DNA of 64,000 bases, from NCBI GenBank assembly GCA_048938105.1, contig JBHLMN010000018.1:72960-136959 (forward strand), read 5' to 3'. Below the pieces are notes generated by a model. It had not been told where the DNA came from, made no database searches, and worked only from the letters and a program-made list of their open reading frames with translations. The stretch comes from Promethearchaeota archaeon (lineage in GTDB: Archaea > Asgardarchaeota > Heimdallarchaeia > Hodarchaeales > Hodarchaeaceae). This document shows, piece by piece, positions 1-64,000 of this stretch (its first letter is position 1; each line of letters starts with the position of its first letter). The position numbers were made by a program, and so were the translations under genes.

Positions 1-43
1 AAGTAGTCAGAGTAATTGAGATAAAGAAGATACATTAGTCGGG

Positions 44-871
44 CTATTTAATAATGCTTCCCAATGGTGATATTAGGAGGGAGGAAACTATTTTCTCAAA
101 TGTAACTCTACGGTTTATGTAATAAGGAAACATAAAGACAGAGAGAGGAAAGCCAGCTTTTATTTCTTGGAAAGTAAGCGGTGCAGGATAAATCTGCCAT
201 GGATGAAGAAACATTACTGAAGCTAATCCTTGGCTCTCTCTATGTCGAATGAATCGAAATATTTGATCTCCTATTAATCCAATAAAGAAACCTGAGCCAT
301 AAGGAATTTCAAAATTCTTCAAAAACACATTAATTAGTCCCCGCGGCATATCTACCATCTTTCGCCTTTCCTTAATCTTATTAATCATTCTATAGGAAGA
401 TACTGGGATTTCAAGAATAGGAAATTGGTTCTTCAAAATATTCTTGGTACTATAAATTGAGGAATCGTACTTAAACCCCGCATCTACTAATAGTTGACAT
501 TCTTCAATTGTCAGCTGCATTTCTGGAGCTCTAAACCCTTTAGGTTTAAATGTTGAAAGAAATTCTTCCGCAAACTTTAGTTCCAAATCCAGTGCATTTT
601 TCCCCATTAATTTAAGATGATTACAGGTGTGAAATCCAATTTCGTGTTTTAATTGCTTAATTTGTTTAATAAGCTCTGGATACCATTGATAAATCTCACT
701 TACTATAAAGAAAGTCAGATTAGTTTTTTTCTTACTCAATATCTCAAGAATTTGGGATGTAGCTTGAACAATGAATCCATTATCTAGACTTTTTCTTTTT
801 TCAGAAGTTAACTCTTGTAATGCGCTTCTATGAACCCATGATTCTAAATCGATCGTGAGATGATGATACAT
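44..871 (-). CDS. Polysaccharide deacetylase family protein (CE4/NodB-like, DUF3473-type)
   Basis: TIDLESW, TFFIV, HEIGFHTCNH metal-binding motif, GFRAPE, YDSS, EIPVS, FLHPWQ. Confidence 0.85.
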   Translation of the reverse strand: MYHHLTIDLESWVHRSALQELTSEKRKSLDNGFIVQATSQILEILSKKKTNLTFFIVSEIYQWYPELIKQIKQLKHEIGFHTCNHLKLMGKNALDLELKFAEEFLSTFKPKGFRAPEMQLTIEECQLLVDAGFKYDSSIYSTKNILKNQFPILEIPVSSYRMINKIKERRKMVDMPRGLINVFLKNFEIPYGSGFFIGLIGDQIFRFIRHRESQGLASVMFLHPWQIYPAPLTFQEIKAGFPLSVFMFPYYINRRVTFEKIVSSLLISPLGSIIK

Positions 872-982
872 AGACTGTAAAAACCTACCTTTTTAATTAA
901 AAGCCTGAAGGCTTTATATTATACGCCTGTGTGGAATATACTCTTGTTAATCCCTAGTTTTATCAGCCTTATCTTCAAGTTG

Positions 983-2467
983 TCATTGTTTAGTAATTTT
1001 TGGAATGAATGACTTTCCATCGAAATATTTTGGTATAGGAGTATTAAGAAGATTTAGTATTGAAGGAGCAATATCAAGTAAATTTGCATTTAACCGCTTA
1101 GGTTTAATTGATGAACCAAAAACTCCAAAAATACCAGTCATATTGTGACTAGCGGGACGATTGACAGCAGCTTGTTTTGGTTTTCGAAATAATCCTCTTA
1201 AATGCTCTTCTCCAAACAATTCAAAACCTTTATTTGGAATAAGTACAAATTCTGGGAGAGTATCAACATGTTTTCCGGAATAGACAACGTTTTTTCGGAA
1301 AACATCTTGCATTAGCCTGTAATTTAAGTTGGAGTCCTTGATTTTTCTTAATTTTTCAAGGAGTTCAGTAATAAAATGTTCTTTTTCATCACTTGATTCC
1401 CATGAGTAATATGGGTTAATATCTATCATATGATTTGATCCAGGTACATAAAAAGCTCTAGTTTTTTCCCAGTCAATATTAAATATCGATCTTTGTGGTG
1501 AAATTTGAGATAAAACATGAGAAGTATATTTTGAGTGTTTGATTCTCCATACAATTCCGCGTAAACCTAATTTAAGCATAATTTTTTGGATATTCTCTGG
1601 CTTTAGACCTATCCTTCCAACAAATTTCCCCATAGGTCTTATACTAAGGTATTTCAAGTAGTTTTGCTGTTCTAGCCAGTTGTTAAGGTGAAATTGCCAC
1701 TTTACCTCTTCAAAACCATGATCAGAAGCAATCATTAGAGTTATGTTATCTGTCAGATAATTTATTATTAGTCCTAAAATTTGGTCTATCTTTTGGTAAA
1801 ATTTTAATAAAATATCTCTCTCATTCCAAAAGAAATGCTGAACTACATCCAAGAACCTGAAAACAACAATAAAAAGATCCCATTCTTTTGTTTTTAAGTA
1901 GTCTGTGACAATTTGCCATCGTATTTTTTGTGCAAGATTAATCCTTTTGAGTAAAGAGTTCTTGTCTCCATCTAATCTAAACAACTCCTCATTAAAATCA
2001 ATTTTATAATTAGGATGTTCTTTAAGAAAGGAGGATCGAATACTAGGAGGAAACATGAAGTTTGATGAGATCGAAGGAGTTCCGAGACCAGAAATCATTA
2101 TCCCATTAATTGGATCTGGAGGATAAGTTATTGGAACATTAATTACAATAGTTTTATAACCCCTCCGTGATAATATTTCCCATATAGCTTTGGCTTTTCG
2201 ATCGTGGGCTGTGACTGGTTTCATTTGGTCTGTTCCAGGTTGTATTTTTACAAATCCATAGATTCCGTGTTTTCCAGGATTAACACCACAAAACATACTT
2301 GTCCATGCAACAGGTGATAGAGGAGGAATGGATGATTGAAGATTTCCTAAAATACCTTCTTTTTGAAATAATAACAGGTTTGGTAGTTTCTTCTCTTTAA
2401 AAAACTCTTCGATAAGTTTTGGAGTGGCACCATCAATACCTATAAAGATTACACGATACCTGTTCAT
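983..2467 (-). CDS. Alkaline-phosphatase-superfamily protein (type I phosphodiesterase/nucleotide pyrophosphatase-like, possible sulfatase or phosphotransferase)
   Basis: IGIDGAT, PPLSPVAWTSMFCGVNPGKHGI, DVVQHFFW, IASDHGF, SH..G, LLDIAPSIL. Confidence 0.85.
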   Translation of the reverse strand: MNRYRVIFIGIDGATPKLIEEFFKEKKLPNLLLFQKEGILGNLQSSIPPLSPVAWTSMFCGVNPGKHGIYGFVKIQPGTDQMKPVTAHDRKAKAIWEILSRRGYKTIVINVPITYPPDPINGIMISGLGTPSISSNFMFPPSIRSSFLKEHPNYKIDFNEELFRLDGDKNSLLKRINLAQKIRWQIVTDYLKTKEWDLFIVVFRFLDVVQHFFWNERDILLKFYQKIDQILGLIINYLTDNITLMIASDHGFEEVKWQFHLNNWLEQQNYLKYLSIRPMGKFVGRIGLKPENIQKIMLKLGLRGIVWRIKHSKYTSHVLSQISPQRSIFNIDWEKTRAFYVPGSNHMIDINPYYSWESSDEKEHFITELLEKLRKIKDSNLNYRLMQDVFRKNVVYSGKHVDTLPEFVLIPNKGFELFGEEHLRGLFRKPKQAAVNRPASHNMTGIFGVFGSSIKPKRLNANLLDIAPSILNLLNTPIPKYFDGKSFIPKITKQ

Positions 2468-2480
2468 TATCTTTGGTTTC

Positions 2481-3770
2481 CTATTGGACTGTACGATTGT
2501 TTGACTGGTCTCTTTTTACAAGAATCATACTAATTATTCCAAATATCATAAAACATACTGAGAAAAACATTATCAAGAATATTGTTGAGAGAGAGTCATG
2601 AAACAGGATTATTCCAATTACTTCGAAAATTATACCGAGAAATAAGGGAATGTTATAAGAATAATTATTTAATGCGACATTATAATTAATTAAGATAGCT
2701 ACTACCCCATAAAGAAGAAAAACGAGAGTAAAAAAAGGTAAATAAGCAATAGCAGGACGATATAATTCTCCAAAAATCGTCAATACAAAAAATTCACCCA
2801 TGAAGAATATACTTAAATATACAACCATGGATAAACATAACGATATCAATAGACTTGTTTTAAGTACTTTTAAAACATCTTGTCGAGATTCATGTGCTTT
2901 TACAGCTTTTGGAATCATCACAATAATAAAAGCAGTAGCGCTATAAAGAACGATTCTACCAATTGTTGAGAGAATAGCATAATATCCTGATTCGGTTGTT
3001 GAAAAAAATATACGAATCAATAATATATCTAAATTAAAAAATAAAATAAAGCCAATATCTGTAATTAAAACTGGAAATATTACTTGAAAATCAATGTTCA
3101 CTGGGAAATCTTCTCTATTAGTGTAGAAATAAGGAGACACAAATACTAATAGTAATATTGGAGTACAAAATCCAGCAATAATTATCCCCCATATCGCTCC
3201 AACTACTCCAAATCCATATAGAACGAGTAATAAGCCAATAACCAATCTTATACCTGGAAAAAGAAGGAGACTGAAACCTAATCTATTAGTATTTTCCATT
3301 CCCTGAAAAATACCCTCGATTACTGGATTTATTACCGTAGAAAAGACATAAGATACAGTAATAAATATCAATATTTCAGTTTCAAATTTCAGAGTTGTTG
3401 CAATGAAGGGGGAAAAGATTAGTAGCAATAGACCGATTCCGATGAAGAATGGAAAGATAAATCTGAGAATATTAATAAATAGACTTTTAATTGCTCCAAG
3501 GGTTTTGTTTAATGCTATTAAGGAGGATTTTTTCGCAGCAACAATCGTTATGCTTTTGTAAGGAATTGTTAAGATAGCTAAAATCGATAACAGGGCCGAA
3601 AGGAGACCAAACTCACTTGGTGATAATAATCTACCCATAACTATTTGATACAAGAAAGTTAAGAAATTTTTGCTAAAAATAAAGAATAATATCAAGAATC
3701 CTGTAATTGCAAAACTATTAATGACATTATTTCGCCATATATTCTTCAATTTGTCATTACGCATTCTCAA
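2481..3770 (-). CDS. Oligosaccharide/polysaccharide flippase (Wzx/RfbX, MOP superfamily)
   Basis: About 12 TM segments; N-terminal 'GRLLSPSEFG' and mid 'LDILLIRIFFSTTESGYY' Wzx motifs. Confidence 0.85.
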   Translation of the reverse strand: MRMRNDKLKNIWRNNVINSFAITGFLILFFIFSKNFLTFLYQIVMGRLLSPSEFGLLSALLSILAILTIPYKSITIVAAKKSSLIALNKTLGAIKSLFINILRFIFPFFIGIGLLLLIFSPFIATTLKFETEILIFITVSYVFSTVINPVIEGIFQGMENTNRLGFSLLLFPGIRLVIGLLLVLYGFGVVGAIWGIIIAGFCTPILLLVFVSPYFYTNREDFPVNIDFQVIFPVLITDIGFILFFNLDILLIRIFFSTTESGYYAILSTIGRIVLYSATAFIIVMIPKAVKAHESRQDVLKVLKTSLLISLCLSMVVYLSIFFMGEFFVLTIFGELYRPAIAYLPFFTLVFLLYGVVAILINYNVALNNYSYNIPLFLGIIFEVIGIILFHDSLSTIFLIMFFSVCFMIFGIISMILVKRDQSNNRTVQ

Positions 3771-3821
3771 TAAAATCCTATAATTATCTTTTTAGTTACT
3801 TTAACCCTTTGTTATTCATTT

Positions 3822-4391
3822 TTAGTGAAATCCTGTATTATTTTTCTCTACCCGCTTTATTCTCCTAGCTGGTACACCCGCTACTATGTTATAAGCTGGG
3901 ACATCTTTTGTTACAACGGAGCCAGATCCCACGATGCAATATTCCCCTATGATTACTCCAGGCATAATGATTGAATTTGTACCAATATAAGTTCCTTTTT
4001 TTATCAAAATTGCTCCTAAAAAAGCATTCAAATCAGTACGTTCACTTGTAAAGTGAGTGATAAATGTAACATTGGGTGCTATTGAAACTTCGTCCTCAAG
4101 ATAAATAAGATATGGGAACAAAACATCGAATTTCACTTCTTCAGAAATTGAAACACGTTTTCCTATGTGTACCCCCCTTTTTCGTTGAACAAATACCCGC
4201 ATTCCTAGCCATGGTATGAGGTATCGGCATAGCATTTCAAAATAGAAGTAAAATATCAACCGATTAATTGTTTTGAAGATTCCAATTAATCCCTTTCGAT
4301 AACCATAGAAATCTCTATAATATCTTAAACTTGCTAGCAGACCCTTTTTCCCTGTAGAAGGTTCGATAGGGATTTTCTTAAATGGGCTCAT
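3822..4391 (-). CDS. Hexapeptide-repeat (LbH) sugar O/N-acyltransferase
   Basis: IGTNSIIMPGVIIGEYCIVGSGSVVTKDVP...VAGVPARRI signature. Confidence 0.9.
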   Translation of the reverse strand: MSPFKKIPIEPSTGKKGLLASLRYYRDFYGYRKGLIGIFKTINRLIFYFYFEMLCRYLIPWLGMRVFVQRKRGVHIGKRVSISEEVKFDVLFPYLIYLEDEVSIAPNVTFITHFTSERTDLNAFLGAILIKKGTYIGTNSIIMPGVIIGEYCIVGSGSVVTKDVPAYNIVAGVPARRIKRVEKNNTGFH

Positions 4392-4447
4392 GAAAACTAA
4401 GCTTCCTAAGATTCTATCTAATCAATTAAGTTTCTAAAGTAGAGGTT

Positions 4448-4810
4448 CTAATGAATTCCTATTTGGTGATTTTCTCTTTTTCTCTGCATCAGAAAATCAA
4501 TGAAATCGGTAATAGTACCAATAATGATGAAAAAGAAAGCAATTAGCACAATATCACCAATAGTCTTTATTAATGACCTATTTAATCCAACTAGAGAAGC
4601 TACAAGAATAAGAACAATACCAAATAGCTTAAGAATCGTAGAACGATCCGTTGTTGTAAGATTTAGGGGAATAAAAATAATTAGAATCCAGATAAAAATT
4701 GTTTCCTTAAATATTATAAACAACAGTGATATACCCGCGAGATAAATTGAGAAAAAAATGATACTCTCTGTCAAAACTTCCTGAAAGCTTTTATAAATTC
4801 TGATCAACAT
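4448..4810 (-). CDS. Small integral membrane protein
   Basis: Several hydrophobic segments; starts 3 bp after the stop of the upstream GT-C gene. Confidence 0.65.
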   Translation of the reverse strand: MLIRIYKSFQEVLTESIIFFSIYLAGISLLFIIFKETIFIWILIIFIPLNLTTTDRSTILKLFGIVLILVASLVGLNRSLIKTIGDIVLIAFFFIIIGTITDFIDFLMQRKRENHQIGIH

Positions 4811-4813
4811 CTT

Positions 4814-7800
4814 TCAAAACCCCTTTAAGTTTTTTTTTATATTTTTCAATTCTTTTCTCAAATCTATTCGATCTAAGACTATTAAACCCCAGAAAATCGC
4901 TATACTTATCACAGAGAGGTTTATGCTTGCATTGAACCATGTTTGAGGCAGATATTTAATTGTAATTGAAAAATCTCCTGTTTTATTTATCCAAAAACTG
5001 TTGATTATTGAAAAACAGGGGATTGAAGTAATTAGAGGCTGATCATCAATCTGAGCAACCCAAAGAGGATCATAACATTCAGAAAGAACTAAGATAAATG
5101 GGTCAATTGCATTTTGAATAGAAACTTCATATTTTGTAGGGGAAACTTTCTCATAAGTAATTTTTGGTTGTAATTTATTAGATTCAAAGAATCTATTGAA
5201 TGGATCTGTATCTGAAAGACCTTTGATGAGATACATACAATCAAGGTAGCTATCTAAACTTGTGTTTAAACGAATAGTATATTCACCCTGTTTACAAACG
5301 ATTGGTACCGAGGAATACACAATAGATTCATCAGATGATTTTAACGGGCTTAATTCTAGCACTGTGTTATTGATATTAACAGAAACAGCTGGTTGATTAT
5401 TACCAAGAAATCTGCAAAACAATCGATAATTTCCCTCTTCTAGAACATCAATAGTTGTTTCTCCTTCTATCTGAGGTTCGAGATATATCACTCCCTTTCC
5501 TGAGGCTAAACCACCATATCGTGTAATGAATCCATCGGGGTTTTCAAATAGAAGTTCTATTTGATCAAACCAAGTGGTTCCATTTTCGGGAAAATTACTA
5601 TTTCTCCATCCAGCGTTTAAAACAACTGATACTTTTGTGAAATCAGAATCTAGTCTCAAATTTATTGAATAATCCTGCCAATCCCGATAACCATCAATCC
5701 CACTTGGGTTTTGTCTAATTTGCTGCCAAGTCTCTGCAGTTTCATTATAACCATATAAAACAGCATGAGACTGAATCGAGTTTTCTGTTTTCATTTTGAC
5801 TCTGAAAATACATTTAGAATTCGGTTCAATATCGATTTCATCAGAAATTATCCAAGACCATTGAGGAGTAGTATTATGTGTACTTACTCGTAGGCTGGAA
5901 GCTCCATGCTGACTATTTTCCATGTCTAAAGAAATTGAAAATTCCTCATTGACAAAGTTCCACCCTTGAGTTGAATTTTCAAAACTTGGATTAGGAATCT
6001 TGTTTTCTATATTCCGAATCGGAGTTTTTATCCCTTCTTCTGCTTCTAAAATGTACATTATGTCTTTCTCTGAAATAATATCGGAAACTGTTTTTTTTAA
6101 TGAGCTCATTTTTGCTGAAGGAATTACTTTTATAGCTGATATGCCATTGAACCCTTTAGTATTTGAGAAACCAATTTTATGAGCTCCTTTTAGAAAGGTA
6201 TAATTTCCAATATGTTTCCACCGAAAAACTGGCTTATTATAAATAGTATCTATATCGATAACATCAGTCCCTTCATCTAAACTCACACGAATCTGACCTC
6301 CCTCTGGACTCTCGAATACCCGAATAAAAATCTCATGTATTCCAGATTCAGGAATGGTAAAAGGAATATCTATAGAGGGAACTCTCTCCCATTCAGCTAA
6401 AGAATATAAGTATAAATTGTCAAGATACCATCTTGATGCAAGATAAGGATTATGTCTAGATAAAATCTGAAAACGGATGAATTTTGTTTTTTCTGGTAGT
6501 TTTAAGGTTTCATCGATTTGTGTAAAATCAAAATTTGGTTTTATAGTATCAAAAATAATTTCTGTAGCCAATAAATCGTATTCTTCATCAAAATATAGTC
6601 CTCTTACTCTTATTTGAGGACAATGCTCCCCCTTTATCGAAAAACCTGCATGTAAATGTAATGTATCTGGGATTTCGATATACGCAGATCTAAAATCAGC
6701 CCATCTATCAGTATCCCCAAAAGGAATGCTTCCTGTTAAACACGAAACTACTCCTGTAGATGTTTCAACTTCTGTAATTGTTAAGTTTGTATCTTGTGAT
6801 GAATACCAAAAATTTGTCTCTGAAGAGTTTTTAAATTCTATTTGAATAAGAGGTTCTGCAGGAAGATCGTATGGTTCAGTCAAAGCTTTTGTACTATAAG
6901 TGAAGATAAGTCCTTTATTATAATCAAATTCATAAGTATCAATATCTCTATCTTGAAGATAAGGATGCCAACGACCATAAAGTGGATCATGGTACATACC
7001 TGCAGACCAGGTGGAAGAGGGATCATATTCTGTAACGTGATCAAAAGGAAAAATCCAATAACCATCTCCAAAATATGCATAAAGATCATTATTTGTGAAG
7101 TTTGCTGGGAAAATAATGAAATCAGCTTTTTGAAGATCCTCAACCTCCCTGATATTATAATCTAGAAAAGAGATAGCAGTCTGGTAAGGATCAAACGCTG
7201 AAATCGCTACCAATGAACCCAGAATTTCTTGGCCACCAAAGGTTAAACCATACTCTTCAGGAGAGTAACATCTCGATCCTAATCGCAATCCTTCGTTTTC
7301 ATAAATGGTTATCATCCCCTGGGTTTTCACTGATGACATATTTCTCTGAGATTGCATATTAATGAGCATTTTTTCGACTTCCCCCGCATGAGGATCTTGT
7401 AGATCATTATGGAAAATTAAAAATCTCACATCAAGCATATCAAGGAATTTATAGAGATTTTCTGTTCTATTATTCAATATCAAAGACGTTGATCTATCAT
7501 AATGGTCTAATATGTATGTATAAAACTTGTTTAAGTTAACATATGCTGAAAAAGTAGGATTATAAGAAGAAATTTCATCGAAATTGAGTAAGTCCCAAGG
7601 TCCTGTAATTTGCCAAGTACTTTTCCGACCCATGTACTTCGGTGTCCATAAACAGCGAGAAGATGGATAATTTTTAGATAACCATTCATTTATCTCAAAA
7701 TATTCGTCTGGAACCTCTACTGGTAATAATTTTTGCCCAATATCGCCGACTAATAGAGGCCAAGCAGGAATGATTACACTGAGAATTATTACCGCGGTTA

Positions 7801-9157
7801 CTGTGAAAGTAACACCTTGGTTTAACCATCCTTTTTTGATTTTATTTTTAACTGCTGGAAATGAACTCAAATAATTTATAATTACAGGTACTAACTCCAT
7901 ATAAGTAAATCCGATTAAAAAAGACCCGAAAAGTAAAACTATTGTCATCAAACGGAAGGGATTACGAAAAACCCATCCAAGTGGAAACTTTAAGATAACC
8001 CATTCCATAAATTCTTTAATTATAGGAAAACCATCTTCTCCTAGGGCAGTAACAATAATCATCCAAAAAAGGATAGATAATGTAAAGAAAAGAACATCAT
8101 GATTTTTTCGATTTAGTATTATTGGAATAAGCCAAATACAGAAAATTAAAACTGAAAAAATTTGGAAGAATGTGAGAATTATATCGTTTTGTAATATCGG
8201 GGGAAGATCTAGGAATCCTATCCCTGACCATTCGATATTTAGCTTCAAGAGATTGGTGAGAATAGCATTCCTTGAGTAAAGGGCAAGGGCAACACTAGTA
8301 AGTATATAGGGCGGACCAAGTAGCACTCCAGTATTAATGGTGTACAGTAAATACGGAATTATCCAAAAAAGAGAAAACAACCAATAAAGGATAACATTGA
8401 AAGCAAATAAAGCTGTTCTTCTCATGATATTTCTTTTTCTTAAAGATCCTTGTTCCAAAAAGAGATCCGAGATAATTATGAAAAGGGTATAACTTAAATT
8501 CACCAGAAAAGCATAAATGATCCAGCGTTGCTCTCCAGCAATGAATAACCACAAAAAACTAGAAATCCCAATCATTTTTAGATTTTGATCATCTTGTCCG
8601 TGTTTAAAACTAACAAAAACCAAAGGGATGAGAGCTAAATTGACTTTCATTCTCGTATGACGCGCCATTGAAACCCATGCTGGATTAAAGGTGAAGAACA
8701 AACCTGCTAAGAACGATCCTATTATTAGATGGATTTTATTTCCATTAAAATTTCGTCGTAAAACAAGATATGCTGATAAAAACATTGAATAAGATCCTAA
8801 GGTGTGAGAAAATACCCAAAGTAACTCGAAAAGATCCATCGGTCTGATTTGGAATACTTGAGCAATAAATAAGATTAGTAACATTAAAGGATACATAGTA
8901 ATTCTATCAAAATTATTAGAACTTAGGTTGCTATTCCAAAGGGGATAAGTATCACTAATTAGTTCCTCAAGCCGCAAAGGAACCATTAAATCGTTATACA
9001 CTTCATATTCATTGAACCCTATTGCTGAAAGAGGGATACGAAAGATAAAGCAACTTATTAGAAGGTAAATGATAATAACACAAATGTGAACTGAAAACAC
9101 AGGTAAGAATGCCTTTAGAGATGATGAATTTTCTCCTGTGGTTTCATTTTGACTCAT
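4814..9157 (-). CDS. Large GT-C-fold membrane glycosyltransferase-like protein (AftD/YfhO-like) with extracellular carbohydrate-binding modules
   Basis: N-terminal multi-TM region (AGLFFTFNP, VFRNPFR), 'LDMLDVRFLIFHND', CBM4/9-like 'IPNPSFEN...WFDQIEL', CBM6-like segments, C-terminal 'LSECYDPLW...INSFWI...YLPQ' + TM. Confidence 0.7.
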   Translation of the reverse strand: MSQNETTGENSSSLKAFLPVFSVHICVIIIYLLISCFIFRIPLSAIGFNEYEVYNDLMVPLRLEELISDTYPLWNSNLSSNNFDRITMYPLMLLILFIAQVFQIRPMDLFELLWVFSHTLGSYSMFLSAYLVLRRNFNGNKIHLIIGSFLAGLFFTFNPAWVSMARHTRMKVNLALIPLVFVSFKHGQDDQNLKMIGISSFLWLFIAGEQRWIIYAFLVNLSYTLFIIISDLFLEQGSLRKRNIMRRTALFAFNVILYWLFSLFWIIPYLLYTINTGVLLGPPYILTSVALALYSRNAILTNLLKLNIEWSGIGFLDLPPILQNDIILTFFQIFSVLIFCIWLIPIILNRKNHDVLFFTLSILFWMIIVTALGEDGFPIIKEFMEWVILKFPLGWVFRNPFRLMTIVLLFGSFLIGFTYMELVPVIINYLSSFPAVKNKIKKGWLNQGVTFTVTAVIILSVIIPAWPLLVGDIGQKLLPVEVPDEYFEINEWLSKNYPSSRCLWTPKYMGRKSTWQITGPWDLLNFDEISSYNPTFSAYVNLNKFYTYILDHYDRSTSLILNNRTENLYKFLDMLDVRFLIFHNDLQDPHAGEVEKMLINMQSQRNMSSVKTQGMITIYENEGLRLGSRCYSPEEYGLTFGGQEILGSLVAISAFDPYQTAISFLDYNIREVEDLQKADFIIFPANFTNNDLYAYFGDGYWIFPFDHVTEYDPSSTWSAGMYHDPLYGRWHPYLQDRDIDTYEFDYNKGLIFTYSTKALTEPYDLPAEPLIQIEFKNSSETNFWYSSQDTNLTITEVETSTGVVSCLTGSIPFGDTDRWADFRSAYIEIPDTLHLHAGFSIKGEHCPQIRVRGLYFDEEYDLLATEIIFDTIKPNFDFTQIDETLKLPEKTKFIRFQILSRHNPYLASRWYLDNLYLYSLAEWERVPSIDIPFTIPESGIHEIFIRVFESPEGGQIRVSLDEGTDVIDIDTIYNKPVFRWKHIGNYTFLKGAHKIGFSNTKGFNGISAIKVIPSAKMSSLKKTVSDIISEKDIMYILEAEEGIKTPIRNIENKIPNPSFENSTQGWNFVNEEFSISLDMENSQHGASSLRVSTHNTTPQWSWIISDEIDIEPNSKCIFRVKMKTENSIQSHAVLYGYNETAETWQQIRQNPSGIDGYRDWQDYSINLRLDSDFTKVSVVLNAGWRNSNFPENGTTWFDQIELLFENPDGFITRYGGLASGKGVIYLEPQIEGETTIDVLEEGNYRLFCRFLGNNQPAVSVNINNTVLELSPLKSSDESIVYSSVPIVCKQGEYTIRLNTSLDSYLDCMYLIKGLSDTDPFNRFFESNKLQPKITYEKVSPTKYEVSIQNAIDPFILVLSECYDPLWVAQIDDQPLITSIPCFSIINSFWINKTGDFSITIKYLPQTWFNASINLSVISIAIFWGLIVLDRIDLRKELKNIKKNLKGF

Positions 9158-9200
9158 TATTGAACCTCAATTCTTCTTTGATATCTTAGATTATAACAGA

Positions 9201-10928
9201 TTACTGATCTATCTGATTTCTTAACCTTTTTCTAAGGATTCTCCAATTAAGCACAACACATACCCCCCAGAGAAACCCCAAAACGGAAAAGGAGGCCTGG
9301 GTCGCCGTGGAGGAGGAAGGCTCAGGGGATGTCGAGGAAGGCTCAGGGTCGACAAAAACGAGCACCGTATCGTGGGTTGAGTGGTTTCCTTCATCCATGA
9401 GAACCAAGGTAAGATTATGGGTGCCTGTAGATAACCAATCTAAGGTAATAGTGAGATCAGTCGGACGCCAATACTTATCGAACGTGTGGGCACCCGATTC
9501 AATGGGTTTACCATCAAGATAGAGCGTGTATGACCCAGGCATGGTGTACCTGGTGCGGAAATTATACCAGGTCTGCCAAATGAGGTTCACAGGGTCGTTA
9601 GAGCGGACATGTAGATCAGGGGGCGCGCTGAGGATGGGGGTCAGGCGAAAGCGCTCCATCCGATAGACCCCGTACACAAACTCTTCTGAGTTGTTGAAAT
9701 CCATTTCCCAAACAATATCTCCCTCATTATTTACCTCAACTAATCTTACACCAATTATACCTGGACGTCTTATTACACCAAACGTTCCAAGGCGATTACC
9801 GTTGGGGAGGCGATCAGCATCCCCCCAATAAGGACTATAGTATTCAGCAGGAGCGCTCCAGCTCCAGGTCTCGTTGGCGGTCATGGTGGTCTCGTTAATG
9901 GTGAATTCCAAGATCTGGGATCGCCTATGTTCAGGGTTGGTCTGGTTATGCAGGTCATTGTCGAACAGGATGAACGTGTGGTCACCGACCTTCTCTACGG
10001 CGTGCGCATGGTAAAAGAGGTTGGTTCGCTCCCTCCCATAGCGATCAAAGAGGGTAAAGTTCCCGTACTCCCCTAGCCCCCATAGCACCTTCCCCGTTTT
10101 GTGATCGATCTTGTAGAATGTGTTCACATTGCGCATATTACAGTACAAAACGTCTTCCTCAGGATCCGAAAAAAGCGAATTGGTATGAGTGATATCACGT
10201 AGGCCTCTATTTAGATCCTTGAATGGGCACCACTGGGTATGGGAAATAAAAGAGTCTGTGTCTAAGGACCATACCAATTGACTCGACATATCATACTCCT
10301 CGATTCTGTCATAAACGTACTTAACTTCATTAATTTCCTTAATATATACTTGTAATGTGAGAAATGTATTATTAGCATGATTATATTCATACTCGTGATG
10401 TCCATAAAAATTAAATATCATGGTTTGATCATTATAAACATTCCACAAAGCTAAACCATCAGATTCCCCCATAATGACAGTTGTGGAATTAATAAACTCC
10501 ACATTCTGACTCTGCGATGCTCCGATTTCACTATCGTTAAAAGTTTTCTCTATGAATATCTCTCCATTCATATCAGTGATAAAAAGAACACGCTGCCTGA
10601 AATTGGGATCAGCTGGTTTACGTAATCTAAGAACAAATAAATTATAACCGTCAAAGACATTTCCAAAGAAGCTAACATTCAGAACCTCCTCTAGATAACT
10701 GTTATTCCACAATTGAAGGATTTTGTATAATAATTTACTTTCTGGATCTTCTTGTGGATCATAAAAGTTTTTATTTTCCATCTGAGGTTGATTAATGACT
10801 AATGTGACCATTAGATCACCTGTGTAAGTAAATAATGAGTTAGAAACAGAACTTGAACCTGAAATCAACAACAGAAAAAAAAATAAAATCATGTTTTTAG
10901 TCCTAAACCAAACCATAAATTTTCCCAA
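9201..10928 (-). CDS. Secreted, C-terminally anchored aryl-sulfate sulfotransferase (ASST-like beta-propeller)
   Basis: Signal peptide; GHHE, DITHTNSL, FYHAHAV, LFDND, WGDADRLPNGN, YRMER motifs; Ig-like domain, Ser/Thr linker, TM + basic tail. Confidence 0.85.
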   Translation of the reverse strand: MGKFMVWFRTKNMILFFFLLLISGSSSVSNSLFTYTGDLMVTLVINQPQMENKNFYDPQEDPESKLLYKILQLWNNSYLEEVLNVSFFGNVFDGYNLFVLRLRKPADPNFRQRVLFITDMNGEIFIEKTFNDSEIGASQSQNVEFINSTTVIMGESDGLALWNVYNDQTMIFNFYGHHEYEYNHANNTFLTLQVYIKEINEVKYVYDRIEEYDMSSQLVWSLDTDSFISHTQWCPFKDLNRGLRDITHTNSLFSDPEEDVLYCNMRNVNTFYKIDHKTGKVLWGLGEYGNFTLFDRYGRERTNLFYHAHAVEKVGDHTFILFDNDLHNQTNPEHRRSQILEFTINETTMTANETWSWSAPAEYYSPYWGDADRLPNGNRLGTFGVIRRPGIIGVRLVEVNNEGDIVWEMDFNNSEEFVYGVYRMERFRLTPILSAPPDLHVRSNDPVNLIWQTWYNFRTRYTMPGSYTLYLDGKPIESGAHTFDKYWRPTDLTITLDWLSTGTHNLTLVLMDEGNHSTHDTVLVFVDPEPSSTSPEPSSSTATQASFSVLGFLWGVCVVLNWRILRKRLRNQIDQ

Positions 10929-11281
10929 GTTACAATCATTATTTACAGCAATTATTTTAATTTCTTATGAGATATCTAGTCAATAGCCATTCTTGTTTTT
11001 ATAAAAATACATCGAATCAATTATATTTTAGCTAATTTCTAACATTATAGCAATTTTAGAGTTAATATTGCTTAAGAAAAGGCTTTTTGTTTGATTCTGA
11101 GGGTGAAATTCTGGTAATTAAAACACTCCAAATACTTTTGGAAATGTTTATTTCAGATATTGATAAATCAGCTCTTAATATGTTACTTAAATAAATGAAA
11201 TACGCAATTAATATTCTGAAAAATTAAAAAAACACTATCGATTTTTAGTAAAATCAATAATCAGTCTGGGGCTAATCGAAG

Positions 11282-11500
11282 ATGACGTCTGCTAAAACAG
11301 TTACAATTCCAGGGGATATAATAGAAAACATTCGAAAGCGGATTAAAAAGAGTGCTTTCTCAACAGAAGAAGACTTTATAATATTTGTTTTAAGAATCCT
11401 TATGGAAGATAAGAATAAAAATTCAACTAATTCCGAGCCATTTTCCGAGGAGGAGGAAGAACGTGTCATGGAACGATTACGTGGGTTAGGTTATCTATAG
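11282..11500 (+). CDS. Small ribbon-helix-helix (CopG-like) protein with C-terminal EEEERVMERLRGLGYL motif
   Basis: N-terminal 'TVTIPGDIIENIRKRI...FSTEEDFIIFVLR' RHH pattern; acidic LxxLGY tail. Confidence 0.8.
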   Translation: MTSAKTVTIPGDIIENIRKRIKKSAFSTEEDFIIFVLRILMEDKNKNSTNSEPFSEEEEERVMERLRGLGYL

Positions 11501-11533
11501 ATTATTGATAACAAGGATATAAAATTGGTAGTG

Positions 11534-11890
11534 ATGTCAGAAAATAGATGACTATCTAAATCTACAATTATTCCTTTTTCAATTAGAATTTTCATTCCTA
11601 AAAAATAGGCTTTAACATACCTCTTAGTATTGTCAATTCTTCCTCTTTCTCTCTCTAATAAGTATGCAGACTAATCACAAACAAATAAATTTATAGTTGA
11701 ACTAAGTGATCAACAGAAAATTACCCCTGATGGTTTATCTTATCATATAGTCAACCTGATAAAAAACACGACAAATCCGATTCAAGCTGACATAATCTCA
11801 TCATACAACGCGTTTGAAGGATATAATCTGTTTGTTCTTAACAAAAAAAATAGAAATAATCCTTCTTTAGGGGATAGTTCTCATGATTAA
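11534..11890 (+). pseudogene. Decayed 5' fragment of a third ASST-like gene
   Basis: One frame from ATG 11534 with three internal stops encodes a signal-like segment and 'LSYHIVNLIKN...NAFEGYNLFVL', matching 'LLYKILQLWNN...NVFDGYNLFVL' of 9201..10928. Confidence 0.75.
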
Positions 11891-12030
11891 TTGGAGAAGG
11901 GATAAGAAATTTTAAAATGATATTTTTTTGACGAAACTGTTTCAATATAGCGTTTGATTAATTAATACACTTACACAATTATATTAATAGTGTTCAATTC
12001 ATTAACCATAAAATTATACAAAAAATATAT

Positions 12031-13179
12031 GTGATAAATGACATGATTAAACTTAAGAAACAAAAATCAAGCAAATACAAAGAGTTCGACTTTCCAGCTC
12101 CAATGTACTTTATCGTGAAGTTTTTTCATGAATTCTCATTTCTCGCAAATGTTGTGCACACAGTTGAATCATTCCATCTGAAGAAAAGAATTGATAAGAT
12201 TAATATCGACAAACCAATATATATAATAGGACTAGCGAGAGCTGGAACGACAATTACTCTTGAAATGCTCAACAAGCATCCCGATGTGGCTGCGCATAGA
12301 TATTTACACATGGTTTTACCTTATACACCACATTGGACTCAAAAGGTCGCAGATTATACCCCTATAATGACATCTCCAGTAGAACGACTCCATAAAGATA
12401 GAATAGCAGTCACTCGAGATAGTCCCGAGGCAGTTGAGGAAATATTCTGGCAAAAATTTTTTAAGGATACTCATGATGAAGCTCGTTCCAACATCCTTGA
12501 TAATCTGGTTCAGAACCTACCTTTCGAATTTTTTTATCAAGATCATATAAAAAAATTACTTATTAATCGAAAAGCAACTCGCTATTTAGCCAAAAACAAT
12601 TATAACGTAGCTAGAATGGAATATCTACATAAATTATTTCCTGACTTAAAATTTATCATTATTATTCGGAATCCTTTTGATCATATCGCTTCTCTAGCCA
12701 AACAAGACAGAATTTTAAAAGAACTGGAATATGAAGATCCCCGATTACTGGATTGGACTAAGATAATCGGACATAGAGAATTCGGGACAGCGAAAGTTTG
12801 TATTAATTTTGATAATCCCAAGATAATTGAAAGAATTAGGGGTTTATGGAATCAAAAAGAGACATACATGGAAGGATGGGCTGTTTACTGGGCAGAAACT
12901 TATTCATATATTCATAAAAAATTGCAAACAAATCCAAATCTAGCTAAAGCAAGTCTAATAGTTCGTTATGAAGATCTTTGCGAAAAATCTGAGATAACGA
13001 TTGATAGAATCATCGACCATATAGAAGTGGATCCGAAAAAATTTCTCAAGATAAAAAAACTATATTCCAAACGTTTAAGAAAGCCTACTTATTATATAGC
13101 TAAATTTACTAATAAAGAACAAGAGAAAATAATTCAAATAACAGGGAAAATTGCCAAAAAGTTTGGATATGTTTTCTAA
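12031..13179 (+). CDS. PAPS-dependent sulfotransferase (Sulfotransfer_3-like), cytoplasmic
   Basis: 5'-PSB loop IIGLARAGTT, 3'-PB IIRNPFDHIASL, VRYEDL; no signal peptide. Confidence 0.9.
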   Translation: MINDMIKLKKQKSSKYKEFDFPAPMYFIVKFFHEFSFLANVVHTVESFHLKKRIDKINIDKPIYIIGLARAGTTITLEMLNKHPDVAAHRYLHMVLPYTPHWTQKVADYTPIMTSPVERLHKDRIAVTRDSPEAVEEIFWQKFFKDTHDEARSNILDNLVQNLPFEFFYQDHIKKLLINRKATRYLAKNNYNVARMEYLHKLFPDLKFIIIIRNPFDHIASLAKQDRILKELEYEDPRLLDWTKIIGHREFGTAKVCINFDNPKIIERIRGLWNQKETYMEGWAVYWAETYSYIHKKLQTNPNLAKASLIVRYEDLCEKSEITIDRIIDHIEVDPKKFLKIKKLYSKRLRKPTYYIAKFTNKEQEKIIQITGKIAKKFGYVF

Positions 13180-13229
13180 TCATATCCTAAAAGTTAAATT
13201 TATATTATTACTTCAAAGATGACGCTCTT

Positions 13230-15356
13230 ATGCGGAAATCAGTGAAAATCCTCCTAATTGCCAGTGTAATCATTGTTATCATTAGTATTCCAATAATCTT
13301 TATTATTTCTAACGTTTTGAGAATGGGGCAAAAACCTCCACCATTTACTTTAGATAATGCTCCGGAACAAATCATCATTTCCCGAAATGATATAAGAAAG
13401 AAATTAGAAAATAATACCTTTTCTTTGGAGGAAGACAGCCAGATATTCCTTGATTTTAGCCAATGGATGGCAAATAATTGTCCTGATATACTAAACTTAG
13501 TCAAGAATTGGAAACAAACAGTCCTATTTGAAATTAAAAACTCTACCTATGATATGTGGTGGATAATTGGAAATAATTCAGCTATTGTGGAAGTAGGTAC
13601 AAATCCACCTCAAAATTACGGGCTGCTTATTAAATTAGACTTCAAAACCTTCACTGAAATACTCAGACAAGAGGAAACACCATTATCAGCTTTTCTGAAA
13701 GGGAATTTGATATATGAAGGTTCTTTTGATGAAGCGCTCAAAGTTGCTGAAATTACTAATATTGTAAGTGCAACTGTAATGGACACCTATACCCCAGCTA
13801 TTCTAGGTGGGCCCACTTTTAAAATAACAGTAGATAAGAGTGAGCTATATGAAGAGGAGGGATTAACCCTCTTTCCATGCATTAGTGTCACCATTAATCC
13901 TGATCACATTGGAAAACTGCATAAATCTCTGATAGGACAGGGTTCTGTCATAATAGTGGACCAAAGAGGGAAGATAGTTGCAAAACTTGAAGATTCTTCA
14001 CATTCAGTACATGAATTCATCAATTCAACTACTGTTATGATGGGTGGACAAGAGCCTGGATATATGCAATTATGGAACTTCAAAGAGAATATTACTGAAA
14101 CACTAGAAGTACCATGTGGACACCATGATCTTGATTATAATCCAGTCTCGGACACTTTTATGGTGTTAGAGTACATCTATTTAAAGGAGAAATGGGGTAA
14201 AGACAATATCACTGTTACTTATGACCTTCTATCGGAATATAATAGGGCGGGAGAGCTAGTGTGGCAATGGGATCCCAGTATTTTTTTCCCTTTCAACGCT
14301 ACACGTTATACAAGCTTGGGTTTAAATGAAACGTTCCGCGGTGGAGCAGATTGGATGCATTCTAATAGCTTTGTCTGGGATAAGACACTTAAGGTCATTT
14401 ACTTAAATGTTCGCAATCTTGACACGATCTTGAAGATTAATTATACTACTAAAGAGGTGATTTGGGATGCTGGTCGTGGAGGGGACTTCACTTTACTTAA
14501 CAAAGTAGGAGAAGAAGTAGATACTCTCTTCTGTCATCCTCATGGTTTTGAACGGATAAGCTCTGATAGGTACATCTTATTTGATAATGACTTGTTTAAT
14601 CAATCCAATCCATCTACTATGTCAATAGAAAACTCTACTGGACACTCAAGGTTCTTAGAATTTGAAATAGACGAAGAAAACCATATTATGAGAGAGATTT
14701 GGTCATGGGTACCTTCAAATCAATCTTACTATTTCCCCGAATCAGGAGGGGATGCGGACCGTTTACCAAATGGAAATACTATAGGGATTTTTGGAGATAA
14801 GGCTTTAATTCTCAATTTACGCGATCCAGTGATTCTTACAGAAGTAACCAAAAATGGAACAATTGCTTGGGAATTACAAATACCAGGAATGAATAACACT
14901 TTCTTCTGGGTGCACCGATTAGAGAGATTTTATGCAAAACCACTTATTACCATTCATGATCAATCTATTGATTTAAGTGATGGATTTCTATGGATTAATC
15001 TTTCGACATGGAATACTTTTAAACAAGATGCAACCTTTCAAGGTATAATAAAAATAGTTGCGGATGGACAAGAGGTTTCTCAGGAATCATTTGAATTTCT
15101 GCCTCATTGGCAACCAACAACTTTCGAAATAACAGTCAATAATCTCCCATCCAATGCAAAAGCTGTTGAAATCATTATCGAAAACAATGATGGGATCAGA
15201 AATTCTGTTATTATTTATGAAAAATCACAAAACGTCCTTCTTTCATATGGCCCAGTTCTATTCCTTATAGGAAGTGTATTGGTTGCTATTCCTGTTGTTA
15301 TTGCATATGTGAAAATTAAAAGAAAGCGCGATATCCTAGAACAGAATACTGAATGA
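13230..15356 (+). CDS. SCP2 lipid-binding domain + arylsulfotransferase (ASST) fusion, membrane anchored
   Basis: N-terminal TM; SCP2 signature 'LIKLDFKTFTEILRQEETPLSAFLKGNLIYEGSFDEALK'; ASST motifs GHHD, DWMHSNS, FCHPHG, LFDND, GDADRLPNGN, HRLER; C-terminal TM + KIKRKR. Confidence 0.8.
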   Translation: MRKSVKILLIASVIIVIISIPIIFIISNVLRMGQKPPPFTLDNAPEQIIISRNDIRKKLENNTFSLEEDSQIFLDFSQWMANNCPDILNLVKNWKQTVLFEIKNSTYDMWWIIGNNSAIVEVGTNPPQNYGLLIKLDFKTFTEILRQEETPLSAFLKGNLIYEGSFDEALKVAEITNIVSATVMDTYTPAILGGPTFKITVDKSELYEEEGLTLFPCISVTINPDHIGKLHKSLIGQGSVIIVDQRGKIVAKLEDSSHSVHEFINSTTVMMGGQEPGYMQLWNFKENITETLEVPCGHHDLDYNPVSDTFMVLEYIYLKEKWGKDNITVTYDLLSEYNRAGELVWQWDPSIFFPFNATRYTSLGLNETFRGGADWMHSNSFVWDKTLKVIYLNVRNLDTILKINYTTKEVIWDAGRGGDFTLLNKVGEEVDTLFCHPHGFERISSDRYILFDNDLFNQSNPSTMSIENSTGHSRFLEFEIDEENHIMREIWSWVPSNQSYYFPESGGDADRLPNGNTIGIFGDKALILNLRDPVILTEVTKNGTIAWELQIPGMNNTFFWVHRLERFYAKPLITIHDQSIDLSDGFLWINLSTWNTFKQDATFQGIIKIVADGQEVSQESFEFLPHWQPTTFEITVNNLPSNAKAVEIIIENNDGIRNSVIIYEKSQNVLLSYGPVLFLIGSVLVAIPVVIAYVKIKRKRDILEQNTE

Positions 15357-15394
15357 GAAGGTCTTTCTACTATAGTTTTTTTTCTTCCATCTTT

Positions 15395-17074
15395 TCAATT
15401 TGTTCGCTTTCGAAATAACAAGATTAACGAAAATCCACTTAAAAGTGAAATAAGTGGAAAATTACTTGCATTTGGATTACTGGTGCCATCAGAACCGGTT
15501 TCAGATGTCTGTGCGGATGATTCTGTTGATGAGGGTCTTGAACGGAGTTCTATTGTTACTGTGTCTTTTGCACGATTTCCAAAGATATCATCAAGTACTA
15601 AAACAATTTCAACGGTTTCATTCTTATCAGTCAATCCCAATTTGTAAGAGACCGATGATTCTTCCCATGAGCTTTGTTCCACCATTATATTCTCGACAGA
15701 AACAGAATAGTTCCATGGATTAAGATCGTATACTTCCCAGGATATTTGAACAGTCTTCTGATCCGACCATACCCAAAAATCGTCTGGACCAGTTATTTGA
15801 GGGAGATCAGTCTCATAATCAGGTTGGTTGTAATAGATGGCTTCAATCGCGTCTAATTCAACGTTTTTTTCTTCAGAAATACATTCGATCCAAATATACC
15901 TAGCAGATGTAAGCCCAACTGCTGATAGATCGAAGCTTTGATTACCACTCCCAGTTCCTAGGATAACAAAGGGACTAGTGAAATTGTTACCAACTCGAAC
16001 AAGGTAATCACCATCTCCAGCGATAACTGTAAAGTCTGATCCAGTTCCATTTATAATTTCTTGATTTAATCCCATATCCAAGACAAGATACCCATTTCCA
16101 TAATCTATGTAAATTACAGCAAGTTTATCATCGGGGGAACCAAGTGCATTCTCACCATAAAGATACCAAGTAGAAAGTCCTTCTAGAAACCAATTTGCAT
16201 AAGCATCAAGATAACCTGATGGAGGCTTTGAGCGAAGTTCTATTGTTACTGTGTCTTTTGCACGGTTTCCAAAGATATCATCAAGTATTAAAGTAATTTT
16301 AAGAGAATTATTTCTATTCATTAAATCCAAATTGTATGTAATTAGAGATTCTTCCCATGGGAGCTGTTCTACTGTTATATTCTCGACAGAAATAGAATAG
16401 TTCCATGGATTAAGATCGTATACTTCCCAGGATATTTGAACAGTCTTCTGATCCGACCACACCCAAAAATCGTCTGGACCAGTTATTTGAGGGAGATCAG
16501 TCTCATAGTCAGGTTGGTTGTAATAAATGGCTTCAATCGCATCAAGTTCAACAGTTTCTTCAGAAATACATTCGATCCAAACATACCTTGCAGAGATAAG
16601 CCCAACTGTTGAGAGATCGAAGCTTTGATTACCACTCCCAGTTCCTAGGATAACAAAGGGACTAGTGAAATTGTTACCAACTCGAACAAGGTAATCACCA
16701 TCTCCAGCGATAATTGTAAAGTCTGATCCAGTTCCATTTATGATTTCTTGCCTAAAATCCATATCTAAGACAAGATACCCATTACCATAATCTTGGTAAA
16801 TCAAAGCATAATTATTATCAGGGGGACCAAGTGCATTCTCACCATAAAGATACCAGGTGGAAAGTCCTTCAATAATGTAATTTGCATAAGCATCAAGATA
16901 ATTTTTCACTGATTGAACGCAAATAATGTCTTTAAATGAACTATACTCAATATCGGGTTGCTCTGCGACTTGTATTTTCGTCAATGAATCAATAGAATTT
17001 AACTGAATTAAGCCAACACTAGTGAAAAAAATCAAAAAGAATCCTATTGTTATATGCATAGATTTGATTTGCAT
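15395..17074 (-). CDS. Anchored cell-surface protein with two near-identical ~230-aa units
   Basis: Signal peptide; duplicated 'YLDAYAN...ALG[PS]PD...NGTGSDFT...DDIFGNRAKDTVTIELRS'; Ser/Thr linker, TM, RKR tail. Confidence 0.8.
   Translation of the reverse strand: MQIKSMHITIGFFLIFFTSVGLIQLNSIDSLTKIQVAEQPDIEYSSFKDIICVQSVKNYLDAYANYIIEGLSTWYLYGENALGPPDNNYALIYQDYGNGYLVLDMDFRQEIINGTGSDFTIIAGDGDYLVRVGNNFTSPFVILGTGSGNQSFDLSTVGLISARYVWIECISEETVELDAIEAIYYNQPDYETDLPQITGPDDFWVWSDQKTVQISWEVYDLNPWNYSISVENITVEQLPWEESLITYNLDLMNRNNSLKITLILDDIFGNRAKDTVTIELRSKPPSGYLDAYANWFLEGLSTWYLYGENALGSPDDKLAVIYIDYGNGYLVLDMGLNQEIINGTGSDFTVIAGDGDYLVRVGNNFTSPFVILGTGSGNQSFDLSAVGLTSARYIWIECISEEKNVELDAIEAIYYNQPDYETDLPQITGPDDFWVWSDQKTVQISWEVYDLNPWNYSVSVENIMVEQSSWEESSVSYKLGLTDKNETVEIVLVLDDIFGNRAKDTVTIELRSRPSSTESSAQTSETGSDGTSNPNASNFPLISLLSGFSLILLFRKRTN
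15545..16900. repeat. Intragenic tandem duplication, two copies of ~690 bp
   Basis: Long identical DNA runs (e.g. ttccatggattaagatcgtatacttcccaggatatttgaacagtcttctgatccgacca) recur ~690 bp apart. Confidence 0.9.
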
Positions 17075-17375
17075 AATCTTTCATTCCTAGGAATTATTCA
17101 TCGCAAACCACTTTTTGTTACTCACTTCATATTAATTTCTAGAGTGGTTTGATTCATAAGCAGTTTTTCTTCCTCTCAACAAATTATGAAAACTGAAAAA
17201 ATCAGGAATTTATAGAAAATCATCTTATCCCCTCCAGTTTTTTGGATTTAAAGAAAGATCTAATTCTATATGGATTTTTTGCGGATTTTTATTTCAGGGT
17301 GGTTTAAAAATCATTACTAGGAATGAAAAAGTACATGTTTACACTAATCCATAGTTAAAGTATAGGTGAATTTAA

Positions 17376-19967
17376 CTGAAAGATAAAATAAAATGGTTAT
17401 GTCTGGCAATATTGGTCACATTTAGTTTATTAATCTTTGACAATACGCCGATCCCTGATCCAACTATGGCCGCTTTAGGTGACGATTTCTTTGAAGACTT
17501 TGAAGGATCAGACTTTTCAGCCTGGACAGCAACTGGGCTTTGGCATATCGAGAATAATGACACTTCATTGTGGCCGATAGATGGTATTCCAAGCAAGTCT
17601 CAGTACGCTTGGTATGGTAATAGTACTTCAGGTAATTACGATACTGGTGAATCAAATTTTGGAAATTTCACCTCAGATAGCATTGATCTCACTGGATTAT
17701 CAGAACCTATTGAACTAGGGTTTTGGAGCTGGGCCCAAACAGAAAGTTCTGAAGAATACGATAAAAAGATGATCTTTATCTCCCCAGATGGAGGTAATTC
17801 ATGGAAAAAATTAGGTATGATCCCAAATGAAGAAGGATGGCAATATTGGACGTATGATATTACCGATTTCAAGGATAACAACGAATTTCGGATAAGTTTC
17901 TCTTTCGACACAATTGATTCCATAGATAATCTTCATCGTGGTTGGTTGATTGATGATATCAGTATAGGTAAGCCATTAGAACGCTTTGAGCTCTGGATTG
18001 AGCAAGAAACTCATGCATTTATTTTCGATTCGGGTATTATGAAATTCAACGCAAAATCCTACTTTGATTACTCAATAAAAACCAATATCACAATAACCAT
18101 CGAGACACCAAGTAATATAATAGAAATACTATATGTCAATGATGGGGTAGAGTTTAGTGCCTATGAGTTGTGGAGTATTCCTATTGAGTACACTTTCGAA
18201 GAAGCAGGTGATTATCACGTCAATTTCATTTTAGACGATGCTACTGGGAAGAGTTGGATTGCCGATTGCTGGTGGGACATTGATGAGGATGTTTTTAACC
18301 TTTGGATCGGACAAGATAAGCAAGCATTTCTCTATGAAGAAAGAATGATGGAATTTTCCGCAACATCTTATTTTAATGACTCAAAGATTGTCGATGTCAG
18401 CATCAATATTGAAAGACCTAATAGTGGATATGAAAACCTGTATTATAAAGAAGACATTTGGATATCAGCTTTTGGGACATGGAATCACACGCTTAGCTAT
18501 AAGTTTACACAGATCGGTTACTATTATGTTGATTTCATCGTAATTGATGAAGATGGTGTTGAATGGGGTATTAGCTGTGAATGGGAAATTCAAGGAGAGA
18601 AAAACAATACTTTCATCCTCTGGATCGAACAGGACTACTATGCTCCGATAACTGAGGCTCGGAAGATGGGATTCTTTGTTGAATCCTATTTTGAGAATCC
18701 GATGTATATTAACATCAAAATAGAAATCAAATTACCTAACGGTACAGTTGAAACACTGTATGAGAAAGATAATATTCTGATCGAGGCATCGTGGGAAGAA
18801 TGGCTTGATTACAAATTCACACAAGTAGGTGACTATGTTGTCATTTTTACTTTGATTGATGATACAGGGAAAGACTGGGTTGTTGATTGTTGGTGGAAAG
18901 TGGAAGCAGATTATTATGAGCTCAGGATATATCAAGAAAACGAAGCTGGTGTTACTGATATTCGGAAGATAGAGTTTGAAGCGAAATCCTATTTCAATTA
19001 CCAGATGGAGACTAATATTAGCATACATATTATGACTCCAAATGGATCGATTGAAGTATTATATTATGAAGAAAGTGCTACAATAAAGGATTATGGATAT
19101 TGGAACTACGCCCTTGAATATGAATTCACTGAAGCAGGCGGATACCTCGTCATATTTATCGTAGAGGATGATACAGGAACAGAATGGGTCGAAAATTGTT
19201 GGTGGTGGGTTAAAGAAGATTTCTTCGGCGTTTGGATCGATCAGGAGAATTACGCTCAAGTCAACGATATACGAAAGATGAATTTCCATACTAAATCCTA
19301 TTACAATAGCTCTATGTACGTGGACGTCATCATAGAAATTGAAACACCCTATAGTAATGAAACACTCTATAAAAATTCTGTGGAGATAGACGCATACGAA
19401 TCATGGAATATTTCACTTGAATATGAATTCACACAAGAAGGAGCATACATAGTCTACTTCACTGTAATCGATAAATTTGAGAGAAATTGGTCTACAGATT
19501 GCTGGTGGAAAGTCGAAGCCAAAGAAAAAGAGTATTTTTACTTGGATATCGATCAATACTATCGTGCTGAAATAGGGGACGAAGAGAAAATAGAATTCTA
19601 TGCTAAATCCTATTTCACCCACGATATGGCTGTTAATATTAGTATAACAATCGAAACACCCGACGGCACAATCGAAACATTATACGAAAAGAATTCAGTT
19701 GGGATAGAAGCAGGTGGATCATGGTCGCACTCCCTTGAATACAAGTTCACTGAAGAAGGTGAATATAAAGTTCTCTTTACCTTAATCGATGATATTGGAG
19801 CTAAATGGTTTGAAGATTGTAATTGGAAAATCACAGAACCTAACACTGAAACAGAAGACACAAAAGATACCGAACCATCAATAGGTGTGACGTCAGGATT
19901 TGAAAGTCTTTTTATCATTGTAGCTGTAGCAGCAATGGCGATCTTCTATAAAAAACGTTACGTCTGA
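17376..19967 (+). CDS. Acidic surface protein: N-terminal jelly-roll (MAM/immune-inhibitor-A-like) domain + six ~100-aa Ig-like repeats + SGF-TM anchor
   Basis: 'FFEDFEG...GWLIDDISI' domain; six repeats xIxQ...KSYF...TP.G..E.LY...EY.FT..G.Y...CxW. ORF track starts at 17412; in-frame CTG at 17376 follows AGGTGA and adds a basic n-region. Confidence 0.8.
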   Translation: MKDKIKWLCLAILVTFSLLIFDNTPIPDPTMAALGDDFFEDFEGSDFSAWTATGLWHIENNDTSLWPIDGIPSKSQYAWYGNSTSGNYDTGESNFGNFTSDSIDLTGLSEPIELGFWSWAQTESSEEYDKKMIFISPDGGNSWKKLGMIPNEEGWQYWTYDITDFKDNNEFRISFSFDTIDSIDNLHRGWLIDDISIGKPLERFELWIEQETHAFIFDSGIMKFNAKSYFDYSIKTNITITIETPSNIIEILYVNDGVEFSAYELWSIPIEYTFEEAGDYHVNFILDDATGKSWIADCWWDIDEDVFNLWIGQDKQAFLYEERMMEFSATSYFNDSKIVDVSINIERPNSGYENLYYKEDIWISAFGTWNHTLSYKFTQIGYYYVDFIVIDEDGVEWGISCEWEIQGEKNNTFILWIEQDYYAPITEARKMGFFVESYFENPMYINIKIEIKLPNGTVETLYEKDNILIEASWEEWLDYKFTQVGDYVVIFTLIDDTGKDWVVDCWWKVEADYYELRIYQENEAGVTDIRKIEFEAKSYFNYQMETNISIHIMTPNGSIEVLYYEESATIKDYGYWNYALEYEFTEAGGYLVIFIVEDDTGTEWVENCWWWVKEDFFGVWIDQENYAQVNDIRKMNFHTKSYYNSSMYVDVIIEIETPYSNETLYKNSVEIDAYESWNISLEYEFTQEGAYIVYFTVIDKFERNWSTDCWWKVEAKEKEYFYLDIDQYYRAEIGDEEKIEFYAKSYFTHDMAVNISITIETPDGTIETLYEKNSVGIEAGGSWSHSLEYKFTEEGEYKVLFTLIDDIGAKWFEDCNWKITEPNTETEDTKDTEPSIGVTSGFESLFIIVAVAAMAIFYKKRYV

Positions 19968-20277
19968 TCTGATAAAATGGTTGGATTATCTCCAGCCTTT
20001 CTTCTTTTATTTTTAATTGGGGAATCTAAAATTTTTATTAAAGTCCTCTCGAATTGTGTATCAACAATTAAACATGAAAATATTGAATTTAATGCTAAAA
20101 TTTTTAAAATGAAACTTTAAAAGGGCATTACGCGACAAATAGAGGGAAAATTCAAAAATAAATTAAAAGCTCAGCGATTTACAAAATTTAAGGGAAGGAA
20201 GAAAGCCTTGTTTCGGTAAAAAAGAGAAAATGTGAGGAACCAAAGAAATATCTGGTTTATAGTAAAGCTTGATACGC

Positions 20278-20427
20278 TTAGAATGCAGAAGATGCGATTT
20301 CTTTTGCTAGTCCATGCTTCGTTTCTGTTTCAGAATCTGGAGGTGTCACTGCATTGAGGGGACCGTTATAGTTTAAATAATCGATAGTAATCTGAAGCTC
20401 TTCTTGTGTAATAAGTTGATGAGACAC
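20278..20427 (-). CDS. Unannotated 49-aa peptide (paralog B): MSHQLITQEELQITIDYLNYNGPLNAVTPPDSETETKHGLAKEIASSAF
   Basis: GTG start after GTGAGG SD-like site; ungapped similarity to the adjacent 49-aa ORF. Confidence 0.65.
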   Translation of the reverse strand: MSHQLITQEELQITIDYLNYNGPLNAVTPPDSETETKHGLAKEIASSAF

Positions 20428-20560
20428 CGAGATCCTCACGGATAGTAATTACCAAAATTAAATGTTAAATAGATGAGTGACACGCTTGTAATACACATCC
20501 TCGGGGAAGTAATTCCTTTTTGGAATCCATACATAACAAGAGGAAAACTGAAAAGAGATT

Positions 20561-20710
20561 CTAGAGAGATTCGGTTTCAGAAGAAAAAGTAACCCTTTGT
20601 TTATCAGCTGATTCGAGATTAGATGGGATATTAACAAACAATGGACCGTTGAAATTAAGATATTCAATGATTGCATTAAGCTGGTGATAAAGAGAAGGTT
20701 CATGAGTCAT
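20561..20710 (-). CDS. Unannotated 49-aa peptide (paralog A): MTHEPSLYHQLNAIIEYLNFNGPLFVNIPSNLESADKQRVTFSSETESL
   Basis: ATG..TAG; 14/49 ungapped identities with 20278..20427 including YLN[FY]NGPL. Confidence 0.65.
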   Translation of the reverse strand: MTHEPSLYHQLNAIIEYLNFNGPLFVNIPSNLESADKQRVTFSSETESL

Positions 20711-20827
20711 TATACATCATCAATAGATAGACTTCACAGGTCTTTATAGACTCATAAGGTTTGATCTACTCCTCAAATGGTAAGAAATTATTTTATATCT
20801 ACCCGATAGTTTATATCTACCCATTGT

Positions 20828-21475
20828 TTGAGACGAATTCCCGTGAAAGAACTATCTCGCGGTGTCTTAATTGTTTTCGAGGGCATCGATGGATCTGGGA
20901 AGACCACACAAATCGAGAAAATAGCTCACCGGTTACGAAAACACACATATCCAGTCACAATAACTCACGAACCCAATCATAATTCCAAATGGGGACAATT
21001 AATTCAAAAAAAGGTGAAAAAGCATCGGGAGGAAGTGACTCCTGAAAAAGAGCTCGACTGGTATTTGAAAGACCGGGAATGGGATCTTCACCAAAATATC
21101 CTTCCAGCATTAGATAAAAAACACATTGTTTTAGTTGATCGTTATTATTTGTCAAATGCAGCATACCAAGGGGCTCTCAACATCTTTAGTCCTGAGTATG
21201 TCCTCCAAAAGAATTCTTTTGCACGGAAACCAGATTTGTGGATCCTTTTAGACGTAGCAGTTGAGATTGGCCAATCCCGAATCCGACAACGTGATAAACA
21301 AAATGAAGATCAGCTAGAGCAAGCTGATTACCAAGAAAAAGTAAGACAGAATTACAGACAATTGGCAACTATGAATATTGGGGGAAAAATTGAGTGGGTA
21401 GATGCCAGTGGTGAGGAAGATGAACTAACTCAAATCCTTGAAAAGATAATTCTGGATTTCTTGAAAGATATTTAA
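20828..21475 (+). CDS. tmk: Thymidylate (dTMP) kinase
   Basis: FEGIDGSGKTTQ P-loop, THEP, VDRYYLSNAAYQG, PDL..LLDV. Confidence 0.95.
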   Translation: MRRIPVKELSRGVLIVFEGIDGSGKTTQIEKIAHRLRKHTYPVTITHEPNHNSKWGQLIQKKVKKHREEVTPEKELDWYLKDREWDLHQNILPALDKKHIVLVDRYYLSNAAYQGALNIFSPEYVLQKNSFARKPDLWILLDVAVEIGQSRIRQRDKQNEDQLEQADYQEKVRQNYRQLATMNIGGKIEWVDASGEEDELTQILEKIILDFLKDI

Positions 21476-21478
21476 AAT

Positions 21479-21946
21479 CTACTTCCGAACAAGTTCTTTA
21501 GAAGCGTTTAAATAATGCTGTAAGTGAGTAATAGTGGTTTGGCGGAAAGCTTCAATTCTCTCCTTTCCTTCTGCGGTATCATACATGGCACTCGCTTGTT
21601 GTTGGATTTTAATGTCACGGATAAGTGAATTAAGGTCATTAAGTAATTTTTCATCCTTATCAAAAGCCATGTTTCTGATACGTACCAAAAGAGACAGTGC
21701 ATCTGTGAATCGAAGGTCATAGACCAATATAAGAGCTCGTATGAATAGACTCTGGGTTATTACTGTATTAGCGTTTGGGCCACTGTGCTCGATTCTCTTT
21801 AGAAACTGCATGGCGGTGTGAACCTGTCCTTCCTCGAGATAAGACTTAGCTAACATGAAATTTCTGAAATCGGATAACTCCATGACATTCTGTAAAGCAT
21901 TTTCTATTCGCTGAAGGGTAAGTCGAATTTCGGAATCAAGTACCAT
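21479..21946 (-). CDS. Hypothetical all-helical (TPR-like) protein
   Basis: 'LAKSYLEEGQVHTAMQFL' and 'RALILVYDLRFTDALSLL' helical-hairpin patterns. Confidence 0.55.
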   Translation of the reverse strand: MVLDSEIRLTLQRIENALQNVMELSDFRNFMLAKSYLEEGQVHTAMQFLKRIEHSGPNANTVITQSLFIRALILVYDLRFTDALSLLVRIRNMAFDKDEKLLNDLNSLIRDIKIQQQASAMYDTAEGKERIEAFRQTTITHLQHYLNASKELVRK

Positions 21947-22217
21947 AGCTTGTCACTTTTCGTCATTTACCTCATATTTTACCTTGAATAAAAAGATTTG
22001 TATCAAAAAAAAGGACATTATCTATCATTTTAAGGATTTTTTCCCATTATTCATTATCATAAGAACTCTGAACTTATTTCTAGAGACTTATTAGATTGAG
22101 AGGAGATATAATATGGATCTAGTAGGGTAGAACTTGAAATAACCCATCAAAATTTGATCTTGGTGATTCAACTCTCACATGAGAATTAAAAATCTCTCAT
22201 ATGAGTCAATAATCTTT

Positions 22218-22496
22218 CTATCTGACCCGTTTAATAATATGATATCCAAATTTCGTTTTTACTGGGATTTGTGTTATTTGGTTTTTCTGTAATGCAAAGG
22301 CTGCCTTCTCAAATTCCCTTACCATCGCCCCACGGCCAAATTCACCTAAATTACCTCCTTTTTTTCTGCTAGGACAAGTGGAATATTCCTTGGCAAGGTC
22401 TTCAAATCGTTTTCCAGCATTAATCTGTTCAATTAGATCCTCCGCGAGTACTTTCTTATCTACTAAGATATGTTTAGCAGTAATCTTGTTTGGCAT
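22218..22496 (-). CDS. ppiC: Parvulin-type peptidyl-prolyl cis-trans isomerase
   Basis: AKHILV, FEDLAKEYSTCPS..KGGNLG.F.RG.MV.EFE.AAF, VKTKFGYHII. Confidence 0.95.
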   Translation of the reverse strand: MPNKITAKHILVDKKVLAEDLIEQINAGKRFEDLAKEYSTCPSRKKGGNLGEFGRGAMVREFEKAAFALQKNQITQIPVKTKFGYHIIKRVR

Positions 22497-22635
22497 ATTT
22501 TTTCACCGTATAGTGGACAAATAAATTCATGATTTTCAAGATTTCGGAGAAGAAAAGGTAGTTATTATTTAGTGACTATCTAGAAACGATTCAAAGGTTT
22601 GTAGGATAAAATGAAATCATATTATAGTTCTATAA

Positions 22636-25600
22636 TCACCCGTATAATTTGGTCCAATCATAAGTTTGATTCGTAATCCAAGTGCGGTTCACAAAGAGAT
22701 GCATTGTATACCAACTGGTCAAACCCACTACATCGTCGACACAAACCAAATGTTCATTAGTGGTGAACCATTTATATGCTTCTGGATAGGCAATAGCATA
22801 CGGTGGAACATCATGATGTTCAGAGTTATTGATAATCACCCAAAACCTAATATTTTTATGCTGCTGATAATATAATTCCATTTGAAGCGAAGAATTATGG
22901 GAAAATGGGATATTGTAATAACGATTATTAGAATTACTATCTTCAATTTCGTATCCCAAGTAATATCGCATGGCGAATTGCGATCCAGCATCAGGAATAA
23001 CCCATGTACTATAGTTATAATCACCTCCATGATTTTTAATATAAATCGCTGATTCTTGAAATCGAAGGTCAAAGATTTGGTTGACATGGATTAGTACGGA
23101 AACATTAATCAACATAGCTGATAATGTTAACCCCAAAAAGATGAATGCTTGTGGTTTCACCTTAGGTTTTAACCAATACAGACCAAAAATTAGTAATATT
23201 AACCCAACAATGGTAGCTATAGGAGCCCCATGTTCAACCACATCTAGAACCCAACTAAGATCCATAGATAATATGGTTTCAAGCAAATCATGAAAAATGG
23301 TATTATACAATATTTGCAAACCATTATATTTGAACCAAGACTCTATGAAAAAGTCATATGCGAACCCAACTGCTATAATGCCAGGGAAGGTCTTTAAGTA
23401 TCGGAATGTTATGAATGTAAAGGGGATGAGATAAATAGCACTAATAAAGAGAAGAAATCCTAGATCTAATGCAATAACTTGGTCTATAAGAACAGATAGC
23501 TCTGTTCCTGCTAAAAAAGCAAAAGGAATGTTTACTAAATCCGAAACAGGGGTAATTAGATATTCAAAAGCAAAGGTAATGTAAAATATAAATCCTGCTA
23601 ATAATCGTTCTACATTGTCAACCACAGTCATTCTCCATTGGTCATTAGAATAAATAAATTCAAATCCTTTTGCAGCGATAGCAAGATATGGAATGGCTAG
23701 TGGAATATAATAATAATTGAGCTGGAATTGAGCTGGGAAGAATACAAAAGGAATAGTAATCAACCAGGCTAGAAGTGCAGAACCAAGAGCAGGATTGCGT
23801 TTACTTGAAAAGAAAAATGCAACAATACCTATAATAAAGAATGGTAGCATAACTACTAAGGCATAATCGTTGATAGCACTACCAACACTTTTGGGTAAAT
23901 CACCTGATTTGGTGGCATGAGTAAACCTCCAACCAATGTAATACTCGAAGAAGAGAAAAGTGTAAGTTACAGGATTAGGCCTCTTTGGATCTGAATACAA
24001 TTCTCCTGGGGTGCGAACAACCCAGGGAAAAGTTCCATTAGCGATATTCGTATCTAAATATTGAACCCAAGCAACAAAAGGCCAAAAACTAAAAATGATG
24101 AGAAGGATAGCAATTACTAGAAATAAAAGATGATTTGAGAAAGTAGACAATTCTTTAGGCGATCTTAAATGAGCATTTAGTTTGAAATGCTCTATGAAGA
24201 TATTCTTAATTTTTGGATAAGCAATCACTAAAGGAGTTAGTATTACAGTAATAATAGCACCAAAAAGGGTTATTAAAGAGGCATCCACACCATCCCGCCC
24301 CATAATGAGAAGTCCGACAAACCATACTCCTAATCCTCCACCAAGAATTACCAGCGGAAGTAAATCTATTCCTTCATAAATCACCCTTAGGAATTTTGAC
24401 TTACGATTAAACAGGTCTAAGAGAATTCCAGAAAGAAAAAAGACCGTTCCAAAGGTTAGAATGAGTCCGAAAATTGAAGCGACCATTTCGAGTAAAAGTA
24501 GAGCCAGCATTTCATTTGAAAAGAATTCAGAGAGGGGTTCAGAGATAAACTCAATAGGAATTAACTGAATCAAAAGATCAATTGAAAAGATATCCTCACT
24601 CCCTAAAGCATCTGCAAAAATAATAAAAGATTCCTCCAATCTGTCGTAAAAAATTCTGATAAATAAGGCTCCTATAAACCCAGCAATATACCCAGCAACC
24701 ACACCTGTAATCAAACCTTCCGATTGTAATTGACTTTTTTGTTTCACACAAGATCGAAAAAATACAATGTAAAAGCCGACGGCCGCTCCTAAAGCTAAAA
24801 TTATACTAGAGACAACTAATTGGTCAGTGAGAAACGCCCCAAAGAATGAACTAACACTAACAACAATAGCAACAATAAAAGGAAAGGGGATTCCGTTTTC
24901 AACATATTCAGACTGAATTAACAAATAAGGTTCCATATCCTTGCGAGAAATAGTAAACCGTTCAGAAATCTCTTGCCAGATAGCACGTAAATCATCAACA
25001 TTAATATGACGCTCGAGGTATCGAAATAGTAAATATACAACAATTGCGGGATAGGTAAGAATACCTTGCCAAGCTTTCGTTAAAATATTCAAGATATTTA
25101 CTACAATTGTAAGAAAAAGCAATAAATACCCTTTAAGGAGATTATTTTCAATAAAAATTGCATCAATAGCTCTTATTCCTAACAACATCACTAAAGCAGC
25201 CATAAAAACTACAAAGGAGTCGATATACGCAGTTCTCGAATAAAATGTGAGAAAATGAGCTAAAGCAACAAGTAAACCAGCAACAATAGCTGCACTTTTA
25301 TTCTCCAATTGATGACTATAGAGAAAATAAATTATCAACGCTAATCCTGCGCCACCTAAAATAACAATACCCTTGGCAGCGAACGTAGTTCTACCAAATA
25401 TGATCATGAGCAATGCTCCGCCCCAAAAAGCAACAGGAGGCTTATCAAAAAATAATAATTCATTATTATTTCCAGTATAATACATGGGTAAGAATGGGTC
25501 GGATAACCCATCAGCCATTCGACTTGCAATGGCAGTAAACCACCCTTCATCCCACATATCGGTGCTGTGAATAAAGGCCACCTTGACCCAGAATGCGAGT

Positions 25601-25722
25601 AAACCTATCACTACAATAAATCGAAATTGGACAATAATTGCCCAAACTTTCTTTATATAGCATAAAAAATTTGATGAGGGTTCTAAGGAATCTGTTACTT
25701 CTTCTTCTGACGCCATTGTCAT
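22636..25722 (-). CDS. Large GT-C (GT39/GT83, ArnT/PMT-like) membrane glycosyltransferase
   Basis: WDEGWF acidic motif, FFDKPP, YSRTAYID, LTK, YYYIP; many TMs. Start placed at ATG 25722 (MTMASEE) to avoid overlap with the divergent gene. Confidence 0.8.
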   Translation of the reverse strand: MTMASEEEVTDSLEPSSNFLCYIKKVWAIIVQFRFIVVIGLLAFWVKVAFIHSTDMWDEGWFTAIASRMADGLSDPFLPMYYTGNNNELLFFDKPPVAFWGGALLMIIFGRTTFAAKGIVILGGAGLALIIYFLYSHQLENKSAAIVAGLLVALAHFLTFYSRTAYIDSFVVFMAALVMLLGIRAIDAIFIENNLLKGYLLLFLTIVVNILNILTKAWQGILTYPAIVVYLLFRYLERHINVDDLRAIWQEISERFTISRKDMEPYLLIQSEYVENGIPFPFIVAIVVSVSSFFGAFLTDQLVVSSIILALGAAVGFYIVFFRSCVKQKSQLQSEGLITGVVAGYIAGFIGALFIRIFYDRLEESFIIFADALGSEDIFSIDLLIQLIPIEFISEPLSEFFSNEMLALLLLEMVASIFGLILTFGTVFFLSGILLDLFNRKSKFLRVIYEGIDLLPLVILGGGLGVWFVGLLIMGRDGVDASLITLFGAIITVILTPLVIAYPKIKNIFIEHFKLNAHLRSPKELSTFSNHLLFLVIAILLIIFSFWPFVAWVQYLDTNIANGTFPWVVRTPGELYSDPKRPNPVTYTFLFFEYYIGWRFTHATKSGDLPKSVGSAINDYALVVMLPFFIIGIVAFFFSSKRNPALGSALLAWLITIPFVFFPAQFQLNYYYIPLAIPYLAIAAKGFEFIYSNDQWRMTVVDNVERLLAGFIFYITFAFEYLITPVSDLVNIPFAFLAGTELSVLIDQVIALDLGFLLFISAIYLIPFTFITFRYLKTFPGIIAVGFAYDFFIESWFKYNGLQILYNTIFHDLLETILSMDLSWVLDVVEHGAPIATIVGLILLIFGLYWLKPKVKPQAFIFLGLTLSAMLINVSVLIHVNQIFDLRFQESAIYIKNHGGDYNYSTWVIPDAGSQFAMRYYLGYEIEDSNSNNRYYNIPFSHNSSLQMELYYQQHKNIRFWVIINNSEHHDVPPYAIAYPEAYKWFTTNEHLVCVDDVVGLTSWYTMHLFVNRTWITNQTYDWTKLYG

Positions 25723-25806
25723 CTGTCCTTCCAAGAAGAAAGAGACATTTAAGTTACTTGCTAGATTATTTACTAAAAGAAATACTCGAAAATAGAAGTG
25801 AAATCT

Positions 25807-26223
25807 ATGCCTTTCTGGGTCTATATGCTCTTCGTTGGAGATCAATCTCATGGGTTCAATCGAAAAATTTATACTGGCTCTACAGGTCGCATAACGACGC
25901 GAATAGTACAACATTGTGGATTGACTACCACCAAAGGGGCACGACTTACCCGACGACAGCCAATAGAACTTGTTTATTTGGAAAAGTATTCATCACGCAA
26001 GAATGCGATGAAACGTGAATACCAACTCAAACATGAGAGTCCTTTTAATCAAAAAAAACACAAACTCATGCTTATTAGAGAATTTAAACTTAAAAATGGT
26101 CAGATTTTACAGGAATTAAATAATAAACTTATAGAACACTTTGAATTTCTAGCTAGCCTTATTAAAATGATGAAAAGTGTTGAAAAACGGCTTATTAATG
26201 AAATAGATATTGCCTCATCATGA
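25807..26223 (+). CDS. Stand-alone GIY-YIG nuclease (UPF0213/SLX1-like)
   Basis: WVYML...IYTGST..ITTRIVQH...KGARLTR..PIELVYLE...AMKREYQLK. Confidence 0.9.
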   Translation: MPFWVYMLFVGDQSHGFNRKIYTGSTGRITTRIVQHCGLTTTKGARLTRRQPIELVYLEKYSSRKNAMKREYQLKHESPFNQKKHKLMLIREFKLKNGQILQELNNKLIEHFEFLASLIKMMKSVEKRLINEIDIASS

Positions 26224-26346
26224 GGATAGGAATATTTTACATAATTGATAGAACTCTAAATAAAACATACGAGGTGAAATTAAGTTAGCTTTAAGAAAAT
26301 AAAATTGAGAGGAACATCCTCTGAAGTTAGGAAGTGAAACTGCGTT

Positions 26347-27822
26347 ATGATAAATGAACTCTTATTGATTCTTTTTTTGCTTATTATTCTAACAATCGTT
26401 ATAATGCGACGAATGGAAATTGTGCCATGCTTAATATTTTGGTTGATGGCAAGGGATATCACAAGTGAGGACGATTCTTCTCTAATTACTCCTGATCTCG
26501 GATTATCTGTAGAATTTGTTGAAATTCCAACAAAAGAAAGACCATTAACTGCATTGTACTTTCCCAGCAAAATCGCTTCTACTGCAGGCATTTTAATGAT
26601 CCCAAATTGGTTTCAAAAAGAAGATCAGAAAAATAGTCTCAAAGTTGCCAATATTTTGCATACAATTGGATTTAACATCTTACTTCCTCTTTATCACTGG
26701 GATTTGGATGAAAGACATGAATTAGTATTTCAAAAAAGAAGTGTATGTCCAAAAGAGTATCAAGGAGTAATTGAGGAGGCTTATGAATATTTTATCACCC
26801 GATCTGAAATTAATAAACGAAGCGTCGGGATTTGGAGTAACGCTACTGGTACAATTCTCGCTTGTCAGCTTGTAAAGAATTCCCCTATCAAAGCAGTTGT
26901 TTTAGAGGATGGCCCAGTAAGCCTCTGGAACAATGTCGCAGCAATGTTACAGGAAAAGAGGTTTCTAAAACATCTCACCAAATTTGTTATAATTCCAATA
27001 TTATTTCCCTTCCTTTGGCGAACTAGGTGGCAAAGTAACAACGCAGTTAAAGATCTTAGAGCATGTCCAAGTTTCCTTATAGCCATACGTGAGGATCCTC
27101 GCAAGAAGTTGTGGCAAACATATACTAAGCTTTTTTCCAGTCAGTTATGGTATGAACATGCTTTGCACCCTAAAGACATTAGTGATACTTGGATTCAAGA
27201 ATATTTTATGCAGGTACGAAATTTTTATGAGTACTGGTTACTCGAGCAAACATCACAGCAACCAGAGTTCCATTACGATTTTTCGGTAGAACGTAAGAAA
27301 AAAGGTAAATTTCCAGTAGAAGTTCGAGTTTCAGCTATTCCTCCACAATTAGACGATGTTCCCCTTCAAATCATACTTTCTGATGGTGTTCGCTTTAATG
27401 AACTCCGCATATGGTTTAGTGGCGCAACGAGGACAATTACTTATTCATTAGATTTTAAACCAAATAATATGTCTGCCATTCAATTCACAAATGTTGAACT
27501 AAAAAAACATACTCAACATCAAAAGACACGCTGGATCAAAAGAGATGCTGAAAAAGCATTATTTACGACAATTGAGAAGATAATCAATTCTCCTCCTAAT
27601 AAAATTACTGAACAAATGGATCGTTATTTCTTCCTAAAAAGTATATTGTTAAATGAACAACAACTTCAAGAAGAGGCCCGAGAAACCTTAAAAACATCGA
27701 TAACGTCTAATTATTGGAAAACTCTTGTGAGTAGAGAAGCTGATACGCGAATGATCGCTCAAGAAGATATTGATTCTCTAATTTCGATATCGAGCCCCGA
27801 AAGTGCCTTTCTGAGAGGCTAA
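26347..27822 (+). CDS. Membrane-anchored alpha/beta-hydrolase-fold protein, probably degenerate active site
   Basis: N-terminal TM; 'EINKRSVGIWSNATGTILA' at the nucleophile elbow (no GxSxG Ser); 'IKAVVLED'. Confidence 0.5.
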   Translation: MINELLLILFLLIILTIVIMRRMEIVPCLIFWLMARDITSEDDSSLITPDLGLSVEFVEIPTKERPLTALYFPSKIASTAGILMIPNWFQKEDQKNSLKVANILHTIGFNILLPLYHWDLDERHELVFQKRSVCPKEYQGVIEEAYEYFITRSEINKRSVGIWSNATGTILACQLVKNSPIKAVVLEDGPVSLWNNVAAMLQEKRFLKHLTKFVIIPILFPFLWRTRWQSNNAVKDLRACPSFLIAIREDPRKKLWQTYTKLFSSQLWYEHALHPKDISDTWIQEYFMQVRNFYEYWLLEQTSQQPEFHYDFSVERKKKGKFPVEVRVSAIPPQLDDVPLQIILSDGVRFNELRIWFSGATRTITYSLDFKPNNMSAIQFTNVELKKHTQHQKTRWIKRDAEKALFTTIEKIINSPPNKITEQMDRYFFLKSILLNEQQLQEEARETLKTSITSNYWKTLVSREADTRMIAQEDIDSLISISSPESAFLRG

Positions 27823-27888
27823 GCTTTTATCAGAGTTTTTCGCTTGAAAAAGAGTAAGATGAGACATTCGTACGATATAGGTTTGTAA

Positions 27889-28188
27889 CTAGGGATTCCT
27901 GATATGATTACCTTTAACTGGAACTTCTTTATAAATAGGAAACTGACACGCATCACAAAAAGGTTCTTCTTGTATCAGTAATGTACAAAAGTAAGCTGAT
28001 CTCTTTTCCACATCCCTGGTAAAGTGAAGACATTCTATATTGTAGTTTTTCCGTTCAACTTCATCAAAATCTCCAACTTCCCCTTGAATATATTCTCCAC
28101 ACTTGGGAGGACATGCTTTTATCCAATCTTTGAATTTAAGACAATACCCCACTTTTCCTCCAAGCAAAAAAACACAGTTTCGAAACAT
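27889..28188 (-). CDS. Small Cys-rich protein (8 Cys), paralog of 40511..40795
   Basis: C..YCL..K....CPxxC..YIQG...Y..ECxH...FC...EPxCxxC. Confidence 0.7.
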   Translation of the reverse strand: MFRNCVFLLGGKVGYCLKFKDWIKACPPKCGEYIQGEVGDFDEVERKNYNIECLHFTRDVEKRSAYFCTLLIQEEPFCDACQFPIYKEVPVKGNHIRNP

Positions 28189-28531
28189 ATGTGTGGAACC
28201 CTTCTACATAGTATGATTACTGACTGACTATTAAATACTCACAATTATTAATGAAATTGATTAGCAGAAGACTTGACATATCCTGATTTATTGAATGAAA
28301 TATTAACAAGAATATACCGTAAATACTTAATCCCCTTGAGATACTCAAGATAATCTAACAATCTTTCTGATGGTATCTGAGAAACCATTATTATCTGGAT
28401 TCAAGGTGATTTTTTCTTATTTGAAGCTTCTGTACCTCAATTAGAACATTGATCTGAAAAACTATTCATCTTGCCAATAATCATAAATTTAAATACCCTA
28501 AAATCATATTATCAAAGAAATTGAAAGAGGT

Positions 28532-28879
28532 TTGTTAATGACAGAAATGATTGCTTATTGTGGATTAAATTGCGAACAGTGTCCCGCGTTCATTGCGAAA
28601 CAGACGGATGATCAAGCACTCAGGGAAAAAACAGCAAAAGAGTGGTCAGGAGGAGGATTTGTGGTTACAGCGGATCAAATTAACTGTGATGGGTGCCATG
28701 CTCGTGAGAACACCTTCGTTTATTGCACACAATGTGCTGTACGAAATTGTGGTATTGAGAAAGGACTAACCACTTGTGCTGACTGCAGTGATTATCCCTA
28801 TACAGATAAATTAGAAACCTTATGGAAGCAATTCAGCATTCCTCATGCAAAAGAAACATTAGATAAACTCCGTAATTAA
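28532..28879 (+). CDS. DUF3795 Cys-rich (putative Fe-S/Zn) protein
   Basis: IAYCGLNCEQCPA...INCDGC...CTQCAVRNC...TCADCSDYP. Confidence 0.85.
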   Translation: MLMTEMIAYCGLNCEQCPAFIAKQTDDQALREKTAKEWSGGGFVVTADQINCDGCHARENTFVYCTQCAVRNCGIEKGLTTCADCSDYPYTDKLETLWKQFSIPHAKETLDKLRN

Positions 28880-28932
28880 AATAAACTACAAAAAGAGGTT
28901 ATCAATAATCACTTCCCCTTTCTCAGCTGAAT

Positions 28933-29055
28933 TTAATGTATAGGATCATCTTTTCTTTTTTCTTCCACGGAATGTTGGAATAGGAATCCACAATTAGAAC
29001 AATGACTACTTGTACTAAGATTACTGAAATTACGCTGTGGACAAATCTTTGGCAC
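28933..29055 (-). pseudogene. Degenerate zinc-ribbon remnant (VPKICPQRNFSNLSTSSHCSNCGFLF...)
   Basis: CPxC-x10-CxNCG zinc-ribbon spacing with second Cys replaced by Arg (CGT). Confidence 0.45.
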
Positions 29056-29153
29056 TTCGGATACTTACTTGGAAATGAAACTAGGTTTTAGAAAATATCA
29101 TTTATCTTCAAATTAATCATTAGGAGAAAAAATAGAGAAGAGGGAGGAAAAAA

Positions 29154-31001
29154 TCAATTCTTTTTCCTCTTCTGTTTGTAGATCAACACTGGTACTACTA
29201 TTAGCAGTGTGGTTAGGAATGAAAATCCTGGAATTGTGGGCGCTGATTCAGAAGTTGTTGTAGAGGTTTCAGAGCTAGTTGAGGAAGTTGTACTGGATGT
29301 TTGTACCTCAAATTCCACATCTGGTTGCCAAAACAGCACGCTCGATCGATATCTTATGTTATTATCAGGTGACCAGTCCATTCTAAGTAGTATTTCAGTA
29401 GTTACAGTCTTGCTTGCGGTGAAAGTACAGGAAAATGTGATTATTTCATTTGAACTGATTTTAGATGCCTGATCTGGTATAATGCAAACTGTGAAATTCC
29501 GTCTATTCTCTTCATAATAAACGTCATATTCGAAAGTTTCCTCATAGTCTACATTAACAGTCTCTCCATTTATTTTGAAATCAGATGCATCAATATTTTG
29601 AGCCTCATAAGCAAGTCGGAAGCTCGGACTTGGGTGATTTCGAAGAACTGTACCTAGACCGAACGCAGCAATTTCATTATTCACCATATAGAGAGCATGT
29701 GTTTCACTACCAAGTTGGAAGAGTTTAGATTTCCCATCAATAAAAAAGGTTAGATTATACCATGGAGATTGAGGTTGATCAAGGATTGAATGAACGTGAA
29801 CACCGTTAATGATGGCGTCTAGTGGACGGTTTGCACTAGCCTCATGACTAACATCAAATGTATCCTCCTTATCACCATCACCATTGATATCGTAGTCCGT
29901 AATGCTCTCGTCAAGAGTTCCTTTACCGTTGTCTAATGAAAATTCGTAATAGAGATTTTCCCAGATGACTGGAACTTTTGCAACCGTTGTTGCTGGAGCA
30001 CCAATGTTTTTTATAGTTGAAGTTAATTGTTTCTTATCTGTGTCAAGTGATGTAATATCAGAATCAACAGGGATGAAATAAGGCCGATTGATCGCCTCCA
30101 AGGATACGTCTGGTTGGTGAAAAGGAATCCAGCGGTATCTATTATTATTATTTGGTGACCAGTTTGTCAAGAGAAATACATCACAAGTTTTGGTGTCATG
30201 TGCAATTATCGTACAAGAAAACTCGATCTGTTCATCTGTTTCGATTGCTGCTTGGTTAGGAATGATAAGACCTGTATAAACACGTAGAATCCCATCTACT
30301 CCCACCTCTACAAGAATGCTAGTGTAGTCTACTTCAACTTCTTCTCCATTAATTTCTATGTCCATAACGCTTACATTAGAGACCACCAAAAATTCAAAGT
30401 TAGGACTGGGATGATTTAAAACAAAAGCATCGAATCCAAAATATGCATCGTCATTGCAAGCATAATAGAGAGAATGAGTCTTACTACCAATTTGGAATAA
30501 CTTTGTCTCGCCATCAATAGAATATGTTCTATTAAATCCACGATTTACAGAGTGATCACAGAACGCGTAAACGTAAACACCGTCAATTTCCGCATCCCAT
30601 GGACGGATAGTATTATTCCACTCGACAGAAAATGTATCATCTTTGTCACCATCACCGTTAATGTCATAATCCGCGATACCTTCATCTAAAGACCCCATAC
30701 CGTTATCAAGTGATAATCCATATGCATGTTTTTCCCATGGGATTGGAACTGTGCCTGTTGTTGCAGGATCACCAGTGTTTTGGACTGTTGCAGTGAATCT
30801 GTAAATCCCTTGTTGGTCTTCTCTTAAGGATGAATCTATTAAACTGAAATCTACTTGGTGTAGTGACTTTAATTTCCCTGGATATGGATTGACACTCCCA
30901 ACGCTCAAGAAAAACAATATTAATCCTAAAAGGACAAGTATAGCTCGTTTCATAATTATATCCTCAAGAATAGAAAACTTACATTTTGCAAAAATTATCA
31001 T
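29154..31001 (-). CDS. Anchored surface protein with two internal repeats, each carrying an EF-hand-like DYDINGDGDKxDTF loop; PGF-type C-terminal anchor
   Basis: Signal peptide (likely start MKRAIL); duplicated 'SLDNGxGxLDExIxDYDINGDGDK...FQxGSxTHxLY...NHPSP...WSPxNNxRYR'; TIPGF-TM-KQKRKK. Confidence 0.8.
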   Translation of the reverse strand: MIIFAKCKFSILEDIIMKRAILVLLGLILFFLSVGSVNPYPGKLKSLHQVDFSLIDSSLREDQQGIYRFTATVQNTGDPATTGTVPIPWEKHAYGLSLDNGMGSLDEGIADYDINGDGDKDDTFSVEWNNTIRPWDAEIDGVYVYAFCDHSVNRGFNRTYSIDGETKLFQIGSKTHSLYYACNDDAYFGFDAFVLNHPSPNFEFLVVSNVSVMDIEINGEEVEVDYTSILVEVGVDGILRVYTGLIIPNQAAIETDEQIEFSCTIIAHDTKTCDVFLLTNWSPNNNNRYRWIPFHQPDVSLEAINRPYFIPVDSDITSLDTDKKQLTSTIKNIGAPATTVAKVPVIWENLYYEFSLDNGKGTLDESITDYDINGDGDKEDTFDVSHEASANRPLDAIINGVHVHSILDQPQSPWYNLTFFIDGKSKLFQLGSETHALYMVNNEIAAFGLGTVLRNHPSPSFRLAYEAQNIDASDFKINGETVNVDYEETFEYDVYYEENRRNFTVCIIPDQASKISSNEIITFSCTFTASKTVTTEILLRMDWSPDNNIRYRSSVLFWQPDVEFEVQTSSTTSSTSSETSTTTSESAPTIPGFSFLTTLLIVVPVLIYKQKRKKN

Positions 31002-31025
31002 GTTATATAAACTTTTCGTAAAAAA

Positions 31026-31330
31026 TTATAATTCTCTAAAGATATCAATTTCATCCTTATGCCTTCTTTGCATTTTCAATCAGAAATCTGTTCGCAAGCT
31101 CAGTGAGTAATTCAATTGGAAGCTTCTCTGTATTCATAATTATCTGGAAATCTTTGAGAACTTCCTCTTTATCTCGAGTTAGCTGAAAATCCTCCAGAGC
31201 TGATCCAAAATATATTCCTTTTTACACCAAACACCATTGAGAGTAAATTTTTCATAATAAAAAGTGGTGTTATGCCTGGTTTAATTACTTGAGAAAATCT
31301 TACTTCTATATTTGGCAATTTAGGTTATCT
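31026..31330 (-). pseudogene. Possible 3' gene fragment with frameshift
   Basis: Start-less open frame 'GIYFGSALEDFQLTRDKEEVLKDFQII...EIDIFREL*', continuous with an upstream frame only via a shift in an A run. Confidence 0.3.
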
Positions 31331-31363
31331 ATGTTTTCTTATCTGTGTTTATAGGGAACTTTA

Positions 31364-32137
31364 CTAAAAGTTTTTTTTGTATGAGTGATTAGAGTAGAGA
31401 ATTATTCCAATGAAGAATAATGATATTGATAATAAGGAGGTGAGTATTATTTGACCTATATTTAATGGATTATATCCAGCAAGATTTTCATCTATGAGAA
31501 GGTAGACAATTGAGGCCGTTGCTGAAGACACAGGATGAACTTGAGCGAATAATTGAATGAAGTTTGGAAGGTCTGAAAAAGGAATAGCCATCCCACCAAG
31601 AAAAAATATAACCAGCGTCAAAGCAACTCCCATATGGGTTGCCACAGATTCATTCTTAACGAAAGAGGCAATAATTAAACCAGTACCTACTCCAGCCAGC
31701 CCTATAAGTAGTAGAAATCCTAAACTCATCATTAATTCGGTTATTTCGAACTCGAATTTAGCTCCGTAAATTAAGCCACATATTACTATAAAAACCATAG
31801 ATATAAATGAGAAAATCCATACAGCCAATATTCTCCCAGAACATTCTTTCCATAATACGACTGGCATTGACAAAATTTTACTATATAATCCCCTTTCTCT
31901 ATCAGCTGCTATAAAACCAGCCAGATTTGCTTGAGTGGCACTCAGTATCAATAAAGTAATCATTGTAACAGTTACAAACCCTTTTAATTGAGGCATAAAT
32001 AAGTCAGGAATATCAATTATTGTAATAGGTATCAATAATAAGAAAAATAATGGTACACCTAAAGTAGAGACTATTATCATCCGATTTCTTGTATATTCTT
32101 TAAGAGTTCTATTCATGCTTACTAATATTGAGTTCAT
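31364..32137 (-). CDS. ABC-2 type exporter permease
   Basis: Six TMs; 'ADRERGLYSKILSMPV', 'FFLGGMAIPFSDLP...FAQVHPVS'. Confidence 0.9.
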   Translation of the reverse strand: MNSILVSMNRTLKEYTRNRMIIVSTLGVPLFFLLLIPITIIDIPDLFMPQLKGFVTVTMITLLILSATQANLAGFIAADRERGLYSKILSMPVVLWKECSGRILAVWIFSFISMVFIVICGLIYGAKFEFEITELMMSLGFLLLIGLAGVGTGLIIASFVKNESVATHMGVALTLVIFFLGGMAIPFSDLPNFIQLFAQVHPVSSATASIVYLLIDENLAGYNPLNIGQIILTSLLSISLFFIGIILYSNHSYKKNF

Positions 32138-32144
32138 CTTGGTA

Positions 32145-33077
32145 TCACCTCAGTTTCTTTTCTGTGAGCTTGAAAAATACGTCTTCTAAAGAAGGAACTG
32201 TTGTCTCAATACGCGTAGTCTTACACCCAATATGCCCCAGATTTCTAATCATAACCTCTATGATTTCTTCGGGTTCTTTACAATAAAACTTGTACCCTTT
32301 ATTTGTTTCTACTAACTTACCGTTATTAATAGTGTTTTCAAGGGTCTTATAAACTAATTCATTCTTTGTTGATGTTTCTAGGCTTATGATATGGAATAAT
32401 CCAGTTTTCTTTCGTAAAATCTCTGGCTTTTCTTCGATTATCAATAGACCTTTATCGATAAGTCCTGCTTTGGATGCTATTTCTGCATCTTCTCCTATAT
32501 GGGTGACAAAAAAAACGGTTACTCCTTCGTTTCTAATCTCTTGTATTTTTAATAGAAATTTCTTTCGAGTAGAAGGATCGAGGCCTGTTGTTGGTTCATC
32601 TAAGATCAAAAGTCTGACCCCAGGTAGGAGGGCAGTTGCTACTTCTAGTTTTTTTCTCATGCCGCCGCTATATTGAGAAACTCTCTTATTAGCGTCTCTA
32701 GTCAAATCCATTCTCTGTAATAATTCTTTACTTATCTTCTGAGCTTCTTGTTTAGACACTCCCTGAAGTCTAATAAAATAGAGTAAATTCTCTTCCCCAG
32801 TCATCAGTGGACTGGAGAATTTTTCTTGCGGAACATAACCGATGACTTCTTTGACTTTTTTTGTATCCTTAAGGCTATCTAATCCAAAAACTTCCACAAC
32901 ACCGCTTGTAGCTTCATTGGTGCAAGCAATAATAGATGTCAATGTCGTTTTTCCAGACCCATTTGGTCCCATGAGGGCATACATTTCCCCTTGATCAACA
33001 TTTAATGATACTCCTTTCAGAACTTCTGTATCACCGTAACTTTTATGTAAATCACATATTCTTAATGCTTTCATCAT
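32145..33077 (-). CDS. ABC exporter ATP-binding protein (DrrA-like)
   Basis: GPNGSGKTT, YSGGM, LILDEPTTGLDP, VTH, PSLEDVF. Confidence 0.95.
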   Translation of the reverse strand: MMKALRICDLHKSYGDTEVLKGVSLNVDQGEMYALMGPNGSGKTTLTSIIACTNEATSGVVEVFGLDSLKDTKKVKEVIGYVPQEKFSSPLMTGEENLLYFIRLQGVSKQEAQKISKELLQRMDLTRDANKRVSQYSGGMRKKLEVATALLPGVRLLILDEPTTGLDPSTRKKFLLKIQEIRNEGVTVFFVTHIGEDAEIASKAGLIDKGLLIIEEKPEILRKKTGLFHIISLETSTKNELVYKTLENTINNGKLVETNKGYKFYCKEPEEIIEVMIRNLGHIGCKTTRIETTVPSLEDVFFKLTEKKLR

Positions 33078-33136
33078 TTTTACATTTCCTATAATTCTGG
33101 ATAGAAAAATGAAGCAATTAATATAAAATAGTAGTA

Positions 33137-33173
33137 ATTTCTGCGTTACAGAAATAAGTTCTGTGATACAGAA
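33137..33173. promoter_or_regulatory. Two tandem palindromic operators TTCTG-N5-CAGAA between divergent ABC and regulator operons
   Basis: ATTTCTGcgttaCAGAAAT (33137-33155) and TTCTGTgatACAGAA (33159-33173), 20 bp apart. Confidence 0.7.
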
Positions 33174-33212
33174 AAAGCTAAACGCTTAAATGATAAAGAA
33201 AGAACTATTGAA

Positions 33213-33866
33213 TTGTGGTTATTCATGGAAGAGATTCAAAAGGTTAATGAGGCACTTCTCATCATTGAAAGGTATTCAAATTATCTAGCACGGAAAGCAT
33301 GGGGTAAAACACTGATTATATGGGGAATTGTGACACCAATAGGATTAGTATTATATTTCAATCGTCAAGCATTATCTGTTCTTCTTGAAATTAGTGTCGA
33401 TTCATTTACACTATTAACTTCAGCTTTACTAATCCTGATTGCAATAGGATTTACTATTTATAACTTCATTTCAGCATCAAGAATACTAAAAACTAGAGAA
33501 GGTCAGACTGCTGAATCCCCAAAAGAAAGTAGTCTACACGGAATATTAATTGCATTTATATGGTTCCTATCATTCCTTCTTGCTAGTTTTATCCCAGAAC
33601 CGTTATCAGTGATCTCAATAGTCTGGGCTGCTGGATTTGCTATCCTCATTTCATTTTTAATTCTAAAGAAATATCATGATACCTTCCCCGAGCTTATTAT
33701 AGTGGGAGTATTATTATTAATTTCTTCAATACCCTTAGCAGCACTGGTACTGACTGACGTTGAGCTAGCAAGAATAGCAACCGTGATCATATACTCCGTT
33801 AGTTTTCTAATCGGTGGTTTTTATTCGTTTACAATTGCAACGGACATCCTTAGTGGGAATGAATAA
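33213..33866 (+). CDS. Six-TM membrane protein coupled to the wHTH regulator
   Basis: Hydrophobic segments; TAATG stop/start overlap with the next gene. Confidence 0.75.
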   Translation: MWLFMEEIQKVNEALLIIERYSNYLARKAWGKTLIIWGIVTPIGLVLYFNRQALSVLLEISVDSFTLLTSALLILIAIGFTIYNFISASRILKTREGQTAESPKESSLHGILIAFIWFLSFLLASFIPEPLSVISIVWAAGFAILISFLILKKYHDTFPELIIVGVLLLISSIPLAALVLTDVELARIATVIIYSVSFLIGGFYSFTIATDILSGNE

Positions 33867-34198
33867 TGACTGATGACAAGGGGATGGCAAGTAAAGTCAT
33901 CCAGTCTTCGCAGATCATTCTTAAGAAAGAGGTCTTTTCTGATCAACCTCGTTTCACAATTATGTTTTTAATATACCTTAACAAGACAGTTGGATTTACT
34001 GAACTCCAACGGCTGTTAAAGCTCACCCCTGGTAATTTAGATCATCATATCAAAAAGCTAGCAAGAGTAGGTTATGTCATCATGCGAAAGAAATTTTCAT
34101 GGCGGCCACTAAATGTTGTCACGATAACTCCTAAAGGGGCGGAAGCTTTCAGGGAATATACTTCCAATCTGAAGCAGATGCTGAAAAAAATAGAGTGA
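33866..34198 (+). CDS. Winged-HTH transcriptional regulator (ArsR/MarR-like, HTH_34 type)
   Basis: PRFTIM..L....VGFTELQRLLKLTPGNLDHHIKKL...GYV...ITPKGAEAF..Y. Confidence 0.9.
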   Translation: MTDDKGMASKVIQSSQIILKKEVFSDQPRFTIMFLIYLNKTVGFTELQRLLKLTPGNLDHHIKKLARVGYVIMRKKFSWRPLNVVTITPKGAEAFREYTSNLKQMLKKIE

Positions 34199-37100
34199 AC
34201 TGAAATACAAGGGGTTTATTGGAAAAAGACAAAATACCTTACCAAAAATTATCCATCTTCCTCTCTTTTCTTCTGTTTAGAGAATGTTTGAATAGATTAA
34301 ATTTGTGAATAACTCGTTCGCTTTTTCTTTTGTTCAGAAAGTAGGTTTAATAAGAATTATCTCAATAGGAATTCTAATGAATAAATGAATTTCTTTGATT
34401 TTCAATCTTTGCTTGTAATTACACGAATAGCTTCAATATAAAGGTTTAAATATTGTAAGTAGTCTACCAAAAAAATATTGCCATAGATGACCGAATTGCG
34501 ATGGTGGAAGATTTGAAAAAGATAAAATTGACTAATCTAAGTTTTTTAATCTGTATATTCATGTTTACCACAGTAGGTATTCTATTTCTCCAATTAAACA
34601 GCAATCTGACGTTCTTAGGGAACAAAGCTAAGGCCTCAGTGCTGAGAGTTCAAGACACACCAATAAGTCTTGATGGAAATACTGCATTTAAAGGTATTTT
34701 CCCAGGATCGGGTACCTCTACTGATCCTTACCGCATAGAAAACAGAGACTTTGAGGATCTTACGCATACTCAGGTTGTAATCAGTATATCAAATTCAGAT
34801 GTCTATTTTGTCATAAATAACTCAGTAATTCATGGAGGATACACAGGGATTTTGCTTCATAATGTTACAAATGGAGTCATTTTTAATAACACGATTTATA
34901 ATAATAGTGACCAAGGAATAGATATCGAAGAGAATTCAGAATTTTGTACCTTAGAAAAGAATCGCATTTATAACAATACACATCATGGCTGTAGAATTCT
35001 AGATTCCTCAAATATTGCTCTGATCAATAATACCATCTATGAAAACGAAGACCATGGTGTGTATATCACTCGATCAGTCAATGTGACTAGTACGTACAAT
35101 AATATCACTGCAAATGTTGAGAATGGTTTTGAAATTACCGCCACAAACCAAAGCAAAATCTGGTATAATGAGATTATTAACAATGGAGACGATGGGATTT
35201 TCCTTGAATCTTTCAATGACAGTGAAATTGTCAACAATTCGATTATCAATAATGGAGAATTAATATCCCTCCCTAGTGATTTTGATAACGGAATTTCTTT
35301 AAGTCAATCATATAACTGTATAATTGAAAACAACTCCATCATTAAAAGTGGTGGTCCTGGAATTCAGATTAGCTACTCGGATAACATTGTTGTAACTTAT
35401 AATAAAATCAATGATAGTGATGTAAGAGCTATTTGGGGAGATTGGTCTAACAATTCAGTTATTTCTTCTAATAATTTGTTTAATAACACTTATGATGGAA
35501 TAGCTTTTTCTGGGGACAATAACATATTCTCTTATAATATTGTAGATGAAAATAATGGTTCAGCGTTGACAGTCACAGGAGATAACTGTACTTCTAAAGA
35601 AAACATCATTAGAAATAGTGTTGATGGCAATTTTGGGATTTATCTTGTAGGAAATAACAATACAATAATAAATAATAAGATCTATAATAATACATATTCT
35701 GGTATAGTTCTAAACGAAGCTACAAACACAAAAGTAATATCTAATGAGGCTTATAATAACTCTGGTGCGGGCCTTACTTATATAGGCCAGGGGTTGTATA
35801 CTCCCTATGATGGTACTCTTCAGAACAATACAATTCAAGGAAATTCTTTCTATGACAGTTATTATTCGGGAATGATAGTATGGGCATCTGTAAACAGTAC
35901 CTTCACAGAAAATACTATCTATAATAACAGTGAGTACGGTATTGTTGTTGATCCATATATAGGTATTCCTTTATCAGGTCCTTCAGTGTTGAACACTATT
36001 TCTAATAACATCATTTACAATAATACTGATTATGGTCTTTATTTCAAAGCTTCTACAGAGAATAATATTGTTAAAAATAACGATTTTCTAGATAATTATC
36101 CAAGTGGCTCTCAAGTGTATGATAATGGAACGGGGAATATTTTTGATTACAATTATTACAATGATTGGACAACTCCAGATAGCGAACCACCTGAGGGTAT
36201 TGTGGATATACCCTATGATATTGATGGTGAAACAGATAATCAGGATTCCCATCCTCTTACAACTCCTAACCCATATCACGTATTGACAAATCCAACCGTT
36301 ATTTATCCCAATGGTGGAGAAACGGTTAATGGGGTGGTAACAGAATATGGTTTAATTGTTGATATCCATTGGACTCCTGTAGTGGATTCTTTAGGACATG
36401 ATGTGACCTATGCACTCTCCTATTCCCCAGATGGAGGAATAAAATGGATTGAAATTGAAAAAGACATAACAGGAGATGTATGGGGTTGGAATATTAACGA
36501 TTTAGCAGATGGATCAAATTACTTAGTGAAAGTGATTGCCAACTGTTCTGAGGGCTTGTGGATGGCTGACACCTCTGATACCACTTTTACAGTTAAATTA
36601 CATACTCTTTCAGAACCGACCGTCATATACCCCAATGGTGGGGAAACTGTTAGTGGTACCGTGACAGTTCAATGGACTGAAGCCACTGATTCTCTTGGCC
36701 ATGAAGTCAAGTACTGGCTCTATATCTCTGATGATAGCGGAACTACTTGGGATCTATATGCAGGAAATCAACCTAGTACAAGTTATGCCTGGGACACAAC
36801 CCTCCCTAAATACAGTGACGGCGCAAATTATCTGATCAAGGTTGTGGCAAACTGTTCAGAAGGATTAGAAACACAGGATATATCTGATACTACTTTTACT
36901 ATTCAGAACGACATTACTACTACAACGACAGAAGCCACCACTACTACAACTACTGAACCAACCTCTGAAACATCTGAGTCCACGGCTAAATCAGATGACT
37001 TAACACCCACACCAGGTTGGATTCACACTATTCTCTTTTTAGCAGTACTTGTAGCAGTTTTTACCCCAAGAAGAAGACGAAGGCCAAAATAAGCACATTT

Positions 37101-37255
37101 TCCTCCTTTTCTTACCTTTTTTTTTTTCATCATTTCACGAACGCGTACCTCTTTTAAGTCGAACTTCTTCATACATACAATCAAAAACCTCATCCAGTCT
37201 TCGCAGATCATTCTTAAGAAGGAGGTCTTTTCTGATCAACCTCGTTTCACAATTA
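33897..37255 (+). repeat. 66-bp direct repeat (33897-33962 and 37190-37255; 1 mismatch)
   Basis: tcatccagtcttcgcagatcattcttaagaa[a/g]gaggtcttttctgatcaacctcgtttcacaatta at both positions. Confidence 0.95.
34501..37092 (+). CDS. Surface protein with right-handed parallel beta-helix (NosD/CASH) repeats, two Ig-like domains and PGW-TM anchor
   Basis: 'GSGTSTDPYRIEN', many 'NNTIYNN..GI' repeats, 'PYDIDG...D.HPL', two 'PTVIYPNGGETV' domains, Thr-rich linker, TPGW-TM-RRRRR. Confidence 0.9.
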   Translation: MVEDLKKIKLTNLSFLICIFMFTTVGILFLQLNSNLTFLGNKAKASVLRVQDTPISLDGNTAFKGIFPGSGTSTDPYRIENRDFEDLTHTQVVISISNSDVYFVINNSVIHGGYTGILLHNVTNGVIFNNTIYNNSDQGIDIEENSEFCTLEKNRIYNNTHHGCRILDSSNIALINNTIYENEDHGVYITRSVNVTSTYNNITANVENGFEITATNQSKIWYNEIINNGDDGIFLESFNDSEIVNNSIINNGELISLPSDFDNGISLSQSYNCIIENNSIIKSGGPGIQISYSDNIVVTYNKINDSDVRAIWGDWSNNSVISSNNLFNNTYDGIAFSGDNNIFSYNIVDENNGSALTVTGDNCTSKENIIRNSVDGNFGIYLVGNNNTIINNKIYNNTYSGIVLNEATNTKVISNEAYNNSGAGLTYIGQGLYTPYDGTLQNNTIQGNSFYDSYYSGMIVWASVNSTFTENTIYNNSEYGIVVDPYIGIPLSGPSVLNTISNNIIYNNTDYGLYFKASTENNIVKNNDFLDNYPSGSQVYDNGTGNIFDYNYYNDWTTPDSEPPEGIVDIPYDIDGETDNQDSHPLTTPNPYHVLTNPTVIYPNGGETVNGVVTEYGLIVDIHWTPVVDSLGHDVTYALSYSPDGGIKWIEIEKDITGDVWGWNINDLADGSNYLVKVIANCSEGLWMADTSDTTFTVKLHTLSEPTVIYPNGGETVSGTVTVQWTEATDSLGHEVKYWLYISDDSGTTWDLYAGNQPSTSYAWDTTLPKYSDGANYLIKVVANCSEGLETQDISDTTFTIQNDITTTTTEATTTTTTEPTSETSESTAKSDDLTPTPGWIHTILFLAVLVAVFTPRRRRRPK

Positions 37256-37518
37256 ACAAAAATCAGTCCTTTTTATTTTCGAAATATAAAATTACTTGCA
37301 AACGGGAGGCACAATTTTCTAATTAGCTAAATAAGAAATATTGAGATTTCGAGTATATAAATAATCCTTCCCTATAATTTATATTATTTGGAGATAACAT
37401 ATTGTTGATTTTGATTATATAAATTATATCATTCATATCATTTTATTTGGAAACGAAAAATAGATTGATTTTGAATATTTAAGAATCTAATCCAGATACT
37501 TGATGGAAGTGTTACTAT

Positions 37519-38967
37519 ATGACAATTTCATCAACGAAGACATTGGAGGGACAAATAGAAGCCTTTGGCAAGCTATCTGGATATCCAAGAGAATGGGTCG
37601 ATAGAACCAAAAACGTACCTACGGATCTATATTCAATAGATGGCGAGAACCTTAACGAATTACAACTGAAATGGGTCAGACGCGCGTTTGAGTACTTCCG
37701 ACCGCGAGTGAAAGCGTTAGAGAAACTAGCGGAAGAACAAAACATCAGTAGGATTGAGAGCTTGGATGACGTGGTACCAGTGTTGTTCCAACACACAGCA
37801 TATAAGTCGTATCCGTTGAGTCTGATTGAGAAAAAACGGTATGGATTGTTAACTAAATGGTTAGACAAGTTCACGACACATGACCTGTCAGGATGCTATA
37901 ACATCCAAGCGAAAAGCATAGATGACTGGTTAGACCAAGTGGAAGCAAAAACGGATTTATTGGTAGTACATTCATCGGGAACCTCGGGAAAACTGTCATT
38001 CCTACCCCGAAGTCAGAGTGAGATGACGAACTACGTTAATGGGTTCTTCATGATGTTAGAACTCCAGAATGGAATAAATTTCCATGAAACGAAGATGCCA
38101 TTCATAGCACCTGTCTTTCGAGGGGGTAGACAACTCGCTCAACGGGTCTGCTCATTAATAGGGCCAATCATAGCAGGTGGCGAAGACAACTTTGTCACGG
38201 CGTATGACTTCCCCATGAGTGCAGATTTCCTCTCATTAGCTGGGAGATTGAAAGCAGCGAAAGCAAAAGGGGAACTAGGCAAACTTCAGTTGATCAAAGC
38301 GATGACGTGGAACAAGGGTGAACTGATCCGCATGAAGAAAGCGCAACCGAAAGCAATGGAAAATTTCTTCCACCGAATAACTACAGAATATGGGGGGCGA
38401 CAGATCTTCTTGCTCGGGACATGGAATATGCTGGTAGAACCCGCACTGCAAGGGATCAAGAAAGGGATCAAGAACGTTTTTGCCCCAACCTCCGCAATAC
38501 TTACTGGCGGGGGGATGAAAGGCGCAGTCTACCCTGAAGGGTGGTATGAAAAGACCTGTGAGTTCTGGGGATTCAAACAGATACGTGATGCATATGGGAT
38601 GACAGAGACTACAGGTGGAGGTGCAGCATTGTGTGAATACAATGGGTACCATATTCCTCCATTTCATGTCCCATTTGTCCTGAATCCAGACACAGGAGAA
38701 GCATACCCCCGAGAAGGGATACGTACAGGGCGTTTCGCATTCTATGATCTCCTCACCGAGACATATTGGGGTGGATTCATCACTGGAGATAAAGTAACGA
38801 TCCATTGGGACACCTGTAAGTGTGGTTTGAAAGGACCCTGGCTAGAAAACAATATCATCCGTTATAGCGAGGAAAAAGGGGGTGATGATAAGATCAGCTG
38901 TGCTGGTGTCCATGAAGCGCACGACAATTTATTAGATTTCCTCCTTGAAGGCGATGAGGAGGTTTAG
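37519..38967 (+). CDS. luxE: LuxE-like acyl-protein synthetase (ANL superfamily)
   Basis: VPVLFQHTAYK, SSGTSGK, LTGGGMKG, YGMTE, FITGD, C-terminal 'KISCAG' Cys; adjacent to luxC. Confidence 0.7.
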   Translation: MTISSTKTLEGQIEAFGKLSGYPREWVDRTKNVPTDLYSIDGENLNELQLKWVRRAFEYFRPRVKALEKLAEEQNISRIESLDDVVPVLFQHTAYKSYPLSLIEKKRYGLLTKWLDKFTTHDLSGCYNIQAKSIDDWLDQVEAKTDLLVVHSSGTSGKLSFLPRSQSEMTNYVNGFFMMLELQNGINFHETKMPFIAPVFRGGRQLAQRVCSLIGPIIAGGEDNFVTAYDFPMSADFLSLAGRLKAAKAKGELGKLQLIKAMTWNKGELIRMKKAQPKAMENFFHRITTEYGGRQIFLLGTWNMLVEPALQGIKKGIKNVFAPTSAILTGGGMKGAVYPEGWYEKTCEFWGFKQIRDAYGMTETTGGGAALCEYNGYHIPPFHVPFVLNPDTGEAYPREGIRTGRFAFYDLLTETYWGGFITGDKVTIHWDTCKCGLKGPWLENNIIRYSEEKGGDDKISCAGVHEAHDNLLDFLLEGDEEV

Positions 38968-39017
38968 AGCTCATCCTTCTCACTTTTTTTCCATCTTGAA
39001 TTAATGGTGACTTATTA

Positions 39018-40481
39018 ATGCAATTATTAAATGGAAAACCAAAAACTACGGTAGAACTACTAGAATATCAAGTCCCTATCATCACACGAGGAACAATTAT
39101 TGATGATTATACACTCACTTTTGGAGGACGATATGGGTCAGCGAGGTTTGTGATCCCTGATCCACAAAAGTTTCTGTCAAAAATCGTGTTGAAAAATCCC
39201 TCCAGATTAAAAGATCTGTATGATTTGAGTATTGAAGAAATCCTAGAATTCATGGATGACCTGGGACAACGAATGGTTCTCAAGGAGAATAGATTTCTTC
39301 AAGAAGCCTTTCTGCTTAATTGTGAGGCTTCGGGCTTGACAAAAAGCGTGTTGCTTACCACTTATCAGGCATTACCCATGTTTTTGTCCAAGGGGTTTCT
39401 TCGTGAGATGTTAGAGAAGCGAATAGGGATCAACTACTTAGAAAACTGGGTTCCGACTAAGTTGAATGATGGTCGAACAGTCTCGATCAGAGCATTTGGA
39501 GCTCGAACTGCACACATTATAGCAGGAAACGTGCCCCTAGTTGCTGCTGGCACCTTGGCACGAAGTTGCTGTACACGATGTGATACGATCATCAAATTGC
39601 CATCAAACGATCCACTGACAGCAATCGCATTGGCTCAAACCATGATTGAGATGGAACCTAACCATCCCATCACAAAACACGTAACTGTACTGTATTACAA
39701 AGGAGGGGATACAGAGTTTGAAACTGCGTTCTATCAACCCGAAAATATTGATAAGATCATTGCATGGGGTGGATTCGCCTCGGTGAAACATATCACTAAG
39801 TACCTCCAACCAGGAATTGACCTAATCACCTTGGATCCGAAACTAAGCATGTCAATTATTGGAGCGGAAGCTTTTCGCAACGAGGAAACGCTAAGGACTG
39901 CTGCACAGCGTGCTGCGTTAGATATTGGGGCGTATAATCAAGAGGCGTGTGTGAACAGTCGTGTAATCTATGTGCAATCAGGAACTAATAATGAGGGAAT
40001 TGCTAACCTGAACCAATTCGGGGCATACTTATACTATTCATTAGTGAATCTCCCACAATATTTGTCAACACCTGCGAAAACCTTTAACTTAAACCTGAAA
40101 GCTGAAATAGATGGACTTAGGATAGATGAGGACTTCTACAGAGTAATAGGTGGAGAACATAACGAAGGAGCAGTGATTGTGAGTCAGATTGATGAACCAG
40201 TGGACTTTTCTCAGAAACTGTGTGGGCGTGTGGTGAATCTTGTCCCCATTGACGATTTGACAACTGCTGTGAAATCAGTGAACGCCTATACACAAACTGT
40301 AGGCATTTACCCCGAATATTTAAAACAACAAATCCGTGATGACTTAATCCGTCACGGAGTTCAACGTATAGTGTCGTTGGGGTATGCTGCAGCAGCAAGT
40401 TTTGCTACTCCACAGGATTCGATCGAACCATTAAGGCGTATGTGCAAGTGGGTAATGGATGAGCAATCTGTGCCATGTTAA
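39018..40481 (+). CDS. luxC: LuxC-like acyl-CoA/acyl-protein reductase
   Basis: HIIAGNVP, IKLPSNDP, IAWGG, DPKLS, NQEACVNSR catalytic Cys, TQTVGIYP, GVQRIVSLG. Confidence 0.9.
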   Translation: MQLLNGKPKTTVELLEYQVPIITRGTIIDDYTLTFGGRYGSARFVIPDPQKFLSKIVLKNPSRLKDLYDLSIEEILEFMDDLGQRMVLKENRFLQEAFLLNCEASGLTKSVLLTTYQALPMFLSKGFLREMLEKRIGINYLENWVPTKLNDGRTVSIRAFGARTAHIIAGNVPLVAAGTLARSCCTRCDTIIKLPSNDPLTAIALAQTMIEMEPNHPITKHVTVLYYKGGDTEFETAFYQPENIDKIIAWGGFASVKHITKYLQPGIDLITLDPKLSMSIIGAEAFRNEETLRTAAQRAALDIGAYNQEACVNSRVIYVQSGTNNEGIANLNQFGAYLYYSLVNLPQYLSTPAKTFNLNLKAEIDGLRIDEDFYRVIGGEHNEGAVIVSQIDEPVDFSQKLCGRVVNLVPIDDLTTAVKSVNAYTQTVGIYPEYLKQQIRDDLIRHGVQRIVSLGYAAAASFATPQDSIEPLRRMCKWVMDEQSVPC

Positions 40482-40510
40482 ACCCTCTCTGAGTTTAAGG
40501 AGGACAACGC

Positions 40511-40795
40511 ATGGCCAAAACAACCCCACAACGTGAATGTCAAAACCAAGTAGTCGATAAAAAAAATGCTTCGTTATTTTTCTGTCTTGTAATTAAAGAA
40601 TTTCTCTTTGACTGTCCCATTAGATGTCCGTACTTTATACAAGGTACCCCAATCTCGATGGAACACATCTATAAAAACAGCTATGAATTTGAATGTCCCC
40701 ATTTACACCTAGTAGCTAAAATTACTTCGCAGGATGAACAGTGGTTTGTGTGTGGGAAAACAGGAAAGGAGCCAAATTCGAAAAATTGTTTATAG
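40511..40795 (+). CDS. Small Cys-rich protein, paralog of 27889..28188
   Basis: GGAGG SD; FCL..K....CPxxC..FIQG...Y..ECxH...VC...EP. Confidence 0.7.
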   Translation: MAKTTPQRECQNQVVDKKNASLFFCLVIKEFLFDCPIRCPYFIQGTPISMEHIYKNSYEFECPHLHLVAKITSQDEQWFVCGKTGKEPNSKNCL

Positions 40796-40945
40796 TTGTT
40801 AAAATATTTTGCTTCGAAAAAAAGTCATTGGTGTAATTTTTGGAACTAGAACATAAAAAAGAAGCTGATATTAGATGAGTCTCTGCAAAAGCAATTAATC
40901 ACAAGAATATCAGATTCTGAAAACAACTACAAGAGTTGTTTAGAG

Positions 40946-41536
40946 CTATCTACGCCTGTTATTGTATTTACGGCCAATAACAATTACTGTAACAACAATC
41001 ACCACTATCCACCCTTCAATACTAGGCTTATAATCAGGTACAGTTATAACTTGATCTGCTTCTTGTGCTCCATTTGTAATCAATCGAGTATATCCTATTA
41101 TGTGAATATTATCGCCACCAGCAGTCACCCCTGGATTAGAAAATGCAACTTGGGCCCTTCCACTTCGAGAAAAAGCAAATGTCTTATTATACGCTGATGA
41201 TTGGGGTGAAAGCCCTTCAAATGTCACTTCATATTCCTCATCATGAAAAAATAATCTTAAATCGATAGACGATCTATCAATCATAAAATACACTTGTATT
41301 GCATCTGATCTTGTCAAATCATAACTTTTGGCATAGCTATCCTGATCTTCAAGTGTTCTATTAATTTCATCCGCTCCTTCAGGATATTCATCAATAGACG
41401 ATCGTATATTTGTGGTTTTGAAATATGTGCCTTTAACTATTGGATAGACTGTATTAGTGCTGCTGTAGATTGAATTAATAGGTAGAGCTACGAACGGAAT
41501 TATTATACAGAAAAGAAAGATTCTTACATTTCGCAT
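40946..41536 (-). CDS. Small secreted protein with C-terminal EGW-TM-basic anchor
   Basis: Signal peptide; 'SIEGWIVVIVVTVIVIGRKYNNRRR'. Confidence 0.7.
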   Translation of the reverse strand: MRNVRIFLFCIIIPFVALPINSIYSSTNTVYPIVKGTYFKTTNIRSSIDEYPEGADEINRTLEDQDSYAKSYDLTRSDAIQVYFMIDRSSIDLRLFFHDEEYEVTFEGLSPQSSAYNKTFAFSRSGRAQVAFSNPGVTAGGDNIHIIGYTRLITNGAQEADQVITVPDYKPSIEGWIVVIVVTVIVIGRKYNNRRR

Positions 41537-41879
41537 AGTTGTATGAGGTCATTTACCAACTATAAATATTATTTGTACAAAAATTAATATGTCCTTTAAG
41601 AAGAGTTACTAGGAATAAAAATCATTATTATAAAGTCTTTATTTCAGCGTTAGTTGCTGACAACATGAAAAATTAATTCATTTGGATAATAATAAATTTT
41701 CCTAAAGATTTGGAGCTGATACTAAATAACTAGTGTCAAAAAGCTGCAATTTTTGAGAAAAAGGAAAATGACCATAATTATGAGGTTTTTTTTTTAGAAT
41801 AGTGAGATAAAATGCTAATAAAAATCATTAATTATATTTATCGATTTGAGGATAATTAGCATTAATGGAGTCACTTTAG

Positions 41880-42464
41880 GTGAATAATAATAGCTTAAAA
41901 ATTCCGTCTCAATTTGAAACTGAAAGGTTGATTTTACGTCCTTATAAAGAACAAGATAGCTCTGATTTTTTACGTATGTTAAATAATGGAAATAGAGAAT
42001 ATTTGAAAGAATTATTAGGAGATATTTCTCAAATTACTGATGAAACAAAAATCAAACATTGGTTACGGGAGTTATCTGATTCTTGGTTTGCACATAAACT
42101 ATTCGTTTTGAGTTTTTGGGAAAAGAAATCAGTTCTTTACTTAGGTCATATCTGGATTCAACCGATTAATTGGGATCTACCTTATTTTGAAATAGGGTGG
42201 TTTGTGGAAAAAAACCATCAAGGCTTAGGCTTTGTAACTGAAGCTGCTATAGAATCGATTAAGTTCATCTTTAAGCATCTGAATGCTCATAACATTAGAG
42301 TACGAGTGAGAGAACATCCCCCTTACCATTTAAAGAGTAAAAGAATAGCTGAGAGATGTGGATTCAAAAAAGAAGGTTTTCTTCGCGATACCGTCAAACT
42401 TGAAGAGGGAACGATATTTGGAGAAACCTATTTCGGACTATTAAGAGAAGAATTTGAGTTCTAA
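41880..42464 (+). CDS. RimJ/RimL-family GNAT N-acetyltransferase
   Basis: ETERLILRP, EIGW...QGLGFVTEA, S.RIAERCGF..EG.LR. Confidence 0.9.
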   Translation: MNNNSLKIPSQFETERLILRPYKEQDSSDFLRMLNNGNREYLKELLGDISQITDETKIKHWLRELSDSWFAHKLFVLSFWEKKSVLYLGHIWIQPINWDLPYFEIGWFVEKNHQGLGFVTEAAIESIKFIFKHLNAHNIRVRVREHPPYHLKSKRIAERCGFKKEGFLRDTVKLEEGTIFGETYFGLLREEFEF

Positions 42465-42533
42465 TCCTTACTTTGATTCGCTATAAGGAAAAATAAATTA
42501 AAAATTGCCAACTATTACGATGAGGAAGAAAAA

Positions 42534-44204
42534 TTGAGGAACTTTAAACCATTAAACCTTTTTTCTGATTGGGTTACAAACAAACTCAATTCATTATCAC
42601 TAGAAGAAAAAATTGGCCAACTACTTCACCCTAACATTAATCCTGCGTCATCTCCTTCTGAAATTAAGGAGCTTCTATTAGGTGTTGATGTTGGCGGTGT
42701 ATTTCTTTTTCCTGGTACTGCTGAAAATTACTCAAAAACAATCGATTTTCTTCAACAGCATTTTAACACCCCGGTCATCATTTCATCAGACTTGGAAAAC
42801 GGACCAGGTCGAACGATTCAGGGGGCAACAGTTTTTCCTGATCTTATGTCCTTATCCGCCACTGATGATGAAACACTTGCTTATAGCATGGGTCGATCTA
42901 GTGCTCTCGAAGGACGATCTTATGGAGTTCATTGGGCCTTTGGACCAGTTGTTGATGTTAATGTTAACCCAAATAATCCCATAACGAATACCCGTAGCCT
43001 TGGTGATAATCCAGATAAAATTAGTCGATTATCTTGTTCATTAATTCGAGGCATGCAAGAAAACGGCCTATGTGCTACCATTAAGCATTTTCCAGGTGAT
43101 GGTTTGGACGATCGGGATCCACATATCTGTACCGTTGTTAATCCATTATCACAGGATGATTGGTTTAAGATTAGTGGGAAAACATTTCAAGCCGCAATAG
43201 ATCTTGGAGTGTGGTCTGTAATGATCGGTCATATTTCACTTCCAGCATTTGAAACTAATAATGAACCAAATATCCCAGCACAAGTGAGTAAAGCGCTTAT
43301 CACTGATTTGTTACGTAATAAGATGGGGTTTGATGGGCTAATAATCACAGATGCAATTGAGATGGCTGGTTTAAGAAGTTTTAAACCAATCGATGAGATC
43401 CTGGTTGATACGATTAATGCTGGATGTGACATGATATTGTTTTCCGAGATGAAGAGAGATTTTACTATTCTAAAAAAGGCTGTTGAAGAAAAGAAAATCC
43501 CTATAGAACGCATTGATGATGCAGTAAGAAGAATTCTTTCTCTAAAGGAGACATTAGGATTACATAAAGATGTTGAACCTAAAAAAGTTGGGAAAGATGA
43601 ATTAAATTCCTTTAGACAAATGAGTCAATCAATAGCAGAAAAAGCAATAACAATGGTAAAAAATGATAAAAACCTAATCCCACTTAATCTTAAAAAAGGA
43701 TCAAAACTTCTATCCTTTCACATTAGAAATAGTCCAGAAAATAATGTTGATTTGCTCGACGAGCTACTTAAAAACGAAGGATATAAGATAACAAGAAAAA
43801 CAGAACTCGATGAAAAGACTTTTCCTCTTTTTGACAAATTAAATCAGTATGAATTGATATTGGTAAATATTGTATTTAAACCAACCTGGGGACTGGGGAG
43901 AATCCGAATAGGTGGGTCATTCATGCGTAAACTATGGTTTATGATGAATACTCATCGAGAAAGAATGATTATCACATCATTTGGTTCACCATATGTTCTA
44001 TATGATCTTCCTTGGGTTGATACTTACATCAATGCTTATTCACCCGATATAAACACCCAAAAATCAGTTGTTGATATTCTATTAGGAAGAAAAGAAGCTA
44101 TTGGAACAAGTCCAGTCGATATTTTCCGTGCAGAGAAAATGAAGAGCTATGAAGCAACCATTTATAGAGAGTTGACTAAAACTGGTTGCGAAAAGAGGGT
44201 CTAA
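42534..44204 (+). CDS. GH3 glycoside hydrolase, probable beta-N-acetylhexosaminidase
   Basis: LEEKIGQL, DLENG, GPVVDV, RSLG, KHFPGDG..DRDPH (DxH dyad), ITDAIEM nucleophile, FGSPY. Confidence 0.9.
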   Translation: MRNFKPLNLFSDWVTNKLNSLSLEEKIGQLLHPNINPASSPSEIKELLLGVDVGGVFLFPGTAENYSKTIDFLQQHFNTPVIISSDLENGPGRTIQGATVFPDLMSLSATDDETLAYSMGRSSALEGRSYGVHWAFGPVVDVNVNPNNPITNTRSLGDNPDKISRLSCSLIRGMQENGLCATIKHFPGDGLDDRDPHICTVVNPLSQDDWFKISGKTFQAAIDLGVWSVMIGHISLPAFETNNEPNIPAQVSKALITDLLRNKMGFDGLIITDAIEMAGLRSFKPIDEILVDTINAGCDMILFSEMKRDFTILKKAVEEKKIPIERIDDAVRRILSLKETLGLHKDVEPKKVGKDELNSFRQMSQSIAEKAITMVKNDKNLIPLNLKKGSKLLSFHIRNSPENNVDLLDELLKNEGYKITRKTELDEKTFPLFDKLNQYELILVNIVFKPTWGLGRIRIGGSFMRKLWFMMNTHRERMIITSFGSPYVLYDLPWVDTYINAYSPDINTQKSVVDILLGRKEAIGTSPVDIFRAEKMKSYEATIYRELTKTGCEKRV

Positions 44205-44661
44205 AATTATAAAAAAAATGTATTAAGGGTATATCAGTATCTTAATGTTCAAAAATCCGAATATTAGGGTCTGATGTCTGTTTCTTCCCATGATTCATAT
44301 TTTCAAGCCAATATCAAGAATCATTATCGCGGGGTGAAGAAGAGATGAACAATATTTCATGTTTAGACTGTTCTAGGTCAATAGCTCTATTTTAACTATT
44401 ACTGCTGGATTACGCAAACAAGACAATCATTTCATGTCTCATTCATACTACCTGATTGACAACCAATGATAAAGACAAAATTGAGAATCAAACAATTCCT
44501 CTTATTCTGTATACTTACGCTCTAATGGCCATTATTTTCAAGAGGTAAAGTTTTAGAATTGAAATACGTTATCAGATGATATTTATTATTTTCTAATGTA
44601 GTGACCCAAAAATCAAACCACTTCCATAAATCAAGATTCACATCCAAGGTGTTGAAGGAAA

Positions 44662-47600
44662 ATGTCATCCCAGGTTATTCCGTCAATAGATAAGAAAATA
44701 GTTTTGAATGTGACAATGTTAATCCTTTTATTTCAGCTTTTATGGATTTCAAGAATCATTATCATTAAAACTAATAGTTTTCAAGCAGATAATGGATACC
44801 ATATGGAACCACTCATCGAAAACACCGAGTTATATGAGGTCATTGATGAAACGTTGGGAGGGTTTTCAGCTGGATTCTTAGAATATCATGGTGAACCTAA
44901 CTCTGAAATAACTTACTATATCCAAAGTTCTGGAATGTTTGTTGCTTTTGGGAGAAAACAAGTAAAAATAGAAGTAAAGTCGCCAAAACAGAAGTATTTC
45001 CAAGAAGATAACAGATCTTTGTTACCAAAGCAGATGAATAAGGAGTCTATTATCACATCTGCTAGCATAGAGTTTGTTGATTGCAATCCTGTTAATCCTG
45101 TGGCTGAAATTCTAACTAGTGCATCTGTTAATTTCCTCATCGGAGACGATCCATCACAATGGCGAAGTTATTCTTACTATAAACAAATTGCTTTCTATAA
45201 TCTATACAATCACATTGATTTGAAATACATAATCCACGAAGGCCAATTAAAGTATGAGTTCTTTGTGTATCCTGGAGGCAACGTTGAGGATATAAAACTG
45301 CGATGGATTGGGCCAGTTTCATTGTCTTTACGTCCAAACGGGATGAACATTAGATTAAAAACTTCTACAAATAATATAAACATTATTGATACTGTACCAG
45401 TCAGTTATCAATCTTTATCCCGAAAAAGACCAATCCATGGGGATTTTCAAAAACTGGATCGAACTACTTATGGTTTCAAAATATCTACTTATGATAAAGC
45501 CAAGTTACTGATCATTGACCCGACATTGCTTGCTTTTTCGACTTATATTAGTGGAGATAATTCTGACGCCGCTTATTCGATTGCACGTGATTCTGAGGGA
45601 AATATTTATATTACAGGATCTACATCTTCTACTGATTTTCCAACAAAGAATTATATTGAACAAGATGATGGCCAGACAGATGTTTTCGTCACCAAATTGA
45701 ATTCAACTGGCAATGGACTTATCTATTCAACATATGTTGGTGGTTCCAGTAATGAAATTGGTAATTCAATTGCTATTGATTCAAATCATAATGCGTATGT
45801 CACTGGATACACTCTTTCAGATGATTTTCCTAAAGTCAATTCTTACGATGATACAAGGAATGGATTAGATATCTTTGTGTTTAAATTAAGTTCTAATGGA
45901 AACAGCTTGGATTATTGTACGTATATTGGGGGAAACGAAAATTTCTTTGAACAAGGATATGCTATTGCGGTAGATGCAGGTGGATATGCCTATGTAACTG
46001 GGGAGACAGACGCAACTGATGCTAGTTTTCCTATGTTGAATGCATTTCAAGAAAGAACAAATTCAAGCGATGTAAGGACAGATGCTTTCATACTGAAACT
46101 CAATCCAACTGGTACTAATTTAATCTATTCAAGCTATCTAGGGGGGAGTGAAGACGATAGAGGTAACGCCATTGCTATCGATTCAGATGGAAATGCTTAT
46201 ATTACAGGTGAAACAAAATCAAATGATTTTCTGACAACTTCGGGGACTTATGATGATGGAAATGGAGATGGTTGGGATACTTACTACGATGTTTTTGTAT
46301 CTAAAGTTGGCTTTGATGGTTTTTCTTCTGAATTATTGAAATCAACATATGTGAGTGGGACAGATACCTTTGGGGACAATGAAATAGGTCAGGGAATTGC
46401 AATCGATGAAGATGGGTATGTTTTTGTTACTGGGTATACAGACGGAAACGATTGGCCAGTTAAGAATGCATATGATCCTGATGGTCATATTAGTTATGAG
46501 GATGCGTTTGTTTTTAAAATGAATCCGAGTTTCGATGATTTTGCATATTCAACATATATAGCAGGAAACCATCGAGATTATGGGGAAGCAATAGCTTTAG
46601 ATGACATAGGAAATGCTTATATTACTGGAAAAACATATTCGACTACTTTTCCAGTTGTAGATGCATTTAATAACACAGGTGATCAGAGTACTTCTTATTA
46701 TGATATTTTTGTATGCAAATTAAACGCTTTTGGAAATGACTTAGGATATTCAACGTATATTAGTGGGAGTAGATCTGATGAAGCTTATGGAATCGTTGTT
46801 GATCAATATTATACTGCTTACATCTGTGGTTCTACTACATCAAGTGATTTTCCTATGGTTAACGCGTATGCAGGCGATGGTGTATCTACCGATGTAATCA
46901 TTACTGCCATTGATACAAATCCACCCAACATAAATTCTCCTGAAGATATAACTTATGATGAAGGAGACACAGGAAACACCATTAAATGGTTTGCAAACGA
47001 TTCTATTCCAGAACGTTATTCTATTGAAAAGAATTCAGGTGAAATTCAAAGTGAGGATTGGACAAGTGATACCCAGATCTCTATCAACGTTGACGGCTTG
47101 TCTCATGGAGTATATAACTATACAATAATTATATGGGACCAAGCAGGCCACTTTTCAAGTGATACAGTTATAGTTACCGTGAAAGAACATCCCTATGTTA
47201 CTTGGCCAAATGAGATTCAAAATCTGAAAGGTGGGTTAACAAATAAGACAGAGTGGAATTGGCAACCGTCTATAACAAATGCTCTTTCAATGGAATTATG
47301 GTTTAATGATCAATCTCAAGGGAAGAAAACCTCGCCATCATATAGTTGGTCAGTTTCCTTAGATGAGGGAGAAAATAATATTACAATCCTCGCATATTTT
47401 GATGTCACTGAGCAAATATCTCTAAAAGAAGTGTTTATCGTCAGATGTGATACAACACCCCCCTCAATCACTCTGAAAAGTCCTGATGAGAATGGTGTTT
47501 ATCAACATGATACTACCATTACCATAGAATTCTCTAGCGACACAGATCAGTGGTATTACTACTGGGATGATGGCACTTATACTTTGACAACAGATTTAAC

Positions 47601-48222
47601 ATTTGATTTGCCAACTCCTGATGGATCACATCAACTAAATATCAAAGCAATAGATTATGCAAGCAATAACCAAAATAATAGTTTTTCCTTTATTACAGAC
47701 GATACTCCACCCACTGCTGAAATACACGGAATTACTGATTATAGTACGGTTTCAGGAATTAAATCAATTCGGGTTGTACCTTATGACGATAATGATATAG
47801 ACTATGTTGCGTTCTATATTGACAACCAACTATTAAAGAAAGAAACAACTTCTACTGTGAGTGGTTACGTGTGGAATTGGAAAACCAAGGATGCAGTTAA
47901 TGGGGAACATCTTGTAAGCATTGAAGTTGTCGATGAGGCGGGAAATGAATTTTCTAAAACATTCACCATCACAGTGGATAATCCAGTTGAAAATGGGGAA
48001 CTTACTGATGAAATCGATCCAGGATTAGTGCTTGGAGTTGCTACTGCAATTGTAATTCCTATTGCGGGTTTTGTCTATTACAAATCATTTAATTTTCGTC
48101 ACAGGGGCGTCATCAAGGCTTATATGAAGAAAAATATGACAATAAAAGAAATTGCTAAGATGAAAGGGAAAAATACACGCCAAATCCGAGAAATATTACG
48201 AAAAGCAAAGAAATTAAAATAA
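44662..48222 (+). CDS. SBBP-repeat beta-propeller surface protein with Ig-like stalk, single TM and cytoplasmic HTH-like tail
   Basis: 'NFLIGDDPSQW...LKYEF...LIIDP' domain; repeated 'YSTYxGG...D.G..IAxD..GNAYITG.T.S.DFP'; DTTPP Ig domains; TM; MTIKEIAKMKGKNTRQIREIL. Confidence 0.9.
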   Translation: MSSQVIPSIDKKIVLNVTMLILLFQLLWISRIIIIKTNSFQADNGYHMEPLIENTELYEVIDETLGGFSAGFLEYHGEPNSEITYYIQSSGMFVAFGRKQVKIEVKSPKQKYFQEDNRSLLPKQMNKESIITSASIEFVDCNPVNPVAEILTSASVNFLIGDDPSQWRSYSYYKQIAFYNLYNHIDLKYIIHEGQLKYEFFVYPGGNVEDIKLRWIGPVSLSLRPNGMNIRLKTSTNNINIIDTVPVSYQSLSRKRPIHGDFQKLDRTTYGFKISTYDKAKLLIIDPTLLAFSTYISGDNSDAAYSIARDSEGNIYITGSTSSTDFPTKNYIEQDDGQTDVFVTKLNSTGNGLIYSTYVGGSSNEIGNSIAIDSNHNAYVTGYTLSDDFPKVNSYDDTRNGLDIFVFKLSSNGNSLDYCTYIGGNENFFEQGYAIAVDAGGYAYVTGETDATDASFPMLNAFQERTNSSDVRTDAFILKLNPTGTNLIYSSYLGGSEDDRGNAIAIDSDGNAYITGETKSNDFLTTSGTYDDGNGDGWDTYYDVFVSKVGFDGFSSELLKSTYVSGTDTFGDNEIGQGIAIDEDGYVFVTGYTDGNDWPVKNAYDPDGHISYEDAFVFKMNPSFDDFAYSTYIAGNHRDYGEAIALDDIGNAYITGKTYSTTFPVVDAFNNTGDQSTSYYDIFVCKLNAFGNDLGYSTYISGSRSDEAYGIVVDQYYTAYICGSTTSSDFPMVNAYAGDGVSTDVIITAIDTNPPNINSPEDITYDEGDTGNTIKWFANDSIPERYSIEKNSGEIQSEDWTSDTQISINVDGLSHGVYNYTIIIWDQAGHFSSDTVIVTVKEHPYVTWPNEIQNLKGGLTNKTEWNWQPSITNALSMELWFNDQSQGKKTSPSYSWSVSLDEGENNITILAYFDVTEQISLKEVFIVRCDTTPPSITLKSPDENGVYQHDTTITIEFSSDTDQWYYYWDDGTYTLTTDLTFDLPTPDGSHQLNIKAIDYASNNQNNSFSFITDDTPPTAEIHGITDYSTVSGIKSIRVVPYDDNDIDYVAFYIDNQLLKKETTSTVSGYVWNWKTKDAVNGEHLVSIEVVDEAGNEFSKTFTITVDNPVENGELTDEIDPGLVLGVATAIVIPIAGFVYYKSFNFRHRGVIKAYMKKNMTIKEIAKMKGKNTRQIREILRKAKKLK

Positions 48223-48303
48223 GATCAAAAAGATTCAGCAAAATGGATGGTGGTTTTATTTCTATCCCTTAGGGATTCCTCTTCATACAATCAACTACTT
48301 TAC

Positions 48304-49296
48304 TTAACTTATCTCGTGTTTAAATTCATCATATGCCCAACCTAAGCCAACTGCTTTATATGCTTCCACTAAGCGAAATATAACACTAAAAAATAAAGAG
48401 ATAACAAGAGGTGTGAAAGTCTGAAGACTAGGACTAAACATTCTAAAGAAGCCTCCAATTATAAGATAAAGCACCGCAATGAAGAGGAGGATTAATCCCG
48501 TAGTTGTAGCTAAGTATTTCCGTGCGAATTTCTGGGATCGGTTGAGTCCAAATCCAGGGATATTGTCAAAGACAATCGACATTCTTACATAAGTAAAAAG
48601 GACAAAAAAAAATAACCCGATGATGAACACACCAAAAATTACAGGAATAAGAAAAGCATAGAGCATTATTGCAGCAGGATTAATAGGCATCTCTGTACTT
48701 TCATATTGAGGAAAGATGGATGCTATAATTTCCCATCCTATTAAAGCACTGCTAAAATATATACTCATACCAACAATTAAGATGATTCCGATAGCAATTG
48801 TTTCGGCTACAACTGCCCTAGGTAGGAATCGGAGAGAATCGTTAAGACTACTGACAAGATAGGTTTCTACCCCATTTCTCCTGATTTGTTTGAGGCAAGA
48901 GTAATACCAACAATGAATGAAAGTGCCAAAAATAATTGTAAATACAATATTTAACCAAAGAATGGGGATTCCTAGGAGAATCGTAGAAGAATTATCAACC
49001 GGTGCAGGAATCGAATTCCACAAAAGAAAAGCGAAAAGATCGAAAACTGATGTTGGAACCAACCCAAATAATATTAAGACCCAATCTATACAAATAGCTA
49101 CTAAACAAATTAAAAACAAGTGAGGATAGGTCTTGAAATAGAAAAATCCTGTACGAAGTGTGTTTATACTATTTAAGGTAATTCTCTCCTTTTCGGGAGT
49201 TAATGGTTGTTGATCTGTAACCTTATTCAAATAGTAAACCCACCTTTGAGGGATTTTAATGTTCATCGGAATTATATGTGTTTTTTGGATGAACAA
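48304..49296 (-). CDS. Multi-pass membrane protein of unknown function
   Basis: About 6 TMs; GGAGG SD before TTG. Confidence 0.7.
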   Translation of the reverse strand: MFIQKTHIIPMNIKIPQRWVYYLNKVTDQQPLTPEKERITLNSINTLRTGFFYFKTYPHLFLICLVAICIDWVLILFGLVPTSVFDLFAFLLWNSIPAPVDNSSTILLGIPILWLNIVFTIIFGTFIHCWYYSCLKQIRRNGVETYLVSSLNDSLRFLPRAVVAETIAIGIILIVGMSIYFSSALIGWEIIASIFPQYESTEMPINPAAIMLYAFLIPVIFGVFIIGLFFFVLFTYVRMSIVFDNIPGFGLNRSQKFARKYLATTTGLILLFIAVLYLIIGGFFRMFSPSLQTFTPLVISLFFSVIFRLVEAYKAVGLGWAYDEFKHEIS

Positions 49297-49466
49297 TTTC
49301 CTCCTTTCTTATCTTAGAAGATAATCTATTCGTACGAGTATAAGACCGATAATTACAAAGGTAAGATTGATTACACATATCATACAAATGAATATGGCTC
49401 TTGTCTGTGTGAATCGATTCATTCTTTTTCTCTTTTCAAAGATTTTATCCTTTATCTAAATACTGA

Positions 49467-50801
49467 TTACTTAAGTTTAGCTCCACAATTAGTACAAAAT
49501 TTCCCTTGGCCAGTCTGTACTCCACAAAAAGGACAAATAGAGCTTTTCATGTGTGCTTCCTGTAGGGATCGTGACACTGTTGAGGGATAATATTGTCTGG
49601 GACGGACCCTAGCGATTAAACTCTTAACCACAAATATACCTCCACATAGACATATACCTAATCCTCCTCCGTATATCGCCAAGAAGAATAAGAGTATATA
49701 AAAGCCACCAAGCTCATCTGGGTAAGGTCTTGTCTCCTGAGGTACTTCAATTCCAAAAACATTAATAGTAGAACCAACAGAAGCATTCCAGATTCTAACA
49801 GTATGATCAGCTGACCCTGAAGCTATTCTTTCTCCGTCAGGACTCCATCTCACGGAAAATACTTCACCACTGTGACCAACTAAAGTCATACTTGGCTCAT
49901 TTGTGTATGTTACATTGAGTGATGATAGATTCCACATTTTTATGGTATTATCCCCATCTTTACCACGATATTCGTCTCCACCCCCTAATGCTATCATATT
50001 CCCATCTTTGTTCCATGAAACTGAATGTACGCTCATAGAACTTTGTAAATGATATAATAAAGTACCACTAGTGATATTTTGGATAAATACACTACAACCA
50101 CCAGGATATATCACATCACCCATGACACGATGAGTAGCGATTGCTAACTTTTTATTATCTGGACTCCAAGTAACTTCATTAACAGAAGGCATAAGACTAA
50201 AAGTCTGAATTACAGAATTATTAGAAAAATCAAAAATTGAAACATCACCGTTTCTATTTTCATAGGCAAGTTTTTGTCCGTCAGAACTCCATTCTACACT
50301 ATTATGCCAATAAGTTCCATTTATTTCGTGAAGTACGTCCCCTGTTGAAGCATTAATAATCTCAATAACTTTAGAAAAAGCTATTGCGAGCTTATCACCA
50401 TCAGGATGCCAAGCTACAGAAGAAACCATATTATTAGAGTCGTCTGAATATAAACTACCACGATATGTCAAAATTGTCTCACTTCTCGCCAAAGCCAGAA
50501 TAGCCACACCTCCCTCTTCAGAACCAATGGCTAAATACAATCCATCTGGACTCCAATCTACTGACAGAATTGGTGATTCCATATCTATTTTTGATATTAC
50601 TGAATAATCAAGAGCATCCCAGATTATCACTGTTTCATCAGTAGAACCAGAGGCAAGTTTTATCCCATCTGGGTGCCAATCGACGGCTGTTACACTATCA
50701 AGGTGGCCTTCTTGATCATTATGACCAGTTTGTGTTTTTGTCACTAAGATTGAAAGAAAGATAATGATTAAAAAGGTTATTACTAGTTTCTTAGTTAGCA
50801 A
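49467..50801 (-). CDS. Extracellular WD40 beta-propeller + TM + cytoplasmic zinc ribbon
   Basis: Signal peptide; [24 protein letters not shown] repeats; TM; CPFCG...FCTNCGAKL. Confidence 0.9.
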
Positions 50802-51066
50802 ATAAAATTCTCCTTTTTTGAAAAAGAAGGAGGTTTTTGATTTACCTGCATTCCCTACTTTTTTCTTTAAACATCATTGAGGATTAAAAATATACTCCTA
50901 TTTATTGCGATGCTTTCGATTCATAACCAAGAGTACAATTCTTCTAATTCTCCTTATATATTTCTTTCCCAATCTATATGGATATAATTTTAAAACTTCG
51001 TCATTTAAATAATAAAGATCCCGTATATCACTCTAATACTTGTTGCTAAAACTTTTATACCAGATC

Positions 51067-52621
51067 AAAACTGTTTGCCAAGCATATAGAGAGGGATAAT
51101 TAGTACCAGTAGTACAAATACGATCTATGTCGAGATCAGTTGAATCCAGTATGATCAACAATGAGGAGGCTAATCTTTATGATTTAAGAGAAATTATATA
51201 AACAATTTCTGTTAAAAGGAACTTACTGAATGAGAATAATCAATTAAAGTGATTTAATTTTGAAATTTAGCAAAGAATTAGTACTTGCAATTATCTTTTC
51301 AATAATTTTTACACTAGGATTAATGAATGCGATATTTATGCTTGTAGAAATTAGTGATCAAGTTCTATCATCTTATAATCCTGATCCTTGGCCTTCTCAC
51401 CCAGAATATGTTCCAAACTATAATGCTATTGTAGAAACATTAACTCCTGTTGGTTATTTTGCTTTTTTTCTCTCAATCATGCTTATTATCCTAGGATTTA
51501 TTATAAAAAGATTTAAACTCTCATTTTTAGGGGCTATTTCTTTATATCTTCCTATTTTTGCAAACTTTGCTTTTATAATGTTTACTTTTGCAGGTATTGG
51601 TCTCATACGTATAATTTGGATTATATTACTTGATGATAATCCACAAGTTCTTATGCTAGGAGATATTATTTTATTACCTGAATATGTCATTCAATCTATA
51701 GAAGGTATACTGAGTTTCTGGATCAATTTACTTCAATTATTTGGTATTCCAGATGGAGTGATATCTTTTTTTTATCTACTATACGAATTACCCAACCTAC
51801 TGAGGTTTACACTCATAGTTCTTATGTTCATCCTAACTTTCATTGGATTGAGTATTTTTATATTTAGTGTCTTTAATTGGTTCTATGGAAAATTTAAAGG
51901 ACATGAAATAATTGATTTTTGGATCTACAAATATTCACGACATCCTCAATATTTAGGTTTTCTAATATCAACTTATGGATTAACAGCATTCCTTCAACCT
52001 GGCTATGGGACATATGTCCCTAATCCAACCTTTTTCTGGATAGTAACTTCTTTAATTCTGATAGCAATCGCAATTCGTGAGGAAAATACTTTATTAAAAG
52101 CGCAATCAAACTTCTATCTATCTTGGAGAGAGAAAACTCCCTTTTTAATCCATGTTCCTAATAAAATTTCTTTCTATCTACTTAAACCTGTGAAAAGAGT
52201 CATTGCTAAGGAATGGCCCGAAACTGATAAAGAAATATTAGTCACAATTCTTGTATATGGATCCATTTTAGTATTCCTAACAATAGTTTTAGCTATTATA
52301 GTGGGACTCATATCTACATTAAGATAAGCTCTCTTTTGAAATTTCGTGGCACAAAACCATATTGAAAAAAAAAAGAAATCATTTAGAAATTTAGTCATAC
52401 TAATCCATTTCCAGTAGATGAATCAAGGAGTTTAAGGAAGCTTTAGGGTAAAAAACCAACTTTACCCATAACTCCACCTGTTAGAATAGTAGATTCTTGA
52501 CTGATAGATAAACCAAAAAACCCAGAAATCATTGTAGTACTCCCGTTAGGACGGTCGAGCGTGATCCATATTGAAAAAACTGTTTATCAAGCATATAGAG
52601 AGGGATAATTAGTACTAGTAG
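51067..52621 (+). repeat. 46-bp direct repeat (51067-51112 and 52576-52621; 3 mismatches) flanking one gene
   Basis: aaaactgttt[gc/at]caagcatatagagagggataattagtac[c/t]agtag. Confidence 0.9.
51260..52327 (+). CDS. ICMT/PEMT-like integral membrane methyltransferase family protein
   Basis: IYKYSRHPQYLG, AIREE.LL...Y..W.EKTP.LI. Confidence 0.75.
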   Translation: MKFSKELVLAIIFSIIFTLGLMNAIFMLVEISDQVLSSYNPDPWPSHPEYVPNYNAIVETLTPVGYFAFFLSIMLIILGFIIKRFKLSFLGAISLYLPIFANFAFIMFTFAGIGLIRIIWIILLDDNPQVLMLGDIILLPEYVIQSIEGILSFWINLLQLFGIPDGVISFFYLLYELPNLLRFTLIVLMFILTFIGLSIFIFSVFNWFYGKFKGHEIIDFWIYKYSRHPQYLGFLISTYGLTAFLQPGYGTYVPNPTFFWIVTSLILIAIAIREENTLLKAQSNFYLSWREKTPFLIHVPNKISFYLLKPVKRVIAKEWPETDKEILVTILVYGSILVFLTIVLAIIVGLISTLR

Positions 52622-52696
52622 CAAATCAATTTTTTGCACTTAAGAAAGTTCTTTTTAGGAGATGTAATATAGGAGGCTTTCATTGGGTGATGACGC

Positions 52697-53329
52697 CTGA
52701 ATTCTAATCTAACTGATGATTATCAACTAGAACAACTCCTTAAAGAATTAGATTCCCAGGATTTCCAAAAACGTGCTGATGCAATCAAAAGACTCGGGCA
52801 AATGGACATCCAGATCAAAGATTTTCCCTTGATTCTGCACACAAAACTGGAGGAATCTTTGCTTGACCCTGTAGCTGAAGTTCGTGGGGAAGCAGCAATG
52901 GCATTAGCATTTCTGGAAGGTGAAATTGCATTACTATTACTAGAAGCATTACTGGATGATCCAGTGCTTTCTGTACGAAGTACTGCCATAGCAGCAATAA
53001 GTTTCATTGGAATTACACCTCCACCCATTATTACTAATAAGATGATGAATTTTTTAACTGCTCCTGAACCTGAACTTCGTGATCGGTGTGCTCGTGCATG
53101 TGGACGATTGAAAATAAACCAAGCAAAAGATAAACTGTTGGAACTTGCAAAGACTGATTCTTACTCTGCTGTAAGAGCTGGTGCTGTTGTCGGGCTAGGT
53201 ATGTTTAAGGATCCTCAACTGGAAATGGAAGTTCGTCAGCTGCTATCAGCAGAGACTTCTCCCCAAGTCATTTCTGCACTCCACGAAACGCTTGCTCTAT
53301 TTGACACTTCTGTTAATAGAAACTTGTGA
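52697..53329 (+). CDS. HEAT/PBS-lyase repeat protein
   Basis: LLDPVAEVRGEAAMALA and similar repeats; frame is open upstream of ATG 52802 with another HEAT unit (LLKELDSQDFQKRADAIKRLG), so a CTG start at 52697 is inferred. Confidence 0.85.
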   Translation: MNSNLTDDYQLEQLLKELDSQDFQKRADAIKRLGQMDIQIKDFPLILHTKLEESLLDPVAEVRGEAAMALAFLEGEIALLLLEALLDDPVLSVRSTAIAAISFIGITPPPIITNKMMNFLTAPEPELRDRCARACGRLKINQAKDKLLELAKTDSYSAVRAGAVVGLGMFKDPQLEMEVRQLLSAETSPQVISALHETLALFDTSVNRNL

Positions 53330-53422
53330 TCTTATTAAGTATTTCAAAGTTAAATTATGGAACCCATTTCGAGGCTTTCAGGAGACCTCAAAAGGTTTAC
53401 TGAAGGCCCACTCTCCAATTCT

Positions 53423-54385
53423 CTATTTCTTTCTATTCACCCACTCCTCTGGTCGGAACCAATCGGCACTCCGTTTCTCGTCAAGAACCTCATCACGAAA
53501 ATCGAAAAAATAGTAGGTAACTCCAGCAAGAATCTTTTCTATGCTTATGAGGCCCGGTGAGGTCTCCGTTAACCAACTTTGGACTTTTTCTACCTCATTA
53601 TATGAAGAAAACAAAAATCGTAGTAATAAGATTGGTTTCTCTTCAACTCTCCATGAATTCCAATAAGAAGGGATAGTTTTCAATTCCCGTGACAATTCTT
53701 CATATAATGGTTCAGTAAATAGAGTCAGTTTTAAACTGAATATCGTCCACGAACTCCGTGCCGTTTTTGCGGGATTTAGTTGAATGGTCTCCTCAATCAT
53801 ATTATTTTTTCGAAGAAACTCTAATCGTTCTATTAATGTCTCAATTGCGATATTTGTTCTCACAGACAGATCACTAAGCGATAAACGCCCTTGCTCACGT
53901 AAGTGTATGAGTATCATCCAATCAATATCCTGAAGGGTAAAAATTTCTTTTTTTGGGGATTTTTGCGCCTCTTCAGACAATGATTGGACTTGAAAAGCCC
54001 GTATCTCTTCAAATGTAGACCCAATCTTTCGAAAATATTTTACTACTGAATATAGCTCACTAATCGTTCGGTAATAAATAAGTGCAAATCCTTCATGATT
54101 TTGCCCGATTGAAATGTAGGAAACTGTCGGATGGATTCCTAGGGAATTGATACGACTCAAATCTATTGATTGACTAGACCGAAAAAAAATTATTGCCTTT
54201 TTAGCTCCAAAAAGTTTGATGGAGGGGACAACTGTGAATCTCAAGATGACACGATCGTTAACTAATCGTTGTGTCCGGGCACCAACTTCCTCGACTGAAA
54301 TATTTAGACGATTAGCCAGATCAGTAAAAGAACATCTGCAATCTTTCTCTAATTCAAAGAGAAGTGATTTATCCACTAAATCCAT
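53423..54385 (-). CDS. Double Lrp/AsnC-type wHTH transcriptional regulator
   Basis: Two copies: 'MDLVDKSLLFELEKDCRCSFTDLANRLNIS' and 'LQDIDWMILIHLREQGRLSLSDLS'. Confidence 0.85.
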   Translation of the reverse strand: MDLVDKSLLFELEKDCRCSFTDLANRLNISVEEVGARTQRLVNDRVILRFTVVPSIKLFGAKKAIIFFRSSQSIDLSRINSLGIHPTVSYISIGQNHEGFALIYYRTISELYSVVKYFRKIGSTFEEIRAFQVQSLSEEAQKSPKKEIFTLQDIDWMILIHLREQGRLSLSDLSVRTNIAIETLIERLEFLRKNNMIEETIQLNPAKTARSSWTIFSLKLTLFTEPLYEELSRELKTIPSYWNSWRVEEKPILLLRFLFSSYNEVEKVQSWLTETSPGLISIEKILAGVTYYFFDFRDEVLDEKRSADWFRPEEWVNRKK

Positions 54386-54684
54386 TTATTAGCTTCCAGA
54401 ATTTGGGGATTAATTATCACAGTGATGAATATTATGAAAATCTCATTTGTTCAGAGAGTTTGATCCGATGATCTAACTCCTATGCTGTGACATTTCTTAC
54501 TCATGATTTGGCCATAAGAATGTTTCCATTAGGGTTAGAACCTTTCGCACAAACAAACATTGTCATTTTCAGGCGTAGCTTCGGAGAAAGAGGTAAGTAT
54601 ATCGGTGATTATAAACGGTAATACCCTTTTTCAATTAATCTTCGTATTAAAAAATGATTTTTCTTTTGATTCTGTAAAACAACT

Positions 54685-55104
54685 TTAGAAATGATCTCTT
54701 ACTTTAATGAAATAGATGAATATCAGGATAGTAAGAATGGGATTGATAAGTGCAATGAGGAGATCATTAATTATAAGTGCTAATAGATACTTATAATTTA
54801 GTAGTATTCCGAGGACATTCAATCCTAATGAGATTAAAGCAATGATGTAAGCAATGATGTTAAGTTTCCAGAGGCCTAATCCCTCCAAGAAGATAAGAAA
54901 CCCAAGAAACAGGAAAATGAATCCCAATGTGCCAAATAATCCAGCAGCTCCTGGACCCAAGATATTTTCAATCTCGGCTGCTAATCCTGCAACTCCACCT
55001 AGGATCATAATCCCAGTAAGTATCCATAACACGCCAGAAATCATGATTAGAATCGCAATTATCGCTATTCCTACAGGTCTCTCGTTTTTACCCATTATAA
55101 TCAA
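54685..55104 (-). CDS. Four-TM small membrane protein
   Basis: 'ERPVGIAIIAIL...GLGLWKL...YF....VRDHF' pattern of a common archaeal membrane family. Confidence 0.75.
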   Translation of the reverse strand: MIIMGKNERPVGIAIIAILIMISGVLWILTGIMILGGVAGLAAEIENILGPGAAGLFGTLGFIFLFLGFLIFLEGLGLWKLNIIAYIIALISLGLNVLGILLNYKYLLALIINDLLIALINPILTILIFIYFIKVRDHF

Positions 55105-55293
55105 CCAGATACCGATTAAAGATGATTGGCTGGCAATAGTTGATTATTTTAAATCTATAACTGTGAACCGTAAGCGATCTTTTAAGAATTATACCTGATT
55201 TTAAACAAATAGGTAATTACCAGGATTTATAAAAAAAACTAAATTCAGTAATTTCTTTTTCATGAATCTACTACGCAAAAATATGATAATTGA

Positions 55294-55896
55294 GTGCAAA
55301 AACAAATGAGAAATGATTTTTCGGCCAGTTTGCCACCGTTTTCAGGAACAATTTTCTTGGTTATTATGCTAATTATAATTTATATTGCAACGATGCTTTT
55401 TTTTCCATACGATCTCTTTATCCAATCTCCTGAAGTCTTCCAATTGTTTGGTGAGAATGAAAAAGTGCTACAAGGGGAGTTTTATCGGTTATTGAGTGCA
55501 ATTTTCATTCATGCGAATGTCGTCCATCTCGCCTCAAATATTTTGTTTTTGATTATCTTCGGGATCCGGTTGGAAGAATTGAGATCGGCTTCATTTCTAG
55601 TTTTGGGGTTTATTTTTTGTGGACTTGTTGGTAATGTAGCATCCCTTCTCTGGTTCTTACTATCAATTCCTATGAATTCGGTTGGATCATCAGGAGCAAT
55701 TTTTGGGATTCTAGGCATAATTTACTATCTGTTACGGGACAAATCGAGATATGAAAGGCGAAAATCTCTTTATCTGCTTATTCTTTTTTTTCTAATTACA
55801 ATAGGTCAGGATACTAATTTCATTTCCCATTTATTTGGGTTGTTAGGAGGTATTTTCTTTGGTTGGCTCGATATTAATCATTTTCCCAGAAAATAA
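55294..55896 (+). CDS. Rhomboid intramembrane serine protease
   Basis: YRLLSAIFIH..VVHLASN, GSSGAIFG (Ser), SHLFGLLGG (His). Confidence 0.95.
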   Translation: MQKQMRNDFSASLPPFSGTIFLVIMLIIIYIATMLFFPYDLFIQSPEVFQLFGENEKVLQGEFYRLLSAIFIHANVVHLASNILFLIIFGIRLEELRSASFLVLGFIFCGLVGNVASLLWFLLSIPMNSVGSSGAIFGILGIIYYLLRDKSRYERRKSLYLLILFFLITIGQDTNFISHLFGLLGGIFFGWLDINHFPRK

Positions 55897-55927
55897 TCTC
55901 AAAGGGGCAACTCAGCTAGTTTCTCTG

Positions 55928-57004
55928 CTAACACGAACCATCCCAGGAAGTGACAAATGTCCATAATGTCTTATACAAATTTTCAAACACAGATAAGTAA
56001 GCTACCTCGAAACCATGACTATTTTTCCGAATATGCCCTATACAGGCTGTTTTTGGACTCGCACCAATATTCCCTACCATTCCAGCATCACTACCACTTG
56101 TTGTATAAACTAATTGTTGTAGCTCTGTTCCTGCAGATTTTGCTGATTCGGATAATATTCCAATTAAATCTTGGCTGTAAAAATATGTACGATCTCGAAT
56201 TCGTATACCAGGTCGACTATCTAATGTCATGGGTGATTCAGACGCGAATGGGCACCCATCAACAGCAATGAAGTATGTTGGGCATAATGATTGAGCTAGA
56301 TATTTCGCTCCAAAGCAACCAATCTCTTCTGCCGTAGTAAATGCTATTATTAAGTTCACTAATGGTGTTACATTCTGTGTTTTTAGTTTCTTTAGAATAT
56401 TGAGTAATGTGACACATCCCATTTTATCATCAAACGTCCATGCTGCTATCATCGGATCTGTTTCTTCCCCAAACAAGATTGGTCCTCTATCTGATTGGAT
56501 TGGAGCAATAAGAGTTCCAGGTTTGATCCCATACTTTTTCAACTTTTCAGGAGTTAATCCAGTTATAATGTGAACGTCCTTCCACTCTAACTTGGTTTCT
56601 GTGTGCTTTACTGTGTGACCGGACCCCATTGCGGTAATCCCTTGAATCACCTTCTTTTCACCATAGATTTCTACAGGGCGTTCACCAAACTTCCATGTGA
56701 GAGTACCACCTACTCTCTCAATCCTTAAAGTGCCATCAGAATTTATTTGTGTTACCATTAAACCGATTTCATCCATATGGGCAGCTAAAACGCAAGTCTC
56801 TTTGCTATTTTTTTGACCAGTTATTTGGACATAGACATTTCCAGCATAATCCCTTTCAGGATTATAACCCCACTGAACACATTTGTTATAGATGCGATCC
56901 GCAAGCTTGATCTCCATCCCTGAAGGAGAAGGAATAGTTAGTAACTCTGAGAAGAGTTGAATTATGTCATTCTGTCTATAGCTCTCATAAATATCGGATT
57001 TCAT
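55928..57004 (-). CDS. M42 family metallo-aminopeptidase (TET/FrvX-like)
   Basis: SPSGME, AAHMDEIG, FDDKMG, EEIG, AVDG, SDAG, SHGFE. Confidence 0.9.
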   Translation of the reverse strand: MKSDIYESYRQNDIIQLFSELLTIPSPSGMEIKLADRIYNKCVQWGYNPERDYAGNVYVQITGQKNSKETCVLAAHMDEIGLMVTQINSDGTLRIERVGGTLTWKFGERPVEIYGEKKVIQGITAMGSGHTVKHTETKLEWKDVHIITGLTPEKLKKYGIKPGTLIAPIQSDRGPILFGEETDPMIAAWTFDDKMGCVTLLNILKKLKTQNVTPLVNLIIAFTTAEEIGCFGAKYLAQSLCPTYFIAVDGCPFASESPMTLDSRPGIRIRDRTYFYSQDLIGILSESAKSAGTELQQLVYTTSGSDAGMVGNIGASPKTACIGHIRKNSHGFEVAYLSVFENLYKTLWTFVTSWDGSC

Positions 57005-57132
57005 AATATTACCTCATTCTTTATGATATCTGGGCTACTATGCCAAACACTATCTTCAATAGTATCAAAAAAAGTCCAAAATCCTAATGATGTGTTAATT
57101 TGACCAGTTTAACTCCATTAAAATAAACTACC

Positions 57133-57183
57133 GCAAAAGCTTTTTAAGTAGCTCTTGGTAATTACACTAAGATTACAAAAAAC
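57133..57183 (+). promoter_or_regulatory. Putative BRE/TATA promoter of SBP paralog 1
   Basis: gcaaaagcTTTTTAAGtagctct; co-duplicated upstream of paralog 2. Confidence 0.5.
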
Positions 57184-57219
57184 AGGGTATAAATTATTGA
57201 CTAAAAGGAGAGGTATCAT

Positions 57220-59151
57220 ATGGGGAAATTACAACTATATGATTTGGGAGTACCAGTCACATTACTCTTAGTCTTATGTGCTGCTAGTACTAGTTTTTCT
57301 TCACCAATGACCGTCATGACCTCCCGTTGGGCTTCTAATTTTCGTCCATGGGGAGGATATGTTGATGATATAATAGCAGTAGTTTATTCGCGAGAGGATA
57401 TCGCCCTAGCTCTAACTGCTTTGCAACAAGGGGGTGATACGGGAGGAATTGACGTCTATGACAACCGAGTTCTGTCAGAATATCTGGCTAGTCTTATGAC
57501 TGATCCAAATATAGCTCTAAATGTCACTCTAGGTACAATTTACAGACAGCTTACTCTGAATAGTGGACGGTTTCCTACTAGTATTACTGGTTACAGGCGA
57601 GCCATGGCTTACGGTATGGATAAATACAAGATTAATGCAGAAGCCATTGGAGGCGCTGGTGTGCCTTTGGATAGCTATATTCCTATCGTTGCGACAGAAT
57701 GGGAGATCGAAACTACTCTAAAAACGCATTTCTATGACAAGAATATCGCAGCTGGTAACGAATCACTTGAGAAGGCAGGTTTTGTAGATTTAGATGGCGA
57801 TGGTTGGCGTGAATGGGATCCTGATGGTGATAAAGTCGCTGATAAGACATCTGATGAGTGTGCAATAGAATTCGACGCTACATTAGGACACGACCCCGCT
57901 ATTATCGCATGTGAAGTTGCAGCAGAGGGTCTGAATGAGATGGGTATGAAAGCAACCGTCTTTGAAGAAGACTTCGCATATCTCATTGATAAAGCACTTA
58001 TAGGTGACTTTTGGGCTATCTGTTTCAGTTGGGGTATAGGGCAAATTAACCCACCTGATCTCTTGTATGATTTATTCCGTTCTGGTCAAACTTATGCAGA
58101 CATATTATTCTATTTTAGTAATGCTTCCATTGATTATGCTCTTGACCAGATGATGGAAGCGAAGACTTTGGAAGAAGCAAAGGCAGCAGCTATTACTGCG
58201 GGTAAGTTACTGGCTTTTGAACAACCAATGATCGTCTGTTACAATGATGTGTTGATTGATGCTTATCGTATAGACAAATGGGAGGGCCATATGGCATTTT
58301 CTGGCTTGGGTGTCGTTCAAATGGGTAATCCATACGCTTACACTCAAATCCGTTTAAGAGATTCCGCAGGGGGCCCCTTAGGAGGGACTTTACGGGTTTG
58401 TTTTTCAGAAGGCTGGGAAAGTACCAATCCGCTTTTGATGACTGAAGATTACAACATGGACAATATTATTTGGGAAGGGTTATGGTCAATCGACCCAAAC
58501 ACCTGGGATCCGATTCCGCAACTAGCTTATGATTGGACTATTGAACAGATTCCTAGTGGCCAGAAGTTCACATTCTATCTGTACAAGGATAGTATATGGC
58601 ATGATGGCGAAAAAGTCATGGCAGATGATGTTGTGTACACTTGGACAGAAGTTTGGCCGCATAGTCCTGAATTAAGTGACGGTTTAGCCAATATTTATGA
58701 TGTTAAAGCCGTAGATGACTATATTGTCGAAATTTACACCAATAAAACAGGCTATTTCGAGTGGGCTCGAGCCACGGGTATTCCAGTCTTACCCAAGCAC
58801 ATCTGGATGCATCAAGGACCAGATTATGAGGAATGGGTACCAAAGGCTTCAGAGATGATTGGATCTGGCCCCTACAAAGTGGACAAGATTGTTGCTGAAC
58901 AGTACACCATCTTTCGAAGACATGAAGACTGGCGTTGGGACATTCGTGATAAACCTACCACAACAGTAACTCCCACAACTACTCCTACAACTACTCCCAC
59001 GACTATAACTACCAAAAAAACTTCTCAAACTTCTTCGGAGACTTCAAAAGCACCTACAATTCCAGCCTCTGGATTTGAATTCTATTCAGTGATCCCAGTG
59101 CTATTCATATCTGGACTTGCTACCATCTATCTCAGACGACGACGAAAATAA
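57220..59151 (+). CDS. ABC-type peptide/nickel solute-binding protein (family 5), Thr-rich linker and SGF-TM anchor; paralog 1
   Basis: RRAMAYGMD, PQLAYDW, WHDG...ADDV.YT, LPKHIW, IGSGPY; DLDGDGWRE loop. Confidence 0.9.
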   Translation: MGKLQLYDLGVPVTLLLVLCAASTSFSSPMTVMTSRWASNFRPWGGYVDDIIAVVYSREDIALALTALQQGGDTGGIDVYDNRVLSEYLASLMTDPNIALNVTLGTIYRQLTLNSGRFPTSITGYRRAMAYGMDKYKINAEAIGGAGVPLDSYIPIVATEWEIETTLKTHFYDKNIAAGNESLEKAGFVDLDGDGWREWDPDGDKVADKTSDECAIEFDATLGHDPAIIACEVAAEGLNEMGMKATVFEEDFAYLIDKALIGDFWAICFSWGIGQINPPDLLYDLFRSGQTYADILFYFSNASIDYALDQMMEAKTLEEAKAAAITAGKLLAFEQPMIVCYNDVLIDAYRIDKWEGHMAFSGLGVVQMGNPYAYTQIRLRDSAGGPLGGTLRVCFSEGWESTNPLLMTEDYNMDNIIWEGLWSIDPNTWDPIPQLAYDWTIEQIPSGQKFTFYLYKDSIWHDGEKVMADDVVYTWTEVWPHSPELSDGLANIYDVKAVDDYIVEIYTNKTGYFEWARATGIPVLPKHIWMHQGPDYEEWVPKASEMIGSGPYKVDKIVAEQYTIFRRHEDWRWDIRDKPTTTVTPTTTPTTTPTTITTKKTSQTSSETSKAPTIPASGFEFYSVIPVLFISGLATIYLRRRRK

Positions 59152-59340
59152 GCGCCTGAAAACTCAATATTACCTAATTTTCACCTTTACCCTTCTCCTT
59201 TTTTTGAAACGATGTCTTTCGGTCACACATACTTTTTTCCGATTTTTTTAAATTTCGTGTAGAATGAGTGCATGTAATACTTCGTTTTTCGTTTTGGCCT
59301 GTTATTTTTACCAATTTATACCAATTAAAGTTAATTATCA

Positions 59341-59391
59341 CGAAACATTTTTAAGGAGCTCTAAGGAATCATATAGAGACTACGAAAAATC
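59341..59391 (+). promoter_or_regulatory. Putative BRE/TATA promoter of SBP paralog 2
   Basis: cgaaacaTTTTTAAGgagctct, similar to 57133-57183. Confidence 0.5.
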
Positions 59392-59427
59392 ATAAAATAA
59401 ATTATGAATAAATAGGAAGGATTTAAT

Positions 59428-61473
59428 ATGGGGAAAAGAAAAATACTTGATCTGGGAGTACCAGTCGCATTACTCATTGTCCTTTGTGCTGGTACTAGTT
59501 TTTCTTCACCAATGACCGTTATGACCTCCCATTGGGCGTCCGATTTCCGTCCATGGGGAGGATATGTTGATGAGATAATCGCAGCAGTTTATCCCACCGA
59601 AAATATGGCCCTAGCTCTGGCTGCTCTGCAGCAGGGGGGTGAAGCAGGGGGAATTGATGCGTATGACGAACGGGTTCTAATAGAATACGTGGCTGGTCTT
59701 GTAGCTGATCCAAATGTAGCTGTAGATGTGAATTTATCATCGATTTATCGGCATCTTACTCTGAATTGTGGACGGTTCCCAACTAATATTACTGGATACC
59801 GACGAGCCATGGCTTATGGTATGGATAAATACAAGATTAATGCAGAAGCCATTGGAGGCGCTGGTGCGCCTTTGGACAGTTACATCCCAACTGTTGCAGC
59901 AGAGTGGGAAGTTGAAAGCGCATTAGAAACGCACTTTTACGATAAAAATATTGCTGCTGGCAACAACTCACTCGAAAAAGCGGGTTTTAAAGATTTAGAT
60001 GGTGATGGTTGGCGCGAATATGACAAAAATCACAACAACATTTGGGATCCTGACATTGATTTAAATGAAACAGAGTGCGCAATTGAATTGGGTGCTTCAG
60101 TAGGTTATGATCCCTCTATCATCGCGTGTGAAGTTGCAGCAGAGGGCCTAAATGAGATGGGTATGAAAGCAACCGTCTTTGAAAAAGAATTCTCCTTCCT
60201 CATTGATAGCGCACTTATGGGTGACTTTTGGGTTATCTGTTTCAGTTGGAGTATAGGGCAGATTAATCCAACAGATATCTTATATGACTTATTCCGTACA
60301 GGTCAAATTTATGCAGACCTACTATACTATTTTAGTAATGATTCCATTGATTATGCTCTTGACCAGATGATGGAAGCGGAGACTTTGGAAGAAGCAAAGG
60401 ATACAGCTATTATTGTGGGGAAGCTACTTGCTTATGAACAACCGATGATTGTCTGTTACAATGATGCTATAATCAATGCTTACCGTACAGACAAATGGGA
60501 AGGCCACATGCCATTTTTGGGTATGGGGATTGTTCAATACGATAATCCATACGCTTACACACAAATTCGCTTGAAAGAATCCGCAGGTGGCCCCTTAGGA
60601 GGCACTTTACGCGTTTGTTTTTCAGAAGGCTGGGAAAGTACCAATCCTCTCTTTATGACTGACGAGTATAATCTGGATCACCTCATTTGGGAACGTCTAT
60701 GGTCAATCGACCCTAACACCTGGGATCCAATTCCACAACTAGCGTATGATTGGACAATTAAGCAGATCACTGGTGGCCAAAAGTTCACCTTCTACCTGTA
60801 CGACAATGTCACCTGGCATGATGGTGAAGCAGTTATGGCTGATGACGTTGAGTTTACCTTAACAGAAGTTTGGCCGCATAGTCCTGAATTAAGTGACGGG
60901 ATAGCCAATGTCTATGATGTTAAGATAGTAGATGACTACACTGTCGAAATATATACCAACAAGACTGGTTACTTTGAGTGGGGCCAAGCAACAAATTTCC
61001 CAGTGTTACCTAAACACATCTGGATGCAACATGGACCAAATTTCGAGAATTGGGTTCCAACAGCTTCAACAATGATTGGGTCTGGTCCATACAAGGTGAA
61101 AGAAATAGTTGCTGGCCAAAACACCACCTTTATAAGGCATGAAGACTGGCATTGGGATATCCGTGAAATGTCTACCACGACAACTCCTACAACAACTCCC
61201 ACAACAACTCCCACGACAACTCCTACAACAACTCCCACGACAACTCCTACAACAACTCCCACAACTACTCCTACAACAACTCCCACAACTACTCCTACAA
61301 TAACTCCCACCACTACATCCACAACTTCGACTACCAAAAAAACTTCTAAGACTTCCTCAGAGACTTCAAAAGAACCTTCGATTCCAGCGCCAGGATTTGA
61401 ACTCTATTCAGTAATCCCAGTGTTACTGGTTTTTGGGCTTGCTAGCACTTATTTCAGACGAAAACGAAAGTAA
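59428..61473 (+). CDS. ABC-type peptide/nickel solute-binding protein (family 5), PGF-TM anchor; paralog 2
   Basis: Highly similar along its length to 57220..59151. Confidence 0.9.
   Translation: MGKRKILDLGVPVALLIVLCAGTSFSSPMTVMTSHWASDFRPWGGYVDEIIAAVYPTENMALALAALQQGGEAGGIDAYDERVLIEYVAGLVADPNVAVDVNLSSIYRHLTLNCGRFPTNITGYRRAMAYGMDKYKINAEAIGGAGAPLDSYIPTVAAEWEVESALETHFYDKNIAAGNNSLEKAGFKDLDGDGWREYDKNHNNIWDPDIDLNETECAIELGASVGYDPSIIACEVAAEGLNEMGMKATVFEKEFSFLIDSALMGDFWVICFSWSIGQINPTDILYDLFRTGQIYADLLYYFSNDSIDYALDQMMEAETLEEAKDTAIIVGKLLAYEQPMIVCYNDAIINAYRTDKWEGHMPFLGMGIVQYDNPYAYTQIRLKESAGGPLGGTLRVCFSEGWESTNPLFMTDEYNLDHLIWERLWSIDPNTWDPIPQLAYDWTIKQITGGQKFTFYLYDNVTWHDGEAVMADDVEFTLTEVWPHSPELSDGIANVYDVKIVDDYTVEIYTNKTGYFEWGQATNFPVLPKHIWMQHGPNFENWVPTASTMIGSGPYKVKEIVAGQNTTFIRHEDWHWDIREMSTTTTPTTTPTTTPTTTPTTTPTTTPTTTPTTTPTTTPTTTPTITPTTTSTTSTTKKTSKTSSETSKEPSIPAPGFELYSVIPVLLVFGLASTYFRRKRK
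61177..61308 (+). repeat. 12-bp coding tandem repeat x11 encoding (TTTP)n
   Basis: Units ac[a/g]-ac[a/t]-act-cc[t/c]; one unit reads TITP. Confidence 0.95.
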
Positions 61474-61476
61474 AAT

Positions 61477-61521
61477 AACCTGTAAAAATAACAGGTTTTA
61501 TTTCTTCTTTTTTTTCTCTTT
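61477..61521. terminator. Hairpin plus T-tract between convergent genes
   Basis: aacctgt-aaaaata-acaggtt followed by a long T-rich run. Confidence 0.5.
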
Positions 61522-61524
61522 GGA

Positions 61525-62127
61525 TTATAGATTTACAATCTCAGTATATCGAAAACAATCCAGAACATGATCATTGACTATACCAATAGCTTGAATATAA
61601 GCATAACAGATAGTTGGACCAACAAAATTGAATCCTCGTTTTTTCAAGTCTTTGCTTATCGCATTAGAAAGCTCTGTTGAGGCTGGAATATCTGCAAGCT
61701 GCTCAAAACGATTATGGATTGGTTTGAAATTCACAAACTGCCAGATATATTGATCAAAGGAACCAAATTCTTCTTGAACTCTAATAAATTGACGTGCATT
61801 ATTTATGGTACTTTTAATCTTTAAACGATTTCTAATAATGCTTGGATCCAGAGCTAATCTCTCAAGATCATTTTCTTCAGAAAGAGATGCCACTTTCTGT
61901 ACATCAAAGTTTGAAAATACCTTACGATAGCCCTCACGTCTATTGAGAATGGTAGACCAATTAAGCCCTGCTTGCGCACCCTCAAGAATAAGGAACTCAA
62001 ACAGTTCCCTATCATTATGGACTGGGACACCCCACTCCTGGTCGTGATACTCTACCATCAGTGGGTCTGAACCAGCCCAAGCACATCGTTGTTTTGTCAA
62101 TGTCAAATCCTCAATTCTTTTTGTCAC
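61525..62127 (-). CDS. tag: DNA-3-methyladenine glycosylase I
   Basis: RCAWA...YHDQEWG, LEGAQAGLNW, IIRNRLKI, FVGPTICYA..QAIG.VNDH...C. Confidence 0.95.
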   Translation of the reverse strand: MTKRIEDLTLTKQRCAWAGSDPLMVEYHDQEWGVPVHNDRELFEFLILEGAQAGLNWSTILNRREGYRKVFSNFDVQKVASLSEENDLERLALDPSIIRNRLKIKSTINNARQFIRVQEEFGSFDQYIWQFVNFKPIHNRFEQLADIPASTELSNAISKDLKKRGFNFVGPTICYAYIQAIGIVNDHVLDCFRYTEIVNL

Positions 62128-62247
62128 TTATTTTTTTGCTTTAATGAAAAACCAATATGGCTTCTCGTGAACTTCTTCTATCTTAAAATCGTTTTCAATT
62201 GTCAATTGTTGAACATTAGAACCAAAGCGATCTCATTCAAAACTCTA

Positions 62248-63078
62248 TCAGATTATTCTATACCAATATTTAATTCCGAGAATAAGCCAACCAGTATGTC
62301 TACGGCCCCCTTCTACCCATTTGGAGTGATTTTTGTAGCAATAAGCAGGTAAACCAGAATGCTTAAGGACTTGATGTATAGTAAGACCTTGAGATTTTAA
62401 CTTGGCTAGATAGGAGATCAATCGCTCAAAATATTTTCTCACATTCGTTAAGTACTTCTTGTCTACCACAAAACCATGACCAGGTATGATATTCTTGATA
62501 TCTAATGATTCCCAGTACCGATATACATCTAATAACACTTTTCCATTTGTAAAAACCTGAGAATAACATGAAAGAAGGTTATCTCCAGCACACAAAACTT
62601 GTTCTGAAGGAAAAAAAATATAGGCTGAATCAGGGGAATGGCCACCAGTGACTTGAAAAAGTACTTTATTTCCGTTTGAATTTATTACCAATCTCTCTGT
62701 CACTTTGATATCAGGTCGAGGATGTATCTTTGCAGCGCCCTTCTTAGAAATAACGATACTAGTGTCACTAAAGACCTCTAATGCGTCTGAATGATCCCAA
62801 TGTGAATGAGTCAGCAATAAGTGCGATACGTCTTTCTTGAAGTGACGCTCCATATCGCTACGAAATGCTCTCGCTTTTGCGTTAACAGCACCACAATCGA
62901 CGATTATTAATTTCGTGGATAAGTTTATACAGGTCAATGTAACGGTTTCTAGAGAATCCATGTTTGTTATTTCATCGATATTTTTCGGAGCGGTCGTTAT
63001 CACATTAGGAGTAATTTGATTGTATTCCAGACCCATGTTATAAACTAAATCATTTGCTATATTATGTATTACGATCAA
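62248..63078 (-). CDS. Metallo-beta-lactamase-fold hydrolase (cyclase-like)
   Basis: VDCG, THSHWDH, GGHS, AGDNL, IPGHG. Confidence 0.9.
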   Translation of the reverse strand: MIVIHNIANDLVYNMGLEYNQITPNVITTAPKNIDEITNMDSLETVTLTCINLSTKLIIVDCGAVNAKARAFRSDMERHFKKDVSHLLLTHSHWDHSDALEVFSDTSIVISKKGAAKIHPRPDIKVTERLVINSNGNKVLFQVTGGHSPDSAYIFFPSEQVLCAGDNLLSCYSQVFTNGKVLLDVYRYWESLDIKNIIPGHGFVVDKKYLTNVRKYFERLISYLAKLKSQGLTIHQVLKHSGLPAYCYKNHSKWVEGGRRHTGWLILGIKYWYRII

Positions 63079-63318
63079 TGCAAGATGTGTAATTGGCTAC
63101 ACCTAGTGCTTTAAATAAAAAGGAAACTCTACACTCAGAAGAAGGATTAGATTCCTCTCCCATAGGAAAATGAAAATGATTTGTTAGTAAATTTGTGAAA
63201 GAGGTTCAATTATTAGGTAAGTAATTCTTAATAAACTAACTTGTCTTATCCTATATAGTTCTATAGTATTAATTGCTAATAGTGAAGCAGCTTTTCCTCA
63301 TTTATTAGAGTGTAAAAT

Positions 63319-63840
63319 ATGAGCTTGCATCAATCAACATTAACAAAATCTCAACAGGTTATCCTTTATGTTGGAGTACTAATAACTAATTTATTAGGAG
63401 GATTATTTTTTTTAAGGGGCGATTTTGCTTACTGTAGTTATGATACAATGACACGATTTTTTGGTTTCAACCCATATGGTTGGATTGGTATTAATTATGC
63501 AATCGAATTTGCAGGTCAACAAGCACTTGACTGGGGAAATCCCATTCTTCTCATTTTCTTCAGTTTTTCAGGTGTTTTTTTCTACAATATATGTATCTCT
63601 TTAATAGGACTCATAAAACCAGAACATGCTTCTTTGAAGAAAGCGATCCTGATTGGAATGATTCTAGCCACTATTACTGCTATAATAAGCTTTGTAATTG
63701 GGATATCTGTTCTCAAAGAAGTTCTATCACTTTCGAACAGATATTCGAACTTGAAATGGGCGTTTGGATCTGCTTTTTGGGGTGGCTTATTGGGGGGAGG
63801 ACTGACTGCACTGTTCTTCTTTATTATCCTAAAAAAATGA
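63319..63840 (+). CDS. Four-TM membrane protein of unknown function
   Basis: One N-terminal TM, loop, three further TMs, 'WAFGSAFWGGLLGG'. Confidence 0.7.
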   Translation: MSLHQSTLTKSQQVILYVGVLITNLLGGLFFLRGDFAYCSYDTMTRFFGFNPYGWIGINYAIEFAGQQALDWGNPILLIFFSFSGVFFYNICISLIGLIKPEHASLKKAILIGMILATITAIISFVIGISVLKEVLSLSNRYSNLKWAFGSAFWGGLLGGGLTALFFFIILKK

Positions 63841-64000
63841 AGATCTTGATCTAAAAATGTGAAAAGATTCCGATCACGAAGAAAAAAGGAGGAGACGAGG
63901 GGAATTTAACTGAGTTGAAGTCATTTAGTAATTTCACCTTATAGAATAATCTACTAAATTATTTCTGAAAGTGTTTAAAATACAAAAAATCATGAGAACT

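Follow-up and report, generated by a model that had tools for sequence, protein, structure and literature searches.

The stretch described here (positions 44-15356 of the window, that is, of the whole 64,000-nucleotide DNA segment that was analysed) probably consists, on the explanation we favour together with the roles proposed below, of two juxtaposed units, a species-specific glycan island and a conserved sulfation pair. We take the first unit to be an island that tailors a surface glycan. The second, at 12031-15356, contains a PAPS-type sulfotransferase (ST) and an arylsulfate sulfotransferase carrying an SCP2 domain (SCP2-ASST); it is conserved across the phylum, and a neighbouring 559-aa protein perhaps belongs to it. 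The glycan genes adjoin this conserved pair, one sulfate-transfer enzyme being placed inside the cell and the other outside, so that the archaeon may have a sulfated sugar coat. Eukaryotes have no closer known relatives than the Asgard archaea, of whose cell surface, to our knowledge, almost nothing is known. The evidence is made up of established folds, motifs, topology predictions, and linkage statistics.

The host is an Asgard archaeon of the Heimdall/Hod type. An earlier note, made from the sequence alone, had called it a probable Asgard archaeon, and this is borne out by Gtr1/RagA GTPases encoded near the locus and by the closest loci, whose titles name Heimdallarchaeota or Hodarchaeota MAGs. 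All nine genes called in that note are intact open reading frames with the boundaries given below, and the family assignments are backed for every listed gene apart from the small membrane protein, which matches no family. The co-oriented run is real: on the minus strand, an ASST, a GT-C with a CBM, a 3-TM protein, a hexapeptide acetyltransferase, a Wzx flippase, an NPP-type alkaline-phosphatase-superfamily (AlkP) enzyme, and a CE4 deacetylase are separated by gaps of 3-111 bp. The PAPS-type ST and a second ASST do lie beside this run, both diverging from it. The operon had also been thought to run past the left window edge. It does not, CE4 being its last gene; a plus-strand gene for an Ig-domain surface protein converges on CE4 and ends at window base 6. 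Left of that gene, where the note had suggested looking for glycosyltransferases, lie a second GT-C, a GT4, a WbuX-like amidotransferase, and a GT2. The glycan island as delimited here covers window positions 44-10928 and 8.3 kb further left, up to HSP90.

Within the island, a 1447-aa AftD-like GT-C (4814-9157, minus strand) has nine predicted N-terminal TM segments, a CBM_4_9 module in its ectodomain (residues 1052-1183), and a C-terminal TM segment. The AF2 model of residues 1-519 (pLDDT 90) finds AftD as its best Foldseek match (6w98, E 3.5e-4, TM 0.52), followed by AglB, STT3, PglB, ArnT, and AftA, with a probability of 1.00. At the level of this predicted model, the GT-C fold, marked by an N-terminal bundle of about ten or more TM helices, is confirmed. 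Loop 1, the first extracytoplasmic loop, follows TM1 (residues 13-38) and contains an acidic residue, D56, that 90% or more of the 40 family members compared have conserved. The window protein does not match PF11847 (GT-C_AftD), which 5 of these 40 members match weakly (best 5e-6), and a profile of the family run against PDB sequences did not reach AftD. The family is present in 13 of 399 Asgard genomes, and the closest metagenomic relatives of the window protein stand at 29-34%. Around its genes, GT4 was found in 4/7 contexts and GT2 in 2/7, and none of the 7 contexts contained homologues of ASST, ST, CE4, AlkP, Wzx, or the hexapeptide enzyme. Starting 3 bp downstream of the GT-C, a 120-aa protein with three TM segments seen by hydropathy (4448-4810, minus strand) is a candidate small flippase or partner subunit; it has no Pfam or NCBIfam match. 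The second GT-C, left of the window, is a paralog of the first (25% identity), and a 95-aa protein holds the equivalent position after it. A duplicated module of GT-C plus small protein was considered and rejected, the 120-aa and 95-aa proteins sharing no similarity. Neither of these small TM proteins matches a flippase family.

The CE4 (NodB-fold) deacetylase (44-871, minus strand) is assigned by PF01522 (1.5e-10, 41.5 bits vs. a cut-off of 23.1) and is predicted to be cytoplasmic, with no TM segment; its tail is of the DUF3473 type (2e-4, sub-threshold), and its nearest NCBIfam family is TIGR03006 (1e-26, below the cut-off of that family). Its H-T-x-x-H and R-x-P motifs line up with those of solved CE4 enzymes, so that the His-His metal motif is in place, and its N-terminus reads T-I-D-L-E-S in place of the Asp-Asp motif 1 (TFDDG), so that its activity as a deacetylase is putative. 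The Wzx/MOP-family flippase (2481-3770, minus strand; PF13440, 34.3 bits vs. a cut-off of 23) has at least 10 hydrophobic segments. Next to it, the left-handed beta-helix acyltransferase (3822-4391, minus strand; PF00132, 2.8e-12) is O-acetyltransferase-like, its best NCBIfam matches being heptaprenylglyceryl-phosphate, galactoside, and WcaF O-acetyltransferases, all below their cut-offs.

The AlkP-superfamily enzyme (983-2467, minus strand; PF01663, 1e-39) is predicted to be soluble, with no TM segment. Its sequence has no match in the PDB; its AF2 model (pLDDT 93) has ENPP6, ENPP1, Xac NPP, and PhnA as top folds (E of about 1e-16 to 1e-17 for the first three). The columns of D12, D249, H250, and H441 are invariant in the family and those of D207 and H211 nearly so, and position 51 is Ser in the family consensus and Thr in the paralog on contig C52 (pairwise alignment). 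The enzyme thus has the bimetal ligands, the Ser/Thr nucleophile, and the fold of an NPP. A sulfatase-like AlkP was accordingly rejected, the fold being that of NPP/phosphodiesterases. A GPI-anchor-like reading, combining GT4, deacetylase, GT-C, and PF01663 enzyme, was dropped as well; no test spoke for it, and the NPP-type enzyme has neither a TM segment nor an ortholog: the best hit reaches 36% in 399 Asgard genomes and 35% in 59 relatives, and the nearest metagenomic relative 42%.

This enzyme is a full-length paralog (26%) of an NPP encoded inside a sat-NPP-cysC operon on C52, a different contig from that of the window. PAPS synthesis, which the earlier note had singled out as a check, is available to the ST, since the genome encodes both sat and cysC. 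A 72-aa open reading frame in the divergent intergenic region (11282-11500, plus strand) also has paralogs on C52 by tblastn, at 221491-221291 (43%) and 221029-220838 (32%), both directly upstream of sat. Since two genes of the island, for the NPP-type enzyme and the 72-aa frame, have paralogs in the PAPS cassette, some functional coupling between island and sulfation in this genome is plausible, which weighs against the two-unit explanation. The 72-aa product has no Pfam match; by eye only, it has a ribbon-helix-helix-like look.

The run is headed by ASST1 (9201-10928, minus strand), a surface-anchored, PAPS-independent ASST paralog placed 43 bp upstream of the GT-C. It matches PF05935 (2e-25, 89.9 bits vs. 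a cut-off of 24.2) and has hydrophobic anchors at both ends. In alignment with 3ELQ, its H248, N250, and R266 correspond to H356, N358, and R374 of E. coli ASST; H309, invariant in 14 sequences and aligned with a His of the solved sulfotransferase 9KF4, is probably the counterpart of the catalytic E. coli H436, judging from the alignments. The His, Asn, and Arg of the active site are therefore retained, together with the putative catalytic His. ASST1 is one of seven ASST paralogs in the genome and has no 1:1 ortholog (best 56%).

On the plus strand, the ST (12031-13179) is a predicted cytoplasmic, PAPS-type enzyme with no TM segment (PF13469, 5e-22, 79.7 bits vs. a cut-off of 27). Its ARAGTT and RNP motifs align with the PAPS-binding loops of TPST, and the corresponding G-L-A-R-A-G-T-T and I-R-N-P stretches are invariant or nearly so among orthologs, as expected of 5'-PSB and 3'-PB elements. 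Encoded together with it, 50 bp downstream, ASST2 (13230-15356) consists of an N-terminal TM segment, an SCP2 domain, an ASST propeller (PF05935, 5.5e-24, 85.3 bits vs. a cut-off of 24.2), and a C-terminal TM segment; SCP2 was detected in 9 of 9 orthologs (best 4e-7). Beyond the stretch first described lies a minus-strand gene (15395-17074) for an anchored 559-aa surface protein with two 229-aa repeats. In several relatives, ST/ASST2 is flanked by homologs of this protein, a common associate of the sulfation pair, and L010, L013, and L014 encode fusions of such homologs with ASST1-like proteins. The gene itself holds an internal 687-nt tandem duplication.

Comparison of genomes separates the two units. 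The ST occurs in 10 of 59 relatives, and SCP2-ASST adjoins it in all 10; one further relative has SCP2-ASST without the ST, beside NPP-cysC on a 4.4-kb contig. In a wider scan, SCP2-ASST stood beside ST at 18 of 80 loci, and seven Thorarchaeota loci have members of the window ST's clade fused into ST-cysC-sat operons. In the ST tree, the window enzyme falls in an ASST/cysC clade (clade A), outside the glycan-cluster clade. The neighbours of the 26 clade-A loci are SCP2-ASST and/or cysC-sat, and never homologues of CE4, the hexapeptide enzyme, Wzx, or GT-C, in surveys based on homologues of the window's own proteins, which would overlook unrelated glycan genes around other ST loci. The conserved linkage of sulfotransferase with flippase or deacetylase that the earlier note looked for in relatives is absent for this clade. 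In other Asgard archaea, a sister ST clade does sit in conserved glycan clusters, 340-395 bp from CE4 and with hexapeptide transferases; a sulfated-glycan logic therefore exists in the phylum.

The glycan island behaves differently from the pair. The interval from HSP90 to ST measures 20.6 kb here vs. 0.16-0.45 kb in four congeneric genomes, which have no glycan block at this place, and no equivalent of the 20.6-kb block was found in 59 relatives. These relatives have no GT-C ortholog, and only one of them (G015) has a CE4 ortholog (64%), flanked by GT4 and second GT-C. Island and pair are linked in no related genome examined. At the island borders, no flanking repeats or recombination sites were found and no 11-mer is shared in direct orientation; the repeat search returned nothing except the tandem duplication within the gene for the 559-aa protein.

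From these data, we infer substrates, an order of steps, a sulfate relay, and the island's glycan as a possible sulfate acceptor. The proposed island scheme is modelled on the logic of bacterial three-component GT-C systems. In the cytoplasm, the GT4 and GT2 enzymes would build lipid-linked sugars, CE4 would take off an acetyl group, the hexapeptide enzyme would put on an O-acyl group, and the NPP-type enzyme might act on a phosphodiester or a nucleotide. Outward transport of the lipid-linked sugars would fall to the Wzx-type flippase, the small TM proteins, or both, and the two AftD-like GT-Cs, with the acceptor held by the CBM, would attach sugars outside the cell. For the pair, the most likely course would be that the ST sulfates a hydrophobic carrier, which the outward-facing SCP2-ASST then takes as donor outside. 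A complete trans-membrane relay, where a lipid-like carrier, loaded with PAPS sulfate by the ST, passes through the membrane and SCP2-ASST sulfates the surface glycan built by the island, is a speculative extension to which we give a low probability; ASST1 could perhaps also pass carrier sulfate to the surface glycan. A search for a carrier-making enzyme found none. A phenolic carrier made by a type III PKS was rejected, PF00195 being absent from the 99%-complete genome.

The proposal of the earlier note can be spelled out as a single integrated pathway, with CE4 de-N-acetylating a GlcNAc-type residue, the ST adding N- or O-sulfate from PAPS, the acetyltransferase capping other positions, Wzx flipping, and the ASSTs finishing outside, to give a sulfated, partly deacetylated glycocalyx or N-glycan. 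We consider this pathway and its product, taken jointly, unlikely. Every part does lie within 15 kb in a genome that makes PAPS, the sister ST clade has the neighbours expected of such a pathway in conserved Asgard glycan clusters, bacterial Nod-factor tailoring shows the same chemistry, and the position of ASST1, in the same run and so close to the GT-C, counts against a division into two units. However, the window ST is a member of the other clade, none of whose 26 members has such neighbours, lies on the opposite strand at 1.1 kb from the run, and abuts HSP90 in four congeners; this genome alone has the glycan block, and AglB is encoded on another contig. An NDST-like N-sulfation received no support from any test, with no conserved CE4-ST linkage in clade A and no feature of the sequences that distinguishes N- from O-sulfation. 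What stands of the sulfated-glycan locus is the presence of surface-glycan genes beside competent-looking sulfotransferases and a PAPS supply; what falls is a glycan-ST linkage conserved in relatives.

Two further explanations reassign the enzymes, and we regard both as improbable. In one, the island's NPP-type enzyme itself sulfates the glycan or handles the sulfate donor, and the canonical ST is left to serve only the ASST2 pair. Its paralogy to the NPP embedded in sat-NPP-cysC, its solubility, and its conserved metal-ligand columns fit this idea, which parallels the Halobacterium AlkP-superfamily proteins VNG1056C and VNG1057C that sulfate the N-glycan (PMC11980604). Those enzymes are sulfatase-like, whereas the window enzyme has the NPP/phosphodiesterase fold of ENPP6, ENPP1, and PhnA, and the homologue in the Thermococcus cassette is a pyrophosphatase according to the accounts in PMC4463584 and PMC8268124. 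Linkage gives the idea no support, because the enzyme has no ortholog in Asgard genomes. The other explanation, equally improbable, sees the ASSTs as an expanded surface family that exchanges or scavenges sulfate among environmental aryl and alkyl sulfates, ASST1 being next to the GT-C by chance. The seven paralogs here, the related genomes with as many as 10 each, frequently arranged in tandem, and the absence of a 1:1 ortholog of ASST1 agree with it, and most ASSTs have no established natural acceptor (PMC13426309). Yet the strict adjacency of SCP2-ASST to the PAPS-type ST, and also to cysC, argues for an endogenous donor, and the target of Cpz4 is a sugar hydroxyl.

The division into a variable island and a conserved pair limits what can be generalized: the glycan genes are species-specific, and the only conserved unit is the two enzymes for sulfation. 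If Asgard glycans are sulfated, above all through an external relay of a PAPS enzyme and an ASST, this would represent a new way of making a sulfated glycocalyx. Such a relay, if true, would provide the poorly understood ASST family with a natural function and would allow glycan sulfation outside the cell without export of PAPS.

Deacetylation and sulfation chemistry is known from heparan sulfate NDST and from Nod-factor tailoring by NodB, NodL, NodH, and NodPQ. The likeness to the window locus is one of logic alone, a deacetylase, an acetyltransferase, and a PAPS sulfotransferase being available; unlike in NDST, CE4 and ST are not fused here, and their linkage is not conserved in the window ST clade. 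In Halobacterium salinarum, genetics and heterologous expression showed that VNG1056C and VNG1057C sulfate the N-glycan (PMC11980604). The window shares with this case an archaeal surface-glycan cluster encoding sulfation and an AlkP-superfamily protein among glycan genes. In contrast to the sulfatase-like enzymes of the Halobacterium aglB cluster, its AlkP protein is NPP-like, aglB lies elsewhere, and a canonical ST and an ASST are present.

The C52 operon, with small open reading frames, sat, NPP, and cysC, matches the archaeal sulfate-activation cassettes TON_1704-1707 of Thermococcus onnurineus and PYCH_17520-17560 of Pyrococcus yayanosii (data on TON_1705 originally in J Bacteriol 2009, as relayed by PMC4463584 and PMC8268124), but lacks a DHH-type pAp phosphatase gene between its sat and cysC. 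Paralogs of the NPP gene and of a small upstream frame of this cassette occur in the window, which, unlike the cassette, contains neither sat nor cysC.

Among bacterial GT-C systems, the three-component glycosylation systems GtrA/B/C and Citrobacter ORF12/14/15 (PMC11127046) and the mycobacterial arabinofuranosyltransferase AftD, a GT-C with CBMs (PDB 6W98), are the closest in design. The window GT-C shares with these an N-terminal multi-TM GT-C fold with a conserved loop-1 Asp, a large CBM ectodomain, a C-terminal TM segment, a neighbouring GT2, small or MOP-type membrane proteins, and, as far as the model predicts, extracytoplasmic sugar addition from a lipid-phosphate donor. It is only 12% identical to AftD and lacks the PF11847 match, its small TM partners belong to no GtrA or SMR family, and its locus, unlike the bacterial ones, is an archaeal dolichol-type system. 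Finally, the sulfation pair recalls the two-step sulfation of caprazamycin by Cpz8 and Cpz4 in Streptomyces (Tang et al., 2013, as summarized in PMC4257720), with a PAPS-dependent ST beside a PAPS-independent ASST, ASST active-site residues kept, and the idea of a sulfated carrier. Unlike that system, the archaeal one has no type III PKS in its genome, and its ASST2 is predicted to be anchored to the outer face of the membrane and to contain an SCP2 lipid-binding domain.

The reading that best fits this locus is that of two units lying side by side. Unit 1 would be a variable glycan-tailoring island built round GT-C enzymes, and Unit 2 a conserved pair made up of a PF13469 sulfotransferase (ST, window 12031-13179, plus strand) and of ASST2, an ASST carrying an SCP2 domain (window 13230-15356, plus strand). 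ORF calling and Pfam/NCBIfam scans recover all the genes listed in the earlier note in this genome (5.85 Mb, 35% GC, 99% complete), of which the window covers G000:C28:72960-136959. The minus-strand run (window 44-10928, gaps of 3-111 bp) contains, in order, ASST1 (575 aa), a membrane protein of 1447 aa that carries a CBM_4_9 domain, a 120-aa protein with three TM segments, a hexapeptide acyltransferase closest to O-acetyltransferase models, a flippase of the Wzx/MOP type, a soluble NPP-type PF01663 enzyme and a CE4 deacetylase ending in a DUF3473-type tail. After a 1.1-kb gap, ST is found on the plus strand, followed 50 bp later by ASST2. From hydropathy, both ASSTs are placed outside the cell and have a hydrophobic segment at either terminus, and no TM segment is detected in ST, CE4, the NPP-type enzyme, or the acetyltransferase. 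Another large GT-C-type protein (window 22636-25914, minus strand, 1092 aa, PMT_2 domain) is encoded 7 kb to the right of the ST/ASST2 locus. An ABC-2 transporter and large surface proteins containing PKD and NosD/beta-helix domains are encoded in its vicinity.

CE4 is the end of the minus-strand run, and a convergent plus-strand gene for an Ig-domain surface protein stops at window base 6. Left of this gene, the minus strand encodes the second GT-C of the island (1061 aa, sharing 25% identity with the first) and a TM protein of 95 aa, then a GT4, a WbuX-like amidotransferase, a GT2 and, last, HSP90. Therefore, it is the island that extends leftward, and not the operon as had been proposed. 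Immediately left of HSP90 are two Gtr1/RagA-type small GTPase genes (L001:4969-8348, i.e., C28:57968-61347 of the same contig), one of which encodes a multidomain protein of 729 aa, and the nearest loci elsewhere belong to Heimdallarchaeota/Hodarchaeota MAGs; hence, the label “probable Asgard” holds.

In ASST1, H248, N250, and R266 align to H356, N358, and R374 of the E. coli ASST (for the roles of ASST active-site residues, see PMC13426309), and H309 is invariant in 14 sequences. Both PAPS-binding loops are kept in ST, and the SCP2 domain is found in 9/9 ASST2 orthologs. CE4 retains the His-His and Arg-Pro motifs, its first motif being atypical. In the NPP-type enzyme, four metal-ligand columns are invariant and two nearly invariant across the family. 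Its model has an NPP/phosphodiesterase fold, and a sulfatase fold, also considered, is rejected on this ground.

For the 1447-aa protein, a search with residues 1-519 gathers similar large proteins in 179 representative clusters, and Asp56 in the first loop is nearly invariant in a 40-sequence alignment. PF11847 (GT-C_AftD) is weakly matched by 5 of these 40 family members and is not reached by the protein itself. The best solved match of its AlphaFold model (pLDDT 90) is mycobacterial AftD, followed by AglB, STT3, PglB, ArnT, and AftA, which confirms, at the fold level, the GT-C/CBM identity given in the earlier note. The family is present in 13 of 399 Asgard genomes. Of the seven contexts that were read, four have a GT4 nearby that resembles the one in the island and two a similar GT2; homologues of the ASSTs, ST, CE4, the NPP-type enzyme, Wzx, and the acetyltransferase are absent from all seven.

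The glycan genes of the island are not conserved in relatives. Fifty-nine genomes were searched, 20 from the same genus and the others from the same order or class. The first GT-C has no ortholog among them, nor has the NPP-type enzyme (best 35%, and 36% in the 399 Asgard genomes). ASST1 has only paralogs (best 56%). Its family is strongly expanded, reaching 10 copies in a single genome and often forming tandem arrays; two related Heimdall-class genomes carry arrays with five to seven genes (G050:C9:177946-185846 and G059:C164:9597-22092). CE4 has one ortholog, in G015, between the genes for GT4 and the second GT-C. From HSP90 start to ST start, four congeners have 0.16-0.45 kb, whereas the studied genome has 20.6 kb of glycan genes. 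In contrast, ST orthologs occur in 10/59 relatives, all ten with an adjacent SCP2-ASST ortholog. Searching with the SCP2 part only yields these genomes plus one congener, G018, in which a 4.4-kb contig (L028, G018:C305:1-4427) carries an SCP2-ASST directly beside, convergent with and ~0.9 kb from NPP-cysC of the PAPS operon; this contig terminates within the ASST gene, so that ST may be just past its end. A second SCP2-ASST copy in G045 is without ST within about 7 kb.

After ASST2, an anchored 559-aa protein without Pfam match (window 15395-17074, minus strand) consists of two 229-aa repeats, which arose when 687 nt were recently duplicated in tandem (the copies are 86-92% identical in DNA). 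Fusion of its domain at the C-terminus of ASST1-like proteins in other Heimdall-class genomes (L010:10536-13694, L013:10110-13283, L014:7665-10856) suggests that it is functionally tied to ASSTs.

A scan of species-representative genomes gives 80 ST loci from Heimdall-, Hod-, Thor-, Hermod-, Hel-, and Loki-type Asgard archaea and some bacteria. Neighbour analysis and a quick maximum-likelihood tree (SH-aLRT support only) distinguish two archaeal clades. Clade A (26 rows, support 92) holds the window ST, with SCP2-ASST (17 rows) and/or cysC-sat (9 rows) as neighbours. In seven Thorarchaeota loci of this clade, ST, cysC, and sat are spaced by 16-60 bp, which firmly ties ST to PAPS. Clade B (29 rows, support 100) has CE4 and/or a hexapeptide transferase at 12 loci, the hexapeptide similarity to the window being generic to the fold and not orthology. 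Its CE4s are 32-36% identical to the window CE4, four of them 340-395 bp from ST. These loci belong to a conserved glycan cluster, which also encodes two GT2s, UDP-galactopyranose mutase, radical-SAM enzymes, a LuxE-like enzyme, and a hydrolase. In Loki/Hermod/Hod-type genomes (L062-L090, e.g., L077:4804-15912), the CE4 of this cluster is WbmS-like and its hexapeptide transferase has 371 aa; B12-radical-SAM proteins occur beside the radical-SAM ones, the LuxE-like enzyme is an acyl-protein synthetase, and the hydrolase is of the alpha/beta type. The expected linkage of sulfotransferase with deacetylase and acetyltransferase thus exists in Asgard, in the sister clade; such neighbours are absent from all 26 clade-A rows except the window itself. 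Bacterial STs (L087-L109, 42-49% identity; Eremiobacterota/Vulcanimicrobiota “Cybelea”, Desulfobacterales, Gemmatimonadales) group in a clade of their own; the family is thus found in both domains.

We regard a single pathway, in which Unit 2 would sulfate the product of Unit 1, as unlikely. PAPS synthesis genes, anticipated in the earlier note, are indeed present: sat, NPP, and cysC form one operon on contig C52, preceded by two small ORFs. The window NPP-type enzyme is a paralog of the operon's NPP (26% identity over full length), and a 72-aa ORF (window 11282-11500) shares 43% and 32% identity with the two small ORFs that precede sat. These paralogs are the best hint of a tie between the island and sulfate metabolism in this genome; the link is not conserved outside it. 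Near the operon are a TagF-like glycerophosphotransferase, a second PF13469 sulfotransferase, and a UDP-glucose dehydrogenase. This second sulfation-related surface-polymer locus (G000:C52:217739-226313, L005 6739-15313) also has an NTP-transferase/aminotransferase fusion and a CDP-alcohol phosphatidyltransferase. That archaea sulfate glycans is established for Halobacterium, whose AlkP-superfamily proteins carry out the reaction (PMC11980604); by analogy, a sulfation role of the NPP-type enzyme stays as a minor rival. As for an N-glycan product, the AglB gene is on another contig, so nothing links the island to N-glycosylation specifically.

The sat-NPP-cysC operon matches the Thermococcales cassette, in which the NPP-type protein is reported to be a pyrophosphatase (PMC4463584, PMC8268124). 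Unit 1 resembles the bacterial three-component systems, which combine a lipid-phosphate sugar synthase and a flippase with a CBM-bearing GT-C (PMC11127046). For Unit 2, the closest precedent is the two-step sulfation of caprazamycin by Cpz8/Cpz4 (PMC4257720). Unlike in that system, no type III PKS is found in the genome, and the ASST is here surface-anchored, with a lipid-binding domain.

Follow-up and report, generated by a model that had tools for sequence, protein, structure and literature searches.

A PAPS-type sulfotransferase (ST) gene and a gene that joins an SCP2 domain to an arylsulfotransferase (ASST) β-propeller form a conserved module of Asgard archaea, and the SCP2-ASST fusion is a real, previously undescribed architecture. 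The pair was analysed in a window of 64,000 nucleotides from a Promethearchaeota archaeon. We consider it likely that the two proteins act on a lipid-borne substrate within a single pathway. The initial annotation knew of no described SCP2-ASST fusion, and a literature search agreed with it, finding neither such a fusion in the searchable literature nor anything on arylsulfotransferase, or on sulfotransferase or sulfated products, in Asgard archaea. The pair comprises the following features.

12031..13179, + strand: PAPS-type sulfotransferase (ST), predicted cytoplasmic (Sulfotransfer_3 5e-22, Sulfotransfer_1 2e-8)
13180..13229, + strand: intergenic gap of 50 bp, with a TATA-like TTTATATT ~27 nt before the ATG of the fusion gene
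13230..15356, + strand: SCP2-ASST fusion protein of 708 aa, predicted to be anchored at both ends with its bulk extracellular
13230..13328, + strand: N-terminal signal-anchor helix, residues 1-33 (hydropathy; helix 2-33 in the model)
13365..13778, + strand: SCP2 domain, residues 46-183, ~12 residues past the membrane helix (PF02036, domain model, Foldseek)
13938..14933, + strand: ASST β-propeller, residues 237-568, with H298/H299, H377, R395 and H438 (PF05935, Foldseek, profile)
14943..15221, + strand: C-terminal seven-strand β-sandwich, Ig-like stalk, residues 572-664 (DSSP of the model)
15228..15320, + strand: C-terminal TM anchor, residues 667-697, then a basic cytoplasmic tail (hydropathy; conserved in 18 orthologues)

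The reading frame of ST opens at GTG 12031, and the gene-called and likely start is ATG 12043, which gives a protein of 378 residues. It scores 79.7 bits with Pfam Sulfotransfer_3 (PF13469; cut-off 27), and has neither TM segments nor sequons. The 5'-PSB motif GLARAGTT (pattern G-x-x-R-x-G-T-T) and the 3'-PB motif RNP..IAS (pattern R-N-P...S) are both invariant across 14 ST orthologues, and the PAPS-binding motifs align with TPST chains. In addition, the genome encodes its own PAPS supply on contig C52, namely ATP sulfurylase (SAT, 1.4e-87) and APS kinase (APSK, 2.8e-59). Altogether, these sequence features support the earlier assignment of ST as a PAPS-type cytoplasmic enzyme, and the 50-bp spacing between the two reading frames was likewise found as described.

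The fusion protein is ordered as TM, SCP2, ASST propeller, β-sandwich and TM, and its model has a pLDDT of 89. The hydrophobic segments comprise residues 1-34 and 667-697, the latter followed by the basic tail KIKRKRD, and the two anchors and the tail are kept in 18 fusion orthologues. The β-sandwich region is modelled with a pLDDT of 96-97, and a Pfam scan assigned it to no family. The initial annotation had proposed the layout TM-SCP2-ASST-Ig-TM, of which both TM segments, SCP2 and ASST stand, whereas the term "Ig-like" is taken from secondary structure alone. The richness in sequons that it had pointed out reaches about twice the expectation in the target and its orthologues, with 15 observed against 6.7 expected in the target (Poisson tail 0.004) and 255 against 116 summed over the 18 orthologues, a 2.2-fold excess. 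An outward-facing ASST part is the supported topology, as predicted from these sequences.

Profile search with PF02036 over residues 85-175 gave 21.1 bits in the context of the whole protein, just below the cut-off of 21.3, and 25.1 bits when the SCP2 domain was scanned alone. All 27 of the 27 orthologous SCP2 domains match PF02036, with a best E-value of 6.5e-10, and three of them also match Alkyl_sulf_C. The domain model has a pLDDT of 91, and its best 45 PDB matches in Foldseek are SCP2 domains without exception, including SdsA1, Pisa1 and UbiJ. The modelled α/β fold confirms the N-terminal domain of the fusion as SCP2, in agreement with the initial annotation, which had placed such a fold at residues ~70-180. 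In complex predictions, the SCP2 domain against the propeller scored 0.02, 0.54 and 0.02, which is evidence for neither side. The domain could equally hold the acceptor, an arrangement that would differ from a donor relay.

The alkylsulfatases SdsA1 and Pisa1 (2cfu, 2yhe) resemble the fusion in joining an SCP2-like domain to an enzyme acting on sulfate esters, and their SCP2-like domains superimpose on that of the fusion with a TM-score of ~0.5 and an rmsd of 2.6-2.9 over 107-115 columns. However, their catalytic domain is a metallo-β-lactamase-type hydrolase with the SCP2-like domain at its C-terminal side, whereas the fusion has a transferase propeller and an N-terminal SCP2 domain that adjoins the membrane anchor. 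The likeness raises the alternative, in our view very improbable, that the SCP2 domain recruits exogenous hydrophobic sulfate esters as in SdsA1-type alkylsulfatases, and that ASST, independently of ST, transfers their sulfate in order to detoxify them or to acquire sulfur. Besides the resemblance itself and the three Alkyl_sulf_C matches, the occurrence of the sequence in sediment and mangrove metagenome runs would fit such scavenging, as would the lack of a known natural role for most ASSTs (PMC13426309). Nevertheless, anchors at both ends suit a membrane-resident substrate, and the linkage with ST and PAPS-synthesis genes, described below, points to biosynthesis. Moreover, we know of no case in which alkyl sulfates serve as ASST donors.

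The propeller matches Arylsulfotrans (PF05935) over residues 237-543, with an E-value of 5.5e-24 and 85.3 bits (cut-off 24.2). Structural similarity search using Foldseek retrieved Cpz4 (9kf4, 1.2e-21) and E. coli ASST (3elq, 9e-15) at a probability of 1.0, and profile search against structures gave 2.8e-24 for Cpz4 and 4e-10 for E. coli ASST, making Cpz4 the nearest solved structure. His438 (codon 14541-14543), within CHPHGFERISSDRYILFDND, is located 15 residues ahead of an FDN motif, a spacing identical to that of E. coli His436, and aligns with the His of Cpz4 "WQHDV"; this register comes from the profile search, as single-sequence phmmer against the PDB misaligned the His438 region. In the same way, H377 in WMHSNS aligned with WAHVNS, R395 with the Arg of SSRHQ, and H299 with the His of Cpz4 LHD, and all four residues are invariant in 26 fusions. 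Further active-site residues of E. coli ASST are His252, His356 and Arg374, and H299 is a candidate counterpart of His252. The residue of this enzyme that becomes sulfated is His436 (bioRxiv 10.64898/2026.10.08.757636). The initial annotation had seen no clear equivalent of His436; with His438 in register and invariant, that caveat no longer holds, and the alignments support a putatively complete catalytic set in the fusion ASST. Four other histidines seen among close orthologues, H231, H258, H261 and H576, were considered as fusion-specific residues and discarded, since they are not kept across the 26 fusions.

Compared to E. coli ASST (3elq, 4p04), the fusion shares the β-propeller, the extracytoplasmic location, the His nucleophile in register (H436 and H438, respectively) and the WxHxNS and R motifs. 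However, the two are only ~15% identical and the fusion family is closer to Cpz4; E. coli ASST is a soluble periplasmic dimer that has no SCP2 domain, TM anchors or C-terminal β-sandwich.

The fusion is present in 38 of 399 Asgard genomes, distributed over four families, and all its sequences form one clade with a support of 100, indicating a single origin. At ~24 of roughly 40 loci examined it is adjoined by ST, in three arrangements: tandem, with ST preceding the fusion, in families f1 and f31-g79 and on an Odin-labelled contig; head-to-head in f4-g9 and G388; and with the fusion preceding ST in G014. The two genes are 4.5 kb apart in G082. SAT and APSK lie close to the pair in two lineages; ST, fusion, SAT and APSK are consecutive in L012, and in G386 a distance of 5 kb separates SAT and APSK from the fusion. 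A TauE-family transporter gene adjoins the pair in L013 and L014. The linkage between the two genes, on which the initial annotation had staked its proposal, is seen in other genomes. In genus g78, the fusion and ST are on separate contigs and ST is part of a SAT-APSK-ST operon. This speaks against a dedicated relay, as does the divergent fusion L075, which has no ST within 8 kb.

Across families f1, f4 and f7 (64 genomes), ST was found in 13 genomes, all of them among the 17 that carry the fusion, and in none of the 47 fusion-negative genomes, though ~20 of the latter have other ASSTs; such co-occurrence is to be read in the light that adjacent genes moving as a cassette co-occur trivially and that related genomes are not independent. 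These data bear on the improbable alternative that the two proteins are independent envelope decorators, without direct coupling, that share a surface-glycan island by chance. The abundance of surface and glycan genes in the window is consistent with it, as are the unlinked pair of g78, the presence of ST without the fusion in family f20, and the TATA-like element before the fusion gene, which suggests that this gene has its own promoter. By contrast, chance does not readily account for an adjacency that persists through three rearrangements in four families, for a pair that stays together while its flanks (HSP90, HTH, SAT-APSK) differ by lineage, or for the restriction of ST to fusion-positive genomes in f1, f4 and f7.

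A precedent for such a pair, already invoked in the initial annotation, is the caprazamycin system of Streptomyces sp. MK730-62F2, in which a PAPS-dependent ST is likewise encoded with a PAPS-independent ASST. In this documented relay, Cpz8 makes aryl sulfates by a PAPS-dependent reaction and the ASST Cpz4 uses them as donors (PMC4257720). Cpz4 (9kf4, 9kf6) is also the best structural and profile match to the fusion propeller. Nevertheless, the Cpz system belongs to a bacterial secondary-metabolite pathway in which the type III PKS Cpz6 makes the carrier, whereas a PF02797 search of the 99%-complete Asgard genome found no type III PKS, which counts against a dedicated relay. The Asgard ASST also differs from Cpz4 in being membrane-anchored outside the cell and carrying SCP2, and in its archaeal host.

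In the reading that we prefer, the pair would be an Asgard-specific sulfation module with one enzyme on either side of the membrane. ST would sulfate a membrane-borne or lipophilic molecule inside the cell with PAPS from the SAT and APSK of the same genome, and the sulfated lipophilic carrier would flip across the membrane. The helices at both ends would pin the fusion to the membrane outside the cell, where the SCP2 domain, ~12 residues from the bilayer, would lift the lipid-borne substrate from the outer leaflet and present it to the propeller. His438 would then take up the sulfuryl group, following the known ping-pong mechanism of E. coli ASST, and pass it to a surface acceptor, which might be a glycan, a lipid or a protein; the outcome would be extracellular sulfation without PAPS export. 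That the ST product is the sulfate donor of the fusion ASST, in a specific trans-membrane relay, is a serious possibility to which we give somewhat less than an even chance. The use of this product as donor, its membrane crossing, and the identities of carrier and acceptor are plausible points that we infer. More tentatively, Asgard archaea may sulfate surface glycans or lipids by way of a PAPS-charged lipid carrier that flips, is extracted by SCP2 and discharges through His438; such a route would transpose the Cpz8/Cpz4 relay across a membrane, with the lipid carrier serving sulfation much as dolichol serves glycosylation.

The ST orthologues of family f20 add to the evidence against a dedicated relay. 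They occur in 53 of 135 genomes, all without the fusion, are 47-52% identical and have the same invariant residues, and three of five f20 genomes checked have no ASST of any kind. These orthologues are surrounded by genes for GT2, GLF (UDP-galactopyranose mutase), polysaccharide deacetylase, hexapeptide acyltransferase and B12-radical SAM proteins. Such glycan-type neighbours point to a glycan substrate and suggest that ST makes a separate product, perhaps a sugar sulfate, which leaves an aryl or enol sulfate as the ST product uncertain. On general chemical grounds, a sugar sulfate would make a poor ASST donor, a further argument against the relay, and the neighbourhood of the pair contains no conserved gene for carrier biosynthesis.

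The same context is compatible with a sequence of two sulfations, a reading that we hold to be rather unlikely. Here, ST would sulfate a lipid-linked glycan or glycolipid inside, and after flipping ASST would add further sulfate outside; the SCP2 domain would hold the lipid tail and hence present the acceptor instead of the donor, and ASST would use as donor a separate aryl sulfate that the cell either exports, with a TauE-type transporter as one option, or obtains from the sediment. Besides the glycan clusters of f20, this reading is favored by the genes for a flippase, an acetyltransferase, a deacetylase and PMT_2 near the pair, by bacterial ASSTs that carry fused modules for acceptor-type binding or for anchoring, among them CBM_4_9 and Dockerin, by the TauE gene beside the pair in L013 and L014, and by the finding that Cpz4 sulfates a sugar hydroxyl (PMC13426309). 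However, no source of an aryl-sulfate donor was identified, the TauE gene is not a constant neighbour of the pair (its homologue in this genome is on contig C42), and successive sulfation by itself does not account for the association of ST with the fusion, as opposed to other ASSTs, in f1, f4 and f7.

To our knowledge, prokaryotes have no Golgi-type PAPS transporter, and the route by which their sulfate reaches extracytoplasmic targets is largely unexplored. The module provides a concrete candidate, a putatively complete ASST at the outer face of the membrane with a built-in lipid-binding domain. It has genetic ties with PAPS synthesis and with an enzyme that depends on PAPS, and it occurs in the archaea most closely related to eukaryotes, a lineage about whose envelope chemistry hardly anything is known. 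If true, the proposed relay would represent a lipid-carrier route moving sulfate across a membrane. If it is false, the fusion is still an undescribed architecture; it is likely to act as a sulfotransferase on lipids or glycolipids and might serve as a biocatalyst that modifies hydrophobic acceptors without PAPS. For most ASSTs, the donors and acceptors used in nature are not known (PMC13426309).

In the window, the pair is set among surface and glycan genes that form an island, and three further genes are found close to it.

9201..10928, - strand: second predicted extracellular ASST of 575 aa that lacks SCP2, oriented divergently from the pair (PF05935 2.2e-25)
11282..11500, + strand: acidic protein of 72 aa ending in RLRGLGYL, possible shared regulator (paralogues near PAPS genes)
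15395..17074, - strand: surface-anchored protein with two copies of a ~290-aa unit, convergent with the fusion gene (internal duplication)

Paralogues of the 72-aa protein, for which a Pfam scan found no family, are located directly upstream of ATP sulfurylase on C52, in two copies, and beside APS kinase in L054, and an 87-aa homologue is encoded upstream of ST in L013 and L014. As these small proteins precede both PAPS genes and the ST/fusion pair, we counted them in favor of a shared pathway. No small hydrophobic reading frame is present between ST and the fusion or beside the pair, and two 49-aa peptides at 20278-20710, considered as Tyr-bearing carriers, were ruled out as they are not hydrophobic. 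The second ASST has N- and C-terminal hydrophobic segments and the catalytic motifs, and belongs to a different ASST clade. A single-unit homologue of the duplicated surface-anchored protein occupies the equivalent position in L013, L015 and the P0160 locus.

The window lies in a 5.85-Mb genome (completeness 99%, G+C ~35%), and homologues of its proteins bear Asgard labels (Hodarchaeales, Heimdall-, Thor-, Odin- and Promethearchaeota). The genes of interest are as follows:

9201-10928 (-), second extracellular arylsulfate sulfotransferase (ASST), doubly anchored, without SCP2 and of a different ASST clade
11282-11500 (+), 72-aa acidic ORF upstream of the sulfotransferase, with the C-terminus RLRGLGYL
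12031-13179 (+), PAPS-type sulfotransferase (ST)
13230-15356 (+), SCP2-ASST fusion of 708 aa, 50 bases downstream of ST
15395-17074 (-), surface-anchored protein with two nearly identical units of ~240-290 aa

The assignment of ST as a PAPS-type sulfotransferase in the initial annotation is borne out by a Sulfotransfer_3 match (5e-22). The protein lacks any TM segment or sequon; gene calling places its start at ATG 12043, giving 378 aa. All of 14 orthologues, with identities as low as 48%, keep its PAPS-binding motifs GLARAGTT and RNP..IAS unchanged, and these align with those of protein-tyrosine and heparan-sulfate sulfotransferase chains. As contig C52 encodes ATP sulfurylase (SAT, 1.4e-87) and APS kinase (APSK, 2.8e-59), the genome makes its own PAPS.

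The fusion protein is organized as follows:

residues 1-33, N-terminal hydrophobic helix
residues 46-183, SCP2 domain
residues 237-568, ASST propeller
residues 572-664, seven-stranded β-sandwich
C-terminal end, TM helix followed by a basic tail

In the whole protein the SCP2 domain scores 0.2 bits below the Pfam cut-off, compared to 25.1 bits when scanned alone, and PF02036 matches all 27 orthologous domains (best E 6.5e-10), three of which also match Alkyl_sulf_C. The best 45 PDB matches of its model (pLDDT 91) are exclusively SCP2 domains, with yeast and human SCP2, the SCP2-like domains of the alkylsulfatases SdsA1 and Pisa1, and UbiJ among the matches, in agreement with the domain originally proposed. 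The model of the full protein (pLDDT 89.3, pTM 0.72) most closely resembles Cpz4, the ASST of caprazamycin biosynthesis (9kf4, 1.2e-21), followed by E. coli ASST; the ASST family profile matches Cpz4 at 2.8e-24.

In E. coli ASST, His436 is the transiently sulfated residue (bioRxiv 10.64898/2026.10.08.757636). The earlier caveat that the fusion has no clear equivalent no longer holds: H438 is in register, preceding the FDN motif by the same 15 residues as in E. coli, and aligns with the Cpz4 histidine. Residues H298, H299, H377, R395 and H438 do not vary among 26 fusions spanning four Asgard families. Both membrane anchors and the basic tail are kept in 18 orthologues, consistent with the TM segment proposed at either end. 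Given these recurring features and the excess of sequons (255 observed versus 116 expected in these 18 fusion orthologues, and none in ST), most of the protein, SCP2 included, is predicted to face outwards, with only ~12 residues between the membrane helix and the SCP2 domain.

The two genes are also linked in other genomes, being adjacent in three different arrangements across lineages:

ST then fusion, in tandem: the window's own family f1, genus g79 of family f31, and an Odin-labelled contig
ST and fusion head-to-head: genus g9 of family f4, and genome G388
fusion then ST: genome G014

In genome G082 they are separated by 4.5 kb, with another ASST between. The pair is kept together while the flanking genes vary by lineage: the order is ST, fusion, SAT and APSK at locus L012, the fusion lies 5 kb from SAT and APSK in genome G386, and a TauE-family transporter follows the pair at loci L013 and L014. 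Across families f1, f4 and f7 (64 genomes), ST orthologues occur in 13 genomes, every one among the 17 fusion carriers, and in none of the 47 fusion-negative genomes, ~20 of which have other ASSTs; thus ST follows the SCP2 fusion, not ASSTs generally. This co-occurrence represents a maintained cassette rather than statistical proof, since related genomes are non-independent and adjacent genes travel jointly.

We consider it likely that ST and the fusion serve one envelope-sulfation pathway acting on a membrane-borne substrate. Independent functions are unlikely, and it is more improbable still that the fusion scavenges exogenous sulfated lipids. Two cases speak against a dedicated relay: genus g78 has an unaccompanied fusion, with ST elsewhere in a SAT-APSK-ST operon, and a divergent fusion at L075 has no ST nearby.

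Within a shared pathway, the single best reading, which we hold only tentatively, is a donor relay, in which ST would charge a lipophilic carrier with sulfate inside the cell and SCP2-ASST would discharge it outside via His438. The closest known system is the two-step sulfation by Cpz8 and Cpz4 (PMC4257720), which likewise pairs the two enzyme types and has an ASST of the same subtype. The Asgard module differs in host, in membrane topology, in the SCP2 fusion and in having no carrier synthase. In the Cpz system that synthase is a type III PKS, and none was found in this genome, which counts against the relay. So does the gene neighbourhood: across the loci compared, neither a carrier gene nor a transporter is consistently kept next to the pair.

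Moreover, family f20 lacks the fusion, yet 53 of its 135 genomes have ST orthologues (47-52% identity) in which the invariant residues are all kept; three of five such genomes checked lack any ASST. Their neighbours encode GT2, UDP-galactopyranose mutase, polysaccharide deacetylase, hexapeptide acyltransferase and B12-radical SAM proteins, and the window itself encodes a flippase, an acetyltransferase, a deacetylase and a PMT_2 glycosyltransferase, which likewise argue against the relay. ST thus makes a product of its own, which is quite possibly a lipid-linked sugar. On general chemical grounds, a sugar sulfate would be a poor ASST donor. In a close rival of the donor relay, though itself doubtful, SCP2 would offer the ST product, once flipped, or a different lipid-linked glycan to the ASST, as acceptor of a second sulfation outside the cell.

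A search with the N-terminal region found ~700-aa frames in 38 of 399 Asgard genomes (families f1, f4, f7 and f31). When the tree is restricted to the ASST columns, the 26 fusions group in a single clade (support 100) nested among SCP2-less Asgard ASSTs; the fusion thus has a single origin. The ST-fusion group of the window sits inside the f31 (Thor-type) clade, and in its genus (g1) just 6 of 21 genomes have the fusion, which together suggest that the cassette was transferred between Asgard lineages. The initial annotation knew of no described SCP2-ASST fusion; likewise, we found no paper joining the SCP2 and ASST terms, a 2026 review of ASSTs includes neither archaea nor SCP2, and the architecture was not found in any large ESM Atlas cluster, where the bacterial ASST fusion partners are CBM_4_9, Dockerin and Por_Secre_tail.

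In the closed 4.9-Mb genome G067 (L016/L020), the fusion is shortened to ~482 aa, covering ASST domain residues 1-247 of 425, and the next gene is of the Ras family, with ST intact; the shortened gene is probably a pseudogene. Genome G030 has a second ST copy with in-frame stop codons (C32:1-671, L036) adjoining a second fusion copy, and therefore two cassettes, one with a decayed ST. Stand-alone ORFs of ~139 aa in families f20 and f21 (e.g. G145:C43:4587-4955) weakly match the SCP2 region (E 1e-6 to 1e-8), representing free SCP2-like proteins in Asgard genomes without the fusion.

The 72-aa ORF and the other members of its family are small and acidic (68-87 aa), end in RLxxLGY(L/M) and have no Pfam family. 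Paralogues lie immediately upstream of SAT (C52:220838-221041 and C52:221291-221491 (-)), a homologue adjoins APSK in G386 (L054:1035-1232), and one of 87 aa precedes ST at L013 and L014 (L013:3310-3573). By gene position, the family is a further tie of ST to the SAT and APSK genes, and may serve as a regulator shared by sulfation genes.

A single-unit homologue of the 15395-17074 protein takes its place, again convergent with the fusion gene, at L013, L015 and the P0160 locus, and a related C-terminal segment is present in a 779-aa ASST paralogue on contig C27. The genome has seven ASST genes in total; Asgard ASST homologues also include a class of ~1000-1060 aa. Two tandem ORFs of 49-53 aa at 20278-20710 (-) have the common motif YLN[FY]NGPL and are not hydrophobic, with 49-aa ORFs in the syntenic position at L014 and L015. 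In addition, a G+C peak (0.445 versus ~0.35) at 38001-40000 covers a 482-aa ORF without annotation and the beginning of a gene for a LuxC-type acyl-CoA reductase (39018-40481).
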